Assembly (NCBI GenBank): GCA_963723235.1
Contig: CAVRPV010000019.1
Location: 18,077-82,076, forward strand
Length of the DNA: 64,000 nucleotides
Reading direction: 5' to 3'
From: an uncultured delta proteobacterium
GTDB lineage: Bacteria; Desulfobacterota; WTBG01; CAIYCZ01; CAIRTM01
Under the pieces are notes generated by a model, which saw nothing but the letters and a program-made list of their open reading frames with translations, did not search any database and was not told the DNA's origin. Position 1 is the stretch's first letter. Each line of letters opens with the position of its first letter. Positions 1 through 64,000 of this stretch are shown piece after piece. A program made the position numbers and the translations under genes.

Positions 1-1
1 T

Positions 2-1822
2 GGTGTTCCCATCTACGATGTTGATCAGCTGATCCTGCACCCCAACAAGGAAAATGCCAATGTGCCCCACGGCCCTGAGGCAACCAACCTGACGCTGGCC
101 GAGGGCATCAAAAAAGAATATGCTCTGCTGCGCGTTTTTTCGCCCGAAGTCGGGGACGCGCACATGCGCGGCGATATTCACCTGCATGACCTTGGTTTTA
201 TTGATCGCCCGTACTGTTCCGGCCAATCGCTGGAATACATCAAACGGTTCGGACTGAGCCTGCCCAATTCGCTTTCCATTGCCAAGCCGGCCAAACAGCC
301 TGAAGTGCTGCTGGCGCACATGGTCAAATTTGCCGCTGCGCTGCAGAGCCATTTTGCCGGGGCGATCGGCTGGGATGCCGTCAATCTGTTTTTCGCGCCC
401 TACCTGGAAGGCCGCACCGACAAAGAAGTGCGCCAGTTGGCCCAGATGATGATATATGAATTTTCACAGCAGGCTGTCGCGCGCGGAGGACAGGCCATTT
501 TTACCGATATCAACCTGTACTGGGAAGTGCCCAAGCATTTCGAAAACGTGCCCGCCATCGGGCCGGGTGGCACCTTTACCGGCCGAACCTACGGAGACTA
601 TGAAAAGGAAGCCCAGCGCTTTGTCTGGTTTCTGTTTGATGTCTACCGCGAGGGCGACGGAACCGGGCGGCCGTTCTTTTTCCCGAAACCGCTGGTGCAC
701 ATCACCGAGAAATTTTTCCGCACCGAGGGCCATCAGGAATTCCTTGAGCACATCTGTGACATTGCCAGTGAAAAAGGCACCACCTACTTCGTGTTTGACC
801 GCGGAGATACAGCCAAAATTTCCGAGTGCTGCCGTTTAAGCTTCAAGCTCAATGACAATGATTTGAATGATGCCAAAGAGCCCTGGAAAATGCGCTTCTG
901 TGCCCTGCAAAACGTGACGGTCAATCTGCCGCGGCTGGCGTATAAAAACATAGACGCTGAAGAAGCGATGTTCAGCAGCCTGACAGACCTGATTGAGCTG
1001 GCCGTCAAAGCCCATTGTGAAAAGAAGAAATTCATCGAAGCTCTGCTGGCTCTGGGCGATAACGGCCCACTGGCGCTGTTGACCATGAAAACCGACGGCC
1101 AGCCCTACATTCGCATGCACCGGGCCTCATACCTGATCGGCATGGTGGGCCTGAATGAAATGGTGAAAGCCTGTACGGGTCAGGAACTCAACGAGTCCAA
1201 CCGTGCCCTGAAATTCGGGCTCAAGGTGATCTCGCACATGAATCTTGAATGCCAGCGCCTCTCTGCAAAACACAATATGCACTTTGTGCTGGAGCAGACC
1301 CCGGCTGAAAGCACGTCATACCGCTTTGCGCGGCTTGATCTGCGGGACTTCGGCGAGCAGGCCCGCAAGTATGTACGCGGCACGATCGACAGCGGTGAAA
1401 TCTATTACACCAACTCAACCTGCCTGCCGGTTTCATCGCGCGAAAACCCGATTGAACGCGTTAAAGCCGAGGGACTGTTTCATCCCATTATCGAAGCCGG
1501 CTCCCTTACGCATGTCTGGCTGGGCGAGTCCAAGCCTTCCAAGGAGTCGCTGGCAAATTTTGTGATAAAAGTTTTCCGTGAAACGCTTAATGACCAGATT
1601 GCCTTTTCGCCTGAATTCACCAACTGCCTGCAATGCGGCCGCACCGTGCGCGGACTGCTGGATGCCTGTCCGTGCTGCGGAGGCCAGGACATTGACGGCA
1701 TTACGCGCATTACCGGTTATTTCACCAAGGTGTCAAGCTGGAACAAGGGCAAACTCGCTGAGCTGAAAGAACGCAACAAAAACCAGGGTTTCTTTGCCCG
1801 CACCCGGACCGGGAGTGCCTGA
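2..1822 (+). CDS. nrdD: Anaerobic (class III) ribonucleoside-triphosphate reductase, 5' end outside window
   Basis: Frame 2 is open from base 2 (GVPIYDVDQLILHPNKENANVPHGPE...), so the gene starts upstream of the window. C-terminal Cys cluster CLQCG...CPCCG and glycyl-radical motif RITGYF. An activase gene follows. Confidence 0.93.
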   Translation, partial: GVPIYDVDQLILHPNKENANVPHGPEATNLTLAEGIKKEYALLRVFSPEVGDAHMRGDIHLHDLGFIDRPYCSGQSLEYIKRFGLSLPNSLSIAKPAKQPEVLLAHMVKFAAALQSHFAGAIGWDAVNLFFAPYLEGRTDKEVRQLAQMMIYEFSQQAVARGGQAIFTDINLYWEVPKHFENVPAIGPGGTFTGRTYGDYEKEAQRFVWFLFDVYREGDGTGRPFFFPKPLVHITEKFFRTEGHQEFLEHICDIASEKGTTYFVFDRGDTAKISECCRLSFKLNDNDLNDAKEPWKMRFCALQNVTVNLPRLAYKNIDAEEAMFSSLTDLIELAVKAHCEKKKFIEALLALGDNGPLALLTMKTDGQPYIRMHRASYLIGMVGLNEMVKACTGQELNESNRALKFGLKVISHMNLECQRLSAKHNMHFVLEQTPAESTSYRFARLDLRDFGEQARKYVRGTIDSGEIYYTNSTCLPVSSRENPIERVKAEGLFHPIIEAGSLTHVWLGESKPSKESLANFVIKVFRETLNDQIAFSPEFTNCLQCGRTVRGLLDACPCCGGQDIDGITRITGYFTKVSSWNKGKLAELKERNKNQGFFARTRTGSA

Positions 1823-2085
1823 TGCCAATAGTTAAGATATTTACCAAGAAAGATTGTCCGCGCTGCCCGCAGGCCAAGCAGCTCGGTGCGCAGATGGAAC
1901 AGGACGGCTGCAGCGTCCTCTACTACGACGTGGAAACCGTTAATGGCCTGGCTGAGGCCACGTTCTTCAGTGTGCAGGCCACGCCCACGATCATCGTGGA
2001 AGACGCTGATGAAAATGTGCTGGCTGATTTTCGCGGTCAGGTTCCCACACGCGAAGAATTGCTGCAGATTATCAACGCCCAATAA
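1822..2085 (+). CDS. Small thioredoxin/glutaredoxin-fold protein (CPRC active site)
   Basis: 87 aa. KKDCPRCPQAKQL redox motif and a cis-Pro-type TPTIIV segment. Its ATG overlaps the nrdD stop (TGATG). Confidence 0.8.
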   Translation: MPIVKIFTKKDCPRCPQAKQLGAQMEQDGCSVLYYDVETVNGLAEATFFSVQATPTIIVEDADENVLADFRGQVPTREELLQIINAQ

Positions 2086-2175
2086 ATTTTTACAAAAACG
2101 CACTCACGGAAAAGCCGCAGGCAACGCAGCAGCGGTCTTTCTGCGGGTGCGTCAATCGTTTGACCGCTGGACACT

Positions 2176-2916
2176 ATGCACACCATCAAGGATCTTCCCG
2201 TCAAGGGCTTTATTGATACGTCGTTCGTCGACTGGGCCGGAAAGATCTGCGCGGTCATGTTCTTTCCCCTGTGTAACTTCCGCTGCCCCTACTGTCACAA
2301 CGCCGACCTGGTTTTGCGGCCGGATGACATTAAAACCATCGAAATGGAAAGCATTTTCGCACGGCTGGATGAGCTGCGCGGCTGGATTGACGGAGTGTGC
2401 GTGACCGGCGGAGAACCGACTCTGCAGCCCAGGCTGCGCAGACTGCTGGAGGTTCTGCGTGCGGCCGGTTTTCAAACCAAGCTCGACACCAACGGCAGCA
2501 ATCCGGAAGTGCTGCGCGAACTGATTGACGCGGGCCTGCTTGATTATGTTGCCATGGATGTAAAGTCATGCCTGAATGAAAACAGCTACTGCAAGGTCAC
2601 CAATGTTGCCGAGAGCATGCTGAACAGGGTGCGCACAAGCATTGACCTGCTGATTGAAGGCCGCGTGGACTATGAGTTCCGGGTTACGGTTGTGCCCGCA
2701 TATCACGGCCCGGAGGATATTTACCAGCTTGCGCGTGACTTGAGCGGAGCAGCGCGGCTGCGCCTGCAAAATTTCAAACCCGGGGCCTCGATTCTTGATC
2801 CGGCCCTGAAAACCGTCACGCCTTACACGCCGGAAGATCTGGCAAGCCTGCAGCTTCGCGTCGATGAACTGATGTTTAAACCCGCCCCGTCCCGCAGGAC
2901 TACGTCCTGGCAGTAA
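2176..2916 (+). CDS. nrdG: Anaerobic ribonucleotide reductase activating protein (radical SAM)
   Basis: CNFRCPYCHN radical-SAM cluster motif, GGEPTL motif, position downstream of nrdD. Confidence 0.9.
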   Translation: MHTIKDLPVKGFIDTSFVDWAGKICAVMFFPLCNFRCPYCHNADLVLRPDDIKTIEMESIFARLDELRGWIDGVCVTGGEPTLQPRLRRLLEVLRAAGFQTKLDTNGSNPEVLRELIDAGLLDYVAMDVKSCLNENSYCKVTNVAESMLNRVRTSIDLLIEGRVDYEFRVTVVPAYHGPEDIYQLARDLSGAARLRLQNFKPGASILDPALKTVTPYTPEDLASLQLRVDELMFKPAPSRRTTSWQ

Positions 2917-2960
2917 CCATTGAGTACTCGCAGTTCAGCTGTTTCCTCTCACGCCATAGC

Positions 2961-3113
2961 AACTTTTTAAAAAATTTTTACGGCTGTTCAAAAATAGTCT
3001 AGCTGCAGGCGCGCACAATCATTTGGAGGGGCACGGCATGCCGTGTCCCTACAGTATCGCCTGCAGAGATCCCGCTGCATCAATGGGGCAAATAGGCTTT
3101 TTTCAACAGCCTG
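2961..3113 (+). repeat. Family-1 inverted-arm element, copy A (palindrome-module variant)
   Basis: GGCTGTTCAAAAA at 2982 and TTTTTTCAACAGCCTG ending at 3113. Internal GGGGCACGGCATGCCGTGTCCC palindrome. Lies between convergent nrdG and mnmG and abuts the mnmG stop. Confidence 0.85.
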
Positions 3114-5003
3114 TCAGGGGCTCTGGCTGCCTGATCGTTTTTTCAGCACCACCATCAGAATCGACAACGCAGCCGGTGTAATACCCGCTATGCGCGACGC
3201 CTGACCCAGAGATACCGGGCGTACCTGGTGGAGTTTATGCTTCACCTCCGTGCTCAAGCCGGAAATCCCGTCATAACACATATCAGGCGGTATGGCCCAG
3301 GCCTCCAGATGCCTGAACTTTTCAACCATCTGCTGCTGGCGCTGGATATAGCCCTCATATTTTGCGAGGGTTTCTACCTGATAGCTCACCTCCGGATCGA
3401 TACCCGGCGCTGCCAGCGCGGCGCTTTCAAGCGCGGCATAATCGATCTCAGGACGTTTCATGATTTCAAACAGGCTGCAGGGCTGCTTGAGCGGAACAGA
3501 TCCGTAACGGCTGAGCCACTGCTGAATATCCGGTCGTGGGAAAATTTTGACGCTGCGCAAACGCTCAAGCTCATGCTCAACAGCCGCCAGCTTGGCCTGC
3601 AGGCGTTCAAAATCGCCTGTTCCCACCAGGCCCAGGAGGTATCCTTTTTCGCGCAGACGTGCATCAGCATTATCCTCGCGCAGCAAAAGGCGATACTCGG
3701 CCCGCGAGGTAAACATGCGATAGGGCTCCAGCGTCCCGAGCGTGATCAAATCGTCTATCAAGACGCCGATATAGGCCTCGTTGCGCTTGAGCACAAGCGG
3801 CGGCAGGCCCTTGACCCGGCAGGCGGCATTGATCCCTGCCATGAGCCCCTGCGCTCCCGCCTCTTCATACCCGGACGTGCCGTTGATCTGACCGGCCAGA
3901 AACAGGCCCGCAACCGGCTTGGTCTCAAGTGTATGCTTGAGCTGCACCGGGTTGACGTAATCATATTCAATCGCATACCCGGGGCGCATGATCTCAGCCT
4001 CTTCCAAGCCATAAATACTGCGCACCATGCGGTACTGAATGTCAATCGGCAGGCTGGTGGGTATGCCGCTCGGGTAGATCTCAACCGTGTCAAAGCCTTC
4101 GGGCTCAAGAAATATCTGGTGCCGGTCCTTTTCGGGGAAGCGCTTGATTTTATCCTCAATCGAGGGGCAGTAGCGCGCGCCCGTGCCCTGAATAACGCCG
4201 GTATACAGCGGTGAGCGGTCAAAGCCCTCACGAATGATCCGGTGCGTTACTTCATTCGTATAGGTGATATGGCAGGGAATCTGGCGGCGGGGGCCCGGAG
4301 GCGAATTAAATGAAAACGGCTGCGCAGGCTCATCACCGTACTGCGGCTCAAGCACGTCGAAATTGATCGTGCGCGCATCAAGCCGGGGCGTGGTTCCGGT
4401 TTTAAGCCTGCCGGTATGCAGGCCCAGCGCATGCAGCGAATCAGTCAGGGCTGTTGCCGGCAGCTCTCCCAGGCGCCCGGCCGCAAACTGCGTCAGGCCG
4501 ATATGCACCAGCCCGTTCAAAAACGTTCCGGTGGCGATAATGACCGTCCGGGCAAAGAAACGCTCTCCTATGCTTGAAACAAGCCCCTTAACCTCGCCCC
4601 CCTCAACCATGATATTTTCAATCATGGCCTGCTTAATATCAAGGCCGGGAACAGTTTCCAGCTTATTTTTAATCCAGAGCCGAAAACCCTGACGGTCGGC
4701 CTGGGCGCGCGATGACCGTACCGCGGGCCCCTTCTTGGTATTGAGGATACGGAACTGTATGGCGGTGGCGTCAATGGCTTCGCCCATGATGCCGCCCAAA
4801 GCGTCGATTTCCTTGACAAGCTGTCCCTTGGCAAGCCCGCCGATCGCGGGGTTGCAGGACATGAGCCCGATGGTATCGAGCTGTATGGTGGTCAACAGCG
4901 TGCGGCAGCCCATTGTTGCGGCCGCGTGTGCGGCTTCATAGCCGGCATGCCCGCCGCCCACCACAATCACATCATACGTTACCGGATGATCAAATGCCTG
5001 CAT
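3114..5003 (-). CDS. mnmG: tRNA uridine-5-carboxymethylaminomethyl modification enzyme MnmG/GidA
   Basis: 629 aa. N-terminal FAD motif [14 protein letters not shown] and full-length MnmG-like sequence ([27 protein letters not shown]). Confidence 0.95.
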
Positions 5004-5336
5004 ACATACAACCCTTTAGATACTGTGGCACATTAAAGAATATATGTAGTACCATATTTTTGCCGCCCGGTAAATCACGATACATCCATGCCTGCTGACC
5101 AGTCTCAATTCCTGCGATACTGAGAACACTGGACTTTAAATTTTTAGATATTTTTACATAAAAAAGTAAAAAATTTTAATTGGCATAGCCCTCAAAATAT
5201 GCCATGTAGATGAGCAGACATACCCACGTGCATGGCGGCTGCCCAGATGCCGGCTCGCCATAACGGCCCCGCAATTCAGCACTCAACCGCGGGTGCCTGC
5301 AGGAGTAGGCCATGAAACATACTGAATCCCGCTTAC

Positions 5337-7325
5337 TTGACAGCTGCGCACTCATGCTGCGGCACGAACAACAGCCGCCTGTTGCTCTTTGCCCTGTCCC
5401 TGTTTGTCTACGTATTGCTTGTCATTACGGGTAAAAACATCGGCCATACCGCCGCCGCAGCTTTTTTCCCGGTTCTCACCGCTGCTGTATGCTGGGGCTG
5501 GAAGGCAGGACTTGCCGCAGGCCTGTGCTCCTTTCCCGTCAACGCATTGCTCCTGACCGCCATCGGCCTTAACTGGCAAGTCGGCATGCTCAACCCGATA
5601 GGCCTTACGGGCCATGTTTTTTTTATCCTTGCAGGACTGCTCATCGGCTTCACCCGCGACCTGTATGCTGCAGCGCAGGGATCGAAGCAGCGCCTTGAAG
5701 AAAAAATATTGCAGCGCACCGCTGACCTTGAACGCGCGCAAGCCGCCGAAGAGCAACTTGAAGCCGTGCTGGAGCAGTCGGCAGACGCTGTGTTCATCAC
5801 CGAAAGGGACACCGAAAAAATCATCATGGTCAACCGCGCCCTGCTTGAGCTTACGGGCATGCGCCGCGAGGACCTGATCGGCAACAAGCCTTACTGCTTC
5901 ATGCCCGAGGTCGGCACAACCTACCGCACCACGCTGGGGGACAAGATCACGATTGATATGCAGTACTATGAACAACTCTACCTGTCCCAGCAGAAGCTGT
6001 TGAGCGACGGCATGATCAGAGACTGGGAATACTATGTCATCAACAGCCGGGGCGAGCTTGTTCCGGTTGAGGCCAATGTCACCCATCTGCTTGATCAGCA
6101 GGGCAGGCGCACAGGCGCGATCTCGATGGTGCGCGACGTCACCAGCCGCAAACTCGCCGAGCGCGAGCTCAGCCTGACCAATGATTTTCTAAACAACCTC
6201 ATCGAAAACTCGATCGACTGCATCATTATCAGCGACAGCACCGGCCATATCACGAACATCAACCGCGCCGGCCTTGCGCTGACGGGCTATGCACTTGAAG
6301 ACATGCTCGGCAAAGACCCCCATGGCAATGTCTTCTGTTCGAGGAAGGCCGCTACGAAACCACGTCCGGCGAACAGATATGGCTGAGCAGGGAAGACATT
6401 GAAAGCAGCTACGCACGCATGGGAGATTTTCTGCGAGACGGTAAAATCAGCAACTACGCTTCCTACATCAAGCACAAAGACGGCCGCCTGATAGAGGTCG
6501 AGCACAACATCACCATGCTCTACGACCAGCAGGGCGCTCCCGTGGGCTCGGTGAGCATGACGCGCGACCGAACCATGCACCGCCGCATGGAACGGGAGCT
6601 GAGCAGGCAGAGCGAACTGCTGAGCCAGGCCAACCGCGAGCTTGAAAGCTTTGCCTATTCCGTATCACACGACCTGCGGGCACCCCTGCGCAGCATCAGC
6701 GGATTCAGCGAAGCGCTTGAGGAAGATTTCGCGTCAGTGCTGCCCGGTGAAGCCAAAACCTATCTGCAGCGCATAAAGAATGCCTCCGGGCGCATGGGGC
6801 TGCTCATCGACGACCTTCTGAAACTCTCGCGCGTCAGCCGCTATGACATGCGGCGCGAGCAGGTGAACCTGAGCGCTCTTGCCGAAGACATTGTGGCTCA
6901 GCTGCGCGAGCACGCCCCTGATAGACAGATTACCTGCACTATTGAGCCCGGCATGACGGTGCCGGGAGATGAAAACCTGCTGCGCATACTGCTTGCAAAC
7001 CTGATTGAGAATGCCTGGAAATATACGGTCCGGCAGGACAATCCTGAGATGTCCTTCGGCCGCGCGGACGAAGCCGATCCCCGCGCCCCCGCACAGGAGC
7101 GCAGCCGCCCGATATTTTGCGTACGCGATAATGGCGTTGGATTCGATATGGCTTATGCCGATAAGTTGTTCAGCTGCCTTTCAGCGCCTGCATGCTGAAC
7201 AGGATTTCCCCGGCACGGGCATCGGGCTTGCCACAGTGCAGCGCATCGCACACCGGCACAACGGCCGTGTCTGGGCCGATAGCAAACCCGGACACGGAGC
7301 GCGATTTTACTTCACCCTTGGATAG
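5337..7325 (+). pseudogene. PAS-domain sensor histidine kinase split over three frames (2 frame breaks)
   Basis: ORFs 5337..6386, 6419..7198 and 7005..7325 together give a membrane region, PAS repeats, HisKA (SVSHDLRAPLRSISGF) and HATPase (DNGVGFD ... [11 protein letters not shown]). Frame breaks near 6320-6340 and 7165-7175. An ATG at 5311 in another frame hints at an uncertain start. Confidence 0.8.
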
Positions 7326-7334
7326 GAGCATGCT

Positions 7335-7775
7335 ATGGACAAGAGCATCATCATGGTGGTTGAGGACAATCAGGACGATCTGGATCTGACCCTCCGCGCG
7401 TTTGCAAAAAACAACATCCTCAACGAAATCATCATTGCGCGCGACGGAGTTGAAGCACTTGACTACCTTTTCGGCACCGGAGTTCACGAAGGCCGCGACC
7501 TGCACGTGATGCCCGAGGTGATCCTGCTGGACCTGAATATGCCACGCATGGGCGGTATTGAAGCGCTCAGGCATATCAGGTCCAATGCGCTCACGAAGCT
7601 GCTGCCCGTGGTGGTTCTGACCTCATCGGACGAGGAAAAAGACCTGATCACAAGCTACGAATGCGGAGTCAACAGCTACATACGCAAGCCCGTTGACTTC
7701 AACCAGTTCGTAGATGCCGTCCGGCAATTGAGCCTGTACTGGATGGTACTCAACCAGCATCCGCATAAGCCCTGA
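7335..7775 (+). CDS. Response regulator, receiver domain only (CheY-like)
   Basis: 146 aa with VVEDNQDD, LLDLNMPRMGG, VVVLTSS and YIRKP receiver motifs. Starts 9 nt after the kinase. Confidence 0.9.
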   Translation: MDKSIIMVVEDNQDDLDLTLRAFAKNNILNEIIIARDGVEALDYLFGTGVHEGRDLHVMPEVILLDLNMPRMGGIEALRHIRSNALTKLLPVVVLTSSDEEKDLITSYECGVNSYIRKPVDFNQFVDAVRQLSLYWMVLNQHPHKP

Positions 7776-7887
7776 GACCCACGCAGCCCTGCGGACTGCC
7801 GCGCTGTCAACTGATACCTGTTTCTGATATACTCGCAAGGCTTTGCACAAGCCCTGCTGCTAATGAATCCGTATTGAAATACACGCC

Positions 7888-8288
7888 ATGAAAGAACCCG
7901 ATCCTGTCAAACTTTATATCTATGAACTGCCCGGCGGGTGGACCGTGCTTGCCGGCCGGACTGACGCGGACAATGAACGCCTGAGCATCAAACTGGCTGA
8001 TCCGCGCGACTGGTGGTTTCATGTGCACGGCATGTCGGGCAGCCATGTGCTGCTGAAATACCGGCCCGAACATACCGTGGAACCGGGGCCCGAAACACTC
8101 AAAGCAGCCGCGGCCATTGCCGCCTTTCACAGCAAGGCACGCAACGGCGGCGTTGTGCCGGTTTCATGCACGCGGGCCTGCAATGTAAGCAAACCACGCG
8201 GAGCTCCCCGGGCACGGTATCAATCCGCAAGGAGCGCATACTCAAAGTCCGCCCGGCTCTGCCTGCGCAGAACGACAGCACGGAATAA
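7888..8288 (+). pseudogene. NFACT-R_1/DUF814 domain protein, frame break near 8195-8205
   Basis: The N-terminal part (WWFHVHGMSGSHVLL ... VPVSCTRACNVSKPRGA) continues in another frame as PGTVSIRKERILKVRP...STE* (ORF 8013..8288). Confidence 0.7.
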
Positions 8289-8412
8289 ATTTCCACGCAA
8301 GGCAGCGGTTTTTAGCTGACAACGGGCAGCCACAGGGGCCCGCCCCTGCGCTCACAACTCCGTGCTTTTCGCTGTTTACCCACCCTGTTGTTTATGATAC
8401 AACTATGGCATT

Positions 8413-9864
8413 ATGGCATTGCAAATCCTCTCACCCCTGTCAGTACCCGATGAAGTCGAGCCCCTTATTGAAGCCGGGGCCGGGGCATTCTATTGCGGCA
8501 TTCTGCCGGAAGAGTGGCGCCGGGATTACAGCGTAGCCGCCTCGCTCAACCGCCGTCAGGAAAACACCCCGGGCCTGAACACCAGCCCGCACATGAACAC
8601 CTTTGAGGACCTCGCCCGCTGCGTGGAGCTGGCCCGGCCGCACAACGTGAAGGTGGCAGTCACCCTCAACGAGCACTACTACAGCAACAAACAGTATTCG
8701 TTTCTGACCGGCTATATTGAACAGTGTCTCAAAGCCGGGGCCGATACCTTTATCGTGGGCGACATCGGCATGATTTTGACCCTGCAGGACATTGACCCCG
8801 GCATCACTATACACATCAGCACGGCCGGAACGGCCTTTAATTCTGAAAGTGTGCATTTCTACCGCGACCTCGGGGCCAAGCGCGTTATTTTGCCACGGCA
8901 CCTGACTTTGGATGAAATCCAGGCCATAGTCGACAAGACCAGCGGCATTGAACTGGAAGCATTCATCCTGAACTCGCGCTGCGCCAACATCGACGGTTTC
9001 TGTACGTTCCAGCACGGCCTGGCCGAATTCGTCAAGGAGCCCGAGCGCAAGCGCGACTATGAAAACGCCTGCATGATGCTCTATAAAATAACCGCAGACG
9101 TCAAAGGCTGCGACAGCCAGGAGCAGGCCGAATCGATGCTGCAAAAAGTCTCCTGGGAGCGCCAGCACTTCTGGTCGGCAGTGCATATTGATGACCGGCC
9201 CTGCGGCGCCTGCGCCCTTTACGAATTTGAACGCATGGGCCTGGCCGGAGTCAAAATCGTGGGCCGGGGCAATACCTTCGACAAAAAGATCAAGGACGTG
9301 CGCTTTTTAAAAGGGCAGCTCGACTACCTGCGCACACAGAATCCGACCAGAAAAGAATTTCGCGAGCAGACGCGCAAAATCTACAAAGAAATCTATGACT
9401 GCGTGTGCCTGATTTTCAAATGTTACTATCCCTCGGTCCTGCTGGACGAGGAAAAGGTAGCTGAAAAACACCCGTCTGCAGCGTTGCGCTCATCATTCGT
9501 CACTGCGGCGTACCATAAATACGCCTCATTCCTCATGATTTCGTGCGCCTTGCATCCGAACATTTTTCAGCAACCTTTAATGGCAATCTTTAATAGGCAT
9601 GTATTGTCACCGTGGAACCCTCATATCTTTCAGCCCACAAAAACGGAACGCTTGCTGCCCGCATTGAAATGGCCCTTGATGCTCTCGCGTGCTGCGAAAT
9701 GTGTCCGCGCTGCTGCCGGGTCGACCGCACGGCCGGCAAAACCGGCATATGCAAAACCGGCCGCAACGCAATTGTTGCAAGCTTTGCTCCGCATTTCGGC
9801 GAAGAAGCACCTCTTGTCGGCCGCTACGGCTCAGGCACCATATTCTTCAGCAACTGCAACCTGA
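8413..9864 (+). CDS. Peptidase U32 family protein; 3' end uncertain because the ORF reads through a repeat
   Basis: U32-like N-terminal barrel sequence and Cys motifs (NSRCANIDGFCTFQHG, DRPCGACALYEF). After about codon 350 the frame runs through family-1 copy B and 253 nt into the next gene, so the real C-terminus is probably near 9460. Confidence 0.65.
   Translation: MALQILSPLSVPDEVEPLIEAGAGAFYCGILPEEWRRDYSVAASLNRRQENTPGLNTSPHMNTFEDLARCVELARPHNVKVAVTLNEHYYSNKQYSFLTGYIEQCLKAGADTFIVGDIGMILTLQDIDPGITIHISTAGTAFNSESVHFYRDLGAKRVILPRHLTLDEIQAIVDKTSGIELEAFILNSRCANIDGFCTFQHGLAEFVKEPERKRDYENACMMLYKITADVKGCDSQEQAESMLQKVSWERQHFWSAVHIDDRPCGACALYEFERMGLAGVKIVGRGNTFDKKIKDVRFLKGQLDYLRTQNPTRKEFREQTRKIYKEIYDCVCLIFKCYYPSVLLDEEKVAEKHPSAALRSSFVTAAYHKYASFLMISCALHPNIFQQPLMAIFNRHVLSPWNPHIFQPTKTERLLPALKWPLMLSRAAKCVRAAAGSTARPAKPAYAKPAATQLLQALLRISAKKHLLSAATAQAPYSSATAT
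9460..9575 (-). repeat. Family-1 element, copy B (reverse orientation)
   Basis: The reverse complement reads GGTTGCTGAAAAATGTTCGGATGCAAGGCGCACGAAATCATGAGGAATGAGGCGTA...GTACGCCGCAGTGACGAATGATGAGCGCAACGCTGCAGACGGGTGTTTTTCAGC. Confidence 0.85.
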
Positions 9865-10544
9865 ACTGCGTCTTCTGCCAGAATTTCGACATCAGTCATG
9901 AGGGCGCAGGCAGCGAAGTCACATCCTCGCAACTGGCAAACATGATGCTGGAGCTGCAGGAGCAACGTGTACACAATATCAATCTTGTCAGTCCCTCGCA
10001 TGTTGTGCCCCAAATCCTTGAGGCTCTGCCCGAGGCGATTGACCACGGTTTGAACATCCCGCTGGTATACAATACCGGCGGCTATGACAGTGTTGAGACC
10101 CTCAAACTGCTGAATGGCATTGTGGACATATACATGCCCGACATTAAATTCGCCTCCGACATACCGGCACTTTTTTACTGCGCAGCTCCCGACTATCCGC
10201 AGGTCGTGCAAAACGCACTCAGGGAAATGCATTGCCAGGTCGGCAGCCTGCAGCTTGACAGCCGCGGACATGCCGTGCGCGGAATGCTGGTGCGCCATTT
10301 GGTCATGCCCGACGGTTTGGCCGGAACTCAAGCTGTCATGCGCTTTCTGGCCGATAAAATCTCGCCTGACACCTATGTCAACATCATGGATCAGTACCGC
10401 CCCTGCGGCGACATCAAAAAGTTCAAAGAGCTGCAGCGCCGCGTAACACCCGAGGAATTCGAGGAGGCGCTCAGCGCGGCCCGCGCGGCCGGACTCAGCC
10501 GCCTCGACAGCCGCGAACGCCCAATCCTTATGTACTGGCGATAG
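9612..10544 (+). CDS. Radical SAM protein, PflX-like (COG1313-type putative activase)
   Basis: 310 aa. CNLNCVFCQN radical-SAM motif preceded by an N-terminal Cys-rich CCEMCPRCCRVDR segment. Confidence 0.8.
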   Translation: MEPSYLSAHKNGTLAARIEMALDALACCEMCPRCCRVDRTAGKTGICKTGRNAIVASFAPHFGEEAPLVGRYGSGTIFFSNCNLNCVFCQNFDISHEGAGSEVTSSQLANMMLELQEQRVHNINLVSPSHVVPQILEALPEAIDHGLNIPLVYNTGGYDSVETLKLLNGIVDIYMPDIKFASDIPALFYCAAPDYPQVVQNALREMHCQVGSLQLDSRGHAVRGMLVRHLVMPDGLAGTQAVMRFLADKISPDTYVNIMDQYRPCGDIKKFKELQRRVTPEEFEEALSAARAAGLSRLDSRERPILMYWR

Positions 10545-10555
10545 CCTGCACAGAC

Positions 10556-11493
10556 ATGGCAGCCGAACAACCCCGCTACTACTCCTTCAACGCTTTCCTG
10601 AGAGAACGCTTCGGCGAACGGGTGCAGAAAATTACGCTCAACGCCCCCTTGAGCTGTCCTAACCGCGATGGTACACGCGGCCTGGGCGGGTGCAGCTACT
10701 GTGACGCCTCCGGGTCCGGAATCGAGGCTGCTGTCCAATCGCCGGATGTACGCGAGCAGGCCCTGCTCGGAATGCAGGCCATGCAACGCCGCTACGGCGC
10801 GAAAAAATTCATTGTCTACTTCCAGTCCTTCTGTAACACCTATGCGCCAACTGAACAGTTGCGCACCCTGTATGACCGGGTTGCAAACCTGCCCGGCATA
10901 GTGGGTCTGTCAATTGCAACCCGGCCCGACTGCCTGAGTACCGAAGTGCTTGATCTGCTGTCAGAATATGCCGAACGCATGATGGTCTGGCTGGAATTGG
11001 GTCTGCAAAGCGCGCATGATGAAACCCTGGCGCGTATCAACCGCGGCCACACCTGGGCTGAATTTCTGGAGGGCTATGAGCGTGCCCGGCGCTACCCGCT
11101 GCATATCTGCCCGCATATCATCATCGGGCTGCCGGGCGAAACCGGCGAGCACGTGCGCCACACCACACGTGAACTGGTTCGGCTGAAACCCGACGGACTA
11201 AAAATTCACTGCCTCTATATTTACAAAGACACAACCCTTGAAAAAGAATATCTCCGGGATGAATTTCAACCGATATCACAGGAAGAATTTGTCTCTCAGG
11301 CCTGCGATGTACTGGAGCAGATCCGCCCGACACGGTCATTCAGCGCCTGACCAGCGATCCGTGGGAAAGCCGCCTTGTGGCACCCGTTTGGGCCCTTCAG
11401 AAACAGGCGATTCTGCGGGCCATTGAACAGGAACTCACGCGGCGCAACACCCGGCAGGGACAGTACTGGAAAGCAGCGCCGATGGACACCTAA
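10556..11493 (+). pseudogene. TIGR01212/YhcC-family radical SAM protein, frame break near 11318-11325
   Basis: The N-terminus YYSFNAFLRERFGERVQKITLNA..SCPNRDG...GCSYC is typical of TIGR01212. The ORF stops at 11350, but the conserved tail QRLTSDPWESRLVAPVWALQKQAILRAIEQEL... continues in the frame starting at 11341 and ends at 11493. Confidence 0.75.
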
Positions 11494-11498
11494 AAAAA

Positions 11499-11555
11499 GT
11501 AGGGTGGACCTGCGCAGCATTTCCAGCAGAAATGTCCCGGTGGACACGCTGTACC
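11499..11555. repeat. Family-3 GTAG-headed REP-like unit, partial (GTGGAC class)
   Basis: GTAGGGTGGACCTGCGCAGC...CCGGTGGACACGCTGTACC. It lacks the closing CCACCCTAC. Confidence 0.6.
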
Positions 11556-11625
11556 GCTTTTTTCATAAGAGCGCCCGCATAAGCTGTGATTGAACATACT
11601 CACTCTCAACACCCAATTGAAGTTG

Positions 11626-12086
11626 TTATAAAGTGATTTCAAAAACCGAAGCATCCTGCAAACTGCTTACCAGGATGTAGCGAGCGACGCGAACCTGCAT
11701 CAGCGCGCATTCAGGGGAATATATGAAATCCTTCAGTTCGGCGTGCCGATTGGCATGGCGGCCTTTAAGCACGTCCTCTTCCTGCGGCCCGACCGGCACA
11801 ACCGCGCCGACTGCGGTCACAACCATGCCGGAAGTGAAACCGAAGCCGCTGCGCATGCGGTCATCGACAAGCAGGGACACGTTGGGGTTACGCATCATGT
11901 TGGCGTACTTGCTGGTGCTGCGCGGGGTTGTAAAAATAATCGTCTGCAGGTCATCCGAGGGCGTAAAGCCACCAGGTTGCAGTAGGGGCTTTCCTGCGAC
12001 ACGGTGGCGAGAATTGCGAGACGCTGCTCGTTGAGCAGGCCCGCGATTGCGGCTCTCATTGCGTTGCGGTCGGGTTTCATGGACAT
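11626..12086 (-). pseudogene. Pyridoxamine 5'-phosphate oxidase-like FMN-binding protein, frame break near 11960-11970
   Basis: ORF 11895..12086 (…LAILATVSQESPYCNLVA) continues in the frame of ORF 11626..11898 as FTPSDDLQTIIFTTPRSTSKYANMMRNPNVSLLVDD... Confidence 0.7.
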
Positions 12087-12127
12087 CCTTTCCTATTTCA
12101 ATACATGCTCGTGCCTAATTCAAGCAC

Positions 12128-12199
12128 GTAGGGTGGACTCGCGAAGCGTGTCCACCATTAACATTAAACCGGTGGACGTGCTATGCAAGTCCACCCTAC
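12128..12199. repeat. Family-3 REP doublet (REPIN-like), GTGGAC class
   Basis: GTAGGGTGGACTCGCGAAGCGTGTCCACC ... GGTGGACGTGCTATGCAAGTCCACCCTAC, two inverted GTAG-headed palindromic units. Confidence 0.8.
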
Positions 12200-12236
12200 A
12201 TTTACACAAGTCCAAATTCTAAAACATGCTTACCCG

Positions 12237-12358
12237 GGCTGTTCAAAAATGCTCAGATGCAAGGCGCACGAAGTCATGAGGACATGAGGCGTACTTTTCC
12301 GTACGCCGCAAAGACGAATGATGAGCGCAACGCAGCAGATGGGCGTTTTTCAACAGCC
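12237..12358 (+). repeat. Family-1 element, copy C (basic variant)
   Basis: GGCTGTTCAAAAATGCTCAGATGCAAGGCGCACGAAGTCATGAGGACATGAGGCGTACTTTTCCGTACGCCGC...CGCAGCAGATGGGCGTTTTTCAACAGCC. The last base overlaps the stop codon of the downstream minus-strand gene. Confidence 0.9.
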
Positions 12359-13328
12359 TAGACATGATTTCGCAGCTTGAGCTCCATTGGATGCGGGTTC
12401 AGATAATACTGCCCGGCCAGGTAGGCCTCGCCGTATTTGCGAACATAGTGGTTTATCAAGGTTACCGGCACAATCAGGGGCACCTGCTCGCAGTGATACT
12501 GCTCAATAATCTCCAGCATTTCCTTTTTTTCATCCGGCGAAAGCTGCGTCTTGAAATAGCCCATCATGTGCTGCAGCACGTTGACATGCTTTTTGACTGT
12601 TGGCCTTCAATGCCAGTGCCTCCATCAACAGCGCTTGGTAGCGTGCGCGCGCCTCAACTGTCTTGAGGGCCTTGCCCTGCGCCACAAGTCGGCCCATCTC
12701 GCGGTAATGCATTGTACTGTGAGATAAAATCAGCAGTTTATGCCGGGTATGGAAGTCAATAACTGCGCCGGCACCGGAACCGGCGGCAAGCATCGCGCGC
12801 CAACGCTGGTAGACAAAGATACGCTCGATGAAATTTTCGCGCAGCACCGGATCGTGCAGACGGCCTTCTTCCTCGCAGGGCAACAGGGGAAAATGCTCCA
12901 TGAAGGCCCGCGCGAACATGCCCACCCCGTTGTGCGCCGGGATGCCGTTCTCTTCGCTGTATACCTTGACGCGCTCCATGCCGCTGCTGGGGGATTTGCT
13001 CTTGAAGATAAAGCCGCACAGGTCTTCTGCCTCAAGCTCGCGCACACGTCATGCGGGCCCAGGACTGCATCTGTGCGGTAAGGTCTTTCTTCGTGCTGAT
13101 CGTAACCAGGCGCGGAGCATCGGCAGTGCCCACAAGGCGCATGGCCTCGCGCGGCACGGAAAGTCCGCATTCCACCTCGGGGCATACGGGCACGTAGGTT
13201 ACGTAGCGGCCGAGCGTGTCGGTCAGGAACCGGTCGTGCTGATGTCCGCCGTCATAGCGCACATTCTGGCCCAGCAGGCAGGCGCTGATGCCCAGGCGAA
13301 TCGGCGATGAATTATCATTGAATTCCAT
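12358..13328 (-). pseudogene. DUF523 (YbbK/TudS-like) + DUF1722 fusion protein, two frame breaks
   Basis: Three ORFs (13032..13415, 12530..13045, 12358..12579) join into MEFNDNSSPIRLGISACLLGQNVRYDGG... / RELEAEDLCGFIFKSKSPS... / VKKHVNVLQHMMGYFKTQLSPDEKKEML... Breaks near 13046-13050 and about 12603. ATG at 13328. Confidence 0.75.
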
Positions 13329-13421
13329 AAGATACAAACCCCTGGGTGTGCCGTGCGCACCGATCCACAAAAACGAAGCAAAGGGTGCGCACGGCGAACC
13401 CTGTAACCTGTGCACAATGCG

Positions 13422-14740
13422 TTACGGTACAACTTCAATCTCACCAAAGCAGCTTCCAACCCAAATCGGAACAGTGCCCGGCCTGAGACCTGCAGGCACA
13501 ATCGCCTCAACCTTCAGGCGGTTCTTTTTCCTGTTAAAGGACTTTTTCCTCCATGTAAGCGGACCCAGATCAATCCGGGAGTACATATCAAAGTCCTCAT
13601 CGCCGGTGATCTCCAATACAACCTTTCTGGGTTTAAACAGTTTCGCGTACTGTATCTTTTTATGCTCGATATCCAGCGCGCACGCACCAACGCATTCTGT
13701 TGTTTCAGGATAATGCGCAAGGGCATCCAGCTTTTTTTCATCCGGCTCAAAAAAGGAGAATGTCTTGCCAATCAACGTACGATTAAGCTCATAGGTATAA
13801 TCAATAAAGTCGCCTGCAACATTGCCCGACAGATCTTCCTGAACATCCAAAACCCTGACAGGCGTTTGGCAGGAAAAATCAAAAGAGCTCATATCAAAAT
13901 ATCGAATGTTTGTATTATCAATCGTATGAAAACTAATGCGGCGATGCTGCACATCGTAGGCGATACTCCATTGGTTGATCGCGAGCCTTGTCAGATTTAA
14001 AATATTAAATGTGTAATCAATTGCAGGTCCGGATGTTTCCGGATCATAGTCTTCCAGCATCTCCGCTGCCGTACAAAAATTTCACCGAAGAAGGCATATC
14101 CGCCACTTGTATCTCTTCATTTTCGCAATATTCGAGTTCTGTCGAATATATGTCGTTTCTAAGCATTTTAACAGGCATCGTTTCCTGTGCTGTTTGATGC
14201 ACCACCAATACTCCATCGAGGAACTCAATAGAGGCACAATTCCCCAGACTGTCACATATAAAAAAGTGATATTGCCGCCTGGCCGCTGATTCTCATTTCT
14301 GCATCGCTTGCGATCACATCTGCCACTGTCGCTGCAGTGTCAAGCTGATACTGAACCCATTGGATGGCTGGAATGGCCGGACGTGCATCAGGAGCCGGAT
14401 ATTCGGTTTGTTCAAGATACATGGCGCTGACGACTAAGCCGGCTTCATTCATCCCTTCAAAGGCAAATTCCCGTCCCCAGGGATTGAATGTTACGCTGCC
14501 GTATTTTGAGGTCCAGCTTACAGGCTTTCCCCCGGTCCAATCCCGGGGTAAAACGGCTATTTTTGAGACATTTCTTTTGTTGACGATTATTAAACCATCA
14601 CTGGTAAGCCAGTCAAAATTTTTACCGACCACGAGTTCATCATGGGTATCGAGACAGAACGTTGTACATGCATGGCTGGCTTGCGGCAGGAAAACTGCAA
14701 TAAAGATACAGCAGAAAAAAAATAGTCGTTGGTATTTCAT
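13422..14740 (-). pseudogene. Choloylglycine hydrolase / linear amide C-N hydrolase (Ntn) family protein, two frame breaks
   Basis: Signal peptide followed by a nucleophile Cys (SHACTTFCL). The ORF 14252..14740 stops, and the middle part HFFICDSLGNCASIEFLDGVLVVHQT... is in a third frame. ORF 13422..14060 supplies the C-terminal half. Breaks near 14265 and 14058. The gene is visibly AT-richer than its neighbours. Confidence 0.75.
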
Positions 14741-14827
14741 CCTATCCTCCTCCTGTATAATTCGTTTCTATGTGTACGGCAGGTGCCTGGCTCGCTGGCC
14801 GCTTTAACGAAAAGTCAAAATTGCGGG

Positions 14828-15319
14828 TTACTCCTTATACGCCTGTATCCACTCAATCTCGAGCTTAAATGCCCCAGCCTGCTTGTCGGCGATCAGGAAG
14901 CCTATGGCCTGAATAACACCGGGATTAAGCGGCGGCGCCTCAGGAGACGGTTGCCCCCGGAACGATGCCTTAAATTCACTAAAAGGCGCCTTGATAATCA
15001 TCCACTCGTTAGACGAAACCGCAAAACGGAACTGGTAGGAAAAGCCGCCGAAAGATGCATCGTTCTTCAGGGTCAGCTTGTAGGTTCTGCCGTCGCCTTT
15101 GCAGCGCACGGCAATGCCGCTGAATGCCGAGGCATCCACGGGCACGGCCTGACGCGAACTTGCCGAGCAGAAGCCGCCGTAATTCTCAAGCGACACCACT
15201 CCGGCGAACACGGCCCCGGACGAATCGGCCTTCGTGAACGTGCTGCGCGACACGCCGCCCATAACGCCGTCGTTAATTACCTTCCACTGCTGCAGCTGCT
15301 CGTCGCGTGGAAAAATCAT
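14828..15319 (-). CDS. CIA30 (complex I intermediate-associated protein 30) domain protein
   Basis: 163 aa. WKVINDGVMGGVS...FAGVVSLENYGGFCS pattern typical of the CIA30 family. Confidence 0.75.
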   Translation of the reverse strand: MIFPRDEQLQQWKVINDGVMGGVSRSTFTKADSSGAVFAGVVSLENYGGFCSASSRQAVPVDASAFSGIAVRCKGDGRTYKLTLKNDASFGGFSYQFRFAVSSNEWMIIKAPFSEFKASFRGQPSPEAPPLNPGVIQAIGFLIADKQAGAFKLEIEWIQAYKE

Positions 15320-15436
15320 AAACCATCATCATGCGTGCATCGGACATGGCACTCTCCCCTGAAAACAAATCCTTGCGCATGCTGCCACTATAGGCGGCAT
15401 TTTCACAGGTCGCCTCTATACGCGGCCCAACCCGAG

Positions 15437-15452
15437 ATTTTTCAACAGCCTG
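15437..15452 (+). repeat. Family-1 solo right arm
   Basis: ATTTTTCAACAGCCTG, 7 nt from the stop of the gene at 15460. The sequence upstream has no convincing match to the element core. Confidence 0.5.
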
Positions 15453-15459
15453 TTAAGGC

Positions 15460-16221
15460 TTAGAACTCCGCCGAGGGCGGATAGCTCAGATCCACCAGAA
15501 CGCCGGGCGGTATGCCGACGCCAAGTCCCATTTTCACGGCCACATCCTGCAGGGTAAGATACTCAAGCCAGCGCCCGTTCCTGCGAAGCTTCTGTTTTAC
15601 CTCGGCCTGTGTATAGGGCCTGTCCTTGCTGCCTTCAAGCACATACATATAGCCGTCAAAAAATGCGCGGTACGCGGCGATAAAAAGATCGAGCTTCTCC
15701 GGGCCAAGGTGCATGAGCCTGCACCCGGCCTCCGCCGCAAGCGATGCACCCCAGTGCTCCATGCGATAATGATCGGCGAGGCCCGCGCGCAGGGCCTTTG
15801 TATCAACGCCGAATGTTTCGGCAACACAGTCCATGGCCGTGCGGGCAGCCGCATACGTTTGAGGGTCAGAAACTGCCGGAAAAACATCAAGCATCATATG
15901 ATAGGGGCCCTCGCCGGTCATGCCCCATTCCGTATTGAAATGGCCCATGGGGCACCAGGGGTTTACCGGAAAAATCTCCACCTGAAAGACCATGTAGTCA
16001 ATCACCCGGTCCAGCTCCGGCGGCTTCACCTGGTTGAGCTTCATGTGGGTAACGCTTGCCTTCTCTATGCAGCCGCCCCGAATGACGGCGACATCGGCCT
16101 GGCCCACCTTGAACGGCACGGTTGTGCGAACCAGCTCGCCGCCGCCCGAGGCCTCAAGCAAAGCCCGGATAACCGATTCGCGCGTTTCTTCGACAAACGA
16201 GAAGATTTTCTGGTCTTTCAT
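15460..16221 (-). CDS. Coproporphyrinogen III oxidase (HemF)-like family protein, divergent and short
   Basis: 253 aa. It aligns by eye to HemF blocks: VIRGGCIEKASV (cf. VLRNGGVFEQAGV), PVNPWCPMGHFN (cf. PHNPYVPTSHAN), RRNGRWLEYLTL...LVDLSYPP (cf. RRGRYVEFNLV...ILMSMPP). The central RGIGGLFFD block is not conserved. Confidence 0.55.
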   Translation of the reverse strand: MKDQKIFSFVEETRESVIRALLEASGGGELVRTTVPFKVGQADVAVIRGGCIEKASVTHMKLNQVKPPELDRVIDYMVFQVEIFPVNPWCPMGHFNTEWGMTGEGPYHMMLDVFPAVSDPQTYAAARTAMDCVAETFGVDTKALRAGLADHYRMEHWGASLAAEAGCRLMHLGPEKLDLFIAAYRAFFDGYMYVLEGSKDRPYTQAEVKQKLRRNGRWLEYLTLQDVAVKMGLGVGIPPGVLVDLSYPPSAEF

Positions 16222-16384
16222 TGTGGTATCTTTCTGCAGAAATCACATCAGCGTCTTTCCGGACTCCCCTCCCCCGGTACAGGCATCTATTGAGAACAGC
16301 CCCATTGAGCTGCTCTCCCATTACAGTTCCAACGGCTCGCTGAATGCCGCAGCTGCATGAGCGGCTTTCTTTGAAGTTCCGTAC

Positions 16385-17074
16385 CTAGTTCTTCTCGCTG
16401 CCAATGAAACGATAGATCAAAGCACCGAGAATAGCCCCAACAATCGGGGCCAGCCAGAAAAGCCACAGCTGTGAAACCGCCCAACCACCGACAAATAGGG
16501 CAACACCGGTACTGCGTGCAGGGTTAACGGAGGTGTTTGTAACCGGTATGCTGATCAGGTGGATGAGCGTCAGGCAAAAGCCGATTGCAATCGGTGCCAT
16601 GCCCTGCGGCGCGCGCTTGTCTGTAGCGCCGAGAATAACGAAGAGAAACATCATGGTCATGACGACTTCAGTAATCAGTGCAGCCAGCAGACCATATCCG
16701 CCCGGGGAATGTTCACCGTAGCCGTTTGAAGCAAAGCCTGCAGACAGCTCAAAACCCGCCTTACCGCTGGCAATGAGATACAATACACCGCCAGCTACAA
16801 TCCCGCCCAGAACCTGGGCAATGATGTAGGGCAGCAGCTCTTTGCCCGGGAAACGACCACCGGCCCAGAGACCAAAAGAAACCGCAGGGTTGAGATGACA
16901 GCCGGATATGTGCCCGATAGCGAAGGCCATCGTCATGACAGTCAAGCCAAATGCCAGTGCAACGCCAAGCAAACCAATGCCCACATTCGGGAACGCGGCT
17001 GCCAGAACAGCACTGCCGCATCCGCCTAACACCAGCCAGAAAGTTCCAATGAATTCAGCACAATACTTTTTCAT
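16385..17074 (-). CDS. aqpZ: Aquaporin Z
   Basis: 229 aa. Two NPA boxes (HLNPAVS, SVNPARS) and an AqpZ-like sequence throughout. Confidence 0.93.
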
Positions 17075-17198
17075 AGACCCTCCTTTGCCTTGTTAATAAG
17101 AATGTTTTGGTATCAGCCTCCTTTACTTCCTACGCAATTTCCAACCGCTTGTCAACCATACAGAACCATCCCTCGTACCTTTATTTTAGTGGTATGGA

Positions 17199-18152
17199 TC
17201 ACACGCCTTCGCCCAGCAACAGCGCCAGAAGGGCTTTTGCGGTGTGCAGCCTGTTGCCGGCCTCTTCAAACACGACAGAGTTTGCGCCGTCGATAACCTC
17301 ATCCGTCACCTCTTCCCCCCGTCGGGCCGGAAGGCAATGCATGAACACGGCGTCCTGCTTTGCCCAGGACATGACGTCCGCATTGATTTGAAACGGCATG
17401 AAGTCCGCAAGTTTTTTCCTGGTTTCATCCTCGGAAACTTTCGTTCTCTGCATGCTGGTGAACGTAACGCCAACAACGATATCCGCACCCGACATGGCCG
17501 TTCTCAGGTCATGCGTTACCGAAAACGAACCCCCGGTTTCTTTATTGCGTGCATCGATCCATTCTTGTGCAGCCCGGTCAAATGCGTATCCCTGCGGAAT
17601 CGCGCAGGTCATTTCAAGGCCGAAGATTGCGCTCATAATGCCCCAGGAATATGCCATGTTCCAGACATCGCCCACAAAACCGATCTTCAGATCGTGCAGT
17701 CTCCCCTTTTTTTCTCTGATGGTCTGAAGATCGGCCAGAAGCTGCAGCGGATGGCGCTCATTGGTGAGGCCGTTGATCACCGGCCTGGCCATATATGCTG
17801 CGAATTCCTCGATCCGTCGCTGCTCAAACGAGCGGATCACCAGCGCATCGCAGTACTGATCGATCACCCGTGCCGTGTCCGGTATTGACTCGCCCCGTGC
17901 GAGCTGCATTGATGCAGCCTCCATCGGGCACATCGTGATGCCCAGATGAGCGCCGGCAACCAGGAAGGAAAGCCGGGTGCGGGTCGAATGCTTTTCAAAA
18001 ATCATGGCAACCGTTTTCCCGCGCAGCGAGTCATGCGGTTCATGCCTTTTAAGTTTGGCCTTGTATTCGTCGGCAGAATCCAGAATTGCAATGATTTCAT
18101 CTCTGGTGAAATCCTGCAGCGTTAAAAAATCCCGCCCCGTAAATTCGCGCAT
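17199..18152 (-). CDS. Ornithine/aspartate carbamoyltransferase family protein with atypical second-substrate motifs
   Basis: STRTR, HPLQ and HCLP carbamoyl-phosphate/fold motifs are present. The usual DVWxSMG loop reads VTFTSMQ, and GDxxNN reads GDVWNMAYSW. Start taken at MREFTGRDF (18152); an alternative ATG is at 18167. Confidence 0.75.
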   Translation of the reverse strand: MREFTGRDFLTLQDFTRDEIIAILDSADEYKAKLKRHEPHDSLRGKTVAMIFEKHSTRTRLSFLVAGAHLGITMCPMEAASMQLARGESIPDTARVIDQYCDALVIRSFEQRRIEEFAAYMARPVINGLTNERHPLQLLADLQTIREKKGRLHDLKIGFVGDVWNMAYSWGIMSAIFGLEMTCAIPQGYAFDRAAQEWIDARNKETGGSFSVTHDLRTAMSGADIVVGVTFTSMQRTKVSEDETRKKLADFMPFQINADVMSWAKQDAVFMHCLPARRGEEVTDEVIDGANSVVFEEAGNRLHTAKALLALLLGEGV

Positions 18153-18283
18153 AGCGCATACCCGCATGATGTACTCGATATGAATCCCGTGGATTCAAGC
18201 GTGCATTTCAACGTGTGCTTGCAGCCGTTTTCCTGAATGGTTGCCTGTACCCGGCTGTATTGTCGTAATCGCCCCTGCTGTTG

Positions 18284-20836
18284 TCAAGAGGATTTCCCCT
18301 GGCTCTGCGGCATGAGCAGCCTGAGCTTCATCAGCCATTGGCTGTTCCAGGGTGATCGAATGGTTTCCTCATGCAGCACGGTATCAATGGAGTGCAACTC
18401 GGCGTCCGGACAAAACCTTTTCCAGTCAGACTGCAGCAGGGCGGGATGCTCTGTGCGAAAAAAAAGGATGGTTCTGCCACGGTAGGCAGGCGCAGCATAG
18501 CGTGCAGCAGCGTCGTTATAGAAGGTTTCGATGTGGAATATCCGATGCAGGTCCGAGAGCCTGTTCGTAATCCTGAACAGGGCAAATGCGGTTGTGCGCT
18601 GAAGCCATGTATTGAGGGACAGCATATCAAATGCCAGCAGATACAGTATCTGCACGATTGTGTCCTGCATGCGCGAGGGGTGGATTGCGCGGTAATATCG
18701 CAGCATCCTTCTCAGGAGCGGTCTCTTCCTGGTGCGTGCGTCCACAAAATGCGGATCGATCAGGAACAGCAGGGGAACCTCCTCTCCCGCAGCCCGCAAT
18801 TGGCGTGCGGCCTCGATCGCGATCAAACCGCCGATGGAGTACCCTGCCAGATAATACGGCCCGCTGCGCATGCATTGCCTGATCTGCTGAACATAGTCTG
18901 CGGCCATTTCCTCAATCGTCACAAACAGCCTTTCGTGTGCGGGCATTCTCTCAAAATAAGTCTCCAGCGGGACAAGGGGGATATCCTGCGGGTTGAACTG
19001 GCAGAGAATCCAGAAAATTGGCGTCTGCTGCGCCGAAGGCATCAGGCGATTCAGGGAATGCTCTGTTCTGTTTTCAACCAGCTCTGCCTGAGCGGCGATG
19101 GTGCTGTGCCGGTACAGCATGCTGAGGGGGAAACTCAGGCCGGTCTGTTTTTCGATCATCCTGAGCAGCGTCGTCGCTTGCAGCGAATCCCCGCCTGCTT
19201 CAAAAAAGTCGTTGTGCACGCCGATCTTTGCAACCCCGAGAATCTTTTGCCAGAGCCCGGCCAGCATGCCCTCTGACACTGAGCGTGCGGCGACGTATTC
19301 TTTTTCCACGGCCTGCACTTCAGCAGCCTGCAGCCTTTCAAGCGCGCCGATACGCTGCGGTTTGCCGGTCGGGCCCAGGGGCAGGGATTCGGCAAAAAAT
19401 ACGGTCCGGGGAACCTTGAAAACCGGAAGGCGCTCAAGACAAAAATCAAGCAGCTCGGCACGCGAAACAGACCCGCCTTTTTTGACGACAACAGCGGCGG
19501 CGATATCCTCCCCCAGGGTTGCGTGGGGAATGGAAAAGGCCATTGCCTCGGCAACGCAGGGATGGTCCTGGATGACTAGATCGATTTCACGCGGTGATAT
19601 TTTTTCGCCGCCGCGGTTTATGATCTCCTTCAGGCGCCCGGTAAGAAACAGATAGCCATCCTCGTCCAGATATCCGAGGTCTCCGGTATGAAACCAGCCG
19701 TGCGCAAAAGTCCGCGTGTTGGCTTCCGGATCGTCTTCATAGCCGGCCATGATGTTCTCTCCCTGCACCACGACCTCTCCTGCCGTGCCCGCCCCGAGCA
19801 GGTTCCCGGCCTCATCCATGATGGCGACCCTGGGCCCGACCGATGTGCCAGTTGAGCCGGCCTTTCTGATGCCCGGAGGCAGGGGGTTGGTTGTGATCAG
19901 GGGAGCTGCCTCGGTCATGCCGAATGTTTCAATCACCGGCACCCGGAAAAAGGCTTCCAGTTCCTGCTTCAACCGGGGCGACAGGGGGGCGGCCACCGAT
20001 CGGATAAAGCGAAGAGAGGACGCGATGCTCTCTTTCTTTGCCGTCCGGGCATGGCTGAGCAGCATCGACAGCGTTGCCGGGACGCCCTGATACCAGGTCG
20101 GTTGATATTGTTCCAGCAGCCCGAAAAACTCTTCGGCATTGAAACCGTGCGTGGAGATTATACGGCCGCCGCTTGCCAGCGGGGCAAGAAGCAGACAGGC
20201 AAAGCCGCCGATATGAAATTGCGGCATCATGCTCAGGCAGCAGTCATCAGGCCCAAGGGCCAAAGACTGGCAGATATAATTGACCGCAACACAGATATTC
20301 GTATGCGTCAGCGGTACTCTTTTGGGCTGCGCCGTGGTTCCTGATGTGTGCAGGACGATGGCTGTCTGCTGCGGATCGGGCGCAGGCCACGTACAATCAT
20401 CCGCCGACTGCGTGCCGCACCCGTCAGCCGGATCATCCACGAACTGAAGCGGGATCTGCATTTTTTCGGCAGCGGCTCGCGCTGCAGGAACAGCCGAGGA
20501 ATGGGTGATGAGCAGCCGTGCCCTGAGGTCGGCCAGCAATTTCTCCAGTTGCTGCTGCGGGTTAAGGGGATTAAGCGGGGCGCACACGGCAGCCATGCTG
20601 ACGCCCAGCAGGCAGCATGCCATGTCCGGGCCATCAGGCAGCACGATTGCCACGCGATCAGTCGGGCAAATTCCGGCTGATCGCAGATTGCCCACAATCA
20701 CGCGTACGGTTTTGAGCAGGCCGGCATAGGTAAGAGGGCTCCGGCCGGGCCGCTCAAGCGCAATGGCATCCGGATGCCGCCTGGCATTGCTGTAAAAAAG
20801 ATCGAACGTAGTGTTAAAAAGAGTAGATGACGGCAT
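18284..20836 (-). CDS. Stand-alone NRPS-like tridomain enzyme: adenylation - carrier (PCP) - thioesterase
   Basis: 850 aa. A-domain cores LHTSGTTAQPKRV, FHTGDLGY, GRLKEIINRGGEKISP and PTGKPQR. Carrier motif FFEAGGDSLQA. Alpha/beta-hydrolase GYSIGG nucleophile elbow. No condensation domain. Confidence 0.85.
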   Translation of the reverse strand: MPSSTLFNTTFDLFYSNARRHPDAIALERPGRSPLTYAGLLKTVRVIVGNLRSAGICPTDRVAIVLPDGPDMACCLLGVSMAAVCAPLNPLNPQQQLEKLLADLRARLLITHSSAVPAARAAAEKMQIPLQFVDDPADGCGTQSADDCTWPAPDPQQTAIVLHTSGTTAQPKRVPLTHTNICVAVNYICQSLALGPDDCCLSMMPQFHIGGFACLLLAPLASGGRIISTHGFNAEEFFGLLEQYQPTWYQGVPATLSMLLSHARTAKKESIASSLRFIRSVAAPLSPRLKQELEAFFRVPVIETFGMTEAAPLITTNPLPPGIRKAGSTGTSVGPRVAIMDEAGNLLGAGTAGEVVVQGENIMAGYEDDPEANTRTFAHGWFHTGDLGYLDEDGYLFLTGRLKEIINRGGEKISPREIDLVIQDHPCVAEAMAFSIPHATLGEDIAAAVVVKKGGSVSRAELLDFCLERLPVFKVPRTVFFAESLPLGPTGKPQRIGALERLQAAEVQAVEKEYVAARSVSEGMLAGLWQKILGVAKIGVHNDFFEAGGDSLQATTLLRMIEKQTGLSFPLSMLYRHSTIAAQAELVENRTEHSLNRLMPSAQQTPIFWILCQFNPQDIPLVPLETYFERMPAHERLFVTIEEMAADYVQQIRQCMRSGPYYLAGYSIGGLIAIEAARQLRAAGEEVPLLFLIDPHFVDARTRKRPLLRRMLRYYRAIHPSRMQDTIVQILYLLAFDMLSLNTWLQRTTAFALFRITNRLSDLHRIFHIETFYNDAAARYAAPAYRGRTILFFRTEHPALLQSDWKRFCPDAELHSIDTVLHEETIRSPWNSQWLMKLRLLMPQSQGKSS

Positions 20837-20888
20837 TTAAATTAGCTGCTTGCACCGGGAGACCGTATTGGGTCAATTCTGTGTAATC

Positions 20889-21662
20889 TTACAACCCTCT
20901 CGTTTTCCTGATCTGCTCATAGGCCCCCTGAATCTCCTGAAAGCGTTTGGTCGCAAAAGCTATGAATTCATCCGGAAGCCCCTTGGCGATGATCGTGTCA
21001 GGGTGAAACTCTTTCACAAGTTTTTTGTAACTCCCTTTAATCTCCTCGTCCGTGCTCTGGGCCGTGCAGTTCAGCATGTGGTAATGTTTGTCATCATTCT
21101 TAAAGTGGCGCGCCTGTATGCTGTCAAACATATTGTCCGATATCCGGAAAATATCCTGAACCGTTCTGATCGCTTTTTCTTCCGCAGGGTGCATAGCACC
21201 GTCGGCAGCAGCCACCTGAAACAGAACATCCAGAAAGGAGCATAACAACGTCGGCTCTGCCTGCGTCATCTGGTAAAACTGAGCGGCGAAATCCTCAAGC
21301 GAGTACGGCGAGCTTTTGGCCTCGTTGAAAACACGCCGCGCGAATACTTTCTCTTCAGCTGAAACCGGTAACCCGTTAATCAAACGCTCGACAACAGCAA
21401 GCTCCTCCGGCGTGACAGCGCCGTCAGCCTTGGCAAGCTTAGCCAGCATTGACAGCATGCACACAAAGTACGCCGCCTGATTCCGCGACACATTATCAAG
21501 CAGTGTCCCTGATTGCTGAAAAAGCTGCCGCCGTGCGGTCTGCTGTTTATCTATTAATTGATGCCCAAGTGCCGCACCCAGAACAGCGCCGAGCGGCCCG
21601 CCGAACATCATCCCCAAAGATCCCAATGCAATCTTTCCAAACCAGGACATACCGGCAATCAC
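20889..21662 (-). CDS. djlA: DjlA-type co-chaperone (TM + TerB-like domain + C-terminal J domain)
   Basis: N-terminal Gly-rich TM segment. C-terminal J domain YHMLNCTAQSTDEEIKGSYKKLVKEFHPD. Confidence 0.8.
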   Translation of the reverse strand: MIAGMSWFGKIALGSLGMMFGGPLGAVLGAALGHQLIDKQQTARRQLFQQSGTLLDNVSRNQAAYFVCMLSMLAKLAKADGAVTPEELAVVERLINGLPVSAEEKVFARRVFNEAKSSPYSLEDFAAQFYQMTQAEPTLLCSFLDVLFQVAAADGAMHPAEEKAIRTVQDIFRISDNMFDSIQARHFKNDDKHYHMLNCTAQSTDEEIKGSYKKLVKEFHPDTIIAKGLPDEFIAFATKRFQEIQGAYEQIRKTRGL

Positions 21663-21758
21663 CTTTCTCTATGCCGCGGAAGCGGCTGCGTGTAACCATT
21701 CAATCCGCCGGGCATGAACCCGCAATGGCGGGGTTAGTGCAATGCCTCGCGCGCGGGA

Positions 21759-23699
21759 TTATTTTTTGTAGTAGGTATAGCCCCGCAGCCCGGACTCGTA
21801 GGCGTGCATGATTTTTCGCCGCTCGGCGCCCGTGATCGTGCCCTCGCGCACCGCGTTCTCAGCGGCCTGACGGAACTGGTTCATGAGAACCTTGGTATCG
21901 TACTCAACGTAGGTAAGCACATCGGCGATGGAATCGCCTTCAAGCTCACGCACGAAGTCAAAGCTCCCGTCCTCGTTCATCCGCACGCTCACGATGTTGG
22001 TGTCGCCCAGCAGGTTGTGCAGATCGCCCAGGGTTTCCTGATAGGCCCCGACCAGGAATACGCCCATGAAGTATTCCTCTCCGGGCTTTACCTCGTGCAG
22101 CGGCAGAGTGCTGCGCACGTCGTGCAAATCGATGAACCGGTCTATCTTGCCGTCGGAGTCGCAGGTAATATCGGCCAGGATGGCCCTGCGGGTCGGGCAC
22201 TCATTGAGCCGGTGCACGGGCATGATGGGAAACAGCTGGTCGATGGCCCAGGAGTCCGGCAGCGACTGGAATATGCTGAAATTGCAATAGTAGATATCGG
22301 CCAGGGCGATGTCGATGCCTTCAAGCTCGACCGGCACCTGCTTGATTTTTTTCACCTCACGGGCGATTTTGTTGATGATGTTCCAGAAAACCGTCTCGCA
22401 CAGAGAGCGCTCGCGCAGGCTGATCTCTCCATGCCTGAAAAGCCTCTGCACCTCATCCTTGTAATACAGGGCATCGTTATAATACTCCTGTATGTTCTTG
22501 GTGTTCACCGATGTGTAGACATCCAGCAGGTTCCGCAGCATCTCATGGGAGTCGGCAGGCAGCGTATCCGGTATGCTGAGCGCGTCAAAGCGGCTGACAT
22601 CAAGAATGTTGAACAGCAGAACCGAGTAGTGCGCCACGGTTGCCCGGCCCGACTCGGTTATGATGGTCGGGTGCGGCAGCTGCTTTTCATCGAGGCTCGC
22701 CATGACGATCTCGATGATGTCGGCGCAGTACTCATTCACCGAGTAGTTGCGGCTGCAGCGGAAGTTGGTCTGCGAGCCGTCATAGTCGACGGCCAGGCCG
22801 CCGCCCAGGTCCAGATAGCCCATGGGCGCGCCTTCCATCACCAGCTCGGTGTAGTAACGGCAGGCCTCGTCCACGCCCGCCCGAATGTCCCTGATATTGG
22901 GTATCTGGGAGCCCAGATGATAGTGCAGAAGCTGGAGGCAGTCAGTCATGTCTTCCTGCTTGAGCCTGTCAACCAGCGCGATTATTTCCGAGGTATTCAG
23001 GCCGAACAGGCTCCGGTCTCCGCCTGATTCTGCCCAGTGACCGCCGGCCTTGAGTGAAATTTTCAGCCGCACGCCGAGCCGGGGGGTGATGCCGAGTTCT
23101 TTGGCCCTGCGCAGCACAAGATCAAGCTCGCACGGCATCTCGATCACGATGAAGCATTTAAAACCGAGCTTGATGGCGTACAGGGCGAGGTCGATGAACT
23201 TCTCGTCTTTGTAGCCATTGCAGATAATGCAGGCCTCGGGATCCTTGATCATGGATATGGCGATAATAAGCTCGGCCTTGCTCCCGGCCTCAAGGCCGTG
23301 GTGATAGCTGGCGCCGAAGCGGGTAATCTCCTCGATCACCTGCTGCTGCTGGTTTACCTTGATGGGGTAGACACCCCGGTACTGCCCCTTGTAATTACAC
23401 TGTTTGATGGCTTCATTGAAACTCTCGTGCAGGATGGAGAGCTGGGAGTCAAGCATGTTTTCGATGCGCAATAGGACCGGCATCTCAAGCCCGCGCTCTT
23501 TTATCCCCGAAATAATGTCCATCAGGCTGATGGATTGATTCTCCCGCCCCCTGATCGGCGTGGCGACAACCTCACCCTTGTCGGAAATCGAAAAAAAACC
23601 CTTGCCCCAGTTGGGAATGCCGTAGGCCTCTTTTGAGTTTTCAACCGTCCAGCGGTTCAGCTTGCCGTTTTGTATCAGTGACAGTTCTTTTTCGTTCAT
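21759..23699 (-). CDS. speA: Biosynthetic arginine decarboxylase
   Basis: 646 aa. SpeA-like over the full length (WTVENSKEAYGIPNWGKGFF..., YPIKVNQQ, LDLGGGLAVDYDG). Confidence 0.93.
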   Translation of the reverse strand: MNEKELSLIQNGKLNRWTVENSKEAYGIPNWGKGFFSISDKGEVVATPIRGRENQSISLMDIISGIKERGLEMPVLLRIENMLDSQLSILHESFNEAIKQCNYKGQYRGVYPIKVNQQQQVIEEITRFGASYHHGLEAGSKAELIIAISMIKDPEACIICNGYKDEKFIDLALYAIKLGFKCFIVIEMPCELDLVLRRAKELGITPRLGVRLKISLKAGGHWAESGGDRSLFGLNTSEIIALVDRLKQEDMTDCLQLLHYHLGSQIPNIRDIRAGVDEACRYYTELVMEGAPMGYLDLGGGLAVDYDGSQTNFRCSRNYSVNEYCADIIEIVMASLDEKQLPHPTIITESGRATVAHYSVLLFNILDVSRFDALSIPDTLPADSHEMLRNLLDVYTSVNTKNIQEYYNDALYYKDEVQRLFRHGEISLRERSLCETVFWNIINKIAREVKKIKQVPVELEGIDIALADIYYCNFSIFQSLPDSWAIDQLFPIMPVHRLNECPTRRAILADITCDSDGKIDRFIDLHDVRSTLPLHEVKPGEEYFMGVFLVGAYQETLGDLHNLLGDTNIVSVRMNEDGSFDFVRELEGDSIADVLTYVEYDTKVLMNQFRQAAENAVREGTITGAERRKIMHAYESGLRGYTYYKK

Positions 23700-23714
23700 G
23701 CTGCGTGTCCTTTA

Positions 23715-23892
23715 GGGTGTTGTAAAAGTCTTTTTTTACAGGCTGTTCAAAAATGCGCAGATGCACAGGCGCCCGATATCATTTGTAAGGGCACGGCATG
23801 CCGTGCCCTTACCGTACGCCGCAGTGATCCCGCCATGGCGGGAATAAGCGCAATCCCGCTGCAGCGGGACAGGTGTGCTTTTTTCAACAGCC
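23715..23892 (+). repeat. Family-1 element, copy E (palindrome module + two GGGA hairpins)
   Basis: Outer arm GGGTGTTGTAAAAGTC and left arm at 23741. GTAAGGGCACGGCATGCCGTGCCCTTAC at 23785..23812. TCCCGCCATGGCGGGA and TCCCGCTGCAGCGGGA hairpins. Right arm ends at 23892. Confidence 0.9.
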
Positions 23893-24071
23893 TTCGCGAG
23901 GGCACATTATACCAGTAAACGCACTTCATATCCACAGTTCACTGACATCACGCCAAAAAAACCGCTCACGCTCCGGCCTTTCAATTTTCTTTGCGAACCG
24001 GTAAACAGTCAAGTATACTGTTCCCCGCAACTGCCGCACAACAGACCCATGCTCTATGAAAGGACCATCGA

Positions 24072-25076
24072 GTGAAGGCATTCTGCACACTATTTATTTT
24101 TATGGCACTCTTGCTGTTTTCCGCCAGCCCGGCGATGTCAGAAACACCGCTGCCGGAGCAGGTTGAAAATTCGCTCGGCATGCGCTTTGTCCTGGTGCCG
24201 GCAGGCGAATTTCTGATGGGCAGCGACGAAGATCCCGATTCTCTCGCACAAGCCTATCCGCAGTATGAGCGCCGCCGGTTCCTCATTCTCGGCGACGAGG
24301 CGCCCGTGCACAGGGTCCGCATTACCCGCCCGTTTTACCTTGGCCGGTTTGAAGTAACGGTCGGCCAGTTTAAAAAATTCCTTGCCCTGTCCGGCTACGT
24401 GCCCGAATCCGTGGCCGACGCAACCGGGGGCTACGGCTATAACCGCGACTATGATCCGGCCCAATCCAGACGGGGCGATGCCTTCGAGGGCCGCGACCCG
24501 AAGTATTCCTGGGCAAATCCCGGATTTGCACAAAGCGACAATGATCCGGTGGTCAATGTGACCTGGCAGGACGCGAAAGCCATGGCGGCCTGGCTGAGCC
24601 GCACGGAGGGCACAACATACCGGCTGCCCACCGAGGCCGAGTGGGAGTATGCCTGCCGCGCCGGTACCCGCACGCGCTACTCCAGCGGCGACGACCCGGC
24701 AACGCTGCTCAAGGCGGCCAATGTCTTTGACGCCGACTGCATGCAGAACTGGCTGAAGTGGCAGCAGTACGCTGTGGCAGGCCATGACGGCTTTGCGTTT
24801 ACGGCTCCCGTTGGCAGCTTTGCGCCGAACGCCTGGGGCCTGCACGACATGCACGGCAACGTGTGGGAATGGTGCGCCGACTGGCACAGCGAAACCTATT
24901 ATGCCGATTCGCCCGTTGATGATCCGCAGGGTCCGGCCACGGGTGAGGTGCGGGTGCGCCGCGGCGGGTCCTGGCACACCTGGCCGTTTTACGCGCGCTC
25001 GGCATACCGCAACTGGAACAAGCCCGATACGCGCTACACGCTGGTCGGCATGCGCCTGTTGCGCGAAGCCAAATAG
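24072..25076 (+). CDS. Formylglycine-generating enzyme (SUMF1/FGE-sulfatase) family protein, secreted
   Basis: Signal peptide, GMRFVLVPAGEFLMGS, HDMHGNVWEWCADWH and RVRRGGSWH motifs. Confidence 0.88.
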   Translation: MKAFCTLFIFMALLLFSASPAMSETPLPEQVENSLGMRFVLVPAGEFLMGSDEDPDSLAQAYPQYERRRFLILGDEAPVHRVRITRPFYLGRFEVTVGQFKKFLALSGYVPESVADATGGYGYNRDYDPAQSRRGDAFEGRDPKYSWANPGFAQSDNDPVVNVTWQDAKAMAAWLSRTEGTTYRLPTEAEWEYACRAGTRTRYSSGDDPATLLKAANVFDADCMQNWLKWQQYAVAGHDGFAFTAPVGSFAPNAWGLHDMHGNVWEWCADWHSETYYADSPVDDPQGPATGEVRVRRGGSWHTWPFYARSAYRNWNKPDTRYTLVGMRLLREAK

Positions 25077-25225
25077 AGGCTGATGAAAAAGTCTCTTTAC
25101 ACAGGCTGTTCAAAAATGCATAGATGCAAGGCGCGCGCAATCATGAGGAATGAGGCGTACTTACCGTACGCCGCAGTGACGAATGATAAACGCAACGCAG
25201 CAGATGGGCGTTTTTCAACAGCCTG
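25077..25225 (+). repeat. Family-1 element, copy F, flanked by a perfect 16-bp direct repeat
   Basis: Left arm at 25104 and right arm ending at 25225. ATAGAGGCTGATGAAA occurs at 25073..25088 and again at 25226..25241. Confidence 0.9.
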
Positions 25226-25252
25226 ATAGAGGCTGATGAAACGAAAGGACGT

Positions 25253-25753
25253 GTGATGCTGCTAAAAAAATTATTGGCCCTGCTGATTGTATCCATCGCC
25301 ATACTATCCATGTGCGCAGGCTGCCAGACGCTCCCGCAACCGCCAAAGCCGGATCACCGGGTCACTGAACAGGTGCCCGCCGCGCAGGATATCACCGGGC
25401 CTGCTCCTGGGCAGGCTCCGCCGCAGTCCGCCGTGGGAACCGCCCGCTACTACGCCAACCGCTTCAACGGCAAAAAAACAGCTTCGGGTGAAGTGTTCAA
25501 CCAGAAAAAATTGACCGCCGCCCACCCCACCCTGCCGTTCGGCACGCTGGTGAAAGTCGAAAATCTCGCCAACGGCATATCCGTCATCGTCAAGGTCAAT
25601 GACCGCTGCCGCAAGCATGAGCAAGTTTTTATTGACGTATCACGCGAGGCCGCACTCGAACTCGGCTTTATCAGGCAGGGCACGGCCAAGGTCAGACTGA
25701 CCGTTCTTGCAAATAATCCATCAAGCGAAGTTCCGGCTGCCTCGAAGGATTAA
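25253..25753 (+). CDS. rlpA: RlpA-like lipoprotein (double-psi beta-barrel domain)
   Basis: Lipobox LSMCAGC. GTARYYANRFNGKKTASGEVF...AAHPTLPFGTLVKVENL...VKVNDR. Confidence 0.88.
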   Translation: MMLLKKLLALLIVSIAILSMCAGCQTLPQPPKPDHRVTEQVPAAQDITGPAPGQAPPQSAVGTARYYANRFNGKKTASGEVFNQKKLTAAHPTLPFGTLVKVENLANGISVIVKVNDRCRKHEQVFIDVSREAALELGFIRQGTAKVRLTVLANNPSSEVPAASKD

Positions 25754-25890
25754 AGGCCAGTCCTAGAGTGCGTTGCGCACCATTCACAGCCGCATTACCG
25801 ACGATGTGTATGGCGCGCCCTACGCACTGTCAATTAAATTAATGGATGTCCGCTGTTGACGCATGAAAAGCTGCTCACCGAAACGCGGCT

Positions 25891-25932
25891 GAAAAAGGCA
25901 AGGCTACGCTGCGGACATGCAGCATAGCCTTG
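25891..25932 (-). terminator. Rho-independent terminator candidate for the metallophosphoesterase gene
   Basis: On the minus strand: CAAGGCTATGCTGC-ATGTCC-GCAGCGTAGCCTTG (14-bp stem, 1 G:U pair) followed by CCTTTTTC, 30 nt after the stop. Confidence 0.6.
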
Positions 25933-25961
25933 TTGGGTGGGGTGGTGCTTTGAAAATGGAA

Positions 25962-27626
25962 TTACAGCAGCGGGGCGCCTTCCACAATAACGACAAGTGC
26001 CGGCGCATTGCCGGCGTGGCTGGTGAGGAAATCCCAACCATCGGTGCTGTTGTTCAGCATGGCCCAGCCGTAGTTGGTCTCGCCGTCAGCCCATGCCTGT
26101 ATGGATTTCGTGACATCCACGATGAACGGCGTCGGAAACCCCTTCGGGCAGCTAAACGCCGTATCGCTTTCGCTCAGGGCTTCGATATCGTTTGCTTCAA
26201 CACCGCCGCCGACCATGACGGTCTGCGTCACAAATTGCTTGGTTTTGGGATCATAAAAGGTGACATCGTGCCAAGTGACAGGCTGGGGGGTGAAATCGTA
26301 CCAGGTCGACTTCTCGGTGAACGGCATCAGCATCCGGTGAAAGTTGATAGTGCCAGCCGTCGAGCTCGTTGCTTCGAAAAGTATTTTAGCCGAGGTAATG
26401 GTCGAGCCGGCTGGTATCTGGCCGGGGCCGTTGCCGATGATGCCGGTGAAGGCGAGCAAGCCGTTCACCCGCGAGCCCGAGTCGTCCAAGTCGGTCGTCA
26501 GCGTCATCTCTCCGCCATAGTCAAGGCCTGGATTATTTTCGTTGATTTGAGAGTCGATTGTCCCTTCGTAGCCATTAAGGCGCTCCTGGAAAATATGGGT
26601 CGCCGGTTCGGTAATGGGGTCGGCGGGGGGCAGAGGCGGCCGTTCGGGCTCGTCACCGAAATCATACCTGCTCCAGCGCTTGAATCGCTGTTTCAGATTA
26701 GTGGTAAAGGCGAACTGGCTGTCATCATCCGTTTCGAAATAGGGATCAACGGTTATGATATCCCCATCGTCATCAATGGTGAAGCCGGGGGAAAAGGTTT
26801 TCACCGAAATGGTGCCGTTATCCTCGTTTATGCGAATGAGGCGCATCAGGCCGTTGCCGCCGTTATCGCGGTCCTGGTAGTCGGAAAGCATCTGATAGAC
26901 CGGCTTGTTGTCATCATTATGGGACACGAAGGCGTATTCGGTATGCGTATGACCGTTGAGCACCATGAAAATGCGGGGGTTTTCCCTTATGAATTCATCC
27001 CAGATGATTCGGCCCGTGGGGCCTCTGCCGCCGTACATGACATAATCATGCGTCGAGACAATCACGGGCATGGAACGGTATTTTCTTTTATCCATGATGG
27101 ACTGGGCCCACGAAAAGGCCTCCGCGTCGGGGTCCTTTTGGAAATTTATGTGCAGGAATCTGCGATTTCCCGCCCTGAAGACTTGCGCATGGTTGAGCTT
27201 GTTTGGCGAGGAGCCGATATACCACTTTTTCCCCGCGTAGCTCTCGGGGCCGAGGTATTCTGCAAACTCGGTGCCGTCATGATTACCCTGGCAGATCGAA
27301 TAGGGAAAATCGTCAGGCGCATCGAATAGAGGATCAAGCGCCCACATCGCATTGTTCCACTGCTCCGTGTCGCCTGCGTTATCGACGACATCGCCCAAAT
27401 GCGTCACGAAAACAATATTCTCATTTTTCCTGTTTGCGAGAATCCAGTCAATCTGTGCCTTGAAAATTGGAGTCAGCGCGCTTTCCTCGCTGTAGACCTG
27501 CGTATCGGGAATAGCGACTATAGTGAAGGTTTTCTTGGACTTTGAAGCGCCGCAGACTGCCGGATATGCAGCCAGGGCCAGGAACAAAACAGCCAAGCAT
27601 GTACTGGTTATTTTTCTCATAATCAA
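25962..27626 (-). CDS. Secreted calcineurin-like metallophosphoesterase with a C-terminal DNRLRE-like domain
   Basis: 554 aa. Signal peptide, then IPDTQ, HLGDVVD and QGNHD phosphoesterase motifs. I am less sure of the identity of the C-terminal beta-rich domain. Confidence 0.8.
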   Translation of the reverse strand: MIMRKITSTCLAVLFLALAAYPAVCGASKSKKTFTIVAIPDTQVYSEESALTPIFKAQIDWILANRKNENIVFVTHLGDVVDNAGDTEQWNNAMWALDPLFDAPDDFPYSICQGNHDGTEFAEYLGPESYAGKKWYIGSSPNKLNHAQVFRAGNRRFLHINFQKDPDAEAFSWAQSIMDKRKYRSMPVIVSTHDYVMYGGRGPTGRIIWDEFIRENPRIFMVLNGHTHTEYAFVSHNDDNKPVYQMLSDYQDRDNGGNGLMRLIRINEDNGTISVKTFSPGFTIDDDGDIITVDPYFETDDDSQFAFTTNLKQRFKRWSRYDFGDEPERPPLPPADPITEPATHIFQERLNGYEGTIDSQINENNPGLDYGGEMTLTTDLDDSGSRVNGLLAFTGIIGNGPGQIPAGSTITSAKILFEATSSTAGTINFHRMLMPFTEKSTWYDFTPQPVTWHDVTFYDPKTKQFVTQTVMVGGGVEANDIEALSESDTAFSCPKGFPTPFIVDVTKSIQAWADGETNYGWAMLNNSTDGWDFLTSHAGNAPALVVIVEGAPLL

Positions 27627-27843
27627 GCCTCCTGAAAAAGTGAATGTGTGCGATTCCTTGCTGAAAAAATATTTTCTGATTCAGAATAGCTCCGCATTGT
27701 TAATGCTTTTTAAGCAGCTGGTTAAATTCATCACAAAAAAACGTTAATATACATGCCTATAAAAGAGTATATTTTGATTAAATCGAAGTAATGTCGACCA
27801 ATTGGAGGGCGGCGGGATGCACCGCCCCCGGTGGAATCAGTTC

Positions 27844-28162
27844 TGGGAACCGCCCGCTACTACGCCAACCGCTTCAACGGCAAAAAAACAGCTTCGGGTG
27901 AAGTTTTCAGCCAGAAAAAATTGACCGCCGCCCACCCCAGCCTGCCGTTCGGCACACTGGTGAAAGTCGAGAATCTCGCCAACAGCCTATCCGTCATCGT
28001 CAAGGTCAACGACCGCTGCCGCAAGCACGAGGAAGTCTTTATTGATGTGTCACGCGAAGCCGCGCTCGAACTCGGCTTTCTCAGGCACGGCACGGCCAAA
28101 GTCCGGATTACCGTTGTTAAAATAATCCACCAGACAAAGTTTCGGCAACCGTGCAGGATTAA
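27844..28162 (+). pseudogene. 5'-truncated, frameshifted duplicate of the rlpA 3' two-thirds
   Basis: Collinear with 25434..25753 at roughly 90 percent identity (hand count). It lacks the signal peptide and lipobox. A 1-nt gap near 28116 shifts the frame, and the homologous GGATTAA stop is at 28156..28162. Confidence 0.8.
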
Positions 28163-28172
28163 CTGCTACCGG

Positions 28173-28359
28173 GGTGTTGAAAAATTCTTTTTATACAGGC
28201 TGTTCAAAAACGCACACATGCAAGGCGTGCTATATCATTTGTAGGGGCACGGCATGCCGTGCCCCTACCGTACGCCGTCCTGTCCCGCTCTGCGAGGAGA
28301 GACGAATGATGAGCACAATCCCGCTGTAGCGGGACAGATGGACGTTTTTCAACAGCCTG
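28173..28359 (+). repeat. Family-1 element, copy G (longest; palindrome module + extra hairpins)
   Basis: Outer arm GGTGTTGAAAAATTC and left arm at 28198. GTAGGGGCACGGCATGCCGTGCCCCTAC at 28241..28268. TCCCGCTGTAGCGGGA hairpin. Right arm ends at 28359, directly abutting the TerC stop. Confidence 0.9.
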
Positions 28360-29100
28360 CTATTGCGGATAACTTTTGTGCAGCTCCACGGGCTCGCTGT
28401 TTTTGCGCATGCGCAAATTAAGCGTTTCCACAAAAATTGAAAAAGCCATGGCAAAATAAATATATCCCTTGGGGAAATGAACTTCAACGCCTTCGGCCAC
28501 CAGCGTCGTGCCGATCAGCAGCAGAAAGCTGAGCGCCAGCATTTTTATGGTCGGGTGGCTGTCGACGAAGCGGCTGACCTTGCCGACCGCGAACATCATG
28601 ATAACAACGGAAATAACCACGGCCAGCACCATGATGCTTACCCGGCTGGCAAGCCCTACCGCTGTAATGACCGAGTCAAGCGAGAAGACAATATCAAGCA
28701 GCATGATCTGCACGAGTATGCCCGCAAATGATGCCGCAACCCGCTTGACCTGAACATGTTCTGTCTCGCCCTCCAGCTTATCATGAATCTCAGACGTACT
28801 TTTGCCGATCAAAAAAAGTCCGCCGATAATCAGTATCAGATCGCGCCCTGAGATCTCATTGCCCACAACCGTAAAAAGGGGCGCTGACAGCCGCATAATC
28901 CACGTCAGCGACAACAGGAGCAGAATACGTGAGAGCATGGCAAGCCCCAGACCGATCACCTTGGCTTTTTCCCGCTGTTCATGTGGCAGCTTGCCGGCCA
29001 AAATCGTTATGAACACGATATTGTCGATGCCCAGCACGATTTCCAGTGCCGTTAAGGTGAGAAGCGATATCCAGGCCTGCGTTTCAAAAATCCATTCCAT
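28360..29100 (-). CDS. TerC family integral membrane protein
   Basis: 246 aa. LEIVLGIDNIVFI and LDIVFSLDSVITA repeats typical of TerC/YoaE. Confidence 0.88.
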   Translation of the reverse strand: MEWIFETQAWISLLTLTALEIVLGIDNIVFITILAGKLPHEQREKAKVIGLGLAMLSRILLLLSLTWIMRLSAPLFTVVGNEISGRDLILIIGGLFLIGKSTSEIHDKLEGETEHVQVKRVAASFAGILVQIMLLDIVFSLDSVITAVGLASRVSIMVLAVVISVVIMMFAVGKVSRFVDSHPTIKMLALSFLLLIGTTLVAEGVEVHFPKGYIYFAMAFSIFVETLNLRMRKNSEPVELHKSYPQ

Positions 29101-29201
29101 GACTACCCCATTCTTATATTGAGTATTGGTATTGCATAAAGGGAGACAGCCGCACTTTATGCCCGATAAAAGGGCACAGCCGCACCCTTTTGTTAGAGAG
29201 C

Positions 29202-29600
29202 TTATTCTGCGATTCTTCCGTCTCGAACATACAGGACTATCAGCACCGCGAGATACATCCCGATCGCACCTGTCTGCAACCAGTAGGGCAGTGTTGACTG
29301 GCTTTCTAAGAGTACCGAGGCAAGAGCGTCCGACAGATTAACCGCGCCCAGCCCAAGAACCGTAAGAGCGAGTACGACAATGGCGCTCAGTGCAACGGAG
29401 CGATGCCGCGCTGCAGAGTAAAACAGCGCGATATACGCACATACCGCAAAGGAAATGATCTTATCCTGATAGGCGTAATACGGCGTATCGTAGTATACAA
29501 AAAGAACCGGCACTTTCAGGCCAAAGAAATGTGCCAGTGCCATGCAGCTGAAATACACAACACCGGCCCAAAATGCATACTGTGTTGGCTTTGAATTCAT
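29202..29600 (-). CDS. Hypothetical membrane protein (4 predicted TM helices)
   Basis: ORF with hydrophobic helices. Start taken at MNSKPTQYAFWAGV (29600). I recognise no family. Confidence 0.5.
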   Translation of the reverse strand: MNSKPTQYAFWAGVVYFSCMALAHFFGLKVPVLFVYYDTPYYAYQDKIISFAVCAYIALFYSAARHRSVALSAIVVLALTVLGLGAVNLSDALASVLLESQSTLPYWLQTGAIGMYLAVLIVLYVRDGRIAE

Positions 29601-29717
29601 AAACGTTCTTCGCGCACATTGTATGGTTCCGCCGCATTGCTGCGGCTCAGGCGCGGCCACTTGCCGTCGCCTGCATTCGTCGTGTTTTATTTAAGGCGCG
29701 GCTCTATTTAATCTTCA

Positions 29718-29799
29718 CACCTTCTTACAACAAATCCGCTTCGCTACCTTACACAATATCTACGCACGATCTGTTCTGCTCCAATCATCTTTTTGCGGT
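29718..29799 (-). pseudogene. Remnant duplicate of the nitroreductase gene 3' end plus downstream flank
   Basis: Aligns to 31415..31494. The minus strand 29749..29803 reads YHRKKMIGAEQIVRRYCV*, against FYRKKMLEAEQVVRRYFVR* at the end of the intact gene. Confidence 0.7.
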
Positions 29800-29858
29800 G
29801 ATATTGGGGAACGGTTTTAATATTGCCTGGACCAAATATATTAATGAAAGTTAGCGGA

Positions 29859-31364
29859 TTAACATCCGCAAAATGGCAGCTGCGATGCATACATTGATCG
29901 CCAGTATTTTGCCTGATAATTTTCAGGCCTGATGCTTTTATGCTTTATACGACGCCAGAGCTTTTCCAGATTTCCATATTCTATCCAGTCATCCTCAACA
30001 AAGCCTTCATTGTTAATGTCCGCCTCTCCCATTCGTCTTAAAATTACAGTACTGCTTTCCTTATTTCCCTCAACCACCCATCCCGGAACGCTCAGCTTGA
30101 CGCTATAGTCCCGGCACTCAATCGGTAAAGGCTGAAGCGTGGATTGCCAATAATCACTGTCTTCTGCAAACGAGAGCGCAATGATAAGAGACCGCAGGGA
30201 CCACAAGCAACTGCCCTGACCGGAATATTGATCCAGCAGACGTTCATCAGCTCCACAATATCCCTGCGTCACCGTTCCTGCCCTTAAGGCTCCGTTACGA
30301 ATGAAGTACTGCCAGGTCACATCCATAGCTCGTCGTGCTAACCCGGGCGAGATTAATTTCGAATTTTTATCTGCTGCAATCAAGAGTGGCACTGGCAAAG
30401 CTATGCGATAACAAATACTCCTGCCATAAATGGGAAACCCCGCCGTACTAAATAAATACTGATAATCCTCTGCGAAACGAGTTGTGGCTTTTGTAATAAA
30501 CTCGAGATCCAGCTCTGGCCTGATTTTGCTTAACCAATAAAGTGCGTAGTGTATTCCCCAGGCATTGTAATAATCAAAACGCTCTCCTTCCCTGACCCCA
30601 TCTGTAAACCACCCGTCACCCCGATAAAACTTTTTGATGGATTGATAGTGGTCATCCAATAGCTTCGGGCTGCCCTCTGTACGCCGCAAATCGATCAGCA
30701 CGGCATTAACTAACACAACAAAAAGATGCCAGTTGTTATCTGGGACTCTCTTCTTGTTCACCTGTGCCAACCATCTTGCAATACGCGTTTGCTGCTTTGG
30801 AGCCAGCACATCCCACACCTGTTTTCGCGTTAACCACAGCGTTAAGGCCACATCAGCGGCCTCTACAATGCGCTGATCCCCATGTTTCATTTGACCCCAA
30901 TACTCTCCGGATTGTGGATTCGTCCCCGCAACAATGGCGTCTCTGAGAGTTTTCGCCAAGTCAATCGTTCCGCCATCTTGCAGGTTGAGCTGGTTTGGTC
31001 GACCTGCATATAGCCAGGCACCCATTAAGGGCGCCATACGGGTAAAGCCTTCAACTCTATCGATGAGGCTGCCGTGCGAACTGGGAAGGCCGGGATAATT
31101 TACCAGTGCGCCCGCTTTGCTGCGGTAAAACTGGTACCCCTCGACGAAATACTGAAAAATTGCCTCATAACTTTCAGGGCTATGCTGCTTATCCTGATAA
31201 AAATCAGAGATTAGCTGCTCCCGTTGGGCTGGATAATTCTCGGGGAAAGGTACTGCTCTGAAAGGATATTGGTAAATCCTCCAGCTTACCAGGGACACTA
31301 TACCCAATATCAACAATGCAATGACAGCCAACCTATAACGATCCAAAGTCGCCATGTGTTGCAA
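29859..31364 (-). CDS. DUF2264 domain-containing protein
   Basis: 501 aa. N-terminal TM anchor and DUF2264-like sequence (…RVEGFTRMAPL…, PDNNWHLF, YGRSICYR). Visibly AT-richer than the surrounding genes. Confidence 0.7.
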   Translation of the reverse strand: MQHMATLDRYRLAVIALLILGIVSLVSWRIYQYPFRAVPFPENYPAQREQLISDFYQDKQHSPESYEAIFQYFVEGYQFYRSKAGALVNYPGLPSSHGSLIDRVEGFTRMAPLMGAWLYAGRPNQLNLQDGGTIDLAKTLRDAIVAGTNPQSGEYWGQMKHGDQRIVEAADVALTLWLTRKQVWDVLAPKQQTRIARWLAQVNKKRVPDNNWHLFVVLVNAVLIDLRRTEGSPKLLDDHYQSIKKFYRGDGWFTDGVREGERFDYYNAWGIHYALYWLSKIRPELDLEFITKATTRFAEDYQYLFSTAGFPIYGRSICYRIALPVPLLIAADKNSKLISPGLARRAMDVTWQYFIRNGALRAGTVTQGYCGADERLLDQYSGQGSCLWSLRSLIIALSFAEDSDYWQSTLQPLPIECRDYSVKLSVPGWVVEGNKESSTVILRRMGEADINNEGFVEDDWIEYGNLEKLWRRIKHKSIRPENYQAKYWRSMYASQLPFCGC

Positions 31365-31414
31365 ATTATCCCCGCCTGAAACAGTTCATCTCGCCCATGC
31401 GACTTGCTAATCGC

Positions 31415-31494
31415 CACCTTCTTAAAACAAGACCTACCTTACCTGACAAAATACCTGCGCACGACCTGCTCGGCTTCAAGCATCTTTTTGCGGT
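31415..31494 (-). repeat. Partner of the 29718..29799 direct repeat (authentic nitroreductase 3' end + flank)
   Basis: CACCTTCTTA...CTACCTTAC...CATCTTTTTGCGGT is shared with 29718..29799. In the 43-nt coding block I count 7 mismatches. Confidence 0.7.
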
Positions 31495-32209
31495 AAAAGG
31501 CAAGCTGCTTGTCGAAGTTTGAAAGCGGGTGGCCGATTTTGAAGCCGATGAACATCTGATCGAACCAATCCCGAAGCATGCCTTTGCACGCTGCGTTGTA
31601 GCACTGCGGCATGACCACGGCATCGCGCGGCTGGCGCGGCGGTATGCCCGGCATTTTCAAGGACCCCTTGCCCAACACCAGCGTTGTAAGCGGCAGCACG
31701 CCTTCAGGCAACGTAAGCTTTTCCACAAGAAAGGCGATGTCGAGCAAGCCGGTACGCCCGGTTTCAGACAGCATGATGCTTTGTATGCCCAGGGCCTCAG
31801 CCGCCAGGTTCATGCTCATGGCGGCGAGCCCCGCGTTAAAAACAGCCAGGCTCATGTTGATCGCGGGAGTCTCTGCAAAATCGCTGAAGAGCTCGCTCAG
31901 GCGGTTCTGGTCGGCGCAGATGACTATAGCATACGTGCCCTTGAACGGAATCGGCCGCTCAAAGGTCTGATGCCATTGAGAGCGGTCAAAGGTAATAAAC
32001 GACCAGGTCTGCAGGTTGACCGTGCTGGGCGCGAACCGGCCCGCATCCAGAATAGCGTCAAGGTCCTGCGGCGAAATGGCACCGGGTGCGAAGCTGCGGC
32101 AGCTGCGGCGACTGAAGATAAGCTTCAGCGTTTCGGGCAGGTCAGTGCGGGATGCCGAGGGCGCAGCGCCCGTAAACAGGGCCAGAAAATTTTTTATCGC
32201 TCGAAGCAT
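31439..32209 (-). CDS. Nitroreductase family protein
   Basis: 256 aa. RRSCRSF...PSTVNLQTW motif characteristic of the nitroreductase fold. Confidence 0.8.
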   Translation of the reverse strand: MLRAIKNFLALFTGAAPSASRTDLPETLKLIFSRRSCRSFAPGAISPQDLDAILDAGRFAPSTVNLQTWSFITFDRSQWHQTFERPIPFKGTYAIVICADQNRLSELFSDFAETPAINMSLAVFNAGLAAMSMNLAAEALGIQSIMLSETGRTGLLDIAFLVEKLTLPEGVLPLTTLVLGKGSLKMPGIPPRQPRDAVVMPQCYNAACKGMLRDWFDQMFIGFKIGHPLSNFDKQLAFYRKKMLEAEQVVRRYFVR

Positions 32210-32244
32210 AGAATATTACCAATAAAGCAGTAAATTTACCTTCA

Positions 32245-32323
32245 GTCATTCCGGCGAAAGCCGGAATCCAGGGGACTCCGATAAACACAGAAGCACTGGA
32301 CACCGGTTTTCACCGGTGTGACG
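32245..32323 (+). repeat. Family-2 twin-hairpin element
   Basis: GTCATTCCGGCGAAAGCCGGAATCC ... GGACACCGGTTTTCACCGGTGTGACG. Confidence 0.85.
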
Positions 32324-32378
32324 ACTGTTGGCATCAGCATTAATACTCGCAGCATGGCACATGCACGCACATTCAGTT

Positions 32379-32486
32379 GTAGGCCGGACTAAGCTTGCCC
32401 TGAGCGAAGTCGAAGGGCGAAGTGAGTCCGGCGCCTTTTGCATTAATCAAATTTCGCCGGACACGCTGTCGCTTTGTCCGGCCTAC
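32379..32486. repeat. Family-3 REP doublet (REPIN-like), GCCGGAC class
   Basis: GTAGGCCGGACTAAGC...GAGTCCGGCG ... CGCCGGACACGCTGTCGCTTTGTCCGGCCTAC. Confidence 0.8.
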
Positions 32487-32541
32487 GCTCTAAACATACA
32501 TTAATAACACCGTCGTAAAGGTTTCGATTGTCACGTTTCAG

Positions 32542-33069
32542 TCATTCCTCCGGCAGGGCATAGATTCCCGGCAGGGCCCGGTAGCGCTCGTCAAAATCAA
32601 GCCCGCAACCGACTACGAACACATCACCAACCTCAAAGCCGAAATAATCAACTGCAACCGCTACTCTGCGGCGGCACTGCTTGTTCAAAAGCGCGCACAC
32701 GCGCAGCGATGACGGAGAGCGCTTATGGAGCTCTTCGATCAGGTGCGCAAGCGTTTCGCCGGTATCGACAATATCCTCGACAATCAAAACGTCACGGCCC
32801 CGAATGTCTGTACTCAAATCTTTTTCAAGGGTACTGACACCGGTTGATTCCCGGCATGCGCCGTAGGACGCGACTTGAACAAAATCAATTGTAACGTCGA
32901 GGTCAAGGTTGCGGATGATGTCGGCCAGAAAAACAAAGCAGCCTTTTAAAACGCCGACAATGACAAGATGTCTGCCCTGATAGTCCGCGCTGATCCGCCC
33001 GGCAAGCTCACGAATGCGCTGCTCAATCTGCGCCCGGGGAAAAACAAGCTGAAGAGTGTCTGAGATCAT
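32542..33069 (-). CDS. hpt: Hypoxanthine phosphoribosyltransferase
   Basis: 175 aa. VLIVEDIVDTGETL PRPP-binding motif and Hpt-like sequence throughout. Confidence 0.92.
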   Translation of the reverse strand: MISDTLQLVFPRAQIEQRIRELAGRISADYQGRHLVIVGVLKGCFVFLADIIRNLDLDVTIDFVQVASYGACRESTGVSTLEKDLSTDIRGRDVLIVEDIVDTGETLAHLIEELHKRSPSSLRVCALLNKQCRRRVAVAVDYFGFEVGDVFVVGCGLDFDERYRALPGIYALPEE

Positions 33070-33234
33070 GCGCGTAAATTCCTGTCTGCAGTTGGCCTGG
33101 GATTGCCGAACATGATTTCACGAGCACGACGGGCTTGTCAATAAGGAATTGATTTTATGAGGGTTTTTTTATAAGATGGGTCAATTTTAACGCACCGTAC
33201 TAACTACTGAGCAAAGACGCAAAAGCACCTGACA

Positions 33235-33393
33235 GGATATTGAAAAAGTCTCTTTGTACAGGCTGTTCAAAAATGCGCAGATGCAAGGCGCACGAAGTTG
33301 TGAGGAATGAGGCGTACTTTTCGTACGCCGCAATGACGAACAATGAGCGCAATCCCGCCATGGCGGGACAGATGCGTGTTTTTCAACAGCCTG
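33235..33393 (+). repeat. Family-1 element, copy H
   Basis: Outer arm GGATATTGAAAAAGTC and left arm at 33261. GGCGTACTTTTCGTACGCC hairpin and TCCCGCCATGGCGGGA hairpin. Right arm ends at 33393, 25 nt before the valS ATG. Confidence 0.9.
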
Positions 33394-33418
33394 CTAATCA
33401 CCTGAAAACGGACATAAC

Positions 33419-36073
33419 ATGAGCGATACTGAACTGGACAAAAGCTACGACCCGCATACGGTCGAACAGAGATGGTATGAAATCTGGAAGGACAAGGGTT
33501 TCTTTAAAGCCTCAGGAGATAGCGGCGCCGAGCCCTATTGCATCGTCATCCCGCCCCCGAACGTTACCGGCTCCCTGCACATGGGCCATGCCCTGAACAA
33601 CACCCTGCAGGACATTTTGATCCGCTTCAAGCGCATGCAGGGCTGCAACACCCTGTGGCAGTGCGGCACCGACCATGCGGGCATCGCGACCCAGAACGTG
33701 GTGGAGCGCGATCTTGCAAAAGAAAACATGACACGCTTTGACCTTGGCCGCGAGGCTTTTATCGAGCGCGTCTGGCAGTGGCGGGCCCAGTACGGCGGGA
33801 TTATCGTCAATCAGCTCATGAAACTCGGAGCCTCGTGCGACTGGTCGCGCGAGCGCTTTACCATGGATGAAGGCTGCTCGCGCGCCGTGCGTGAAGTATT
33901 TGTCACGCTGCATGCAGAAGGCCTGATCTACCGGGGTGAAAAACTGATCAACTGGTGCCCGCGCTGCCACACGGCCCTGTCCGATCTGGAAGCCGAGCAT
34001 GAAGACATTCAGGGCAATCTCTACTACATCCGATATCCATCACCTGACGGATCGGCCCACCTGTGCGTTGCCACGACGCGGCCCGAGACCATGCTGGGCG
34101 ATACGGCCATTGCAATCAACCCCGAAGATGAGCGCCACCTGAACTGGCAGGGAAAATGCGTGGTGCTGCCGCTCATGAACCGCGAGATTCCCGTTATCGC
34201 CGACAGCTATGTTGACCTTGAATTCGGAACCGGGGCCCTGAAAATCACCCCGGCGCACGATCCCAATGACTTTGAAATCGGGAAAAAATATGGCCTGCCG
34301 ACAATCAAGGTCATCGACAATAACGGCTGCATGAGCGCAGAGGCCGGACCCTACGCGGGCCTTGACCGCTTTGAGGCCCGCACAAAAATTGTTGCCGATC
34401 TTGAAGCCCTGGGCCTGATTGAAAAAATCGAACCGCACATGCACGCGGTCGGGCACTGCTACCGCTGCAAGAGCATTGTTGAGCCCAATCTGTCCATGCA
34501 GTGGTTTGTGGATGTCAAGCCCCTGGCCGAGAAGGCCATCGAGGCCGTCAAGGACGGCCGCACGCGCATCATTCCGTCCACCTGGGAAAAAACCTATTTT
34601 GAATGGATGAACAACATCCGCGACTGGTGCATCTCGCGCCAGATCTGGTGGGGCCACCGCATACCGGCCTGGTTCTGCAGCCAGTGCGATCATATCACGG
34701 TCGCAAAAGATGATCCTGAGGCCTGCGCCGCATGCGGCAGCCCCGACATCACGCAGGAAAGCGATGTGCTGGATACCTGGTTCAGCTCGGCCCTGTGGCC
34801 GTTTTCAACCCTGGGCTGGCCGGATAAAACCCCGGAGCTCGCAAACCTGTATCCCACGTCCTGCCTGGTAACCGGATTTGACATTCTCTTTTTCTGGGTG
34901 GCCCGCATGATGATGATGGGCCTTAAATTCATGGGTGACGTGCCCTTCCGGGACGTCTACATTCACGCCCTGGTGCGCGACGCGCACGGCCACAAGATGA
35001 GCAAATCCAAGGGCAACGTGATCGATCCCCTGGAGATTATTGAGAAATTCGGCACAGACAGCTTCCGCTTCACCCTGACGGCCATGGCTGCCCAGGGCCG
35101 CGATATCAGCCTGTCTGAAGAGCGCATTGAAGGCTACCGCCATTTCGTCAACAAGCTCTGGAACGCTTCGCGCTTTGCGCTCATGCATGTTGAGGGCTGC
35201 ACCCCCGGCCTGCCAGAAGGCAGCCTCGAGCTGAAGGACCGCTGGATTTTGAGCCGGCTCAACAGCGTTATCATTCAAGTACGTGATGCCCTTGAGGGCT
35301 ATCGCTTTAACGAAGCAGCCAATGCCCTGTACCAGTTCGTGTGGCGTGAATTCTGCGACTGGTATGTTGAAATGGCCAAGCCGTCCCTGTATGACCGCGA
35401 CAATGCCGCTCAGCGCGGCTGCACCCAGCAGGTGCTCTTTCATGTGCTGCGCACGATAGTCGAGCTGCTGCACCCGATCATGCCCTTTGTCACCGAGGAA
35501 ATCTGGCAAAAACTGCCGGGTAAAGGTGAAAGCATCGTGGTGACCGCGTTCCCGCAGGCTGACCGTGCGCGCATACTGCCCGATGTTGAAGCCAGCATGG
35601 AGCACCTCTTCCAGTTTGTTACGGCCGTGCGCACTATACGCGCTGAGATGAACATAGCGCCGTCGGCCCGGCCGGCTGCTGACCTCTTGTGCCATGACAG
35701 CATTGTTGAAGCGCTGCTGCGTCAGCACACCGACCTGATCTGCAGCCTTGCAGGCCTTTCTCAGGCCACGGTGCACGAAACATTCGCACGCTCCAATACG
35801 GCTGCGGCGGGTGTTGTTGACGCCGGTGAGGTGTTTGTGGAACTTGAAGGCATCATTGATTTTAATGAAGAAGGCAAACGCCTGGAGCGCGAAGCCGCCA
35901 AACTGAAAAAAGATATCGATTTTATCAGCGGCAAGCTGGGCAACCCAAAATTCGTGGATCATGCCCCGGCCGACATCGTGCAAAAAGAGCGTGAAAAGCT
36001 CTGTGTGATTGAAGGCAAACAGGCAAAACTTCAGGAAAACATCGCGCGCATCGCTTCGCTGCGCACGTGCTGA
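33419..36073 (+). CDS. valS: Valine--tRNA ligase
   Basis: 884 aa. HIGH-type motif PPPNVTGSLHMGHA, KMSKS motif, C-terminal coiled coil. Confidence 0.96.
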   Translation: MSDTELDKSYDPHTVEQRWYEIWKDKGFFKASGDSGAEPYCIVIPPPNVTGSLHMGHALNNTLQDILIRFKRMQGCNTLWQCGTDHAGIATQNVVERDLAKENMTRFDLGREAFIERVWQWRAQYGGIIVNQLMKLGASCDWSRERFTMDEGCSRAVREVFVTLHAEGLIYRGEKLINWCPRCHTALSDLEAEHEDIQGNLYYIRYPSPDGSAHLCVATTRPETMLGDTAIAINPEDERHLNWQGKCVVLPLMNREIPVIADSYVDLEFGTGALKITPAHDPNDFEIGKKYGLPTIKVIDNNGCMSAEAGPYAGLDRFEARTKIVADLEALGLIEKIEPHMHAVGHCYRCKSIVEPNLSMQWFVDVKPLAEKAIEAVKDGRTRIIPSTWEKTYFEWMNNIRDWCISRQIWWGHRIPAWFCSQCDHITVAKDDPEACAACGSPDITQESDVLDTWFSSALWPFSTLGWPDKTPELANLYPTSCLVTGFDILFFWVARMMMMGLKFMGDVPFRDVYIHALVRDAHGHKMSKSKGNVIDPLEIIEKFGTDSFRFTLTAMAAQGRDISLSEERIEGYRHFVNKLWNASRFALMHVEGCTPGLPEGSLELKDRWILSRLNSVIIQVRDALEGYRFNEAANALYQFVWREFCDWYVEMAKPSLYDRDNAAQRGCTQQVLFHVLRTIVELLHPIMPFVTEEIWQKLPGKGESIVVTAFPQADRARILPDVEASMEHLFQFVTAVRTIRAEMNIAPSARPAADLLCHDSIVEALLRQHTDLICSLAGLSQATVHETFARSNTAAAGVVDAGEVFVELEGIIDFNEEGKRLEREAAKLKKDIDFISGKLGNPKFVDHAPADIVQKEREKLCVIEGKQAKLQENIARIASLRTC

Positions 36074-36098
36074 GGCATCTCTTCGTGAGTGCAAAAAG

Positions 36099-36941
36099 AT
36101 GAACGAACATTCACAGAGCGCAGCGTCGGATTTGATCACCATGGCCCTGGCCGAGGACCTCGGCAGCGGTGATATAACCACTGCACTGCTGATAGATCCG
36201 CAGCAGGCGGGCCGTGCCGTGATTATTGCCCGGCAGGATCTTGTATGTTGCGGCCTGGACGTGGTAGAGCAGGTATACGCGCGCATTAATGCTGATGTCA
36301 GCATGCACAGGCTTACCAATGAAGATGAGCGCGTCTCCTCCGGCAGCACCATGGCCGAGCTGCAGGGACCTTTCCACGCGCTGTTGACCGGGGAGCGTGT
36401 CGCGCTCAATTTCCTGCAGCGTCTCTCGGGCATTGCTACGCTTACACGGACGTTCGTCGATGCCATCTCGCATACCCGGGCTACATTGCTCGATACCCGC
36501 AAGACAACCCCGGGCTGGCGCGTCCTCGAAAAAATGGCCGTGCGCTGCGGAGGCGGTGCCAACCATCGCATGGGCCTTTTTGACGCAATCCTGATCAAGG
36601 AAAATCACATTGCCGCCTGCGGCGGCATCAAGCCCGCCCTTGAAAAAACACGGGCGGGCGGGCGGCATATGAAAATTGAAATCGAGGTGCGCTCGCTGGA
36701 TGAATGTAAGCAGGCCCTTGACTGCGGGCCCGACATGATCCTGCTTGACAACATGTCGTGTGACGATATGCGCCGTGCCGTGGCCCTGAATGCGGGCCGG
36801 GTCCTGCTTGAGGCTTCCGGCAATGTCAGCCGTACAACCATCGCAGATATTGCCGCAACCGGTGTCGATTATATTTCAGTGGGCGCGCTGACGCATTCGG
36901 CTCCGGCAGCCGATGTAAGCATGCTGATTGAACCGGCATAA
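36099..36941 (+). CDS. nadC: Nicotinate-nucleotide diphosphorylase (carboxylating)
   Basis: Start taken at MNEHSQSAA (36099), inside the longer ORF that overlaps valS. NadC-like LAEDLGSGDIT, RKTTPG, HR.GL.D..LIKENH. Confidence 0.9.
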   Translation: MNEHSQSAASDLITMALAEDLGSGDITTALLIDPQQAGRAVIIARQDLVCCGLDVVEQVYARINADVSMHRLTNEDERVSSGSTMAELQGPFHALLTGERVALNFLQRLSGIATLTRTFVDAISHTRATLLDTRKTTPGWRVLEKMAVRCGGGANHRMGLFDAILIKENHIAACGGIKPALEKTRAGGRHMKIEIEVRSLDECKQALDCGPDMILLDNMSCDDMRRAVALNAGRVLLEASGNVSRTTIADIAATGVDYISVGALTHSAPAADVSMLIEPA

Positions 36942-36976
36942 TGCACCGATGCTCTCGATTGCAGGATCGCGTTAAC

Positions 36977-37123
36977 AGGTACTAAAAATGTATCTTTTTC
37001 AGGTTGTTCAAAAATATCTGGATGCAAGGCGCGCGAAGCCGGGAGAAATGAGGCGTACTTTCCGTACGCCGCAATGAAAAACGGCGAGCGCAACGCAGCA
37101 GACGGGTATTTTTCAACAACCTG
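36977..37123 (+). repeat. Family-1 element, copy I (diverged arms GGTTGTTC / CAACAACC)
   Basis: Both arms carry the complementary change (GGTTGTT ... AACAACC) relative to the consensus GGCTGTT ... AACAGCC. Confidence 0.85.
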
Positions 37124-37150
37124 CCAAACTCCCGAAGAACGGTGAATACT

Positions 37151-37915
37151 ATGCTCATTACAATTGATATCGGCAATACCAACACGACGATCGGCCTTTT
37201 CAATGAAGCTACGCTGCTCGACTTCTGGCATGTGGGAACCGATACGCACCGGACCGCCGATGAATACCGCTTCGTGCTGGAGGCCCTGATCAAGGGAGCC
37301 GACATTTCACTGCGACAGGTTCAGGGCGCATGCATCGCCAGCGTGGTGCCGCAGCTTACTGCCACCTGGCAGCAACTGTGCGAACGCTGCTTCGGCGTCC
37401 CAACCCTGGTGGTCGACGCCGATTCGCACCTCGGCATAACCATATACTATGACAACCCGCGCGAACTGGGCATCGACCGTGCGCTGGCCGCGGCAGCCGC
37501 CTACAAAAAATTCAACACTGACATGATCGTCATCGACTTCGGCACGGCCACGACCATGGACTACATAAGCAAACAGGGAGTCTTTCTGGGCGGCTCCATC
37601 ATGCCCGGCTTTAAAACCGCGTCCGAGGCGCTTTTCGAAAAAACGCGCAAACTGCCCCGCATAGAGTATGACCTGCCGCAGGGCATGCTGGGCACCAATA
37701 CGACCGCATGCCTGCAAATCGGCATTCTGGGCGGCTACTGCCTGATGATTGAAGCCATGGCAGAACGCATCAGGCAGCAGGTACAGGGCGCACCCACCGT
37801 GGTCGCCACCGGAGGCCTTGCCCCGCTGATTGCACGCCACACTGACGTCATAGAAGAGATTGATGAACACCTGCTGCTGCAGGGTTTAAAGCTGGCATAC
37901 GAGCTGAACAAGTAA
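37151..37915 (+). CDS. coaX: Type III pantothenate kinase
   Basis: MLITIDIGNTNT N-terminus and ...DFGTATT... motif. ATG at 37151 preferred over the GTG at 37142. Confidence 0.9.
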   Translation: MLITIDIGNTNTTIGLFNEATLLDFWHVGTDTHRTADEYRFVLEALIKGADISLRQVQGACIASVVPQLTATWQQLCERCFGVPTLVVDADSHLGITIYYDNPRELGIDRALAAAAAYKKFNTDMIVIDFGTATTMDYISKQGVFLGGSIMPGFKTASEALFEKTRKLPRIEYDLPQGMLGTNTTACLQIGILGGYCLMIEAMAERIRQQVQGAPTVVATGGLAPLIARHTDVIEEIDEHLLLQGLKLAYELNK

Positions 37916-37947
37916 AAAGGTTCAACTTTGACGGTCACACAAAAGTT

Positions 37948-38026
37948 CGTCACACCGCTGAAAACCGGTGTCCAGTACTTTCGCAAGATCCGGTAATTCC
38001 TGGATTCCGGCTTTCGCCGGAATGAC
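37948..38026 (-). repeat. Family-2 twin-hairpin element (reverse orientation)
   Basis: CGTCACACCGCTGAAAACCGGTGTCC ... GGATTCCGGCTTTCGCCGGAATGAC. Confidence 0.85.
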
Positions 38027-38070
38027 GGGAAACAGACAATCCGGTCTTCAAGAAGAAGTATCAACCTACC

Positions 38071-38234
38071 GCTGAAAGTTTATTAAGATAAATCGGTTCG
38101 GGCTGTTCAAAAATGTTCAGATGCAAGGCGCGCGAAGTCATGAGGAATGAGGCGTACTGTTGCGTACGCCGCAAAGACGAATGACGAGCGCAATCCCGCC
38201 ATGGCGGGACAGATAAGCGTTTTTCAACAGCCCG
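38071..38234 (+). repeat. Family-1 element, copy J
   Basis: Left arm at 38101, GGCGTACTGTTGCGTACGCC hairpin, TCCCGCCATGGCGGGA hairpin, right arm TTTTTCAACAGCCCG ending at 38234. Confidence 0.88.
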
Positions 38235-38250
38235 CTAAGAAAGGATTTCA

Positions 38251-38805
38251 ATGATTGGCCTGCTTACCCTGATCCACTATGCCGCCTGGCTATACATGAT
38301 GATCGTGATTGTGCGGGCGCTGCTCTCGTGGGTAAATCCCGACCCCCGCAACCCGGTTGTGGTATTCCTGCGTCGCGCAACCGACCCGCCCCTGTACTTT
38401 ATCCGCAGGAACTTCCCGCTGCCGCGCACCGCCATTGACCTTTCGCCGATCATACTGCTGATAGCCCTGATGCTGATCGACACCTTCATTGAACTCACAC
38501 TGCAGAACCTCCGGCTGCAGCTGCCGGTAAATGTTGCCCGCAATCTGCTGTATGCAGTCGTGATGGCAGTCCTGTCACTGTTGCGGATATATATGTTCAT
38601 CATCATAATACGAACGATAATTTCCTGGGTAAACCCGGACCCGTATAATTTCCTGGTCCGTGCTATTTACGATATTACCGAACCGGTTCTGGACCGGGTT
38701 CGCAGACTGCTGCCGGTTGCCATGGGTGGTTTTGATTTTTCACCGGTTATTGTTATTGTCATACTCTATGCCGTCAGCAACCTGCTGGTATCCATACTGC
38801 GTTAA
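38251..38805 (+). CDS. yggT: YggT family membrane protein (two tandem YGGT repeats)
   Basis: 184 aa. Duplicated ...R.L.SWVNPDP.N... motif. Confidence 0.85.
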   Translation: MIGLLTLIHYAAWLYMMIVIVRALLSWVNPDPRNPVVVFLRRATDPPLYFIRRNFPLPRTAIDLSPIILLIALMLIDTFIELTLQNLRLQLPVNVARNLLYAVVMAVLSLLRIYMFIIIIRTIISWVNPDPYNFLVRAIYDITEPVLDRVRRLLPVAMGGFDFSPVIVIVILYAVSNLLVSILR

Positions 38806-38819
38806 ACGAGGAGTGGATT

Positions 38820-39686
38820 ATGCCGAAGATACAACACAACCCACGGGAAACAAACGAGCCGCACGGAGTTTCGCTTCAGGCCTCTGATGTGCTGCAGCAG
38901 ACCTTTGCAGTTACATTTCGCGGGTATGACAGGCTGGACGTTGATTCCTATCTTGAAATTGTCGCCCAGGAAATGGATCGCCTGAACAATCATACTATGA
39001 CGTTGATTGATGACCTGAAAGCGGCCCGGCAGGAACTCTCACTCCTGGAGAAACAAAAGGAAAACATCAATGAGGCCCTGATAACAGTACAAAAACTGGC
39101 CGGGGAAGTACAAAAGAAAGCGCAGGCAGAGGCAGAACGCCTGATGAAAGAAACACGGGACAAAGCCCGGGAGATCGTTACACAGGCGCAGGCACAGATG
39201 CAGGCCCAGAAGGATGAGATCACCCGCATGCGTGAGCGCGCGGAAAGCGAGGCCCGGAACTGTGTTGATGCAGCCCGTCAGGAGGCTGCGCGCATTATAA
39301 ACGAGGCGCATGAACAAGCCTCAAAGAGTCATGAGGAGGCCGACAGCATTACGAGTCAGGCGCAGGATCAGGCCCGCGCGCTGATTGAAGACAGCCGCAG
39401 TCAGGCGGACGCAATCCTGGATGAGGCCCGCACAAAAAACACTGCGGCACAGGAAGAAGCCGACCGCATCCGGGCGCAGGCCGCACAGGAAGCCCAAGCC
39501 ATTATCGACAAGGAACGCGCAGAATCAGAGCATTTGCAGGAAGATCTGCAGCGTTCTCACACAAAACTGCAGGATGAACTTGCGGTGCTCACGCAGCAAA
39601 AAAATCAGTTCGAAACATCATTTCGCGCTTTGATTGAAACCCACCTGAAGCTGATGGAAGGCAATGGAGAGCAAAAGTCCGACTGA
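38820..39686 (+). CDS. DivIVA domain-containing coiled-coil protein
   Basis: FAVTFRGYDRLDVDSYLEIV DivIVA N-terminal motif followed by a long Ala/Gln/Glu-rich coiled coil. Confidence 0.85.
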   Translation: MPKIQHNPRETNEPHGVSLQASDVLQQTFAVTFRGYDRLDVDSYLEIVAQEMDRLNNHTMTLIDDLKAARQELSLLEKQKENINEALITVQKLAGEVQKKAQAEAERLMKETRDKAREIVTQAQAQMQAQKDEITRMRERAESEARNCVDAARQEAARIINEAHEQASKSHEEADSITSQAQDQARALIEDSRSQADAILDEARTKNTAAQEEADRIRAQAAQEAQAIIDKERAESEHLQEDLQRSHTKLQDELAVLTQQKNQFETSFRALIETHLKLMEGNGEQKSD

Positions 39687-39984
39687 CACGCCTGTGAGGG
39701 AGGTTGAGAACGGCGTTGAACTGCACATCAACGTGCTGCCGCGCTCATCGCGCAACGCTGTCGCGGGTTTTCAGGACAACTGCCTGAAAATAAAAATCAG
39801 CAAACCGCCGGTTGACGGGCAGGCCAATGCCGCGTGTTGCCGACTGCTCTCAGAACTCTTCAACATACCCGCTTCAAAAATCACGGTCGTGCGCGGACAC
39901 GCCAGCCGGAGAAAGACCGTCAGGCTTGAAGGGCTCAGCCCGGCAGCAGCCCGCGAGGCACTGCGTTCCATCGTGCAAAGTTGA
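39664..39984 (+). CDS. yggU: DUF167/YggU family protein
   Basis: 106 aa. HINVLPRSSRNAV...KISKPPVDGQANAA...VVRGHASRRK. Confidence 0.85.
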   Translation: MESKSPTDTPVREVENGVELHINVLPRSSRNAVAGFQDNCLKIKISKPPVDGQANAACCRLLSELFNIPASKITVVRGHASRRKTVRLEGLSPAAAREALRSIVQS

Positions 39985-40018
39985 CGCACCTGCAAAAAGT
40001 CTGAAAATGCTATTTTCA

Positions 40019-40097
40019 GTCATTCCGGCGCAGGCCGGAATCCAGAAATCTCAGCCACGTAGAAAGACACTGGACACCGGCCTTCACCGGTGTGACG
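40019..40097 (+). repeat. Family-2 twin-hairpin element
   Basis: GTCATTCCGGCGCAGGCCGGAATCC ... GGACACCGGCCTTCACCGGTGTGACG. Confidence 0.85.
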
Positions 40098-40122
40098 AAT
40101 TTTGCTAAATCATCAAAGCTTA

Positions 40123-40187
40123 GTAGGGTGCGCCGTGCGCACCGTCGGACAATGCGGTTTTTTGATGGTGCGCATGGCGCACCCTAC
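40123..40187. repeat. Family-3 REP doublet (REPIN-like), GTGCGC class
   Basis: GTAGGGTGCGCCGTGCGCACC ... GGTGCGCATGGCGCACCCTAC. Confidence 0.8.
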
Positions 40188-40207
40188 ACGCTGGACACTG
40201 ATCAATA

Positions 40208-40363
40208 GGATGCGGAAAAAGTACTTGATATGGGCTGTTCAAAAATGCCCGGGTACAAGGCGCGTGATGTCATTTGTAAGGGCAAGGCATGCCGTGCCCC
40301 TACCCTAGCACGGTGAGCACAATCCCGCCATGGCGGGATAGACGGACGTTTTTCAACAGCCCG
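40208..40363 (+). repeat. Family-1 element, copy K (palindrome module)
   Basis: Left arm at 40233. GTAAGGGCAAGGCATGCCGTGCCCCTAC at 40276..40303. TCCCGCCATGGCGGGA hairpin. Right arm ends at 40363, 7 nt from the SDR stop. Confidence 0.88.
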
Positions 40364-40370
40364 CCCCCAC

Positions 40371-41135
40371 CTACAGGCGTGCGCCGCCCGACACCTCGAT
40401 GGTCTGGCCGGTAATAAAATCGGCATCCTCAGACGCAAGGAACAGGATGCAGTTGGCGACATCTGCAGGCCGGGCAACGCGGCCCAGCGGGTAGCGCCCG
40501 GCCGCATCCGTGCTGATGGCATCCCACATCTCAGAGCCGACCTGGTCCTTGATCGCAGCCACATCAACCAGCGCGGGAGCGACAGCATTGACATTGACGT
40601 TATACATCCCCAGATTCATGGCCATGCCGCGGGTGAATGAAAAGATACCGCCCTTGGACGCGGCATAGCTGTGCTGCATCGGCGTGGGCGCTCCCCGATA
40701 GCAGACCGAACACATGTTAACTATTTTGCCGCTCTCCTGCGCCATCATGATTTTTGAGGCTTCGCGGCAGCACAGCATGCACGAGGTCAGATTGATACTC
40801 AAATTGCGGGCAATGCCCTCAGCGCTCATTTCGTCAAACCCGATCATGGCCTCATAGTCGCCGCCGGCAATGTTGACCAAAATATCAAGGCGATCAACGT
40901 GCTGTCGTGTTTTTTCAAACAGGGCCACAATTTCAGCTTCACTGGTGAGATCGGCCTGCAGAAAAATACTGCTCCCGGCCTGTGCGCCCAGCGCCTCCAG
41001 CGTGTGCTGCCCCCTGTGCGCATCAATGTCGCTGAGAATGAGCGTGGCACCCTCAGCGGCAAACCGCAGGGCCGTAGCACGACCGATATCGCCGGCAACT
41101 CCGGTAATCAAGGCATTTTTTTGCGCGAGTCGCAT
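40371..41135 (-). CDS. Short-chain dehydrogenase/reductase (SDR) family oxidoreductase
   Basis: ALITGVAGDIGRA cofactor motif and YAASKGG catalytic motif. Start at MRLAQKN (41135), preceded by GAGAGG. Confidence 0.85.
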   Translation of the reverse strand: MRLAQKNALITGVAGDIGRATALRFAAEGATLILSDIDAHRGQHTLEALGAQAGSSIFLQADLTSEAEIVALFEKTRQHVDRLDILVNIAGGDYEAMIGFDEMSAEGIARNLSINLTSCMLCCREASKIMMAQESGKIVNMCSVCYRGAPTPMQHSYAASKGGIFSFTRGMAMNLGMYNVNVNAVAPALVDVAAIKDQVGSEMWDAISTDAAGRYPLGRVARPADVANCILFLASEDADFITGQTIEVSGGARL

Positions 41136-41269
41136 AACACACATCCTCTCTCTTTGGCTGGCAGCCCGGGGCTGCGTATTAATTATAAAACCGGCCACAT
41201 ACTGCCGGCTTTGAAAACGCTTATGACCTGACTGTAAAGGGACACCGGAACGCTCAGGATAGCCCGGCC

Positions 41270-42076
41270 TTATGCCGCGCCTGCGGCGAGGCCTGTCCTT
41301 TCACGCGCGACAGCGGAAGCATACACAAGCTCAATGCCGCTGTGCTTGATTTCCTTCAAAAACCCTTCGAGCACCCGCACGGTTTCAGGGCGGGGATGAC
41401 CAATGGCAATCGCGCTGCCTGTTCTCAGGGCCCGGCGTTTTGCCTCAAGCAGTTGCCCGTAAATAGCTTCTGCTTCCAGCGAATTATCAATAAAAAAATT
41501 CCTGTACGCCGCTATCATATTAAACTCGCGGGCCGTACGAAACGCGACGGAATGGCTTGAGGTAAAACTGTCAACAAAGAAAAATGAGCGCTGCCGGAAA
41601 ATATCGAGCATGTCGGAAACAGGGGGGCGTGATTCGGTAAACAAAGATCCCATGTGATTGTTCACGCCGCAGGCAAAGGGCAGCTCCGCCAGGTTCTGCC
41701 GGATAATTGCCTCCATGTCTGCGCGCGTATGCTGCACATACAGTGCACCGGGCCCCGGATCTGCAACGTCACCGTGCGGCTGCATGGGCTGATGCAGCAT
41801 GATTTCATGACCGGCATGGTGAATGTCTTCGGCCAGTTGAGCCGAATACGTAACCTTCGGCAGAATGGAAAAGGTCAACGGAACCCCCAGCTGTAAAAAA
41901 GCCCGGGCGTTGCTGCGATTATAGCCGACATCGTCAATAATAATGGCCAGCCTGGCCGGAGTGCTTTGAGCGGCATCCGTTGCCGCGCGCAGGCACTCTG
42001 TTGGTGTGAACAGCGCGGCTGCCGCGACAAACGAGGCCTGTTTTAAAAACGTACGACGTGAGCTGCGGCTTTGCAT
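41270..42076 (-). CDS. Divergent polysaccharide deacetylase (YibQ-like) with a Tat-type signal
   Basis: MQSRSSRRTFLKQASFVAAAAL twin-arginine leader. LAIIIDDVGYN...LTFSILP...HQPM motifs. Confidence 0.78.
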   Translation of the reverse strand: MQSRSSRRTFLKQASFVAAAALFTPTECLRAATDAAQSTPARLAIIIDDVGYNRSNARAFLQLGVPLTFSILPKVTYSAQLAEDIHHAGHEIMLHQPMQPHGDVADPGPGALYVQHTRADMEAIIRQNLAELPFACGVNNHMGSLFTESRPPVSDMLDIFRQRSFFFVDSFTSSHSVAFRTAREFNMIAAYRNFFIDNSLEAEAIYGQLLEAKRRALRTGSAIAIGHPRPETVRVLEGFLKEIKHSGIELVYASAVARERTGLAAGAA

Positions 42077-42188
42077 GGCATTCCATTCACAGATGTAACG
42101 GCTTGGATTCACTATACAAACCGGTGCCTGAAAAGTCAACCTCAGGCACACTTTCTACTATAGCACACCACTGCTGCCGGTTAACAGC

Positions 42189-42452
42189 TTGAGGAAAAAT
42201 CAATTGTTCTCTACAGCATGTAACTTTTTTGTGTACCCTGTTTCTTTTGCTGTCATCTCGAACCCGGATGGCAAGGCAGGCTGCGGGAGAGATGTTATGA
42301 GGATTGATGAGGCGCTACTATTTCGTACGCTCGCAAATGACAAAGTGCACGAACACAAGGCTGCAATGCCCTTCAGGGCGAAGCATGCAGTGGCCGTACC
42401 GTACGCCGCAATGAGTGACGAACGCAGCAGACGGACGTTTCGGGAAAGCCTG
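42189..42452 (+). repeat. Family-1 element, copy L (decayed, internally duplicated)
   Basis: Degenerate arms (TTGAGGAAAAATC..., ...GTTTCGGGAAAGCCTG), two successive core-like blocks, and CCGTACCGTACGCCGCAATGAGTGACGAACGCAGCAGACGGACG. Ends 3 nt from the helicase stop. Confidence 0.6.
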
Positions 42453-42455
42453 TGC

Positions 42456-44426
42456 TCAAAAATCAAACAATGACGGCTGCTGCGACGGTTTTTGTTTGGC
42501 TTTAGCGCCTGATGGAACTGCGACCCGCCGCAGGCAGTCCTCTGGAATTTCAGCACTGAAGCGCGATGGAGCGCCAGGCAGACTTTGTCCGAAAACATAC
42601 CGGCTGCGGGCACTTGTTATATAGAGCCGATCGCGGGCTCTGGTCATGGCCACGTAAAAAAGCCGGCGCTCCTCCTCGACCTGCGCATCATCGTACTCTT
42701 CCTGGGGGTCCAGATGGCAGGGAAACAGGTTCTGCTCGGCTCCGGAAATAAAAACGACCGGAAATTCAAGCCCCTTGGCGCCATGCGCTGTCATCAGCCG
42801 CACGCATTCCTGCGCCGGCGCAAGGGATTCGCCTTCGCGCATCAGGTACACTTTCTTTAAGAACGCGCCTGCGGACCCGGCAGCCCCTTCCCGTGAAAAC
42901 GGCAGCGCTGCCGTGGCAAAGGCAAGCATATCCTCATCCGGTTCCAGACTGGCCGCAAATACCGAATCCCACAGCCAGTTTATCAATTGATAGAGCGGCA
43001 TGGAGGGGCTGCGGGCCTGAATGTCCTCAATCAGCGCACCCAGAATACGAATGCGCTCGCAGGCACGCTGCTGCAGGCCCGGCACGGTTTCGGGATTGCG
43101 GCACAACTGCACGAGCGGCACACCCTGCCGAACGGCCTCAGCGATCAGGCGCTCAGCGCTGCGCTCGCCCGGGCAAAAGTGGCCTGAGCGTAAAAGGTCG
43201 GCAACAGCCCCGTCGTTCGCCGGGTTGACCAGAATCTCAAGCAGATCCAGCAGTATTTGCACCTGGCTATTTTCAAAAAACCAATTGCCGGCGTGCTCGG
43301 CCACGGGGATGCCCCGCCGGTTAAGCGCTTTGAGCAAAGCCTGGCTCTGCTGGCGCAAACGGTAAAGAATGACAATGTCGCTGAAACTCCTGACGGACTC
43401 ATCCCCGCTGCACATGCTTTCAAAGCCGATGCCGCCCAGAAGCGACGCAATTTCAGAGGCAATCCAGTCGGCTTCCATATATTCATCGTCAAGCTCAACC
43501 ACATAAATTTTTGCGCCCTCGGGCCGCGTAGGACGCAACTGTTTTTCAATACGTATTTTGTTGTTCCGGATAACCTGCTGGGCCGCGTCGATAATGGTTG
43601 CCGAACTACGATAGTTATCGGCCAGATAGCACACGGTCGTGCCGGGGAAATCGATTTGAAAATTAAGGAAATTTTTAACCTGCGCACCCCTGAAGGCATA
43701 AATGGCCTGGTCAGCATCGCCCACCGCACACAGATTCGGATGCCGGCCGCATAACAGGCGCAGCAGAAGATACTGGGCCCGGCTGACATCCTGATATTCA
43801 TCGACCGAGACATGGCTGAAACGATCACGCAATGCCCCGGCTACAGCCGGGCGGGCCTGCAGCAGTTCCACCGTTTTCAAAATCAGATCATCAAAATCAA
43901 GCAGGCCCCGTCTGGTCAGCTCGGATTGATATGCCCGGCAAAAAGGGCTAAGCTTGTTGGGAGGTTGCGATGTGCTTTTTTCAAGGGCCAGCTGACGGCA
44001 CAAGCTCCGGGCGGTAGGCGCAGGGCCGTCGTTAACAAATGCGCCTGCCAGCTCGGCTATAAGTCTCTGCTGCGCCGGCGGGGAAATAATTGAAATCTCG
44101 TCCGGCAGGCCGATCAAATCACCGTGCTGCTTAAGTATATCGAAACACAGCGAGTGAAACGTGCCGACCGTAACGGGTGCGAGGTCAATGCCTGCGCTGC
44201 ACAGGGCCTGTGCCCGCTCGCGCATTTCATCAGCCGCCTTGACGGTGAACGTAAGCGCCAGCAGATTGCGGGGCGCAATGCGGGCCTGTTCGACGAGATA
44301 GGCCAGACGGTACACAAGCGTTCTGGTTTTCCCGGTTCCGGCTCCGGCAATGATCAGCACGGCACCATCAACGGTGCTGACCGCCGCGCGCTGTTCAGGA
44401 TTGAGTACCCGGAGAAAGTCTTTCAT
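42456..44426 (-). CDS. UvrD/Rep/PcrA family ATP-dependent DNA helicase
   Basis: 656 aa. Walker A AGAGTGKT, DEYQD motif, conserved C-terminal helicase blocks (TAHGAKGLEF, YVAMTRA). Confidence 0.9.
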   Translation of the reverse strand: MKDFLRVLNPEQRAAVSTVDGAVLIIAGAGTGKTRTLVYRLAYLVEQARIAPRNLLALTFTVKAADEMRERAQALCSAGIDLAPVTVGTFHSLCFDILKQHGDLIGLPDEISIISPPAQQRLIAELAGAFVNDGPAPTARSLCRQLALEKSTSQPPNKLSPFCRAYQSELTRRGLLDFDDLILKTVELLQARPAVAGALRDRFSHVSVDEYQDVSRAQYLLLRLLCGRHPNLCAVGDADQAIYAFRGAQVKNFLNFQIDFPGTTVCYLADNYRSSATIIDAAQQVIRNNKIRIEKQLRPTRPEGAKIYVVELDDEYMEADWIASEIASLLGGIGFESMCSGDESVRSFSDIVILYRLRQQSQALLKALNRRGIPVAEHAGNWFFENSQVQILLDLLEILVNPANDGAVADLLRSGHFCPGERSAERLIAEAVRQGVPLVQLCRNPETVPGLQQRACERIRILGALIEDIQARSPSMPLYQLINWLWDSVFAASLEPDEDMLAFATAALPFSREGAAGSAGAFLKKVYLMREGESLAPAQECVRLMTAHGAKGLEFPVVFISGAEQNLFPCHLDPQEEYDDAQVEEERRLFYVAMTRARDRLYITSARSRYVFGQSLPGAPSRFSAEIPEDCLRRVAVPSGAKAKQKPSQQPSLFDF

Positions 44427-44444
44427 GACTGCTGCCGTCTAACA

Positions 44445-44514
44445 GGGTGTCGAATAAAATTTCCTTACAGGCTGTTCAAAAAAACTATAGCGGAAGACAG
44501 CACTTTTTCAAACA
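44445..44514 (+). repeat. Family-1 mini element, copy M
   Basis: Outer arm GGGTGTCGAATAAAATTTCCTTACAG, left arm GGCTGTTCAAAAAA at 44470, short core, degenerate right arm CTTTTTCAAACA. Confidence 0.55.
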
Positions 44515-44714
44515 TATTTCTTGCATCATCCGGTTTTTGTACCGACGAAAAGCCGGTTTTGTTGGGATAAAACAAGACGTTATGCTTTTATTTAAATCCC
44601 CCCTACCCCCCTTTTTCAAAGGGGGAGTTTTTAACAACAAAAAGACCTTGGACAACCGCCTGAACGGTACAAAAAACCAGAAGATCCATATTTCCTGAAG
44701 CGCCGAAGGCATGA

Positions 44715-44744
44715 TTGGTCAAATCGGTCAGAATCGGCTATAAT
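44715..44744 (+). promoter_or_regulatory. Sigma-70-like promoter candidate
   Basis: TTGGTC (44715..44720), 18-nt spacer, TATAAT (44739..44744), 45 nt upstream of the ATG at 44789. Confidence 0.4.
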
Positions 44745-44788
44745 GCGGCTTGACAAACACAGCGCTGACACAAAGGAGCTGCATACCA

Positions 44789-45289
44789 ATGATTGCTATT
44801 CACTTTCCCCGCGCTGTTGAGGAGAACCCCTGCGCACAGGCCCTGCACGACCTGTTCCGCGCGGCACAGGCCCGGCCCGGGCATGGACTGCCGGAGATAC
44901 AGCTGGATGCCCCGGTTACAACCGTGCTGCAGCGGGCCCTGCGCACAGGGCGGCTCAAGCGCGGATTTGATACCACACTTGAGGTTCTGGCCAATGAACG
45001 CAACGGCCTTGCACATCTGCGCCACAAAACCGGTACGGAACAAAAAGCGCGGGTATCGCGCCTTATCCTGATAAGCAACGATGCCTCTGAGCGGTTGCTT
45101 CGCGAGATTGCGCTCACACTGCAGCGCAATGCTCCGCGCGTGCTGGCCCTTGCCCTGCAGGCCAACAGCGCTACACTGGGCAGCCTGCTCTTTGGGCCGG
45201 ATACGAATGTCAAGGTGCTGCTGCTTGATCACAAGGACACGGTGGCCGAGATGCTCATTGCCGCAGCGCAGCAGCATGAAACCTGTTAG
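44789..45289 (+). CDS. Hypothetical protein (possibly L7Ae/YlxQ-like fold, weak)
   Basis: ATG at 44789 preceded by AAGGAG. RLILISNDASERLL...LG resembles the L7Ae/YlxQ pattern, but the similarity is weak. Confidence 0.45.
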   Translation: MIAIHFPRAVEENPCAQALHDLFRAAQARPGHGLPEIQLDAPVTTVLQRALRTGRLKRGFDTTLEVLANERNGLAHLRHKTGTEQKARVSRLILISNDASERLLREIALTLQRNAPRVLALALQANSATLGSLLFGPDTNVKVLLLDHKDTVAEMLIAAAQQHETC

Positions 45290-45291
45290 CA

Positions 45292-45382
45292 AAATGTTGC
45301 AAAAGTCTTTTCATACAGGCTGTTCAAAAATGTGCAGATGCAAGGCGCGCAACGCAGCAGATGTATGTTTTTCAACAGCCTG
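45292..45382 (+). repeat. Family-1 mini element, copy N
   Basis: Outer arm AAATGTTGCAAAAGTC. The left arm at 45318 is joined directly (…GCAAGGCGCG|CAACGCAGCAGATG…) to the right arm ending at 45382. CCTGTTAGCA is repeated at 45282..45291 and 45379..45388. Confidence 0.8.
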
Positions 45383-45403
45383 TTAGCAGATCGGGGACAG
45401 ACG

Positions 45404-45891
45404 ATGAATCCCATATGCATCGGCCTTGGCACCAACATAGGCGACCGCGAGGCCAATTTGAGAACAGCGCTTGAGCGCCTGCAGCCAATCGTGAACTGTG
45501 GGGCTGTCTCGGACATTTTTGAAACCGAGCCTGTCGGCATTGTGAAGCAGGACTGGTTTTTAAACATGGTCCTGCGGGGCACAACCTCACTTGACGCCTT
45601 TGAACTCCTGGCGGCCCTGCAGCGGATTGAAATGCTATGGGGCGCAGCCGCCTGATTGATAAGGGCCCCCGCATAATTGACTTGGACATTTTGCTGTATT
45701 CCTCTACAATACTTCACACAAAAAGCCTGACGGTGCCGCACCCGGAACTGCACCGGAGAGCATTCGTGCTCATGCCGTTGGCACAAGTGGCCGCGGACTG
45801 GATGCATCCGGTGCTGGGCGCAACAATTCAGGAACTTTTGCAGAAACTCAACGATGATAAGGCGGTACGCGTATGGACACAAAAAAAATAG
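45404..45891 (+). pseudogene. folK: 2-amino-4-hydroxy-6-hydroxymethyldihydropteridine diphosphokinase with one frame break near 45630
   Basis: MNPICIGLGTNIGDREANL...FETEPVG...LQRIE in one frame, then GRSRLIDKGPRIIDLDILLY...VPHPELHRRAFVL in the next. The break is at ATTGAAATGC. Confidence 0.8.
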
Positions 45892-46424
45892 AGCAACTGG
45901 TGCGTGATCTGCTGACTGAGCTGGGTGAAGACTTGACCCGCGAAGGCCTGGCGCACACACCTGAGCGCGTGGCCCGGGCCTGTCAGGATCTTTTTTGCGG
46001 CTACACGCAGGACCCTCAGGATTTTGTGCGCGAATTCGCAAGCGAAAACTACGATGAAATGATTATCTGCAAGGATATTGACTTCTTTTCAACCTGCGAG
46101 CATCACATGATGCCGTTTTTCGGCAAGGCGCATATCGGCTACATCCCCGGCAGCACAATACTGGGCATATCAAAACTGCCCCGTATCGTCGATATGTATG
46201 CGCGCCGCATGCAGAACCAGGAACGCCTGACCATGCAGATTGGCGGCACATTGAATAAACTGCTCAAGCCGCAAGGGGTCGGTGTGGTGATTGAGGCCCA
46301 GCACCTGTGCATGATGGCACGCGGTGTGCAAAAACAGAACACGGTTATGACCACCTCCTCGTTTACGGGCTGCTTCCGCAATCAGGACAAAACCCGCAAT
46401 GAGTTTCTCCGACTTATTCGATGA
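45873..46424 (+). CDS. folE: GTP cyclohydrolase I
   Basis: 183 aa. FFSTCEHHMMPFFGKAHIGY and QERLT motifs. Confidence 0.93.
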   Translation: MDTKKIEQLVRDLLTELGEDLTREGLAHTPERVARACQDLFCGYTQDPQDFVREFASENYDEMIICKDIDFFSTCEHHMMPFFGKAHIGYIPGSTILGISKLPRIVDMYARRMQNQERLTMQIGGTLNKLLKPQGVGVVIEAQHLCMMARGVQKQNTVMTTSSFTGCFRNQDKTRNEFLRLIR

Positions 46425-46981
46425 TCCTGCTGATCGATAATTACGACTCGTTCACCTACAACCTCTACCAGCAGATGTGCGTCCTTGGGGCCGACGTCAG
46501 GGTCGTGGCGCACGATGCCCTCGGCGTTGCGGGCATACAGCGCCTGCGGCCTGAGAAGATAGTGCTTTCCGCCGGGCCGGGCAGGCCCTGTAACAGCGGC
46601 GTGTGCATGGATGTTATCAAAAGCCTGCACAGCAGCGTGCCTTTGCTGGGCATATGCCTGGGGCATGAATGCATCGGCGAGGTCTTCGGCGCGCGCGTCG
46701 TGCATGCCCGCCGCGTTATGCACGGTAAAACCTCAAAAATCAGGCATAACGGAAGCGGACTGTTTGAGGGCATACCCAATCCCTTTGTGGCCGCGCGCTA
46801 TCATTCCCTGGCGCTTGATCAGGCCCCGCCCGGGTTTAAACTGAGCGCCACGGCTGATGACAATGAAGTGATGGCCATACGTCACCAGGACCTGCCGATA
46901 TACGGCATTCAGTTTCATCCGGAATCATTCATGACGCCTGTCGGCGACCGGATCATGAAAAATTTTCTCTATGCAGACTAA
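46421..46981 (+). CDS. pabA: Aminodeoxychorismate/anthranilate synthase component II (glutamine amidotransferase)
   Basis: MILLIDNYDSFTYNLYQ, GICLGH catalytic Cys, FHPES. Assigned to pab rather than trp only from the folate-gene context. Confidence 0.8.
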   Translation: MILLIDNYDSFTYNLYQQMCVLGADVRVVAHDALGVAGIQRLRPEKIVLSAGPGRPCNSGVCMDVIKSLHSSVPLLGICLGHECIGEVFGARVVHARRVMHGKTSKIRHNGSGLFEGIPNPFVAARYHSLALDQAPPGFKLSATADDNEVMAIRHQDLPIYGIQFHPESFMTPVGDRIMKNFLYAD

Positions 46982-48206
46982 AACCATATCAGGTAATATT
47001 TTTGACCTGTTCGCCCGCCTTGACCACGAACAGGATGTCTGCCTGCTGGCAGGCACGCACCCCGGCCTGCTCGGGTTTAACCCGGCAGAAACGTTCAGCG
47101 CTGTCAATGCGGACATCAAGGGCCTGCGTGCCTTTGTAACACGCAGCGCGCGCCTGGGGCGGCCCGTGACCGGCTATATATCCTATGACGCGGCCTATGA
47201 GCTGCACAATCTTCGCTGCACAGCCCACAACGATTTGCGCCTGCCAGCTATCTGTTTGCATGCCTACGACAACTATCTCACGTTCACCGGAAAAAAAACG
47301 CTGCGCCTGCACTTTAAAAACCCGGCCTATCCTGAACTGATCAAGCGCATTCTCAACCGGCCGCTGCGCCCCGCTCGCGCATACCGCAGCACGAATTTTC
47401 ACCCCGTAATCAGCGCTGCCCAATACGCGCGCGCCTACGACGCCATCCGGCAGTATCTCTATGAAGGCGATCTGTATCAAATCAATTTCAGCCATCGCCT
47501 TGAAGCCAAAACCGACATGCCGGCCCGTGAACTGTTTGTGCGGACCCTGCACCACAACCCGGTTGACTTTCCGGCCTATTTCGAGGCAGAAGGTTTTGAA
47601 ATTATCAGCGCATCGCCTGAGCGCTTTATAAAAATTGACGGCCGGACGATCGAAACCTGTCCCATCAAAGGCACGCGGCCGCGGGGCCGCACCTCCGCAA
47701 CGGATGAGCGCTATCGCCGGGAGCTTCTGGAAAACGCCAAGGAAACCGCCGAGCTGAACATGATCATCGATCTGATGCGCAATGACCTGGGCAAGGTCTG
47801 TGAAAGCGGCTCTGTCCGCGTTCGCGGCCGCAGGCTTGTGAGCGCCTGTCCGACAGTATGGCACACATTCGCGCGCATTACCGGATGCCTCAATGATACC
47901 GGTAGCGCACTTGACGCACTTGTGAGCATGCTGCCGGGAGGGTCCATCAGCGGATGCCCCAAGAGAAGGGCCATGGAAATAATTGACGAACTCGAGCCGG
48001 TTACCCGCTCAGTGTACACAGGGGTTATCGGCTGCATTCAGCCCGATATGCGGCTTGATTTCAGCATCGCGATTCGAACCATTATCAAAAAACACACCCG
48101 GCTGTACCTGCCGGTCGGCGGCGGCATTGTCCATGACTCGAAACAAACGGCTGAGTTCAGGGAGACGCTTGACAAGGCCCGCTCGTTCATGAAAATCCTG
48201 CAATAG
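46971..48206 (+). CDS. pabB: Aminodeoxychorismate synthase component I (chorismate-binding enzyme, short form)
   Basis: 411 aa. SASPERF, PIKGTRPRG and PGGSISGCPK motifs. The assignment to pabB comes from context. Confidence 0.75.
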   Translation: MQTKTISGNIFDLFARLDHEQDVCLLAGTHPGLLGFNPAETFSAVNADIKGLRAFVTRSARLGRPVTGYISYDAAYELHNLRCTAHNDLRLPAICLHAYDNYLTFTGKKTLRLHFKNPAYPELIKRILNRPLRPARAYRSTNFHPVISAAQYARAYDAIRQYLYEGDLYQINFSHRLEAKTDMPARELFVRTLHHNPVDFPAYFEAEGFEIISASPERFIKIDGRTIETCPIKGTRPRGRTSATDERYRRELLENAKETAELNMIIDLMRNDLGKVCESGSVRVRGRRLVSACPTVWHTFARITGCLNDTGSALDALVSMLPGGSISGCPKRRAMEIIDELEPVTRSVYTGVIGCIQPDMRLDFSIAIRTIIKKHTRLYLPVGGGIVHDSKQTAEFRETLDKARSFMKILQ

Positions 48207-48324
48207 AACACATTAACCTTGAAATGCCCGGTCTCAGGTTGAGAAACAGAAGTTGCTTCGCAATCGGAGCGATATTGCTATTGGGGTTGCTCGGCAATGA
48301 ACCCGTGGCGTCTCAGCAGGCAAT

Positions 48325-48398
48325 GTCACCCCGCACGTGATGCGGGGTCCATGACAAACCCCTGGATTCCGGATCGCGCTACGCTTGTCCGGAATGAC
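48325..48398 (-). repeat. Family-2 twin-hairpin element, sequence variant
   Basis: GTCACCCCGCACGTGATGCGGGGT ... GGATTCCGGATCGCGCTACGCTTGTCCGGAATGAC. Confidence 0.7.
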
Positions 48399-48500
48399 CG
48401 TAAAGAGTTATACAGTTGTAAACACACAGAGCAGTCTCAACATTAAAATGCAAAAAACCGCACAAACACCCTGCCCTGCTTTACTGTAACCATCTTTTTA

Positions 48501-48529
48501 TTGACACGTATCCGCCCCAATCGTATAGT
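48501..48529 (+). promoter_or_regulatory. Sigma-70-like promoter candidate for the nuo cluster
   Basis: TTGACA (48501..48506), 17-nt spacer, TATAGT (48524..48529), 58 nt upstream of the nuoA ATG. Confidence 0.6.
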
Positions 48530-48586
48530 GGGCTCGCTGCCCACTTTCCCCAAACAGTAACGTCACACAAGGCAGAATACGTACCC

Positions 48587-49006
48587 ATGCCACACGACGA
48601 ACATGTATTATATACGTATATCTTTGTTTTTCTCGCGACCGGCATTGCCGCTGCAACCGCGCCTTTTGTCATCTCGCGGGTACTGAGCCCGTCCCGCCGC
48701 CCCGGCGACATCGCCCTGCAGCCCTATGAATGCGGCATTCAAACCCGGGGCTATGCCTGGGATTCGCGCTACGGCATTGCCTATTATCTCTATGCCCTTA
48801 TTTTTCTGGCCTTCGAAGTCGATGTGCTCTACCTGTTCCCGGTAGTGGCGGCTTTTGACACAGAAACAGGCACGCAGGCATTGATGCTGCTGGGCCTGTT
48901 CCTGGCTGTTTTGTCTCTGGCCCTGGTCTATGCCTGGAAGAAAGGATCATTTGAATGGAAAACCCCGGACATCAGCAACCCGTCACCGACCCAGAAACAA
49001 CGCTAA
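48587..49006 (+). CDS. nuoA: NADH-quinone oxidoreductase subunit A
   Basis: 139 aa, 3 TM helices, PYECG motif. Confidence 0.9.
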
Positions 49007-49536
49007 ACGCACCCGGTTCCTGCCGGATACGGCCTGCCGGCATGTGGCAGCCCCTGCGCCTGGCGGAAAACATTCTGGATGCGTGCCGGGCCAACTCGCT
49101 GTGGCCCCTGACCTTCGGCCTGTCATGCTGCGCCATTGAGATGATGAGCGCGGGCATGGCCCGGTTTGACATGGCCCGCTACGGAGCTGAAGTGTTTCGC
49201 CCGTCACCGCGCCAGGCAGACCTCATGATCGTGGCCGGAACCGTCAATAAAAAAATGGCGCCGGTTGTGCAGCGGCTCTATGAGCAGATGGCAGATCCCA
49301 AGTGGGTGATAGCCCTTGGCAACTGCGCGGTCTCGGGCGGCCCGTTTGCCGGAGAGGGCAACTATGCCGTCATTGAGGGTGTTGATACATTAATACCGGT
49401 CGATGTGTACGTGGCCGGGTGCCCGCCGCGGCCCGAAGGCCTGCTGGAGGCAATTTTTACGCTTCAAAAAAAAATTACCGGACGCCGCCACCCGTTCCCA
49501 CAGAATCGCCATCCCCTGCAGGAGATGGAAAAGTGA
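48955..49536 (+). CDS. nuoB: NADH-quinone oxidoreductase subunit B (start uncertain)
   Basis: [27 protein letters not shown] and GCPPRPE. The ATG at 48955 has an AAAGGA 8 nt upstream but overlaps nuoA by 52 nt. An alternative ATG is at 49042. Confidence 0.88.
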
Positions 49537-50027
49537 GCATCATGCCCGACGATCTCCTTGAAAAGCTGCGCGCCTGTGATGCGCATATCACAACAACAAG
49601 CCCCCTGCAGGGCTCTGTGCTGCACGTCATGATTACAACGGCTGCTTTGAAGCAGGCAGCAATGGTTATACGCGACGCCGGGATGTATCCGGTATTCATG
49701 ACCGCCGTGCATGCTGACCCGCAGTGTGCCCTCGTGTATCAATTTGCGGCCTCGGACCGAAACATGCGTGTGCTGCTCGCAACAACTGTTGCTCCGGACG
49801 GCCGCGCGCCGAGCCTCACCCCCCTGTTTCCGGGCATGCAGTTGCATGAGCGCGAAGCGCGGGACATGTTCGGCATTGTCTTCGAGGGACACCCTGACAT
49901 GCGGCCGCTGCTCATGTGCGATGAGGACCGGGACCTCTATCCGCTGCGCAAAGATCCTCAGCGTTTAAAAACACTGGAACAGCTCAAAGGCGCTGATCGT
50001 GCGGCTGCAGACGGGAAATCGCCATGA
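49533..50027 (+). CDS. nuoC: NADH-quinone oxidoreductase subunit C
   Basis: 30-kDa-subunit-like sequence (…[23 protein letters not shown]…). The GTG at 49533 overlaps the nuoB stop (GTGA). An alternative ATG is at 49542. Confidence 0.85.
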
Positions 50028-51139
50028 CGATCAACACAGCCGACACCCGCGAATTCCGCATGCATGTCAACCTGGGCCCGCAGCATCCCAGCACGCACGG
50101 CGTGCTGCAGCTGGAGCTGGAAATGTACGGTGAATATGTGCTGGGCATTGACCCGGTGCTGGGGTACGGTCACCGCATGCATGAAAAGATGGGCGAGTCC
50201 CGCCCGTGGCAGTCTTTTTTCGCCAACACACCCCGCATTGATTATGCCTGCTCCCTGCCCCACAGCCTCTGCTATGCCTCGCTGCTTGAGCAGGCTCTGG
50301 GCATTGAGCCGCCGCCGCGCGCACGCTACTTGCGCATTATCGCATCCGAGCTGAACCGGATCGCCAGCCACCTGCTGTGGGTGGGCGCTTTTCTGCTTGA
50401 TCTGGGGGCCTTTACCCCGATCCTGTACTGTTTTGATGACCGCGAACAGGCCGTGGATATCCTGGAGCACCTCACCGGCAACCGCCTGACCCATGCCTGC
50501 ATGTGTGTCGGCGGCGTGACCGGGGACGCAGATGATGCAACCCTTCAGAAAATCAGGGCGTTCATACAGCGCATGCGCGGACGTTTCCAGCTGTATGAGC
50601 GCCTGATCACCAACAATATTATCTTTGTTGTACGCACCCGGGGTATCGGCGTTATCTCTGCGGACATGGCCCGCGCGTACGGCGCAACCGGGCCGGTGCT
50701 GCGCGGCAGCGGCGTGCCATATGATATACGCAAAATTGCGCCCTACGGCGGATATGATGCCTTTGAATTCGATGTGCCGCTGGGCGCAAACGGCGACTGC
50801 CTTGACCGCTACTGCGTGCGCATGCAGGAGATCAGGCAGAGCCTGAGAATTATTGAACAGGCCCTGGACCTTTTGCCCGATGGACCCGTGCGCTCAAAGG
50901 TGCCGCGCCGGATCGCGCCCGCGCCGGGCCATTACAGCTTTTCGGTTGAAGGCGCCCGCGGGGATGTGACCTACTGGGCGGTATCAGACGGCAGCGACAT
51001 CCCCTACCGTTTGAAAATCCGCTCCGCGTGCATGGCGCACTTGAGCCTGGTGCCGGAACTGTGCCGGGGCATGCTGCTGGCGGACCTGATAGCAACCCTG
51101 GGAAGCCTTGACCTGGTCATACCTGAAATCGACCGCTAA
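50024..51139 (+). CDS. nuoD: NADH-quinone oxidoreductase subunit D
   Basis: 371 aa. NLGPQHPSTHGVL motif. The ATGA start overlaps the nuoC stop. Confidence 0.92.
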   Translation: MTINTADTREFRMHVNLGPQHPSTHGVLQLELEMYGEYVLGIDPVLGYGHRMHEKMGESRPWQSFFANTPRIDYACSLPHSLCYASLLEQALGIEPPPRARYLRIIASELNRIASHLLWVGAFLLDLGAFTPILYCFDDREQAVDILEHLTGNRLTHACMCVGGVTGDADDATLQKIRAFIQRMRGRFQLYERLITNNIIFVVRTRGIGVISADMARAYGATGPVLRGSGVPYDIRKIAPYGGYDAFEFDVPLGANGDCLDRYCVRMQEIRQSLRIIEQALDLLPDGPVRSKVPRRIAPAPGHYSFSVEGARGDVTYWAVSDGSDIPYRLKIRSACMAHLSLVPELCRGMLLADLIATLGSLDLVIPEIDR

Positions 51140-51173
51140 GTAATCCCAGAGAAAGGGGTCCAAATAATAAACC

Positions 51174-51247
51174 GTAGGCCGGACTAAGAACCTGACTACA
51201 TGCGATGCCGACAATCCGCCGGACACGCTGCGCTTTGTCCGGCCTAC
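51174..51247. repeat. Family-3 REP doublet (REPIN-like), GCCGGAC class, inside the nuo cluster
   Basis: GTAGGCCGGACTAAGAACC...CGCCGGACACGCTGCGCTTTGTCCGGCCTAC between nuoD and nuoH. Confidence 0.8.
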
Positions 51248-51335
51248 GCATGGGGGATGGCACGGGTTCGTGTCCGGCTTTTTGACCCCTTTCCTCTGGG
51301 GAACTGTGCTAAATGCTGACTGCGAAAGCTCTGTC

Positions 51336-52301
51336 ATGGATAGTGATACAATCAGGATATTCTGGTCAGTTATACTGGTGACGATCTTCGTATTCGTCAA
51401 CGCGACCGTGATGGGCTACCTTGAACGCAAACTGGCCGGCCATTTTCAACGGCGCCTGGGACCCATGGAGGTCGGATGGCACGGCATTCTGCAAATGCCG
51501 GTTGACGGCATCAAGCTGCTGGCCAAGCGCATGCTGTTGCCCCAACAGGCCGAACCCCTGCTGTTCCGCCTCGCGCCGATAATTTCCTTTTCGCCGGTGC
51601 TGCTGCCGCTGATGGCCATTCCCTTCAGTCCGTCCCTGCAGGTCGTGGATATGAAGGCCGGGCTTATCTTTGTGCTGGCAATTGATGCCTTCGGCACGAT
51701 TGCGGTCTTCCTGGCAGGCTGGAGCTCCAACAACAAGTACGCCATGATGGGAGCCATGCGCTCCGTGGCCCAAAACATCGCCTATGAAATACCGATTCTG
51801 CTGGTGGCCCTGGCCGTTGCCCTGATGGCCGGAAGCTTTAGCCTGCAGCAGATTGTGCTGGCCCAGGCGGCCGTGTGGTTCGTTGTGCTGCAGCCCATCG
51901 GATTTTTGCTGTATATGATCGCGGGCCTGTCGGAATGCAACCGTGCGCCCTTTGACCTGCCTGAAGCGGAAAGCGAACTCACGGCCGGCTACCTGACCGA
52001 ATACAGCGGCATCGCTTTCAGCCTGTTCATGATTGCAGAGTACACCCACATGTTCATCATCTGCTGCCTGGCAACGGTGCTGTTCCTGGGCGGCTGGGAG
52101 GGCCCGGAGCTGCCCTGGCACGAATACAGCAGTGCTATCTGGTTTTTGATAAAGGCCTACGCTCTTATGTTCGTCATGGTATGGGTGCGCTGGACATTCC
52201 CCCGCGTTCGCTATGACCAGATGATGAAATTTGCCTGGAAATACCTGATACCGTTCGCGCTGGTCAACCTGCTTATAACCGCGCTGGTGGTGTACCTATG
52301 A
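51336..52301 (+). CDS. nuoH: NADH-quinone oxidoreductase subunit H
   Basis: YLERKLAGHFQRRLGP, ECNRAPFDLPEAESEL and EYS motifs. Start at MDSDTIRIF (51336). Confidence 0.92.
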   Translation: MDSDTIRIFWSVILVTIFVFVNATVMGYLERKLAGHFQRRLGPMEVGWHGILQMPVDGIKLLAKRMLLPQQAEPLLFRLAPIISFSPVLLPLMAIPFSPSLQVVDMKAGLIFVLAIDAFGTIAVFLAGWSSNNKYAMMGAMRSVAQNIAYEIPILLVALAVALMAGSFSLQQIVLAQAAVWFVVLQPIGFLLYMIAGLSECNRAPFDLPEAESELTAGYLTEYSGIAFSLFMIAEYTHMFIICCLATVLFLGGWEGPELPWHEYSSAIWFLIKAYALMFVMVWVRWTFPRVRYDQMMKFAWKYLIPFALVNLLITALVVYL

Positions 52302-52753
52302 AAAAATATTTTGTTGATTTGTTTCAAGGAGCGGTCAGCCTGCTGGACGGCATGCTCGTAACCCTGCAGGCACTTTTTTCGCGTCCGGTGACAGAGCCCT
52401 ATCCGCGCCAAAGCGCCGAGCTCACTCCCCGCTTCCGCGGCTGCCTTGCCCTTGTTCAGGATACTGATGGACTCGTGCTGTGCACGGCCTGCGGCCTGTG
52501 CACGCGCACCTGCCCCTCAGCCTGCCTGACGGTTGAGCGTGCTGCGGGAGAAAAACGCACACCGGAATCCTTTCGCTACGATATCTCACGCTGCAGCTTT
52601 TGCGGACAATGCGTAGACATCTGCCCGGTCAGCTCCCTGATGTTTAAACCTGTCCGCACACGAGTCTCCACAACTCGCCAAAACTTCTGCCTTGAATTGT
52701 GCCCGGCAGACCGACACACCGGTAGCCCCCGTGGTCCCGCCCTCAAGAGCTGA
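52298..52753 (+). CDS. nuoI: NADH-quinone oxidoreductase subunit I (2x[4Fe-4S])
   Basis: CTACGLCTRTCP and CSFCGQCVDICP ferredoxin motifs. ATGA overlap with nuoH. Confidence 0.88.
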   Translation: MKKYFVDLFQGAVSLLDGMLVTLQALFSRPVTEPYPRQSAELTPRFRGCLALVQDTDGLVLCTACGLCTRTCPSACLTVERAAGEKRTPESFRYDISRCSFCGQCVDICPVSSLMFKPVRTRVSTTRQNFCLELCPADRHTGSPRGPALKS

Positions 52754-52913
52754 AACCCGTAACCCAAAATCCGCCGACACCCTATTAATGTGCAAACCTC
52801 TTTGTTAACCCTTAATGAGTATGGTGTCCCCGAATTTTTATTCTAATTTTTTCTTGTGCAATGATGCGGATGTCCCCGGAGTATGTTAAAATATATAGAT
52901 GGGATGAAGGCCG

Positions 52914-53177
52914 ATGCGAAAGTATTGGCTTTGGAAAATACACGGGGAATTACTTATGGACAAACAGGGCACAATAGAGAAGATGTTAGAAGCGATATAT
53001 ATTATAAAAGTACAAGGCATGCGCGGCGCAGGCCTTGATGCGGTCTATGAATTAAAAGGCATCTGTGACAAACTGCTCGCCGTACACGCCGCCCAAAAAC
53101 GCACACCGGGATATTGCAGCAATGGTGATAAGGCGCCGATTTCTCTCGTTTCGGATCATTCAGAAGAAAAGGCATAA
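52914..53177 (+). CDS. Orphan small ORF in an AT-rich patch (hypothetical)
   Basis: ORF only, with no recognisable family. A more likely start is MDKQGTIEK at 52956. Confidence 0.25.
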   Translation: MRKYWLWKIHGELLMDKQGTIEKMLEAIYIIKVQGMRGAGLDAVYELKGICDKLLAVHAAQKRTPGYCSNGDKAPISLVSDHSEEKA

Positions 53178-53290
53178 ACAAAGCGGCAACCCTGAGCGAT
53201 TTCGAACTGCCCCGCACCACAGGCTATAGATTCAAGTCCCTTCTTCTCCACAAAAAAATCATCGTGCCTAATAAAATCTGAGACACCGTA

Positions 53291-55966
53291 CTAATTTTGA
53301 TCGGGCTTGGGAGGAGGGACGTCTTCTAGTTGCTTTTTCAAATCGGACAGGGCTGTCAGGGCCTGCAGGGGCGTGAGCGTGTTGATGTCGAGCCCGGCCA
53401 GCGCTTTTAAAACCGGGTTGTCGGCAAGGGCGTGACGCACACGCTCATCGGAATCATCGCGGGGGGAACCTTTAAGCGGCTGAAACAGCGGCAGGTCGTA
53501 AACCGAGCTGGAACCTTTTTTCTTCTTCAGAATCTGGCTGATTGATTCCTCGGAGATTTTTTCCTCCTCAAGGCACAGCAATATCTCTTCAGCGCGGTGA
53601 ATGATCTCGCTCGGCAGGCCGGCCAGTTTGCCCACATGAATGCCGTAACTGCGGTCGGCGCTGCCGGGCTCGACCTTGCGCAGAAACAAAATCCGGTCCT
53701 CGATCTCCTTGACGGTAACCGTGTAGTTCCTGATGCCGGGGCGATGGTCGGCCAGTTCGGTAAGCTCATGGTAATGCGTGGCAAAGAGGCACTTGGGCGC
53801 AAAACTCGCGCGGCTCAGATATTCACACACTGACCAGGCAATGCTGACACCGTCGAATGTAGAGGTTCCGCGTCCGATCTCATCGAACACCAGCAGGCTG
53901 CGCGAAGTGGCATTGTGCAGTATATTGGCGGTTTCGATCATCTCGACCATGAACGTGCTCTCGCCGCGGGCGATATTGTCAGCTGCGCCTATGCGCGAAA
54001 AAACACGGTCAACAACACCCATGCGGGCCATGCGGGCCGGCACAAAAGAGCCCATCTGCGCCATAAGCGTAATGTGGGCAACCTGCCGGATAAAGGTTGA
54101 TTTGCCGGCCATGTTCGGCCCCGTAATAATCAAGAGCTGATTATTGACGGTATCGAGATGCACGTCGTTGTCGACAAACGCGCCCTTCTCCAGCGACTGC
54201 TCCACCACCGGATGCCGGCCGCCGACAATATAGATCGTTGAACTATCGCTTATCTCGGGTTTGCAGTACTTGTTTGCAATGGCGCACACGGCCAGAGAGG
54301 CCAGCACGTCCAGAACCGCGACAGCATCGGCGGTCTGCTGAATGGCGGCAATGCGCTCAAGGACAGCCAGGCGCACTTGCTCATAGATGCGCAGCTCAAG
54401 TTCATTGGCTCTTTCATCAGCCCCGAGAATTTTTTCCTCCCAGGATTTCAATTCAGGAACAATAAAGCGCTCGGAGTTGACCAGCGTCTGCTTGCGGATG
54501 AAGTAATCCGGCACCAGATGCAGGTTCGCGTTGGTGATGTCAATATAGTAGCCGAAGACCCGGTTATATTTTATCTTGAGCGATTTGATGCCGGTTTTCT
54601 CGGCTTCCTTTTTTTGCAGCTCAGCGATCCAGTCTTTGGCGTTGGTTGAAATGCCACGCAGTTCATCCAGCTCGGATGAATAGCCCGTGCGCACGACACC
54701 GCCATCGCGCACGCCCACCGGGGGCTGATCAACAATGGCGCTCTCTATCAGGTCAGCCACATCGCGCAATTCGTTCAGGTTCTCGAATTGCCTGCGTATC
54801 AAGACCGAAGAAAGACCGGCTGCCGCTTCTTTCAAACCGGGAACAGACCTGAGCGAGATCGCAAGTGCCACAAGATTGCGCGCCGAAGGTGTGCCGCAGT
54901 TGATGCGCCCCAGCAGCCGCTCCAGATCCTTGACCGGCTGCAAGAGACGGCGCACATGCTGTAGGGTGTCCGGCTTGCATGTCAGGGCTTCAATGGCGTC
55001 AAGGCGTTCGCGTATTTCAGCGGCGTTGAGCAGGGGGCGCAAAAGCCAGCTGCCCAGCAGGCGCGCTCCCATGGGAGTCAGGCTGTGATTGAGAACGCTG
55101 AACAGGGTAGGTGCATGCCGCTCGCCAGAGACCGGCGAGAACAGTTCAAGGTTGCGTATAGTCTGTCGGTCAAGCCGCATGTAGCGGCTGTGCTGCACCA
55201 CGCGCGGAGCCCTGAGATGATCAAGCGCGGTGTGCATATTGTCCTGCAGATAGTAGAGAAGCGCGCCGGCGCAGCTCAGGGCGGCGCTCATGGACTCGAT
55301 GCCGAAACTCGCCAGAGACTGAACGTGGAACTGCTCGCACAGCCGCCTTCCAGCCTGGGTCCGGTCAAAAATCCAGCTTTCATATTCGTTGATAACCGGG
55401 TGCAATTCCCGCAGCACCCCCTGTAAGCCAGCCTCCGCGCTGTCGGCTATAACCAGCTCGCTGGGGCGCAGCCGCAGCAGCTCATCAGTGATGTCGGAGA
55501 GAGAAGCCTGCTCGCACAGCACAAAATCGCCGGTGCCCAGGTCAAGCGCCGCACAGCCCCAGCATGTTTTATCTTTGTATACAGCAGCAATATAATTACA
55601 GGCGCCGGGGGAGTCGGCATCATCCTCAAGGTTGGTGCCGGGAGAAACCATGCGCACAACTTCGCGCTTGACCAGGCCTTTTGTCTGGCTCGGGTCTTCC
55701 ACCTGCTCGCACACGGCAACCTTTAAACCAGCCCGGTTCAGCCGGTTAATATAGGCCTGGGCGGCATGGTAGGGAACGCCGCACATGGGAACCTTGCCCG
55801 AGTCGCCGCCGTCGCGGGCAGTCAGGGTGATATCTAGAATTGCTGCGGCCCGCCGGGCATCTTCAAAAAACATCTCATAAAAATCTCCCATGCGGAAAAA
55901 AAGCACGGTGTCTTCGCCGAGCGTAGCGCGAATCGACTGATACTGTCTGAACATGGGAGTGGACAT
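53291..55966 (-). CDS. mutS: DNA mismatch repair protein MutS
   Basis: 891 aa. MSTPMFRQYQSI...FFRMGDFYEMF N-terminus, Walker A GPNMAGKST, STFMVEM. Confidence 0.96.
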   Translation of the reverse strand: MSTPMFRQYQSIRATLGEDTVLFFRMGDFYEMFFEDARRAAAILDITLTARDGGDSGKVPMCGVPYHAAQAYINRLNRAGLKVAVCEQVEDPSQTKGLVKREVVRMVSPGTNLEDDADSPGACNYIAAVYKDKTCWGCAALDLGTGDFVLCEQASLSDITDELLRLRPSELVIADSAEAGLQGVLRELHPVINEYESWIFDRTQAGRRLCEQFHVQSLASFGIESMSAALSCAGALLYYLQDNMHTALDHLRAPRVVQHSRYMRLDRQTIRNLELFSPVSGERHAPTLFSVLNHSLTPMGARLLGSWLLRPLLNAAEIRERLDAIEALTCKPDTLQHVRRLLQPVKDLERLLGRINCGTPSARNLVALAISLRSVPGLKEAAAGLSSVLIRRQFENLNELRDVADLIESAIVDQPPVGVRDGGVVRTGYSSELDELRGISTNAKDWIAELQKKEAEKTGIKSLKIKYNRVFGYYIDITNANLHLVPDYFIRKQTLVNSERFIVPELKSWEEKILGADERANELELRIYEQVRLAVLERIAAIQQTADAVAVLDVLASLAVCAIANKYCKPEISDSSTIYIVGGRHPVVEQSLEKGAFVDNDVHLDTVNNQLLIITGPNMAGKSTFIRQVAHITLMAQMGSFVPARMARMGVVDRVFSRIGAADNIARGESTFMVEMIETANILHNATSRSLLVFDEIGRGTSTFDGVSIAWSVCEYLSRASFAPKCLFATHYHELTELADHRPGIRNYTVTVKEIEDRILFLRKVEPGSADRSYGIHVGKLAGLPSEIIHRAEEILLCLEEEKISEESISQILKKKKGSSSVYDLPLFQPLKGSPRDDSDERVRHALADNPVLKALAGLDINTLTPLQALTALSDLKKQLEDVPPPKPDQN

Positions 55967-56073
55967 AAGAAGAAAACCGCAAACAAAAGCGCCCCGTAAA
56001 ACCTCAGGTGCTTGTCATGAAACACACGCGTTAGAGAAACCGATAGTGTTCTAGTCCCGGACAGCCACGCTCA

Positions 56074-56808
56074 TCAGACCGATTGCTGCTCCTCAGCAGC
56101 CGCGCTGCGGTCAACATACAGAATACGCTTACAGTGCGGACAAGTATGCAGCTGGTCACCCTGCACAACTTCATTATACAGCTGCGGGGGGATTTTCATG
56201 CTGCAGCCAAAGCAATATTCATTGTCAGCCAGCACAACCGCTATACCCTTACGGGTCTTGAAAATCTGGTGATATGTCCTCAGCATGTCAGGCTTAAGCT
56301 CCTGCTGCAGGGCTTCGCGCTCCTGTTTCTGCTTTTCAATATCGGCAAGATAGTCGCGCAGTTCGGTTTCGGCCTGATATTTCTTGGCGTCAAAGCGCTG
56401 CTGGGCTTCCTTGAGTGCCGCCTCCGCGCCGGATATCAATTCCTTTGTTTTTTCAACGGCATCCATGGCCAGAATAATATCCTCCTCCTTCTTGCCGATT
56501 ACCTGCTCAATGGATGTAATTTCATGCTGGGCGGCCGTGTATTCCTTGTTGGTTTTAATGGCCATCATTTTTTCCTGCACCTTGCGCTTTTGGTCCTCAA
56601 GCACCTTCATGGCCGCTTCATGCTCACGGCGTTTTTTCACCTGCTCGTCAACCTCCTGCTGAACGGCTGTACTTTTTTGGGCTTCGATGTCCAGCTCTGC
56701 CTGAAGCCTGTTCACTTCTTCCTCAAACTGCCGCTGAAGCGTTTCAGCACGTTTGATGTTTGAGTCTATAGCCTGTAGCCTGAAGAGCAATTCCAACTGT
56801 TTTTTCAA
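56074..56808 (-). CDS. C4-type zinc-ribbon coiled-coil protein (COG1579-like)
   Basis: Long coiled coil followed by CFGC...CPHC. TTG start at 56808 preceded by AAGGAGG, while the longer ORF extending to 56922 has no RBS. Confidence 0.75.
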   Translation of the reverse strand: MKKQLELLFRLQAIDSNIKRAETLQRQFEEEVNRLQAELDIEAQKSTAVQQEVDEQVKKRREHEAAMKVLEDQKRKVQEKMMAIKTNKEYTAAQHEITSIEQVIGKKEEDIILAMDAVEKTKELISGAEAALKEAQQRFDAKKYQAETELRDYLADIEKQKQEREALQQELKPDMLRTYHQIFKTRKGIAVVLADNEYCFGCSMKIPPQLYNEVVQGDQLHTCPHCKRILYVDRSAAAEEQQSV

Positions 56809-57020
56809 ACCGACCTCCTTTACCTGTGAATACCTGCCGAAAAACAAACCGCTCGCGTTTCCGGCTGTGTTAAAATATATCCGGTTATTGCCCGGCTGTG
56901 CCGGCGGGCATAAAAAAAGCACCCGCGCAGTGGGGTGCTTTATTACAACAGCGTCCGGATGCTGTTACTCCATAAAAGGCGCTATCCGTTCTCAACATTG
57001 TTTTCTCTCGTTAGAAGGTT

Positions 57021-57096
57021 TGGTGGGCTCACCAGGGTTCGAACCTGGGACCATCCGGTTATGAGCCGGATGCTCTACCAGCTGAGCTATAAGCCC
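57021..57096 (-). tRNA. tRNA with CAT anticodon (elongator Met, or Ile2 if lysidine-modified)
   Basis: The minus strand folds as a cloverleaf: GGGCTTA/TGAGCCC acceptor, GCTC/GAGC D stem, TCCGG-CTCATAA-CCGGA anticodon arm, CCAGG-TTCGAAC-CCTGG T arm, encoded CCA. G1:C72 is paired and there is no GGG:CCC in the anticodon stem, so it is not an initiator. Confidence 0.9.
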
Positions 57097-57109
57097 GTTA
57101 CTTCTACCC

Positions 57110-57214
57110 GGCTATTGAAAAAAACCTGTCTGCTTGGTTGTGCTCATCATTCGCACGCCTTGCATCCCGATATTTTTAAACAGCCTGTTTTCAATACCTG
57201 TTTCAAAAACCTGC
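57110..57214 (-). repeat. Family-1 mini element, copy O (reverse orientation, extra arm copies)
   Basis: The reverse complement reads ...GGTATTGAAAACAGGCTGTTTAAAAATATCGGGATGCAAGGCGTGCGAATGATGAGCACAACCAAGCAGACAGGTTTTTTTCAATAGCC. Lies between tRNA-Met and the rpoD stop. Confidence 0.75.
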
Positions 57215-57220
57215 TACATA

Positions 57221-58972
57221 TCAGTATTCGACGAAACTCTTCAGTTTTTTGTTGCGGATCGGATGCCGCAGTTTTCTCAGGGCCTTGGCCTCAATCTGGC
57301 GGATGCGCTCACGCGTTACATCAAAATCGCGGCCGACCTCCTCAAGCGTATGATCGGCGCGCTCGCCGATACCGAAACGCAGACGCAGCACCTTTTCCTC
57401 GCGCGGCGTCAGCGTACCCAGCACCCGCTGCGTCTGATCGGACAGATTTTTATACGTGACCGAATCCAGCGGGCTGGCAATTTTTTTGTCCTCAATGAAA
57501 TCCCCAAGATGGCTGTCTTCCTCCTCGCCGATCGGTGTTTCAAGCGATATGGGTTCCTTGGCGATTTTCAAAACCTTGCGCACTTTTTCAAGCGGCAGCT
57601 CCATTTTCTCGGCAATCTCCTCGGGCACAGGCTCGCGTCCGTTTTCCTGCACCAGGTAACGCGAGGTACGGATGAGCTTATTGATGGTCTCAATCATGTG
57701 CACCGGAATTCTGATCGTGCGGGCCTGATCGGCGATGGCGCGGGTAATGGCCTGCCGGATCCACCAGGTGGCATACGTGCTGAATTTGTAGCCGCGCTGA
57801 TACTCAAATTTTTCAACAGCCTTGATAAGGCCGATATTGCCTTCCTGAATCAGGTCTAAAAACTGCAATCCGCGGTTGGTATATTTTTTTGCCAGGCTCA
57901 CCACCAGGCGCAGATTGGAGCGCACCAGCTCATCCTTGGCGATTTTCGCCCGCTTCTCACCGCGCTCAATGCGACTGATTGCATCTTTGAGGCTGGTCAC
58001 AGGCAGGCCTGATTCTTTCTCCATCAGGCGGATCTGCTTGGTGTAATCACGGATCTCACTATCCAGATCCTGCAGGTCCTCGACTTTCAGCCCGAATTTA
58101 CGCTTGATTTTGCGCTGCTCGTTCTTATCATCACGGCCCTGCCGGATCATGCGCCGGATTTCAGTCGGATCGAGTCCCACTTTGCGGCAGCATCGTGTTA
58201 TGCGGCGCTCAAAGGCCTCCACCTCTTTCAAAAACCCCCGCAGCCGTATCACGACCCGATCCAGATATTTTTTCTTTATCCGGAGTTTTTTTAACGCGTC
58301 AAACAGTTCAATCTTGTTGCTTGCAACTTGGCTGCTCAATAACTTTTTGCGCTTTTCGCTCAGTTCCTTTTTTGTCGCCAGCCGCAGGGTTAACTTTTCA
58401 TTTTCATAGTACAGCTTGCCGATATGCTCAACCTGAGCCAGGAAGCCGGCCACATAGCCTTCCTCGTCAATTTCGTTATCTTCATCATCAAGCCCGGTAA
58501 TTATTTCGCGGATGGACATCTCGCCGTTCTCAAGCGCAGTGCCGAGCTGCAGGGTTTCCTCAACCGTTATCGGTGAATTCAACACAACATCCAGAACCTC
58601 TGACTCACCATCCTCAATCCGACGCGCGATACGCACCTCTTCCTCACGGGACAGCAGAGAAACCGAGCCCATTTCTTTCAAATACATGCGCACGGGATCG
58701 TTCATTCTCCCGTAGAGGTCTTTTTCCTCATGCTGCGGGGCATCATCCTGCGCGGCCGCCTTGGCGGACTTGCTGGGTACGCGCACGCCCTGGCCCGAAT
58801 CAACGATTTCAATGTCCATCTCGCCGAACATGTGCATCAGCTCATCGATCTGATCAGGAGATACCATTTCGGGCGGCAAAACATCATTGACTTCATCATA
58901 GGTAAGAAAACCCTTCTCCTTACCGATATCAATCAGCTGCTTTACCTGCTCGATTTTGGGTTTACGTCCCAT
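57221..58972 (-). CDS. rpoD: RNA polymerase sigma factor RpoD
   Basis: 583 aa with regions 1.1 to 4.2 (…[27 protein letters not shown]…). Confidence 0.96.
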
Positions 58973-59012
58973 CTATGCGGCTGCTTCAGACATCTTCACC
59001 GTCAAATGTTGC

Positions 59013-59130
59013 CGCACTCGTAAAAAGTCCGAATCCTGCGTTGCGCCGCATCCTCAGGCATTGCGGCGTACAGCAAGTACGCCTCATTCCTTCGGATTTG
59101 CGCGCCTTGCCTGCGAACTTTACAAACAAT
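59013..59130 (-). repeat. Family-1 element, copy P (diverged), flanked by a 20/21-bp direct repeat
   Basis: The reverse complement reads ATTGTTTGTAAAGTTCGCAGGCAAGGCGCGCAAATCCGAAGGAATGAGGCGTACTTGCTGTACGCCGCAATG...GGACTTTTTACGAGTGCG. Flanks are 58993..59012 and 59131..59151. Confidence 0.8.
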
Positions 59131-59133
59131 TCT

Positions 59134-60939
59134 TCAACCGTCAAATGTTGCTTTCTGTATCTGACGCATCTCCTGCAGCAGATCCTGATACCCGCGCTGA
59201 TGTTCCCGCGCAGCAGATTCATCCCGGGACGCTTCAGCCTGTTTCATAAGCGCGGTCACGCGTTCCCGCGCCCGCGCATTTTTTTTAAGTCGTATGTCAC
59301 GGATACAGTCCGTGAGAATTTTTTGCGCCGGGCCTTCATGCGACTCTGCATAAGCCGCCTCGGCCAGCAACTTCTTTCCAGCCGCATCCGGCACGGCATC
59401 CATAAGTGTTTCCAGATCAAGCCTGGCGCCGTCCCGGCTGTGTTCAAGCAAATGCCGGCACAGGTGCTGTATAGCCGGATCTGCAAAATCATCCAGGATC
59501 TCCGACCGGCTGATTGTGGCTGATGTTTCCGGATGCGTGAACATCAGCTGCAAAATCAATTTTTCGGCATTTCTATGAAAATCTGAACGCTTTTCCGGTT
59601 TATATACTTCGGGTCCGGGCACAGTGCCCGCCCGACTGTCGCGCATGCGGGCAATGACCTGCTGTTCCTGCAGGCCAAGACGCCTGGCCAGTCTTTGAAC
59701 ATACAGCTGGCGCTCCAGCGGATCGCTCAATTGTGCCAGTATGGCAAGCACTGCGTCACAGGCCGCAACTTTGCCGGCCGGATCGGCAATCGCATGATTT
59801 TGTATTGTTTTTTCAATAACATGGTCAAGCACAGGTCCGGCATTGTCCATGTAATCCTTAAATTTTTCGGGCCCGTTGTGCTTGACGAAACTATCCGGAT
59901 CCTCTCCCGTCGGCAACAGTATGAACCGCGGGGTCAATTGCGCGGCCAGAAACGGCTCAAGGCTGCGAACCATCGCGTTTTCACCGGCCGTATCAGCATC
60001 AAAGACCATAATAATATTCTGCGAATAGCGCCTGAGCAGCTGTATATGCTGTTCACTCAAAGCTGTTCCCAGCGCGGCAACCACATTCACTATTCCAGCC
60101 TGATACAGCGTAATGGCGTCCAGATAGCCTTCGACAACCAACACCTGGTTTTCCCGCGATATATGCTGGGACGCCAGCGGCAGCCCGTAGAGACTGCCGC
60201 GCTTGCTGTATATCGACGATTCGGGCGAATTTAAGTATTTAGGCTCACCCTCATCAATTATGCGACCCCCGAACCCGATAACCTGCCGCGCACTGTTGCG
60301 GATCGGGAATATAATTCTATTCCTGAACCGGTCATAGGAGCCACCGGCCTTCCGGGAGGCAAGCAGTCCGATCTCCTGCGCCTTTTCCAGCGAAAATCCC
60401 TTCGCACGCAACTGCCCTGTAAGCGTATCCCAGGCATCCGGCGCAAAACCGATTTCAAAGGTCTCAATGGTTCCGGCGCTTATACCGCGCTCCGAAAGAT
60501 ACTGCCGCGCACGCCCGGCTCGAGGATCTTTGTGCAGCAGCTCAGCGTATATCCGGGCCGCTTCCGCAGTGATTGCAAAGAGCTCTTCGCGCTCTTCAAG
60601 CCGTGCGGCTTCCTGTGGGCTGAGCCGGCGCTCGGGCAGCGTTATGCCGCAGCGCTGAGCCAGGTGCCTGACCGCTTCCGGAAACGTCATATTTTCCCGT
60701 TTCATCAGAAACGTAAAAACATTACCACCTTCACCGCATCCGAAACAGTGAAACGACTGGCGACTTTCGTTGACAAAGAACGATGGGGTCTTTTCATTAT
60801 GAAACGGACAAAGACCCCGGTGGTTAATACCTGTTTTTTTCAGGCTGACATAATCGGAGATGACATCGACTATACTGCATGATTCCCGGACGGAGCTGAT
60901 GACTTCTTCGGGAATGGGGTTTGCTCTGGGTTCCGGCAT
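59134..60939 (-). CDS. dnaG: DNA primase
   Basis: 601 aa. Zinc finger CPFHNEKTPSF...CFGCG, TOPRIM region (VVEGYLD, DAD). Confidence 0.95.
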   Translation of the reverse strand: MPEPRANPIPEEVISSVRESCSIVDVISDYVSLKKTGINHRGLCPFHNEKTPSFFVNESRQSFHCFGCGEGGNVFTFLMKRENMTFPEAVRHLAQRCGITLPERRLSPQEAARLEEREELFAITAEAARIYAELLHKDPRAGRARQYLSERGISAGTIETFEIGFAPDAWDTLTGQLRAKGFSLEKAQEIGLLASRKAGGSYDRFRNRIIFPIRNSARQVIGFGGRIIDEGEPKYLNSPESSIYSKRGSLYGLPLASQHISRENQVLVVEGYLDAITLYQAGIVNVVAALGTALSEQHIQLLRRYSQNIIMVFDADTAGENAMVRSLEPFLAAQLTPRFILLPTGEDPDSFVKHNGPEKFKDYMDNAGPVLDHVIEKTIQNHAIADPAGKVAACDAVLAILAQLSDPLERQLYVQRLARRLGLQEQQVIARMRDSRAGTVPGPEVYKPEKRSDFHRNAEKLILQLMFTHPETSATISRSEILDDFADPAIQHLCRHLLEHSRDGARLDLETLMDAVPDAAGKKLLAEAAYAESHEGPAQKILTDCIRDIRLKKNARARERVTALMKQAEASRDESAAREHQRGYQDLLQEMRQIQKATFDG

Positions 60940-61102
60940 TAGTCGTTATAGAAGACGTTAATCCCGCCCGGGGTACCGAACAGCAGTGCAATGCAGCACA
61001 ACCGCAGAGAACCTCGCATCCTGCGCACAACCTGCGGGCTTTTGCGGCTGAGCGCCATCATATCATATCGTGCGAGCCTGCACGCTCGTGTCTCTTTGCC
61101 TG

Positions 61103-61303
61103 TTACTGAAAAGAGCTCAATGAGCGCAATTTCAATGCACGTTTGCGAGCAGTTACTGCCTTCTTTTTCCTGCGAAGGCTCGGCTTGTCGAAAAACTGCC
61201 GTTTGCGGACTTCAGTTAAAATCCCTGCCTTTTCACACTGTTTTTTGAATCGGCGCAACGCAATTTCAAACGGTTCTTTTTCACGAACAACTATATCCGG
61301 CAT
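61103..61303 (-). CDS. rpsU: 30S ribosomal protein S21
   Basis: [29 protein letters not shown]... ATG at 61303 preceded by a GGGGTG/GAAAGG purine-rich RBS. It lies upstream of dnaG as in the classical operon. Confidence 0.92.
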
Positions 61304-61496
61304 ATGTTTCACCCCTTTCCCTGTATGGATTTCCATCCACAGAAAAAGCGGGTTCCGGGGACATCTCACTACGACTGCGAATTGGACCCACCCCTTTCCG
61401 GGTTAGCACTGTCAGGTGCAATAAAACCATGCAAAACATTACACATATATAAACGTTTTATTATAGCCCCAAAACCGAGATTGTCAAGATTATTTT

Positions 61497-63245
61497 TCAA
61501 ACGTGCAGCAAACCGGCGGTTTCACGGGTAACATATGCGCGGATTTCATCGGCGGTACTGAAGGTGAAAAGCTTATCAACAATCTGTGCGCACTGGCGGT
61601 AATCCATTGAACGCAATATCTTTTTTGTCTCCAGGAGAGCGATCGGGGTCATGCTGAGCTCATCGATGCCCAAACCAAGCAGAATCGGCAGGTACATTGG
61701 TTCCCCGGCCATCTCGCCGCACATTGCAACCGGAATGCCCTGCGTGTGCGCGGCATCAATGATGCGGCGCAGCAGGCGCAACACGGCCGGATGCAGCGGT
61801 TCATACAAATAGGAAACCTGTTCATTAACCCGGTCAATCGCCAGCAGATATTGTATCAGGTCATTGGTTCCGATGGAAAAGAAATGAACTTCGCGCGCCA
61901 GCAGATCCGCAATAATACCGGAGGAAGGCACCTCGATCATGCTGCCGATTTCAATGTGCGGGTCATATGCTTTTTTCTCCCGTGACAATTCCGCCATAAC
62001 ATCGGAGAGGATTTCCTTAACCCGCCACATCTCCTCCACGCATGAAATCATGGGAAACATTATTTTCACTTTCCCGAATGCGCTGGCCCGCAAAATCGCC
62101 CGAAGCTGCGTCCGGAAAATAGGTATTTCCTTCAGGCAGAAACGAATCGCACGCAGCCCCATGGCCGGATTCATCTCCTCAGCCATGTCAAGATGTGACA
62201 TAAATTTATCACCGCCGATATCAATTGTACGCACGGTAACCGGCCTGGGTGCAAGCTGCTCGGCAGCCCGCCTGAATATCTGAAAAAGCTCATCTTCGCT
62301 CGGCAACGTCTGCTTGTTGAGATAGAGAAACTCCGTCCGAAACAGCCCGATACCATCAGCGCCGTAATGCTGCACGGTATCAAGCTCTTCGACAATTTCA
62401 ATATTAGCCAGCAGCTTTACCTGGAACCCGTCAATCGACACCGACGGCAGCGTCTTATACCGCATCAGGCTGCGCTCAAACTCCTCGTATTTTCCCTTTT
62501 GCTGGCGGTATTTAAGCAGGGTCTGGGCGTCGGGATTAACAATAACGGCACCGTTAGTACCGTCGACAATGATCAGGTCGCCATTGTTGACAGTGAGCGA
62601 GGCGTCATTGAGCGCCACCACAGCCGGTATTTTCAGAGCGCGCGCCATTATCGCGGTATGCGATGTCTTGCCGCCACAGTCGGTAATAAAACCGAGAACG
62701 GTTTTCACATCAAACCCGGCCGTGTCAGCCGGTGAGAGGTCATTGGCCACGATGATGGTATTTTCACTGGTCCTTATAACCACCTCAACGTTTTTGCCGG
62801 CCAGATTTCTCAGGATCCGCTGTTCGATATAATCAATATCGCTGGTGCGCTCCTGCATATACTCATCGCTGATTTCAGCGATATTTTTCTTAAATTCAGC
62901 CATGACCAGCCCGACTGCCCAGGCTGCGTCAACCTTTTCATCCCGGATGCGGCTCACAACGCTGTTGAGCAGCACCTTATCCTGCAGGATCAGCAGATGC
63001 GTGTCGATAATGTATTCGCCTTCGGGCACATTCTTTTTGCGGACCTCCTGCTTAGCCCGTTCAAGCTGGCCTTTTGAGTCCTCAATGGCCTTGTAAAAAA
63101 ACCCGATTTGCTGCTCAACATCCTCTTCGCTTGAGAGGCGAACGTGTGAAAAGTCGGGCCGCCCGCGGTCAACAAGCATTGCCCTGCCGATAATAATACC
63201 CGGTGAAGCGCCGATCCCGGTCAGGAGTATGTTCTCTTCCATCAC
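61497..63245 (-). CDS. ptsI: Phosphoenolpyruvate--protein phosphotransferase (PTS enzyme I)
   Basis: 582 aa. GGKTSHTAIMAR phospho-His motif and PEP-utilising C-terminal barrel (FFSIGTNDL, CGEMAG). Confidence 0.9.
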   Translation of the reverse strand: MMEENILLTGIGASPGIIIGRAMLVDRGRPDFSHVRLSSEEDVEQQIGFFYKAIEDSKGQLERAKQEVRKKNVPEGEYIIDTHLLILQDKVLLNSVVSRIRDEKVDAAWAVGLVMAEFKKNIAEISDEYMQERTSDIDYIEQRILRNLAGKNVEVVIRTSENTIIVANDLSPADTAGFDVKTVLGFITDCGGKTSHTAIMARALKIPAVVALNDASLTVNNGDLIIVDGTNGAVIVNPDAQTLLKYRQQKGKYEEFERSLMRYKTLPSVSIDGFQVKLLANIEIVEELDTVQHYGADGIGLFRTEFLYLNKQTLPSEDELFQIFRRAAEQLAPRPVTVRTIDIGGDKFMSHLDMAEEMNPAMGLRAIRFCLKEIPIFRTQLRAILRASAFGKVKIMFPMISCVEEMWRVKEILSDVMAELSREKKAYDPHIEIGSMIEVPSSGIIADLLAREVHFFSIGTNDLIQYLLAIDRVNEQVSYLYEPLHPAVLRLLRRIIDAAHTQGIPVAMCGEMAGEPMYLPILLGLGIDELSMTPIALLETKKILRSMDYRQCAQIVDKLFTFSTADEIRAYVTRETAGLLHV

Positions 63246-63302
63246 TGTTTCCGCCCCCGTCTGTTAACCGTTTGCAAGGCCGCCTTACACCCGGACAAAG
63301 AA

Positions 63303-63989
63303 TCAGCTGTCCTCACGGCAGCCCTCAACCACAATCGTAATTTCACCTTTCAGCGTTCGGCCCTCCACGACGCTCAAAATATCCGCAAGGCGCATGCGTA
63401 TGACCTCTTCATGCATTTTAGTCTGCTCCCGCACCAGAACCGCGCGGCGGTCGCCCAGTATTGCAAGCATGTCTGCCAGCGCCTTCGTGATGCGATGCGG
63501 TGATTCATAAAAAATAAGGGTGCGCTCATCCTTAGCAAGCGCTTCCAGGGCCTTGGTGCGCCGATTCGTCTTGGGCGGCAAGAACCCCTCAAACGTAAAA
63601 CGGTGCACCGGCAGCCCGGAAATTGAAAGTGCGGAAACAGCGGCACAGGCCCCCGGCAAAGCCTCAACCGGTATGCCCCGTTCAATCGCTCCGGCCACAA
63701 GGCGGTAGCCCGGATCGGATATGCAGGGTGTGCCCGCATCCGTCACAAGAGCCAGCGTCAACCCCTGCTCAAGCCGGTCAAGCAGCTGCGGCGTTTTATA
63801 CTGTTCATTATGTTCAAAATAACTGGTCTGGGGCTTTTTGATGCTGAAGTGACTCAGCAGCCGCCCGGTCGTGCGGGTATCCTCGGCAGCCACAAGATCA
63901 ACCTCGCCCAGTACCCTCAGGGCCCGCAAGGTAATATCTTCCAGATTGCCGATCGGTGTGGCGATGATATAGAGTTTGCCTGCAGCCAT
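63303..63989 (-). CDS. rsmI: 16S rRNA (cytidine1402-2'-O)-methyltransferase
   Basis: 228 aa. LYIIATPIGNLEDITLRAL...VAAEDTR... typical RsmI N-terminus. Confidence 0.9.
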   Translation of the reverse strand: MAAGKLYIIATPIGNLEDITLRALRVLGEVDLVAAEDTRTTGRLLSHFSIKKPQTSYFEHNEQYKTPQLLDRLEQGLTLALVTDAGTPCISDPGYRLVAGAIERGIPVEALPGACAAVSALSISGLPVHRFTFEGFLPPKTNRRTKALEALAKDERTLIFYESPHRITKALADMLAILGDRRAVLVREQTKMHEEVIRMRLADILSVVEGRTLKGEITIVVEGCREDS

Positions 63990-64000
63990 GCCGCGTCCGC

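Follow-up and report, generated by a model that had tools for sequence, protein, structure and literature searches.

The DNA analysed here (the window) is a 64 kb stretch of contig CAVRPV010000019.1 (GCA_963723235.1), assembled from an uncultured delta proteobacterium. It includes an intact gene for a nitroreductase-family protein (NR), behind which lie a single sugar-enzyme-like gene (DUF2264) and then a second, displaced copy of the NR 3' end. The copy that belongs to the intact gene is referred to as copy B and the displaced one as copy A. The features of this region are as follows.

29202..29660, minus strand: small membrane ORF (132-152 aa), lineage-specific, between the remnant and TerC and part of the variable NR-TerC interval.
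29661..29717, minus strand: native NR downstream flank (TGAAGATTAAATAGAGCCG...), split from NR by the insert.
29718..29799, minus strand: copy A, the distal repeat, a displaced non-functional NR 3' end with the long ('type-2') post-stop variant.
29744-29803, minus strand: pseudo-ORF of copy A, translated as YHRKKMIGAEQIVRRYCVR up to its stop codon.
29800-31414: interval between the copies, 1,615 bp, with the DUF2264 ORF as its sole ORF and spacers of 59 and 50 nt.
29800..29858, minus strand: insert-specific spacer downstream of DUF2264, lacking homology to NR loci or to other DUF2264 loci.
29859..31364, minus strand: DUF2264 gene (PF10022), intact, 498-501 aa with the likely ATG at 31355 and an N-terminal hydrophobic segment; the only cargo.
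31365..31414, minus strand: insert-specific spacer upstream of DUF2264; homology to empty-site loci ends after ...AAGAAGGTG; the copy B/insert junction reads ...AAGAAGGTG/GCGATTAGC.
31415..31494, minus strand: copy B, the proximal repeat, made up of the functional last 18 codons, stop codon and 24-nt flank of NR, with the short ('type-1') post-stop variant.
31439..32209, minus strand: NR, intact, 256 aa (Pfam PF00881, E 8e-17).

Orthologues of NR that are 63-91 % identical were found in more than 20 loci, in all of which the HPRT and ValRS genes adjoin, and nucleotide identity of NR to the loci L009, L024 and L025 is only 87-91 %. The small membrane ORF had no Pfam or NCBIfam match; it is present in L030, a locus from a lineage ~93 % identical overall to the window, and absent from the other NR loci.

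The direct repeat of the NR 3' end, first described in the initial annotation, was recovered by a repeat search and by gapped BLAST, in which 31415-31494 (80 nt) and 29718-29799 (82 nt) are 79 % identical over 82 nt (E 1e-12 to 1e-13). It is made up of one block of 55 nt (29745-29799 versus 31440-31494, 84 %) and one of 16 nt (29718-29733 versus 31415-31430, 94 %), with the offset between them due to a 2-nt indel. The best 55-nt block has 46 of 55 positions identical, while shuffled sequences reached at most 32/55 with a mean of 29.1 (200 shuffles, 64-kb window). The remnant does translate to a stop codon, as had been stated, although the final R had been omitted from the earlier translation. 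An assembly artefact can be ruled out because a 2,253-nt Logan sequence (L008) is 100 % identical to the window across both copies, L030 represents an independent lineage with both copies present in an identical layout, and the gene order of the window is repeated in a third contig, that of P0122.

DUF2264 is indeed the only ORF between the repeats, and the insert is AT-richer than its surroundings (47.4 % GC compared to 54.8 % for the window and 57.6 % for NR). The gene itself has a GC content of 47.7 % and a GC3 of 0.49, compared to 0.58-0.72 in its neighbours. The composition of the insert is foreign and DUF2264 was probably acquired horizontally. The ORF matches PF10022, listed as 'BcGHD' in precomputed Pfam annotation, across profile positions 7-352 of 353 (E 1e-79, 268 bits against a gathering cut-off of 25), and it has 621 homologues at E<=1e-20. 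The closest of these other than itself is 64 % identical and lies within a glycosyltransferase/sulfotransferase cluster, and the nearest relatives generally (57-64 % identical) occur in unrelated contexts with no flank homology and no NR nearby. Remote relatives in the PDB include a beta-galactosidase (8oi4) and two glucuronate dehydratases (9o4u and 9nwf). A literature search for 'DUF2264' retrieved no papers, and the present finding fixes no function for the protein. A terminator scan predicted no terminator-like site between NR and DUF2264, and the two genes are presumably co-transcribed. A conserved motif, TTGTTn followed after 17 nt by TAAATA, was seen behind the NR stop codon; that it might be a promoter of the downstream gene is a guess, and it was not called by a consensus scan.

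It had been proposed that genomes lacking DUF2264 should be searched for an empty site in which the repeated segment occurs once, and such sites were found. Approximately 20 related loci retain the ValRS-HPRT-NR synteny without DUF2264 and have a single NR end each. In three of them (L034, L001 and L021) the single NR end continues directly into the flank that in the window follows copy A, with the TGAAGATTAAATAGAGCCG motif immediately adjoining it. In L034, the single NR end is identical to copy B at 77 of 80 positions and is followed by TGAAGATTA..., the window flank after copy A. None of the 20 related loci has a duplicated NR end, though in many of them NR is followed by some other gene, such as one of the endonuclease/exonuclease/phosphatase family, an HNH-like ORF, an ATPase gene or a DjlA-like ORF; an integrase gene accompanies none of these, and a recurrent att site behind NR is thus ruled out. 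Two observations that would have spoken against an insertion, namely a remnant in a locus without DUF2264 or a tandem NR paralogue, were also sought in these ~20 loci and neither was found. Hence, the possibility that copy A is all that is left of a second, decayed NR paralogue, with DUF2264 ancestral at this position, is effectively refuted: nothing speaks for it except that a second NR-like 3' end is present, whereas related loci have neither a tandem paralogue nor DUF2264, the repeat takes in 24 nt of non-coding flank and is sharp at both ends, the flank beyond copy A is orthologous to that of the single NR gene elsewhere, and the composition of DUF2264 is foreign.

The differences between the two copies cluster after the stop codon. 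Directly after it copy A has CGAAGCGGAT where copy B has GGTA--GGTC, and this amounts to five events in 10 nt, including the 2-nt indel, which recreate an 8-mer found in other lineages. The long form is also present in L016, L015, L013, L014, L017 and L024 and the short form in L025, L009, L021, L001, L005 and L034, and an 11-mer of copy A, TAGCGAAGCGG, is common to L016. As far as ~26 nt of a hypervariable segment allow, it appears difficult for the decay of a single template to yield both variants, which argues against a simple in-place duplication. Elsewhere in copy A there are three unique non-synonymous changes (L>I, E>G and F>C). Copy A also differs between the window and L030 at 4 of 82 positions, at all four of which the odd lineage has A or T where copy B has G or C, while copy B differs at 0 of 80. 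Copy A is therefore a decaying pseudo-3' end. Two further states that copy A seemed to share with other loci (GTAAGGTAG with L024 and GAACAGATC with L025) carry less weight, as copy A of L030 has the copy-B state at both positions, and they probably arose recently in the window lineage. At its two ends the repeat is perfectly identical between the copies, over 14 nt (ACCGCAAAAAGATG) at one and 10 nt (TAAGAAGGTG) at the other.

Comparison with L030 also bears on how the insert has spread. The two sequences are ~99 % identical over a tract (28233..31495) that spans TerC, the small ORF, copy A, DUF2264 and copy B, and only ~90-94 % identical elsewhere. TerC differs at 3 of 741 positions and DUF2264 at 18 of 1506, whereas outside the tract the upstream part of NR differs at 43 of 715 positions (substitutions and gaps) and ValRS by ~10-15 %; L030 is apparently an error-prone long-read assembly with fragmented genes, and the small substitution counts (that for copy B included) are soft. 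Judged from these identities, the tract would be the product of a recent exchange by homologous recombination, the direction of which we infer. A tract this similar in a lineage otherwise so much less similar suggests that the DNA bearing the insert spread via homologous recombination in its flanks.

Four kb from the NR scar lies a second scar with the same topology.

25253..28162, plus strand: second scar.
25253-25753: intact DPBB/RlpA-like gene.
25962-27626, minus strand: Metallophos/CBM96 (metallophosphoesterase) gene, the only gene in a 2.09-kb insert.
27844-28162: displaced DPBB 3' end, 320 nt, 89 % identical and frameshifted.

In both L030 and L005 the DPBB gene is single and Metallophos is lacking, and L034 has the Metallophos insert and the same insert/copy junction as the window but lacks DUF2264. 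The distribution of the inserts is thus not tree-like, with both in the window, DUF2264 only in L030 and Metallophos only in L034. In L034, a duplicated gene that brackets TerC may be a third scar of this kind. The second scar involves another gene, a 320-nt repeat and cargo in the opposite orientation, and because all three differ, general recombination explains it more easily than two lost site-specific systems would. Divergence across the DPBB repeat is uneven, with two differing sites in the first 96 nt and approximately 35 in the remaining 224 nt. A crossover inside the repeat predicts this pattern, unlike a reciprocal Campbell exchange (binomial estimate p ~3e-4), though later gene conversion or homologous recombination acting on the displaced copy could also have produced it. 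Relative to L030 the functional copy has 23 unique sites and the displaced copy 14, with a further seven sites grouping the displaced copy with L030. For an origin of the two 3' ends in different lineages, donor and resident, the DPBB scar thereby makes a stronger case than the ~26 nt at NR. A donor in which a DPBB gene is natively adjacent to Metallophos was not found (L035, L036 and L037).

We consider that the NR/DUF2264 arrangement is, on balance and by a modest margin over the contrary, an insertion scar generated by recombination anchored in NR homology, in which a single-gene islet was inserted once and not by machinery of its own. The point of insertion of DUF2264 would be in the variable stretch between NR and TerC, 24 nt past the stop codon of NR, and the incoming DNA would have brought along, or been joined to, a version of its own of NR's final 56 nt and 24-nt flank. 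NR would have stayed intact by way of copy B, and the resident 3' end, copy A, would have been pushed 1.7 kb downstream with its native flank still attached and left to decay. The most likely route would be recombination anchored in the NR homology, either as one-sided homologous recombination combined with illegitimate joining ('3'-end displacement' of the HFIR type) or as a single crossover of the RecA type involving a circularised fragment. After its fixation the islet may have been passed passively between related lineages by ordinary homologous recombination in the flanking genes. Against such a route, an 80-nt anchor at ~80 % identity is a poor substrate for RecA, and the identical 14- and 10-nt blocks at the repeat ends could be read as crossover cores. 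No donor-like genome with DUF2264 natively behind NR and without the duplication was found among the contexts of DUF2264 homologues.

Layouts of this type have been described at T6SS and Rhs loci, where orphan 3' ends behind new modules were attributed to HFIR-like events (PMC5361080). As in the T6SS effector, Rhs and CDI loci, a conserved upstream part of a gene serves as the homologous anchor and a new 3' end with its cargo is inserted, while at both scars, as in those loci, the previous 3' end is kept and, with the DNA that lay downstream of it, moves back (PMC5361080). The arrangement expected is present at both the NR and the DPBB scar, namely an intact gene with an alternative 3' end, the cargo, and a displaced end contiguous with the old flank. 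Such events require no recombinase and set no fixed repeat length or cargo orientation, and neither is fixed between the two scars. However, the known loci are polymorphic-toxin systems under diversifying selection, whereas the two scars are anchored in everyday genes, for a nitroreductase and an RlpA-like lipoprotein, and the cargo is an enzyme gene. HFIR is a hypothesis both in the toxin loci and here.

The initial annotation had read the two copies as attL and attR of a site-specific integration into the 3' end of NR. What stands of this is the insertion at the 3' end, the intact gene with a displaced copy and the empty sites; a site-specific mechanism is not borne out, as neither a recombinase, nor an att-like hairpin, nor the cassette elsewhere was found. 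We regard it as unlikely, though it is a serious contender, that a small integrative element with an attP mimicking the NR 3' end integrated in the manner of e14 or phage 21 at icd, with copies B and A as attL and attR, and that its integrase was later deleted, leaving a relic like a CIME, or acts in trans, encoded somewhere else in the genome. In topology the locus matches e14 at icd exactly; there, an intact gene with a substituted 3' end is followed by the element and then by a pseudo-3' end of 163 bp (PMC6379469). In E. coli, as here, the DNA of e14 or phage 21 supplies a slightly different 3' end that keeps the gene intact, the resident 3' end is left beyond the insert as a direct-repeat pseudo-fragment (163 bp there and 80 bp here), and empty sites have one copy. 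The copies in the window differ after the stop codon, as attP and attB would, and the identical blocks at the two repeat ends and the single-copy empty sites also fit. CIMEs, for their part, are by definition att-flanked elements without their former integration genes, and like the arrangement here they have direct repeats from the 3' end of a target gene around DNA without mobility genes (PMC5704250).

These likenesses have to be set against several findings. While e14 is a prophage with an integrase and an excisionase, the insert here is 1.6 kb with one metabolic-type gene, which is too small to hold a recombinase gene beside DUF2264. The absence of a mobility gene, already noted from the sequence, was confirmed by a Pfam scan of the insert and of 40 other large ORFs in the 64-kb window, which revealed neither an integrase nor a transposase; likewise, the precomputed Pfam annotation lists no mobility gene for L030 or L034, both of them syntenic contigs. 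Only 50-59 nt of non-coding DNA surround the single ORF, and a deletion of everything else would have had to be very clean. A repeat search and folding (z-scores -0.15 to -1.4) identified no att-like inverted repeat, core-type or otherwise, and no hairpin at the repeat, and there was no match in Rfam. What identifies a CIME is that, in relatives, its site is occupied by a related ICE or IME of the same att specificity; the 20 related NR loci have none, nor any other duplication of the NR end despite the varied genes behind NR. The suggestion that the same DUF2264 cassette might occur elsewhere with different flanks was not upheld: the five nearest-homologue contexts (L006, L007 and L031-L033) match in the coding part only and lack NR, and there was no match in IMG/VR or PLSDB. 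Finally, the neighbouring DPBB scar would require a second, unrelated system that was also lost. There is no sign of the insert moving by itself.

Other mobile-element readings were rejected. An integron cassette likewise consists of one ORF with little flanking DNA between similar sequences of ~80 nt, but here there is no attC-like imperfect palindrome, one of the two boundary repeats consists of the 3' coding end of a conserved gene, and no intI was found among the window ORFs scanned; the fold z-scores and the lack of an Rfam match rule out both an attC site and a rolling-circle hairpin end. A transposon or IS does not fit, as there are no terminal inverted repeats and no transposase, and an imperfect duplication of 80 bp far exceeds a target-site duplication. 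An element of the Xer/dif type was weighed because such elements lack their own integrase, but here a gene's coding end forms the site, which, beyond a GTGCGCA heptamer, bears by eye no resemblance to dif.

It is less probable again, and in our view improbable, that the duplication arose in place, with foreign DNA captured at a break by end joining or template switching together with an 80-nt target duplication. On this view the two copies would have started as one resident sequence, after which copy A diverged by neutral decay and recombination may at some later stage have replaced one of them. Over the 56 coding nt, the sequences most similar to copy A are copy B and those of the nearest relatives (9-11 differences) and the majority of the differences occur in copy A alone, the changes between the window and L030 are A/T-biased, and a coding divergence of ~16 % is within the range of neutral decay since the split from the empty-site relatives. 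Opposed to this are the cluster of post-stop events that recreates the 8-mer of other lineages, and the need for any repair by later recombination to involve a tract ending <=18 nt before the heterologous insert. At the DPBB scar, the excess of unique changes in the functional copy over the pseudogene copy relative to L030 is the opposite of what an in-place duplication predicts.

The favoured reading, a scar of recombination anchored in NR, may extend beyond the one locus. We put forward as doubtful, though worth stating, that this lineage (Thermodesulfobacteriota) repeatedly gains single genes in its core chromosome by recombinase-independent '3'-end displacement' (NR/DUF2264 and DPBB/Metallophos), with the islets spreading by flanking homologous recombination, or alternatively that the 80-bp segment is an att site at which a trans-acting recombinase mobilises single-gene cassettes. 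The locus itself is a real but fairly ordinary gene-gain scar and no new kind of mobile element. Its value is as a clean natural case in which one foreign gene was added behind a conserved gene without disrupting that gene, and in which related uncultured genomes show the filled site, the empty site and a displaced 3' end in decay. The second scar and the non-tree-like distribution of the inserts in three lineages provide material on gene gain without a recombinase, and also illustrate how small islets can spread by flanking homologous recombination in environmental bacteria.

The 3′ end of the nitroreductase-family gene (NR) occurs twice in the window, and the DNA between the two copies (the DUF2264 insert, 29800-31414) holds a single gene:

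29718-29799: copy A, the distal repeat
29859-31364, minus strand: DUF2264, encoding a full-length PF10022/DUF2264 protein (Pfam, E 1e-79)
31415-31494: copy B, the proximal repeat at the end of the intact NR
31439-32209, minus strand: NR, an ORF of 256 aa with its C-terminal end in copy B

The direct repeat noted in the initial annotation is real. A repeat search of the window found a 55-nt block (29745-29799 vs 31440-31494, 84 % identity) and a second block of 16 nt (29718-29733 vs 31415-31430, 94 %), offset by a 2-nt indel that was also seen in a MAFFT alignment; gapped BLAST gave 79 % identity over 82 nt, and the best 55-mer match was 46/55, whereas 200 shuffled versions of the 64-kb window gave 32/55 at most. 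NR ends in AFYRKKMLEAEQVVRRYFVR before its stop in copy B, and copy A does translate as had been reported, though the last R was missed and the full reading up to the stop is YHRKKMIGAEQIVRRYCVR. Also as described earlier, the DUF2264 ORF is the only one in the 1,615 bp separating the copies, with spacers of 59 and 50 nt that leave no space for further genes, and the insert is comparatively AT-rich (GC 47.4 % vs 54.8 % for the window; GC3 0.49 vs 0.58-0.72 in adjoining genes). Remote relatives of the DUF2264 protein are a beta-galactosidase of solved structure and glucuronate dehydratases. Because DUF2264 has the same orientation as NR, starts approximately 75-85 nt past the NR stop and no terminator is predicted between them, the two genes are likely to be co-transcribed. 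An assembly artefact was ruled out by a Logan contig (L008) that is 100 % identical over both copies and by L030, a contig from another lineage (~93 % identical overall) with copies A and B arranged alike; a third contig has identical gene order.

With the NR protein as query, five genome and 21 metagenome loci were collected, all from uncultured deltaproteobacterial/Thermodesulfobacteriota genomes and all retaining ValRS-HPRT-NR synteny. None encodes DUF2264, and a second NR end was found in 0 of the 20 loci checked. In two of these loci (L001, L021) the NR end, present once, continues straight into GAAGATTAAATAGAAC, as downstream of copy A in the window, and in a third, L034, a single NR end 77/80 identical to copy B continues through AAGAAGGTG into TGAAGATTA. 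As the single NR ends are contiguous with the native flank in all three, which serve as empty sites, DUF2264 and one copy of the 80-nt segment were inserted into a formerly contiguous site. The insertion proposed from the sequence alone is thus borne out by single-copy sites without DUF2264, the comparison then suggested, and a remnant without DUF2264, which would have told against it, was not seen among the related NR loci.

Gene content 3′ of NR is highly variable in the relatives: TerC directly (L021), an HNH-like ORF and then TerC (L024), an endonuclease/exonuclease/phosphatase family gene (L025, L009, L034), an ATPase gene (L005) or, in several others, a DjlA-like ORF. Approximately 45 nt past the NR stop are conserved despite the variable next gene, and this flank, found as a rule before the downstream gene, is intact after copy A only. 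It consists of TTGTTn, about 17 nt, TAAATA/TATATA and then AGAACCG, in a block spanning 29661-29743 with equivalents in L001, L013, L014, L016, L021, L024, L025 and L034. The segment may be a promoter of the downstream gene; it was not called by a sigma-70 consensus scan. The insertion junction sits between its two hexamer-like blocks.

The structure is probably, if by no means securely, a one-off scar of recombination: DUF2264 would have arrived with an NR end carried by the incoming DNA itself, displacing the resident end, which would now be decaying, and no dedicated mobility machinery would have taken part. Two routes could have led to it. One is a RecA-type single crossover involving a circularised fragment; the other is homology-facilitated illegitimate recombination (HFIR), the process put forward to explain how 3′ ends came to be orphaned in T6SS, Rhs and CDI loci (PMC5361080).

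Site-specific integration, yielding attL/attR, was the initial interpretation; it would call for a recombinase since lost or acting in trans. The topology agrees with that of e14 at icd (PMC6379469) and of a CIME (PMC5704250), and insertion at the NR 3′ end stands. Neither the recombinase that defines such elements nor any recurrence was found, however, and the att sites are unsupported; this alternative is rather unlikely. A Pfam scan of seven ORFs round the insertion site, together with 40 further large ORFs in the window, detected no integrase or transposase, in line with the earlier statement that no mobility gene is present; all were ordinary chromosomal genes (NrdD, MnmG, RpoD, DnaG, MutS, Nuo subunits and others). 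Neither function is listed for the syntenic contigs L030 and L034 in their precomputed Pfam annotation. The repeats have no inverted repeats or stable hairpins (fold z-scores -0.15 to -1.4), and there is no Rfam match. Looking for the cassette elsewhere, as had been advised, was unproductive: searches of IMG/VR and PLSDB gave no matches, and the nearest DUF2264 relatives are just 57-64 % identical and lie in unrelated contexts (one in a glycosyltransferase/sulfotransferase/ABC cluster), with neither flank homology nor NR nearby.

Copy B is the functional NR end, differing from its closest relatives (L009 and L024) at only 4/56 coding positions and being invariant between the window and L030. 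Copy A has at least nine coding differences from every sequence compared, three unique amino-acid changes, and four differences in 82 nt between the window and L030, each A/T in one lineage and G/C in the other lineage and copy B; these changes resemble those of a neutrally decaying pseudogene. Right after the stop, copy A reads CGAAGCGGAT vs GGTA--GGTC in copy B. Copy A's long form is shared by L016, L015, L013, L014, L017 and L024 (the 11-mer TAGCGAAGCGG is identical in copy A and L016), and the short form by L025, L009, L021, L001, L005 and L034. Hence, two versions of the segment circulating in the clade were apparently the sources, copy A would not be simply a decayed copy B, and two DNA molecules would have been joined, a signal that is only suggestive as it is based on ~26 nt. 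Duplication in place followed by decay is more doubtful still than site-specific integration. A decayed tandem NR paralogue, also raised initially, was not seen among the related NR loci and is scarcely credible. Within NR, ~15/22 nt at 31654-31675 differ from L030, L034 and L009. The encoded loop is GKGSLKM here vs GRASMSL (L034) and GRATLKM (L009), and either is hypervariable or marks a patch of micro-recombination.

A second structure of this type lies at 25253-28162, 4 kb from the DUF2264 scar:

25253-25753, plus strand: intact DPBB/RlpA-like lipoprotein gene
25962-27626, minus strand: Metallophos/CBM96 gene, opposite to DPBB and the sole gene of a 2.09-kb insert
27844-28162: displaced copy of the last 320 nt of DPBB, 89 % identical and frameshifted by a 1-nt deletion

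The displaced end continues into native flank, and L030 and L005, where DPBB is single and Metallophos absent, are empty sites. Because L030 matches the displaced copy at 23 of the sites differing between the copies and the intact copy at 14, and at seven sites the displaced copy goes with L030 and the intact copy with L005, it is apparently the displaced copy that is resident and the 3′ portion of the intact gene that was imported. Divergence is uneven, with two differences in the first 96 nt vs ~35 in the remaining 224 (p ~3e-4, our binomial estimate). Such a pattern is expected if the crossover fell inside the repeat, so that the first segments of both copies are resident; under a reciprocal single-crossover (Campbell) exchange, divergence should be even along the repeat. 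Later gene conversion is an alternative cause. One weakness of recombination with imported gene ends, the explanation we prefer, is that no donor in which NR-DUF2264 or DPBB-Metallophos adjacency is native turned up in the contexts of homologues examined. L034 has the same Metallophos insert and insert/copy junction, and an extra ~260 nt (9874-10134) between DPBB and the insert that resembles window 48204-48451 (74 % identity) and is probably a further small repeat element that arrived later than the main insertion.

Self-comparison of the window revealed no gene-end duplications other than NR and DPBB, and otherwise two intergenic repeat families:

2975-3075, 9455-9579, 12230-12359, 23714-23893, 25078-25228, 28172-28362, 33232-33411, 36975-37142, 38097-38238, 40225-40364, 59036-59121: family of ~100-180 nt, 72-89 % identical, both orientations
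32241-32330, 37942-38035, 40010-40104: family of ~90 nt, 78-80 % identical, one copy lying between NR and HPRT

The longer family, also found in L001, L030 and L034, could be MITE- or REP-like. L034 contains a third duplication-flanked segment in the NR-TerC-DPBB neighbourhood, an 837-nt direct repeat (3446-4280 and 5264-6099, 96.5 % identical) that includes an Exo_endo_phos-family gene and brackets TerC. Two adjoining window ORFs at 13422-14740 with unusually low GC3 (0.45-0.47), one a truncated choloylglycine-hydrolase-family fragment, may form a further segment of foreign or decaying DNA.

Both inserts are present in the window, DUF2264 alone in L030 and Metallophos alone in L034, a distribution for which a simple tree cannot account. 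The tract 28233-31495 (TerC, a small ORF, copy A, DUF2264 and copy B) is ~99 % identical between the window and L030, with 3/741 differences in TerC, 18/1506 in DUF2264 and 0/80 in copy B, vs 43/715 positions (substitutions and gaps) in NR upstream of the repeat and 10-15 % in ValRS; as L030, with many fragmented genes, is probably an error-prone long-read assembly, small counts are soft, but the contrast is large. A separate four-way alignment gave ~4 % substitutions in upstream NR outside one variable loop. The simplest reading is a recent exchange by homologous recombination that would have carried the islet along, its right end at, or slightly inside, the NR end. The left end (28233) lies within a copy of the ~100-180 nt family. 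Inside the tract, the intergenic stretch 29105-29200, which separates TerC from the small membrane ORF, differs strongly from L030, is indel-rich (35 substitutions and 47 gap positions over 250 nt) and holds a 20-nt direct repeat (29136-29155 and 29166-29185).

The NR/DUF2264 locus is a further example of an already known type of scar; its twin close by, and evidence that the insert spread through flanking recombination, add modest value.

Follow-up and report, generated by a model that had tools for sequence, protein, structure and literature searches.

The dnaG–rpoD junction

The window, the 64,000-nt stretch of DNA analysed here, contains an rpsU-dnaG-rpoD cluster on its minus strand. Pfam matches place the genes in the order rpsU, dnaG, rpoD, and the same order is found in the relatives L081, L083 and L086. 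The dnaG product contains the Zn_ribbon_DnaG, DNAG_N, Toprim and DnaB_bind domains. The annotated start of the rpsU ORF is probably too far upstream.

The dnaG–rpoD interval holds a hairpin element between two copies of a repeat. The 20-mer GCAACATTTGACGGTGAAGA occupies 58993–59012 (59012..58993 on the minus strand), and a second copy with one extra T, at 59131–59151, reads GCAACATTTGACGGTTGAAGA on the minus strand (59151..59131). A 15-mer common to both repeats, GCAACATTTGACGGT, has exactly two sites in the 64-kb window at up to two mismatches; shuffled sequences are expected to contain 0.18. A first-pass annotation had attributed the present dnaG stop to this single extra base, and the T indeed gives the TGA at 59136..59134, which now lies 161 nt from the rpoD ATG. 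The coordinates and translations in that annotation were all correct on recheck. It had delimited the element (its copy P) as 59013–59130 (118 nt); the canonical boundaries are 59011–59142.

The features of the locus, in window coordinates, are as follows:

61103..61369, minus strand: rpsU (ribosomal protein S21; Pfam Ribosomal_S21), the first gene of the rpsU-dnaG-rpoD cluster
59134..60939, minus strand: dnaG (DNA primase), 601 aa, ending ...QKATFDG* (ORF list and translation)
59131..59151, minus strand: proximal 21-nt repeat, last dnaG codons and stop
59143..59149, minus strand: left copy of the 7-bp target-site duplication AACATTT, in the register given by alignment with canonical family members and by the family rule (6–7 bp, A...TT)
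59011..59142, minus strand: inserted element with canonical boundaries, 132 nt, from alignment to the L086, L083 and metagenome copies
59114..59142, minus strand: remodelled left end GACGGTTGAAGAATTGTTTGTAAAGTTCG, from pairwise comparison of the window with L086
59063..59090, minus strand: conserved core hairpin GGAATGAGGCGTAC-TTGCT-GTACGCCGC, at the centre of a long imperfect palindrome
59011..59030, minus strand: right terminal inverted repeat (C) GGACTTTTTACGAGTGCGGC, ending ...GCGGC here and ...CCGTC in canonical copies
58993..59012, minus strand: distal 20-nt repeat, the original dnaG 3′ codons (ATFDGE..), matching exactly the one copy that the empty L081 and L083 sites contain
59004–59010, minus strand: right copy of the 7-bp duplication, inside the distal 20-nt repeat
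58986..58992, minus strand: remnant of the former 3′ end of dnaG, ..(GA)T GTC TGA, with the old stop at 58986–58988 and the same GATGTCTGA in L081, L086 and L001
58973..58985, minus strand: 13-nt rpoD leader AGCAGCCGCATAG, between the old dnaG stop and the rpoD ATG (58972)
57221..58972, minus strand: rpoD (primary sigma factor), 583 aa (ORF list, Pfam)

The Shine-Dalgarno sequence before rpoD is AGCAG in the window, whereas it is AAGGAG in all relatives.

Empty sites in relatives

The element is absent from the dnaG end in L081 (94% amino acid identity), L083 and L082. These relatives have a single copy of the 20-mer and a DnaG that ends ATFDGEDV or ATFDGEHV. In the closest relatives DnaG is 604 aa long, ends ATFDGEDV and is followed after 14 nt by the rpoD ATG. 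The element is also absent from L001 (76% identity), in which DnaG ends ATYDV. A search of genome contigs returned only relatives at up to 83% identity (L001 and L002), of use merely as distant empty sites, and a metagenome scan with a 29-nt conserved rpoD 5′ sequence gave no match.

These observations bear out the first-pass proposal that an element inserted within the final codons of dnaG and had thus been mobile in the past. The annotation suggested aligning the dnaG–rpoD junctions of relatives, and named element-free relatives with both 20-mers and a DnaG ending ATFDG as evidence to the contrary; the alignment gave clean empty sites, each with one 20-mer and the longer tail. This confirms that the element inserted and that DnaG lost its three final residues (604 aa to 601 aa). 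The proposed growth of the spacer to 161 nt also stands, from a starting length of 13 nt in the window relic and 14 nt in the relatives.

A family of hairpin elements

Sequence comparison assigns the element to a MITE-like family, as a type 1 member with a damaged left end. Family members range from 120 to 165 nt, with two direct terminal repeats (A and B) at the left, a single inverted terminal repeat (C) at the right and a conserved hairpin core between them. Several properties agree with those of a MITE. The element is shorter than 500 bp (132 nt in the window, 162 nt in L086) and contains no transposase or other gene, only a spurious frame being open. Terminal inverted repeats (GACGGnTTCGTAAAAAG ... 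CTTTTTACGAnnCCGTC) bound the copies in L086 and L083 as well as dozens from metagenomes. AACATTT lies on both sides of the insertion, and L081, L083 and L082 provide the empty site. Finally, copies are dispersed: the core hairpin motif recovers at least 120 metagenome contigs, and the window contains at least 13 related copies, among which only the dnaG copy is type 1. Across 55 copies the core hairpin contains compensatory pair changes, which indicates that the hairpin is maintained.

Type 1 elements duplicate 6–7 bp of the form A-N-T-T. Repeat lengths peak at 6–7, and in 17 of the 35 full-length type 1 copies the two flanks agree in exact register at 5/6 positions or more, with positions outside those 6 nt identical at chance level only. 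The duplicated sequence varies by copy (AAATTT, AAATGT, ATCTTT and AGTAAT, among others). Type 2 elements duplicate 4 bp, YTAR. The sister subfamily in the window (c1–c12), which has the terminal repeat CAGGCTGTT[C/G]AAAAA, is flanked by CTAG, TTAA, CTAA and TTAG.

Within the window alone, flank-repeat statistics are uninformative except for c4, c10 and the dnaG copy. When the other window copies are compared with L083–L086, clean empty sites are mostly lacking, and the same intergenic sites hold different elements in these relatives.

The variety of these flanks bears on whether the element integrated site-specifically (att-type), bringing its own version of the dnaG 3′ end and recombining with the resident one, as integrative elements restore the 3′ ends of their targets. 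The flanking repeat does overlap the 3′ end of a gene, the element ends (GACG and GC) match the target beside the duplication, and in L083 the rpoD stop codon is the exact site of a related copy. However, the flanks follow a loose A-N-T-T rule and not one core sequence, identity beyond 6–7 nt is at chance level family-wide, and no recombinase gene is associated with or near the element in the fetched loci. We therefore consider att-type integration very hard to credit.

Other element classes were considered and rejected. Integrase/att-type elements have the same core at both junctions of every copy and a recombinase, and the present duplications differ, with no recombinase nearby. REP/REPIN elements are mobilised by RAYT, make no duplication and consist of short GC-rich palindromes in inverted pairs, whereas this family has regular 6–7 or 4-bp duplications and A/T-rich terminal repeats. 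Long-duplication DDE elements (IS1202/ISTde1) duplicate at least 15 bp at every insertion; here lengths peak at 6–7 bp, with chance identity beyond. Casposon-like (Cas1) integration was considered as a source of 14–20 bp duplications and set aside, as the duplications of this family measure 6–7 bp.

We also searched for an autonomous partner with matching ends. Between terminal-repeat pairs in the fetched loci we found no transposase ORF but ordinary genes (radical SAM, GPR, MFS). A scan of viral contigs for a partner IS gave eight matches, none of them an IS and all MITE-sized copies. At the gathering threshold, Rfam identified only a tRNA in the window, and around the element it returned only noise at E values up to 10. 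A full-text literature search gave no match for the core 14-mer or for a terminal-repeat word. No intrinsic terminator was found in the element, and its one weak promoter-like match (9/12 consensus) is not above shuffle expectation.

Two left junctions

The sister strain L086 contains the same insertion as the window in the form of a canonical full-length copy, with an identical right junction and a core that is 97% identical. Its left junction, GCAACATTTGACG|AAGTCGCAAAAAGTC-AGAAATGAACGATTTTTA-GACGCGTTTGTAAAAAGTTCG, aligns column by column with the canonical A-spacer-B ends of metagenome copies and of the intact L083 copy after rpoD. The L086 flanking repeat is 13 nt long: the 7-bp duplication AACATTT, preceded by GC and followed by GACG, the four bases with which the element begins. 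It reaches this length because the element ends (GACG..., ...GC) match the adjoining target bases, an identity that amounts to a coincidence of ~1e-3 unless there is a target preference, in a copy that was picked for its long repeat.

The insertion measures 169 nt in L086, against 139 nt in the window. Relative to L086, the window has 11 nt (GTTGAAGAATT) in place of a 38-nt segment that comprises the body of the A repeat, the spacer and the first part of B. The window copy thus has an intact right terminal repeat and a degraded left one. Its junction, with the remodelled left end and the extra T, reads GGTTGAAGAATTG, and only the first 13 nt of the proximal repeat (59139–59151) are common with L086. 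The two alleles also differ in their product: L086 DnaG reads into the element and ends ATFDEVAKSQK*, and window DnaG ends ATFDG*.

The first-pass annotation had read the window repeat as a 20-bp target-site duplication, unusually long for a DDE transposase. On such a reading, a single 118-nt insertion would have made a genuine 20-bp duplication by a long staggered cut, the window would be original save for a later added T, and L086 would be derived. The proximal copy matches 20/20 target bases with one inserted T, the window copy c4 (25102–25225) has a 16-bp flanking repeat (ATAGAGGCTGATGAAA), and DDE elements with 15–28 bp duplications exist. This claim does not survive comparison with the family, in which full-length members duplicate 6–7 bp (type 1) or 4 bp, YTAR (type 2), nor with L086, whose repeat is only 13 nt at the same right junction. 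In L086 the canonical A repeat lies exactly one AACATTT from the right junction, an arrangement whose later re-creation is very unlikely, whereas the window copy has no recognisable outer left terminal repeat. The c4 repeat is composed of a YTAR duplication (ATAG) and 12 nt of the element's own A repeat, and resembles what is left of a tandem or second copy rather than a long duplication. No long-stagger mechanism is needed, and a genuine 20-bp duplication is unlikely.

Alternatively, the left junction or the extra T could be an assembly or consensus artefact of mixed filled and empty alleles, the true DnaG reading through or matching that of L086. The window derives from a metagenome-assembled contig of 200,650 nt, and filled and empty alleles both circulate in closely related samples. 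L207, which is 99.4–99.5% identical to the window (99.4% in dnaG) and was expected to be a third filled allele, is garbled at exactly this junction. Removal of the T would leave an insertion of 138 nt (46 codons) that stays open in frame as far as the old stop. Nevertheless, window dnaG, rpoD and mutS are free of frameshifts, unlike L086 and L083, whose assemblies contain frameshifts, look like long-read products and are unreliable in single-base details. The junction GAAGA|ATTG has no long k-mer in common with the empty or L086-type allele, which leaves it unexplained by a simple graph chimera. We judge an artefact to be quite improbable.

Proposed history of the insertion

We favour, with a probability of about 0.78, a normal insertion with a 7-bp duplication and a later rearrangement of the left end, which would make the apparent 20/21-nt repeat a composite. 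The insertion event itself is of an ordinary kind and is well documented here. A non-autonomous, hairpin-forming miniature transposable element transposed into the last dnaG codons. The event would postdate the split from strains with the empty site and fall in the recent ancestry of the window strain. The original insertion was probably canonical, a 162-nt element with the duplication AACATTT, in the state that L086 appears to preserve. With the element's GACG start and GC end equal to the bases flanking the duplication in dnaG, the direct repeat would have been 13 nt from the start. DnaG in this first filled state would have read into the element and ended ATFDEVAKSQK*.

Later, in the window lineage, the left end would have been rearranged from 38 nt to the present 11 nt. 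This change would have cost the copy its A repeat and the outer portion of B, probably immobilising it. It would also have created GGT TGA, leaving DnaG three residues short of ATFDGEDV, and have brought the apparent flanking repeat to its present 20/21 nt. That an L086-like junction came first is suggested by parsimony from two filled alleles only. The changes between dnaG and rpoD may also have affected rpoD expression.

Several points count against the composite model: the parsimony-based polarity, with the third filled allele (L207) garbled at the junction; the improbable identity between element ends and target; the unreliable single-base details of the L086 and L083 assemblies; and the lack of a transposase with matching ends in the loci and viral contigs searched. 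In addition, the window contains eight extra target-like nucleotides (GT(T)GAAGA), for which pure chance gives ~1e-3. Chance is thus an unlikely source; they would have to come either from the distal repeat by templated copying or from the L086 spacer through a series of deletions (TGAACGATT to TGAAGAATT).

A broader proposal is tentative, and we doubt that all of its parts hold jointly. The family may represent a structured MITE superfamily, apparently undescribed and widespread in anaerobic sediment bacteria, with one core hairpin, two terminal-repeat classes (4-bp YTAR and 6–7 bp A-N-T-T) and an asymmetric left end bearing two direct transposase-site-like repeats. Its turnover may be so fast that ~95%-identical strains differ at most intergenic sites. 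The dnaG left junction may have been reshaped under selection, either to trim an aberrant primase tail or to build a TTGACG-16-TAAAGT promoter before rpoD, whose Shine-Dalgarno sequence is lost in the window strain.

Implications

The locus is a clean natural case, documented by empty and filled alleles, in which a miniature transposon has rewritten the C-terminus of a replication protein that is essential. In a conserved gene cluster, two strains have two replacement tails (ATFDG* and ATFDEVAKSQK*) in place of the ancestral ATFDGEDV*. It also illustrates how a long flanking repeat can mislead, as a 7-bp duplication, fortuitous end identity and later rearrangement may together mimic a 20-bp duplication. 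As a by-product, the analysis describes an abundant hairpin element family of environmental anaerobes, whose architecture and insertion rules could aid annotation and the search for a transposase.

Comparison with known systems

The IS1202 family (ISTde1 and IS1202 subgroups) comprises 1.5-kb autonomous DDE elements with target duplications of 15–17 bp and 27–28 bp, the kind of precedent that a 20-bp reading would need. Because the family described here duplicates 6–7 bp, the long-duplication mechanism of IS1202-type elements does not apply.

IS5-group elements duplicate YTAR, as does the sister subfamily c1–c12 with its 4-bp flanks, and the ends may resemble the IS903 end, GGCTTTGTTGAATAAATC. 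Unlike the IS5 family, no transposase was found in the fetched loci, and the dnaG copy belongs to the other (type 1) subfamily, with a longer duplication.

Correia/NEMIS elements of Neisseria are abundant intergenic hairpin MITEs of 100–160 bp that are co-transcribed with their neighbours and can create hybrid promoters. They duplicate TA and carry an IHF site, whereas the present family duplicates 6–7 bp or YTAR and its promoter-like site matches only 9/12 of the consensus.

[quoted passage not shown] Many size variants occur between the genes of this anaerobic, deltaproteobacterium-type genome, and one of them lies within an operon that it does not destroy. The dnaG element is similarly small and non-coding, and its terminal and flanking repeats are of the same kinds. 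It differs from Chunjie in its unrelated sequence, in its family's size (120–165 nt), two direct left repeats, one inverted right repeat and GGAATGAGGCGTAC core, and in its position inside the last codons of an essential gene.

Rickettsia palindromic elements (RPE) and intragenic ERIC, BOX and QMITE elements are palindromic miniature elements that land in ORFs and change the protein. The dnaG insertion without its extra T would likewise be an in-frame, stop-free insert of 46 codons. In both filled alleles, however, the reading frame stops at or just inside the element, so that DnaG has a different C-terminus where these elements would add a peptide within the protein.

Insertion at the end of dnaG

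Pfam matches to S21, primase and sigma-70 identify the minus-strand cluster in the window as rpsU-dnaG-rpoD:

61103-61369, minus strand: rpsU, S21 by Pfam
59134-60939, minus strand: dnaG, ORF of 601 aa ending ATFDG-stop, primase by Pfam
57221-58972, minus strand: rpoD, ORF, sigma-70 by Pfam

On the minus strand, the dnaG-rpoD junction reads ...CAG AAA GCA ACA TTT GAC GGT TGA AGA, then ATTGTTTGTAAAG...ACGAGTGCG, and ends with GCA ACA TTT GAC GGT GAA GAT GTC TGA AGCAGCCGCATAG ATG. The 15-mer GCAACATTTGACGGT occurs at exactly two sites in the 64-kb window, 58998-59012 and 59137-59151 (≤2 mismatches; shuffle expectation 0.18). The repeats, reading frames and gene order given for this junction by the first-pass annotation are all present in the sequence. 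Separately, the rpsU-dnaG spacer contains a 41-nt segment (CCGCAAAAGCCCGCAGGTTGTGCGCAGGATGCGAGGTTCTC, 61007-61047) that is missing from the related locus L083.

A protein search with DnaG identified a 94%-identical relative of 604 aa with the tail ...QKATFDGEDV. Relatives at 83-84% identity are also 604 aa long and end in ATFDGEHV or ATLDGEQV, and those at 75-78% identity end in ATYDV. The contig encoding the 94%-identical protein (L081) has the junction ...cagaaaGCAACATTTGACGGTGAAGAtgtctgaaaggagccgcatagATGggacg, with a single 20-mer, no element and the rpoD ATG at 14 nt. Empty sites with all three features were also found in L082, in L083 (a 210-kb contig with 90-97% identity to the window) and in the more distant L001. 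Because these relatives carry one 20-mer and no element, the distal copy in the window represents the original dnaG end. These comparisons bear out the earlier proposal that a mobile element inserted into the end of dnaG and rewrote its C-terminus, and with it the element's past mobility. The insertion is thus a genuine, recent event that cost DnaG its final three residues, as had been proposed (ATFDG in place of ATFDGEDV).

A hairpin family with two classes of ends

The element belongs to a hairpin repeat family with at least 13 copies in the window. Twelve of these are type 2, with CAGGCTGTT[C/G]AAAAA ends; in the window, CGCRCTCGTAAAAAGT-kind (type 1) ends are confined to the dnaG copy. Both types share a core, and a metagenome scan recovered the core motif GGAATGAGGCGTAC-N2-9-GTACGCCGC in many sediment and wetland samples, on at least 120 contigs.

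Family architecture, read from an alignment of metagenome copies with the core motif:

Outer left repeat A: GAYGnnnTCGTAAAAAGTC
Spacer between A and B: A/T-rich, 8-18 nt
Inner left repeat B: GACGGnTTCGTAAAAAG
Long imperfect palindrome: core at its centre
Inverted right repeat C, one per element: CTTTTTACGAnnCCGTC

Compensatory changes preserve the palindrome across 55 distinct copies (one pair is GC in 35 and CG in 16; another is AU in 38 and GC in 12). Rfam contains no family matching the element, a full-text literature search did not find the core 14-mer, and no transposase was found between terminal-repeat pairs in the fetched loci or a viral-contig scan. This is apparently a widespread, asymmetric hairpin MITE family that is new to the literature.

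Type-2 copies in the window (2980-45382, 9455-9580, 57108-57187) have modular internal variants, including deletion forms of 67 nt and 80 nt and copies with CATTTGTAGGGGCACGGCATGCCGTGCCCCTAC in place of the GGAATGAGGCGTAC core. All lie in intergenic spacers, often placed between a stop codon and the ribosome-binding site that follows, and 10 of the 12 are in + orientation.

Duplication lengths and the sister allele

The 6 nt before A match the 6 nt after C (at least 5/6 identity) in 17 of 35 full-length type-1 copies, where chance predicts about 0.005 per copy; beyond these 6 nt, flank identity falls to chance frequency. The duplicated hexamers or heptamers start with A and end with T(T) (AAATTT, AAATGT, ATCTTT, AGTAAT, ACATTT, AGAACTT). 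In type-2 copies the flanking duplication is 4 bp long and of YTAR form (for example CTAG, TTAA, CTAA and TTAG). Judged from these flanks, the family has two classes of ends, each with its own duplication rule, and thus does not produce 20-bp duplications.

One type-2 copy (c4, 25102-25225; window 25072-25241) is flanked by a 16-nt direct repeat, ATAGAGGCTGATGAAA, that lies before the next gene's ribosome-binding site and overlaps the TAG stop of the FGE-sulfatase-like gene upstream (24072-25076). This repeat can be split into the YTAR duplication ATAG and 12 nt that belong to the A repeat of the element itself, and is possibly the remnant of a tandem copy. The same pattern occurs in the loci L188 and L186; in L084 the site is taken up by 128 nt of unrelated filler.

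A filled dnaG-rpoD site is also found in the sister strain locus L086, a separate assembly with 95-99% identity to the window around the junction. Informative filled alleles are limited to the window and L086, and the assemblies behind the relatives' sequences are error-prone. At its right junction the L086 insertion is identical to that of the window, and the two cores are 97% identical, but its left junction differs (GCAACATTTGACG|AAGTCGCAAAAAGTC|AGAAATGAACGATTTTTA|GACGCGTTTGTAAAAAGTTCG): aligned with canonical copies, it has an intact A, spacer and B. Its 162-nt element and a 7-bp duplication, AACATTT, make up a 169-nt insertion. The first bases of the element (GACG) equal the four bases after AACATTT in dnaG, and its last bases (GC, canonically TC) equal the two before; only these matches extend the L086 direct repeat to 13 nt. 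The 20-bp target-site duplication proposed in the first-pass annotation is therefore composite, the real duplication being 7 bp by both the family rule and the L086 allele.

Probable remodelling of the window allele

Compared with L086, the window carries 11 nt, GTTGAAGAATT, in place of 38 nt (the remainder of A, then the spacer and the opening bases of B). The result, GACGGTTGAAGA, is the native GACGGTGAAGA plus one extra T. This exchange lengthened the apparent repeat to 20/21 nt and created GGT TGA, so the present stop does arise from an extra base, as originally noted.

We consider the L086 state probably ancestral, because it is canonical throughout, with its A repeat placed precisely one regular duplication away from the right junction, and because no simple event rebuilds that arrangement from the window state. 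A canonical, L086-like insertion would have come first and the left end been remodelled afterwards. The 11 nt may have come from templated copying of 7-8 nt of the distal repeat, from a multi-deletion path (L086 spacer TGAACGATT...GTTTGT to TGAAGAATTGTTTGT, 12/14 identical) or from conversion by a type-2 left end (GGTTGAAGAATT versus TGTTGAAAAATT of copy c5, 10/12). Some fortuitous identity is expected, since this copy was singled out for its long repeat.

Strain relationships differ between the two genes. In dnaG (59200-60939), the window and L086 are 94.9% identical, and L086 and the empty-site L081 97.3%; in rpoD (57221-58972), the window and L086 are 99.1% identical. This indicates that homologous recombination between strains shuffled the region near the junction. 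A third assembly, L207, from the window's own lineage (dnaG 99.4%), has element sequence at the junction, but garbled.

Consequences for DnaG and rpoD

In the window, DnaG ends in ATFDG instead of ATFDGEDV; in L086, where translation runs into the A repeat, it ends in ATFDEVAKSQK-stop. Tails vary at genus level (ATYDV, ATFDGEHV, ATLDGEQV), which suggests that the last residues tolerate change. If the extra T is left out, the insertion spans 46 codons (138 nt) and stays open through to the old stop.

The stop-to-ATG distance has grown from 14 to 161 nt; the first-pass annotation gave the present length correctly and the starting length as 13 nt. The spacer transcript is predicted to fold back on itself as a long hairpin, at -62 kcal/mol over 188 nt (z = -2.2), and no terminator-like site was found in the spacer. 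The rpoD Shine-Dalgarno sequence, AAGGAG in L081, L082, L083, L086 and L207, is AGCAG in the window only (58973-58985; one base lost, G to C), leaving rpoD there with no obvious ribosome-binding site. We infer a candidate sigma-70-like promoter facing rpoD at the remodelled junction (TTGACG-16 nt-TAAAGT, 59144..59117), a 9/12 match that is not above shuffle expectation.

Other variable sites

L083, empty at dnaG, carries a full-length type-1 copy directly on the rpoD stop (13582-13702, with its A repeat reaching about 13745). This copy shares 88.8% identity with the dnaG copy and has the opposite orientation. The TGA of rpoD is formed there by the final T of the duplication AATACT together with the GA that begins the element; no such copy is present at that place in the window. 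Element turnover appears very fast between ~95%-identical strains.

A 183-nt insertion at 51139-51323, missing from L083, is bounded by inverted repeats CCCAGAGGAAAGGGGTC...GACCCCTTTCTCTGGG and contains palindromes (GTAGGCCGGAC...GTCCGGCCTAC) that recall the REP sequences of enterobacteria; the element that L086 carries there is a different one. A separate repeat family, TCATTCCGGCGAAAGCCGGAATCCAGG...TGGACACCGG..TTCACCGGTGTGACG, occurs at 32241-32330 and 40015-40104 and at other sites in relatives (e.g. L083, about 14860-14960). A 275-nt direct duplication (25434-25708 and 27844-28118; 92% identity, 2.4 kb apart) lies among DPBB_1-domain genes rearranged relative to L084. The c10 site (45271-45403) holds only a 67-nt type-2 copy in the window and a 6.9-kb block in L085 (2145-9047) with Fic/RhuM, MazE-antitoxin and other genes, which makes this element-marked site a variable island.

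Comparison with known systems

The element does not pass as a REP/REPIN, an att-type integration or a long-duplication DDE element. Four features place it with the MITEs: it is small and non-coding, is bounded by terminal inverted repeats, has a target duplication for which an empty site exists, and occurs in many copies. The closest published parallels are Chunjie of Geobacter (as summarised in PMC10969869), where a MITE lies within an operon, and the RPE and intragenic ERIC/BOX elements, MITEs that modify proteins. The 20-bp duplication had been called unusually long for a DDE transposase; duplications of 15-28 bp are known among DDE enzymes from the IS1202 family, a precedent not relevant to the dnaG copy because its real duplication is 7 bp. 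The event is an insertion of the ordinary MITE kind, and the 20-bp duplication that made it look exceptional is composite.
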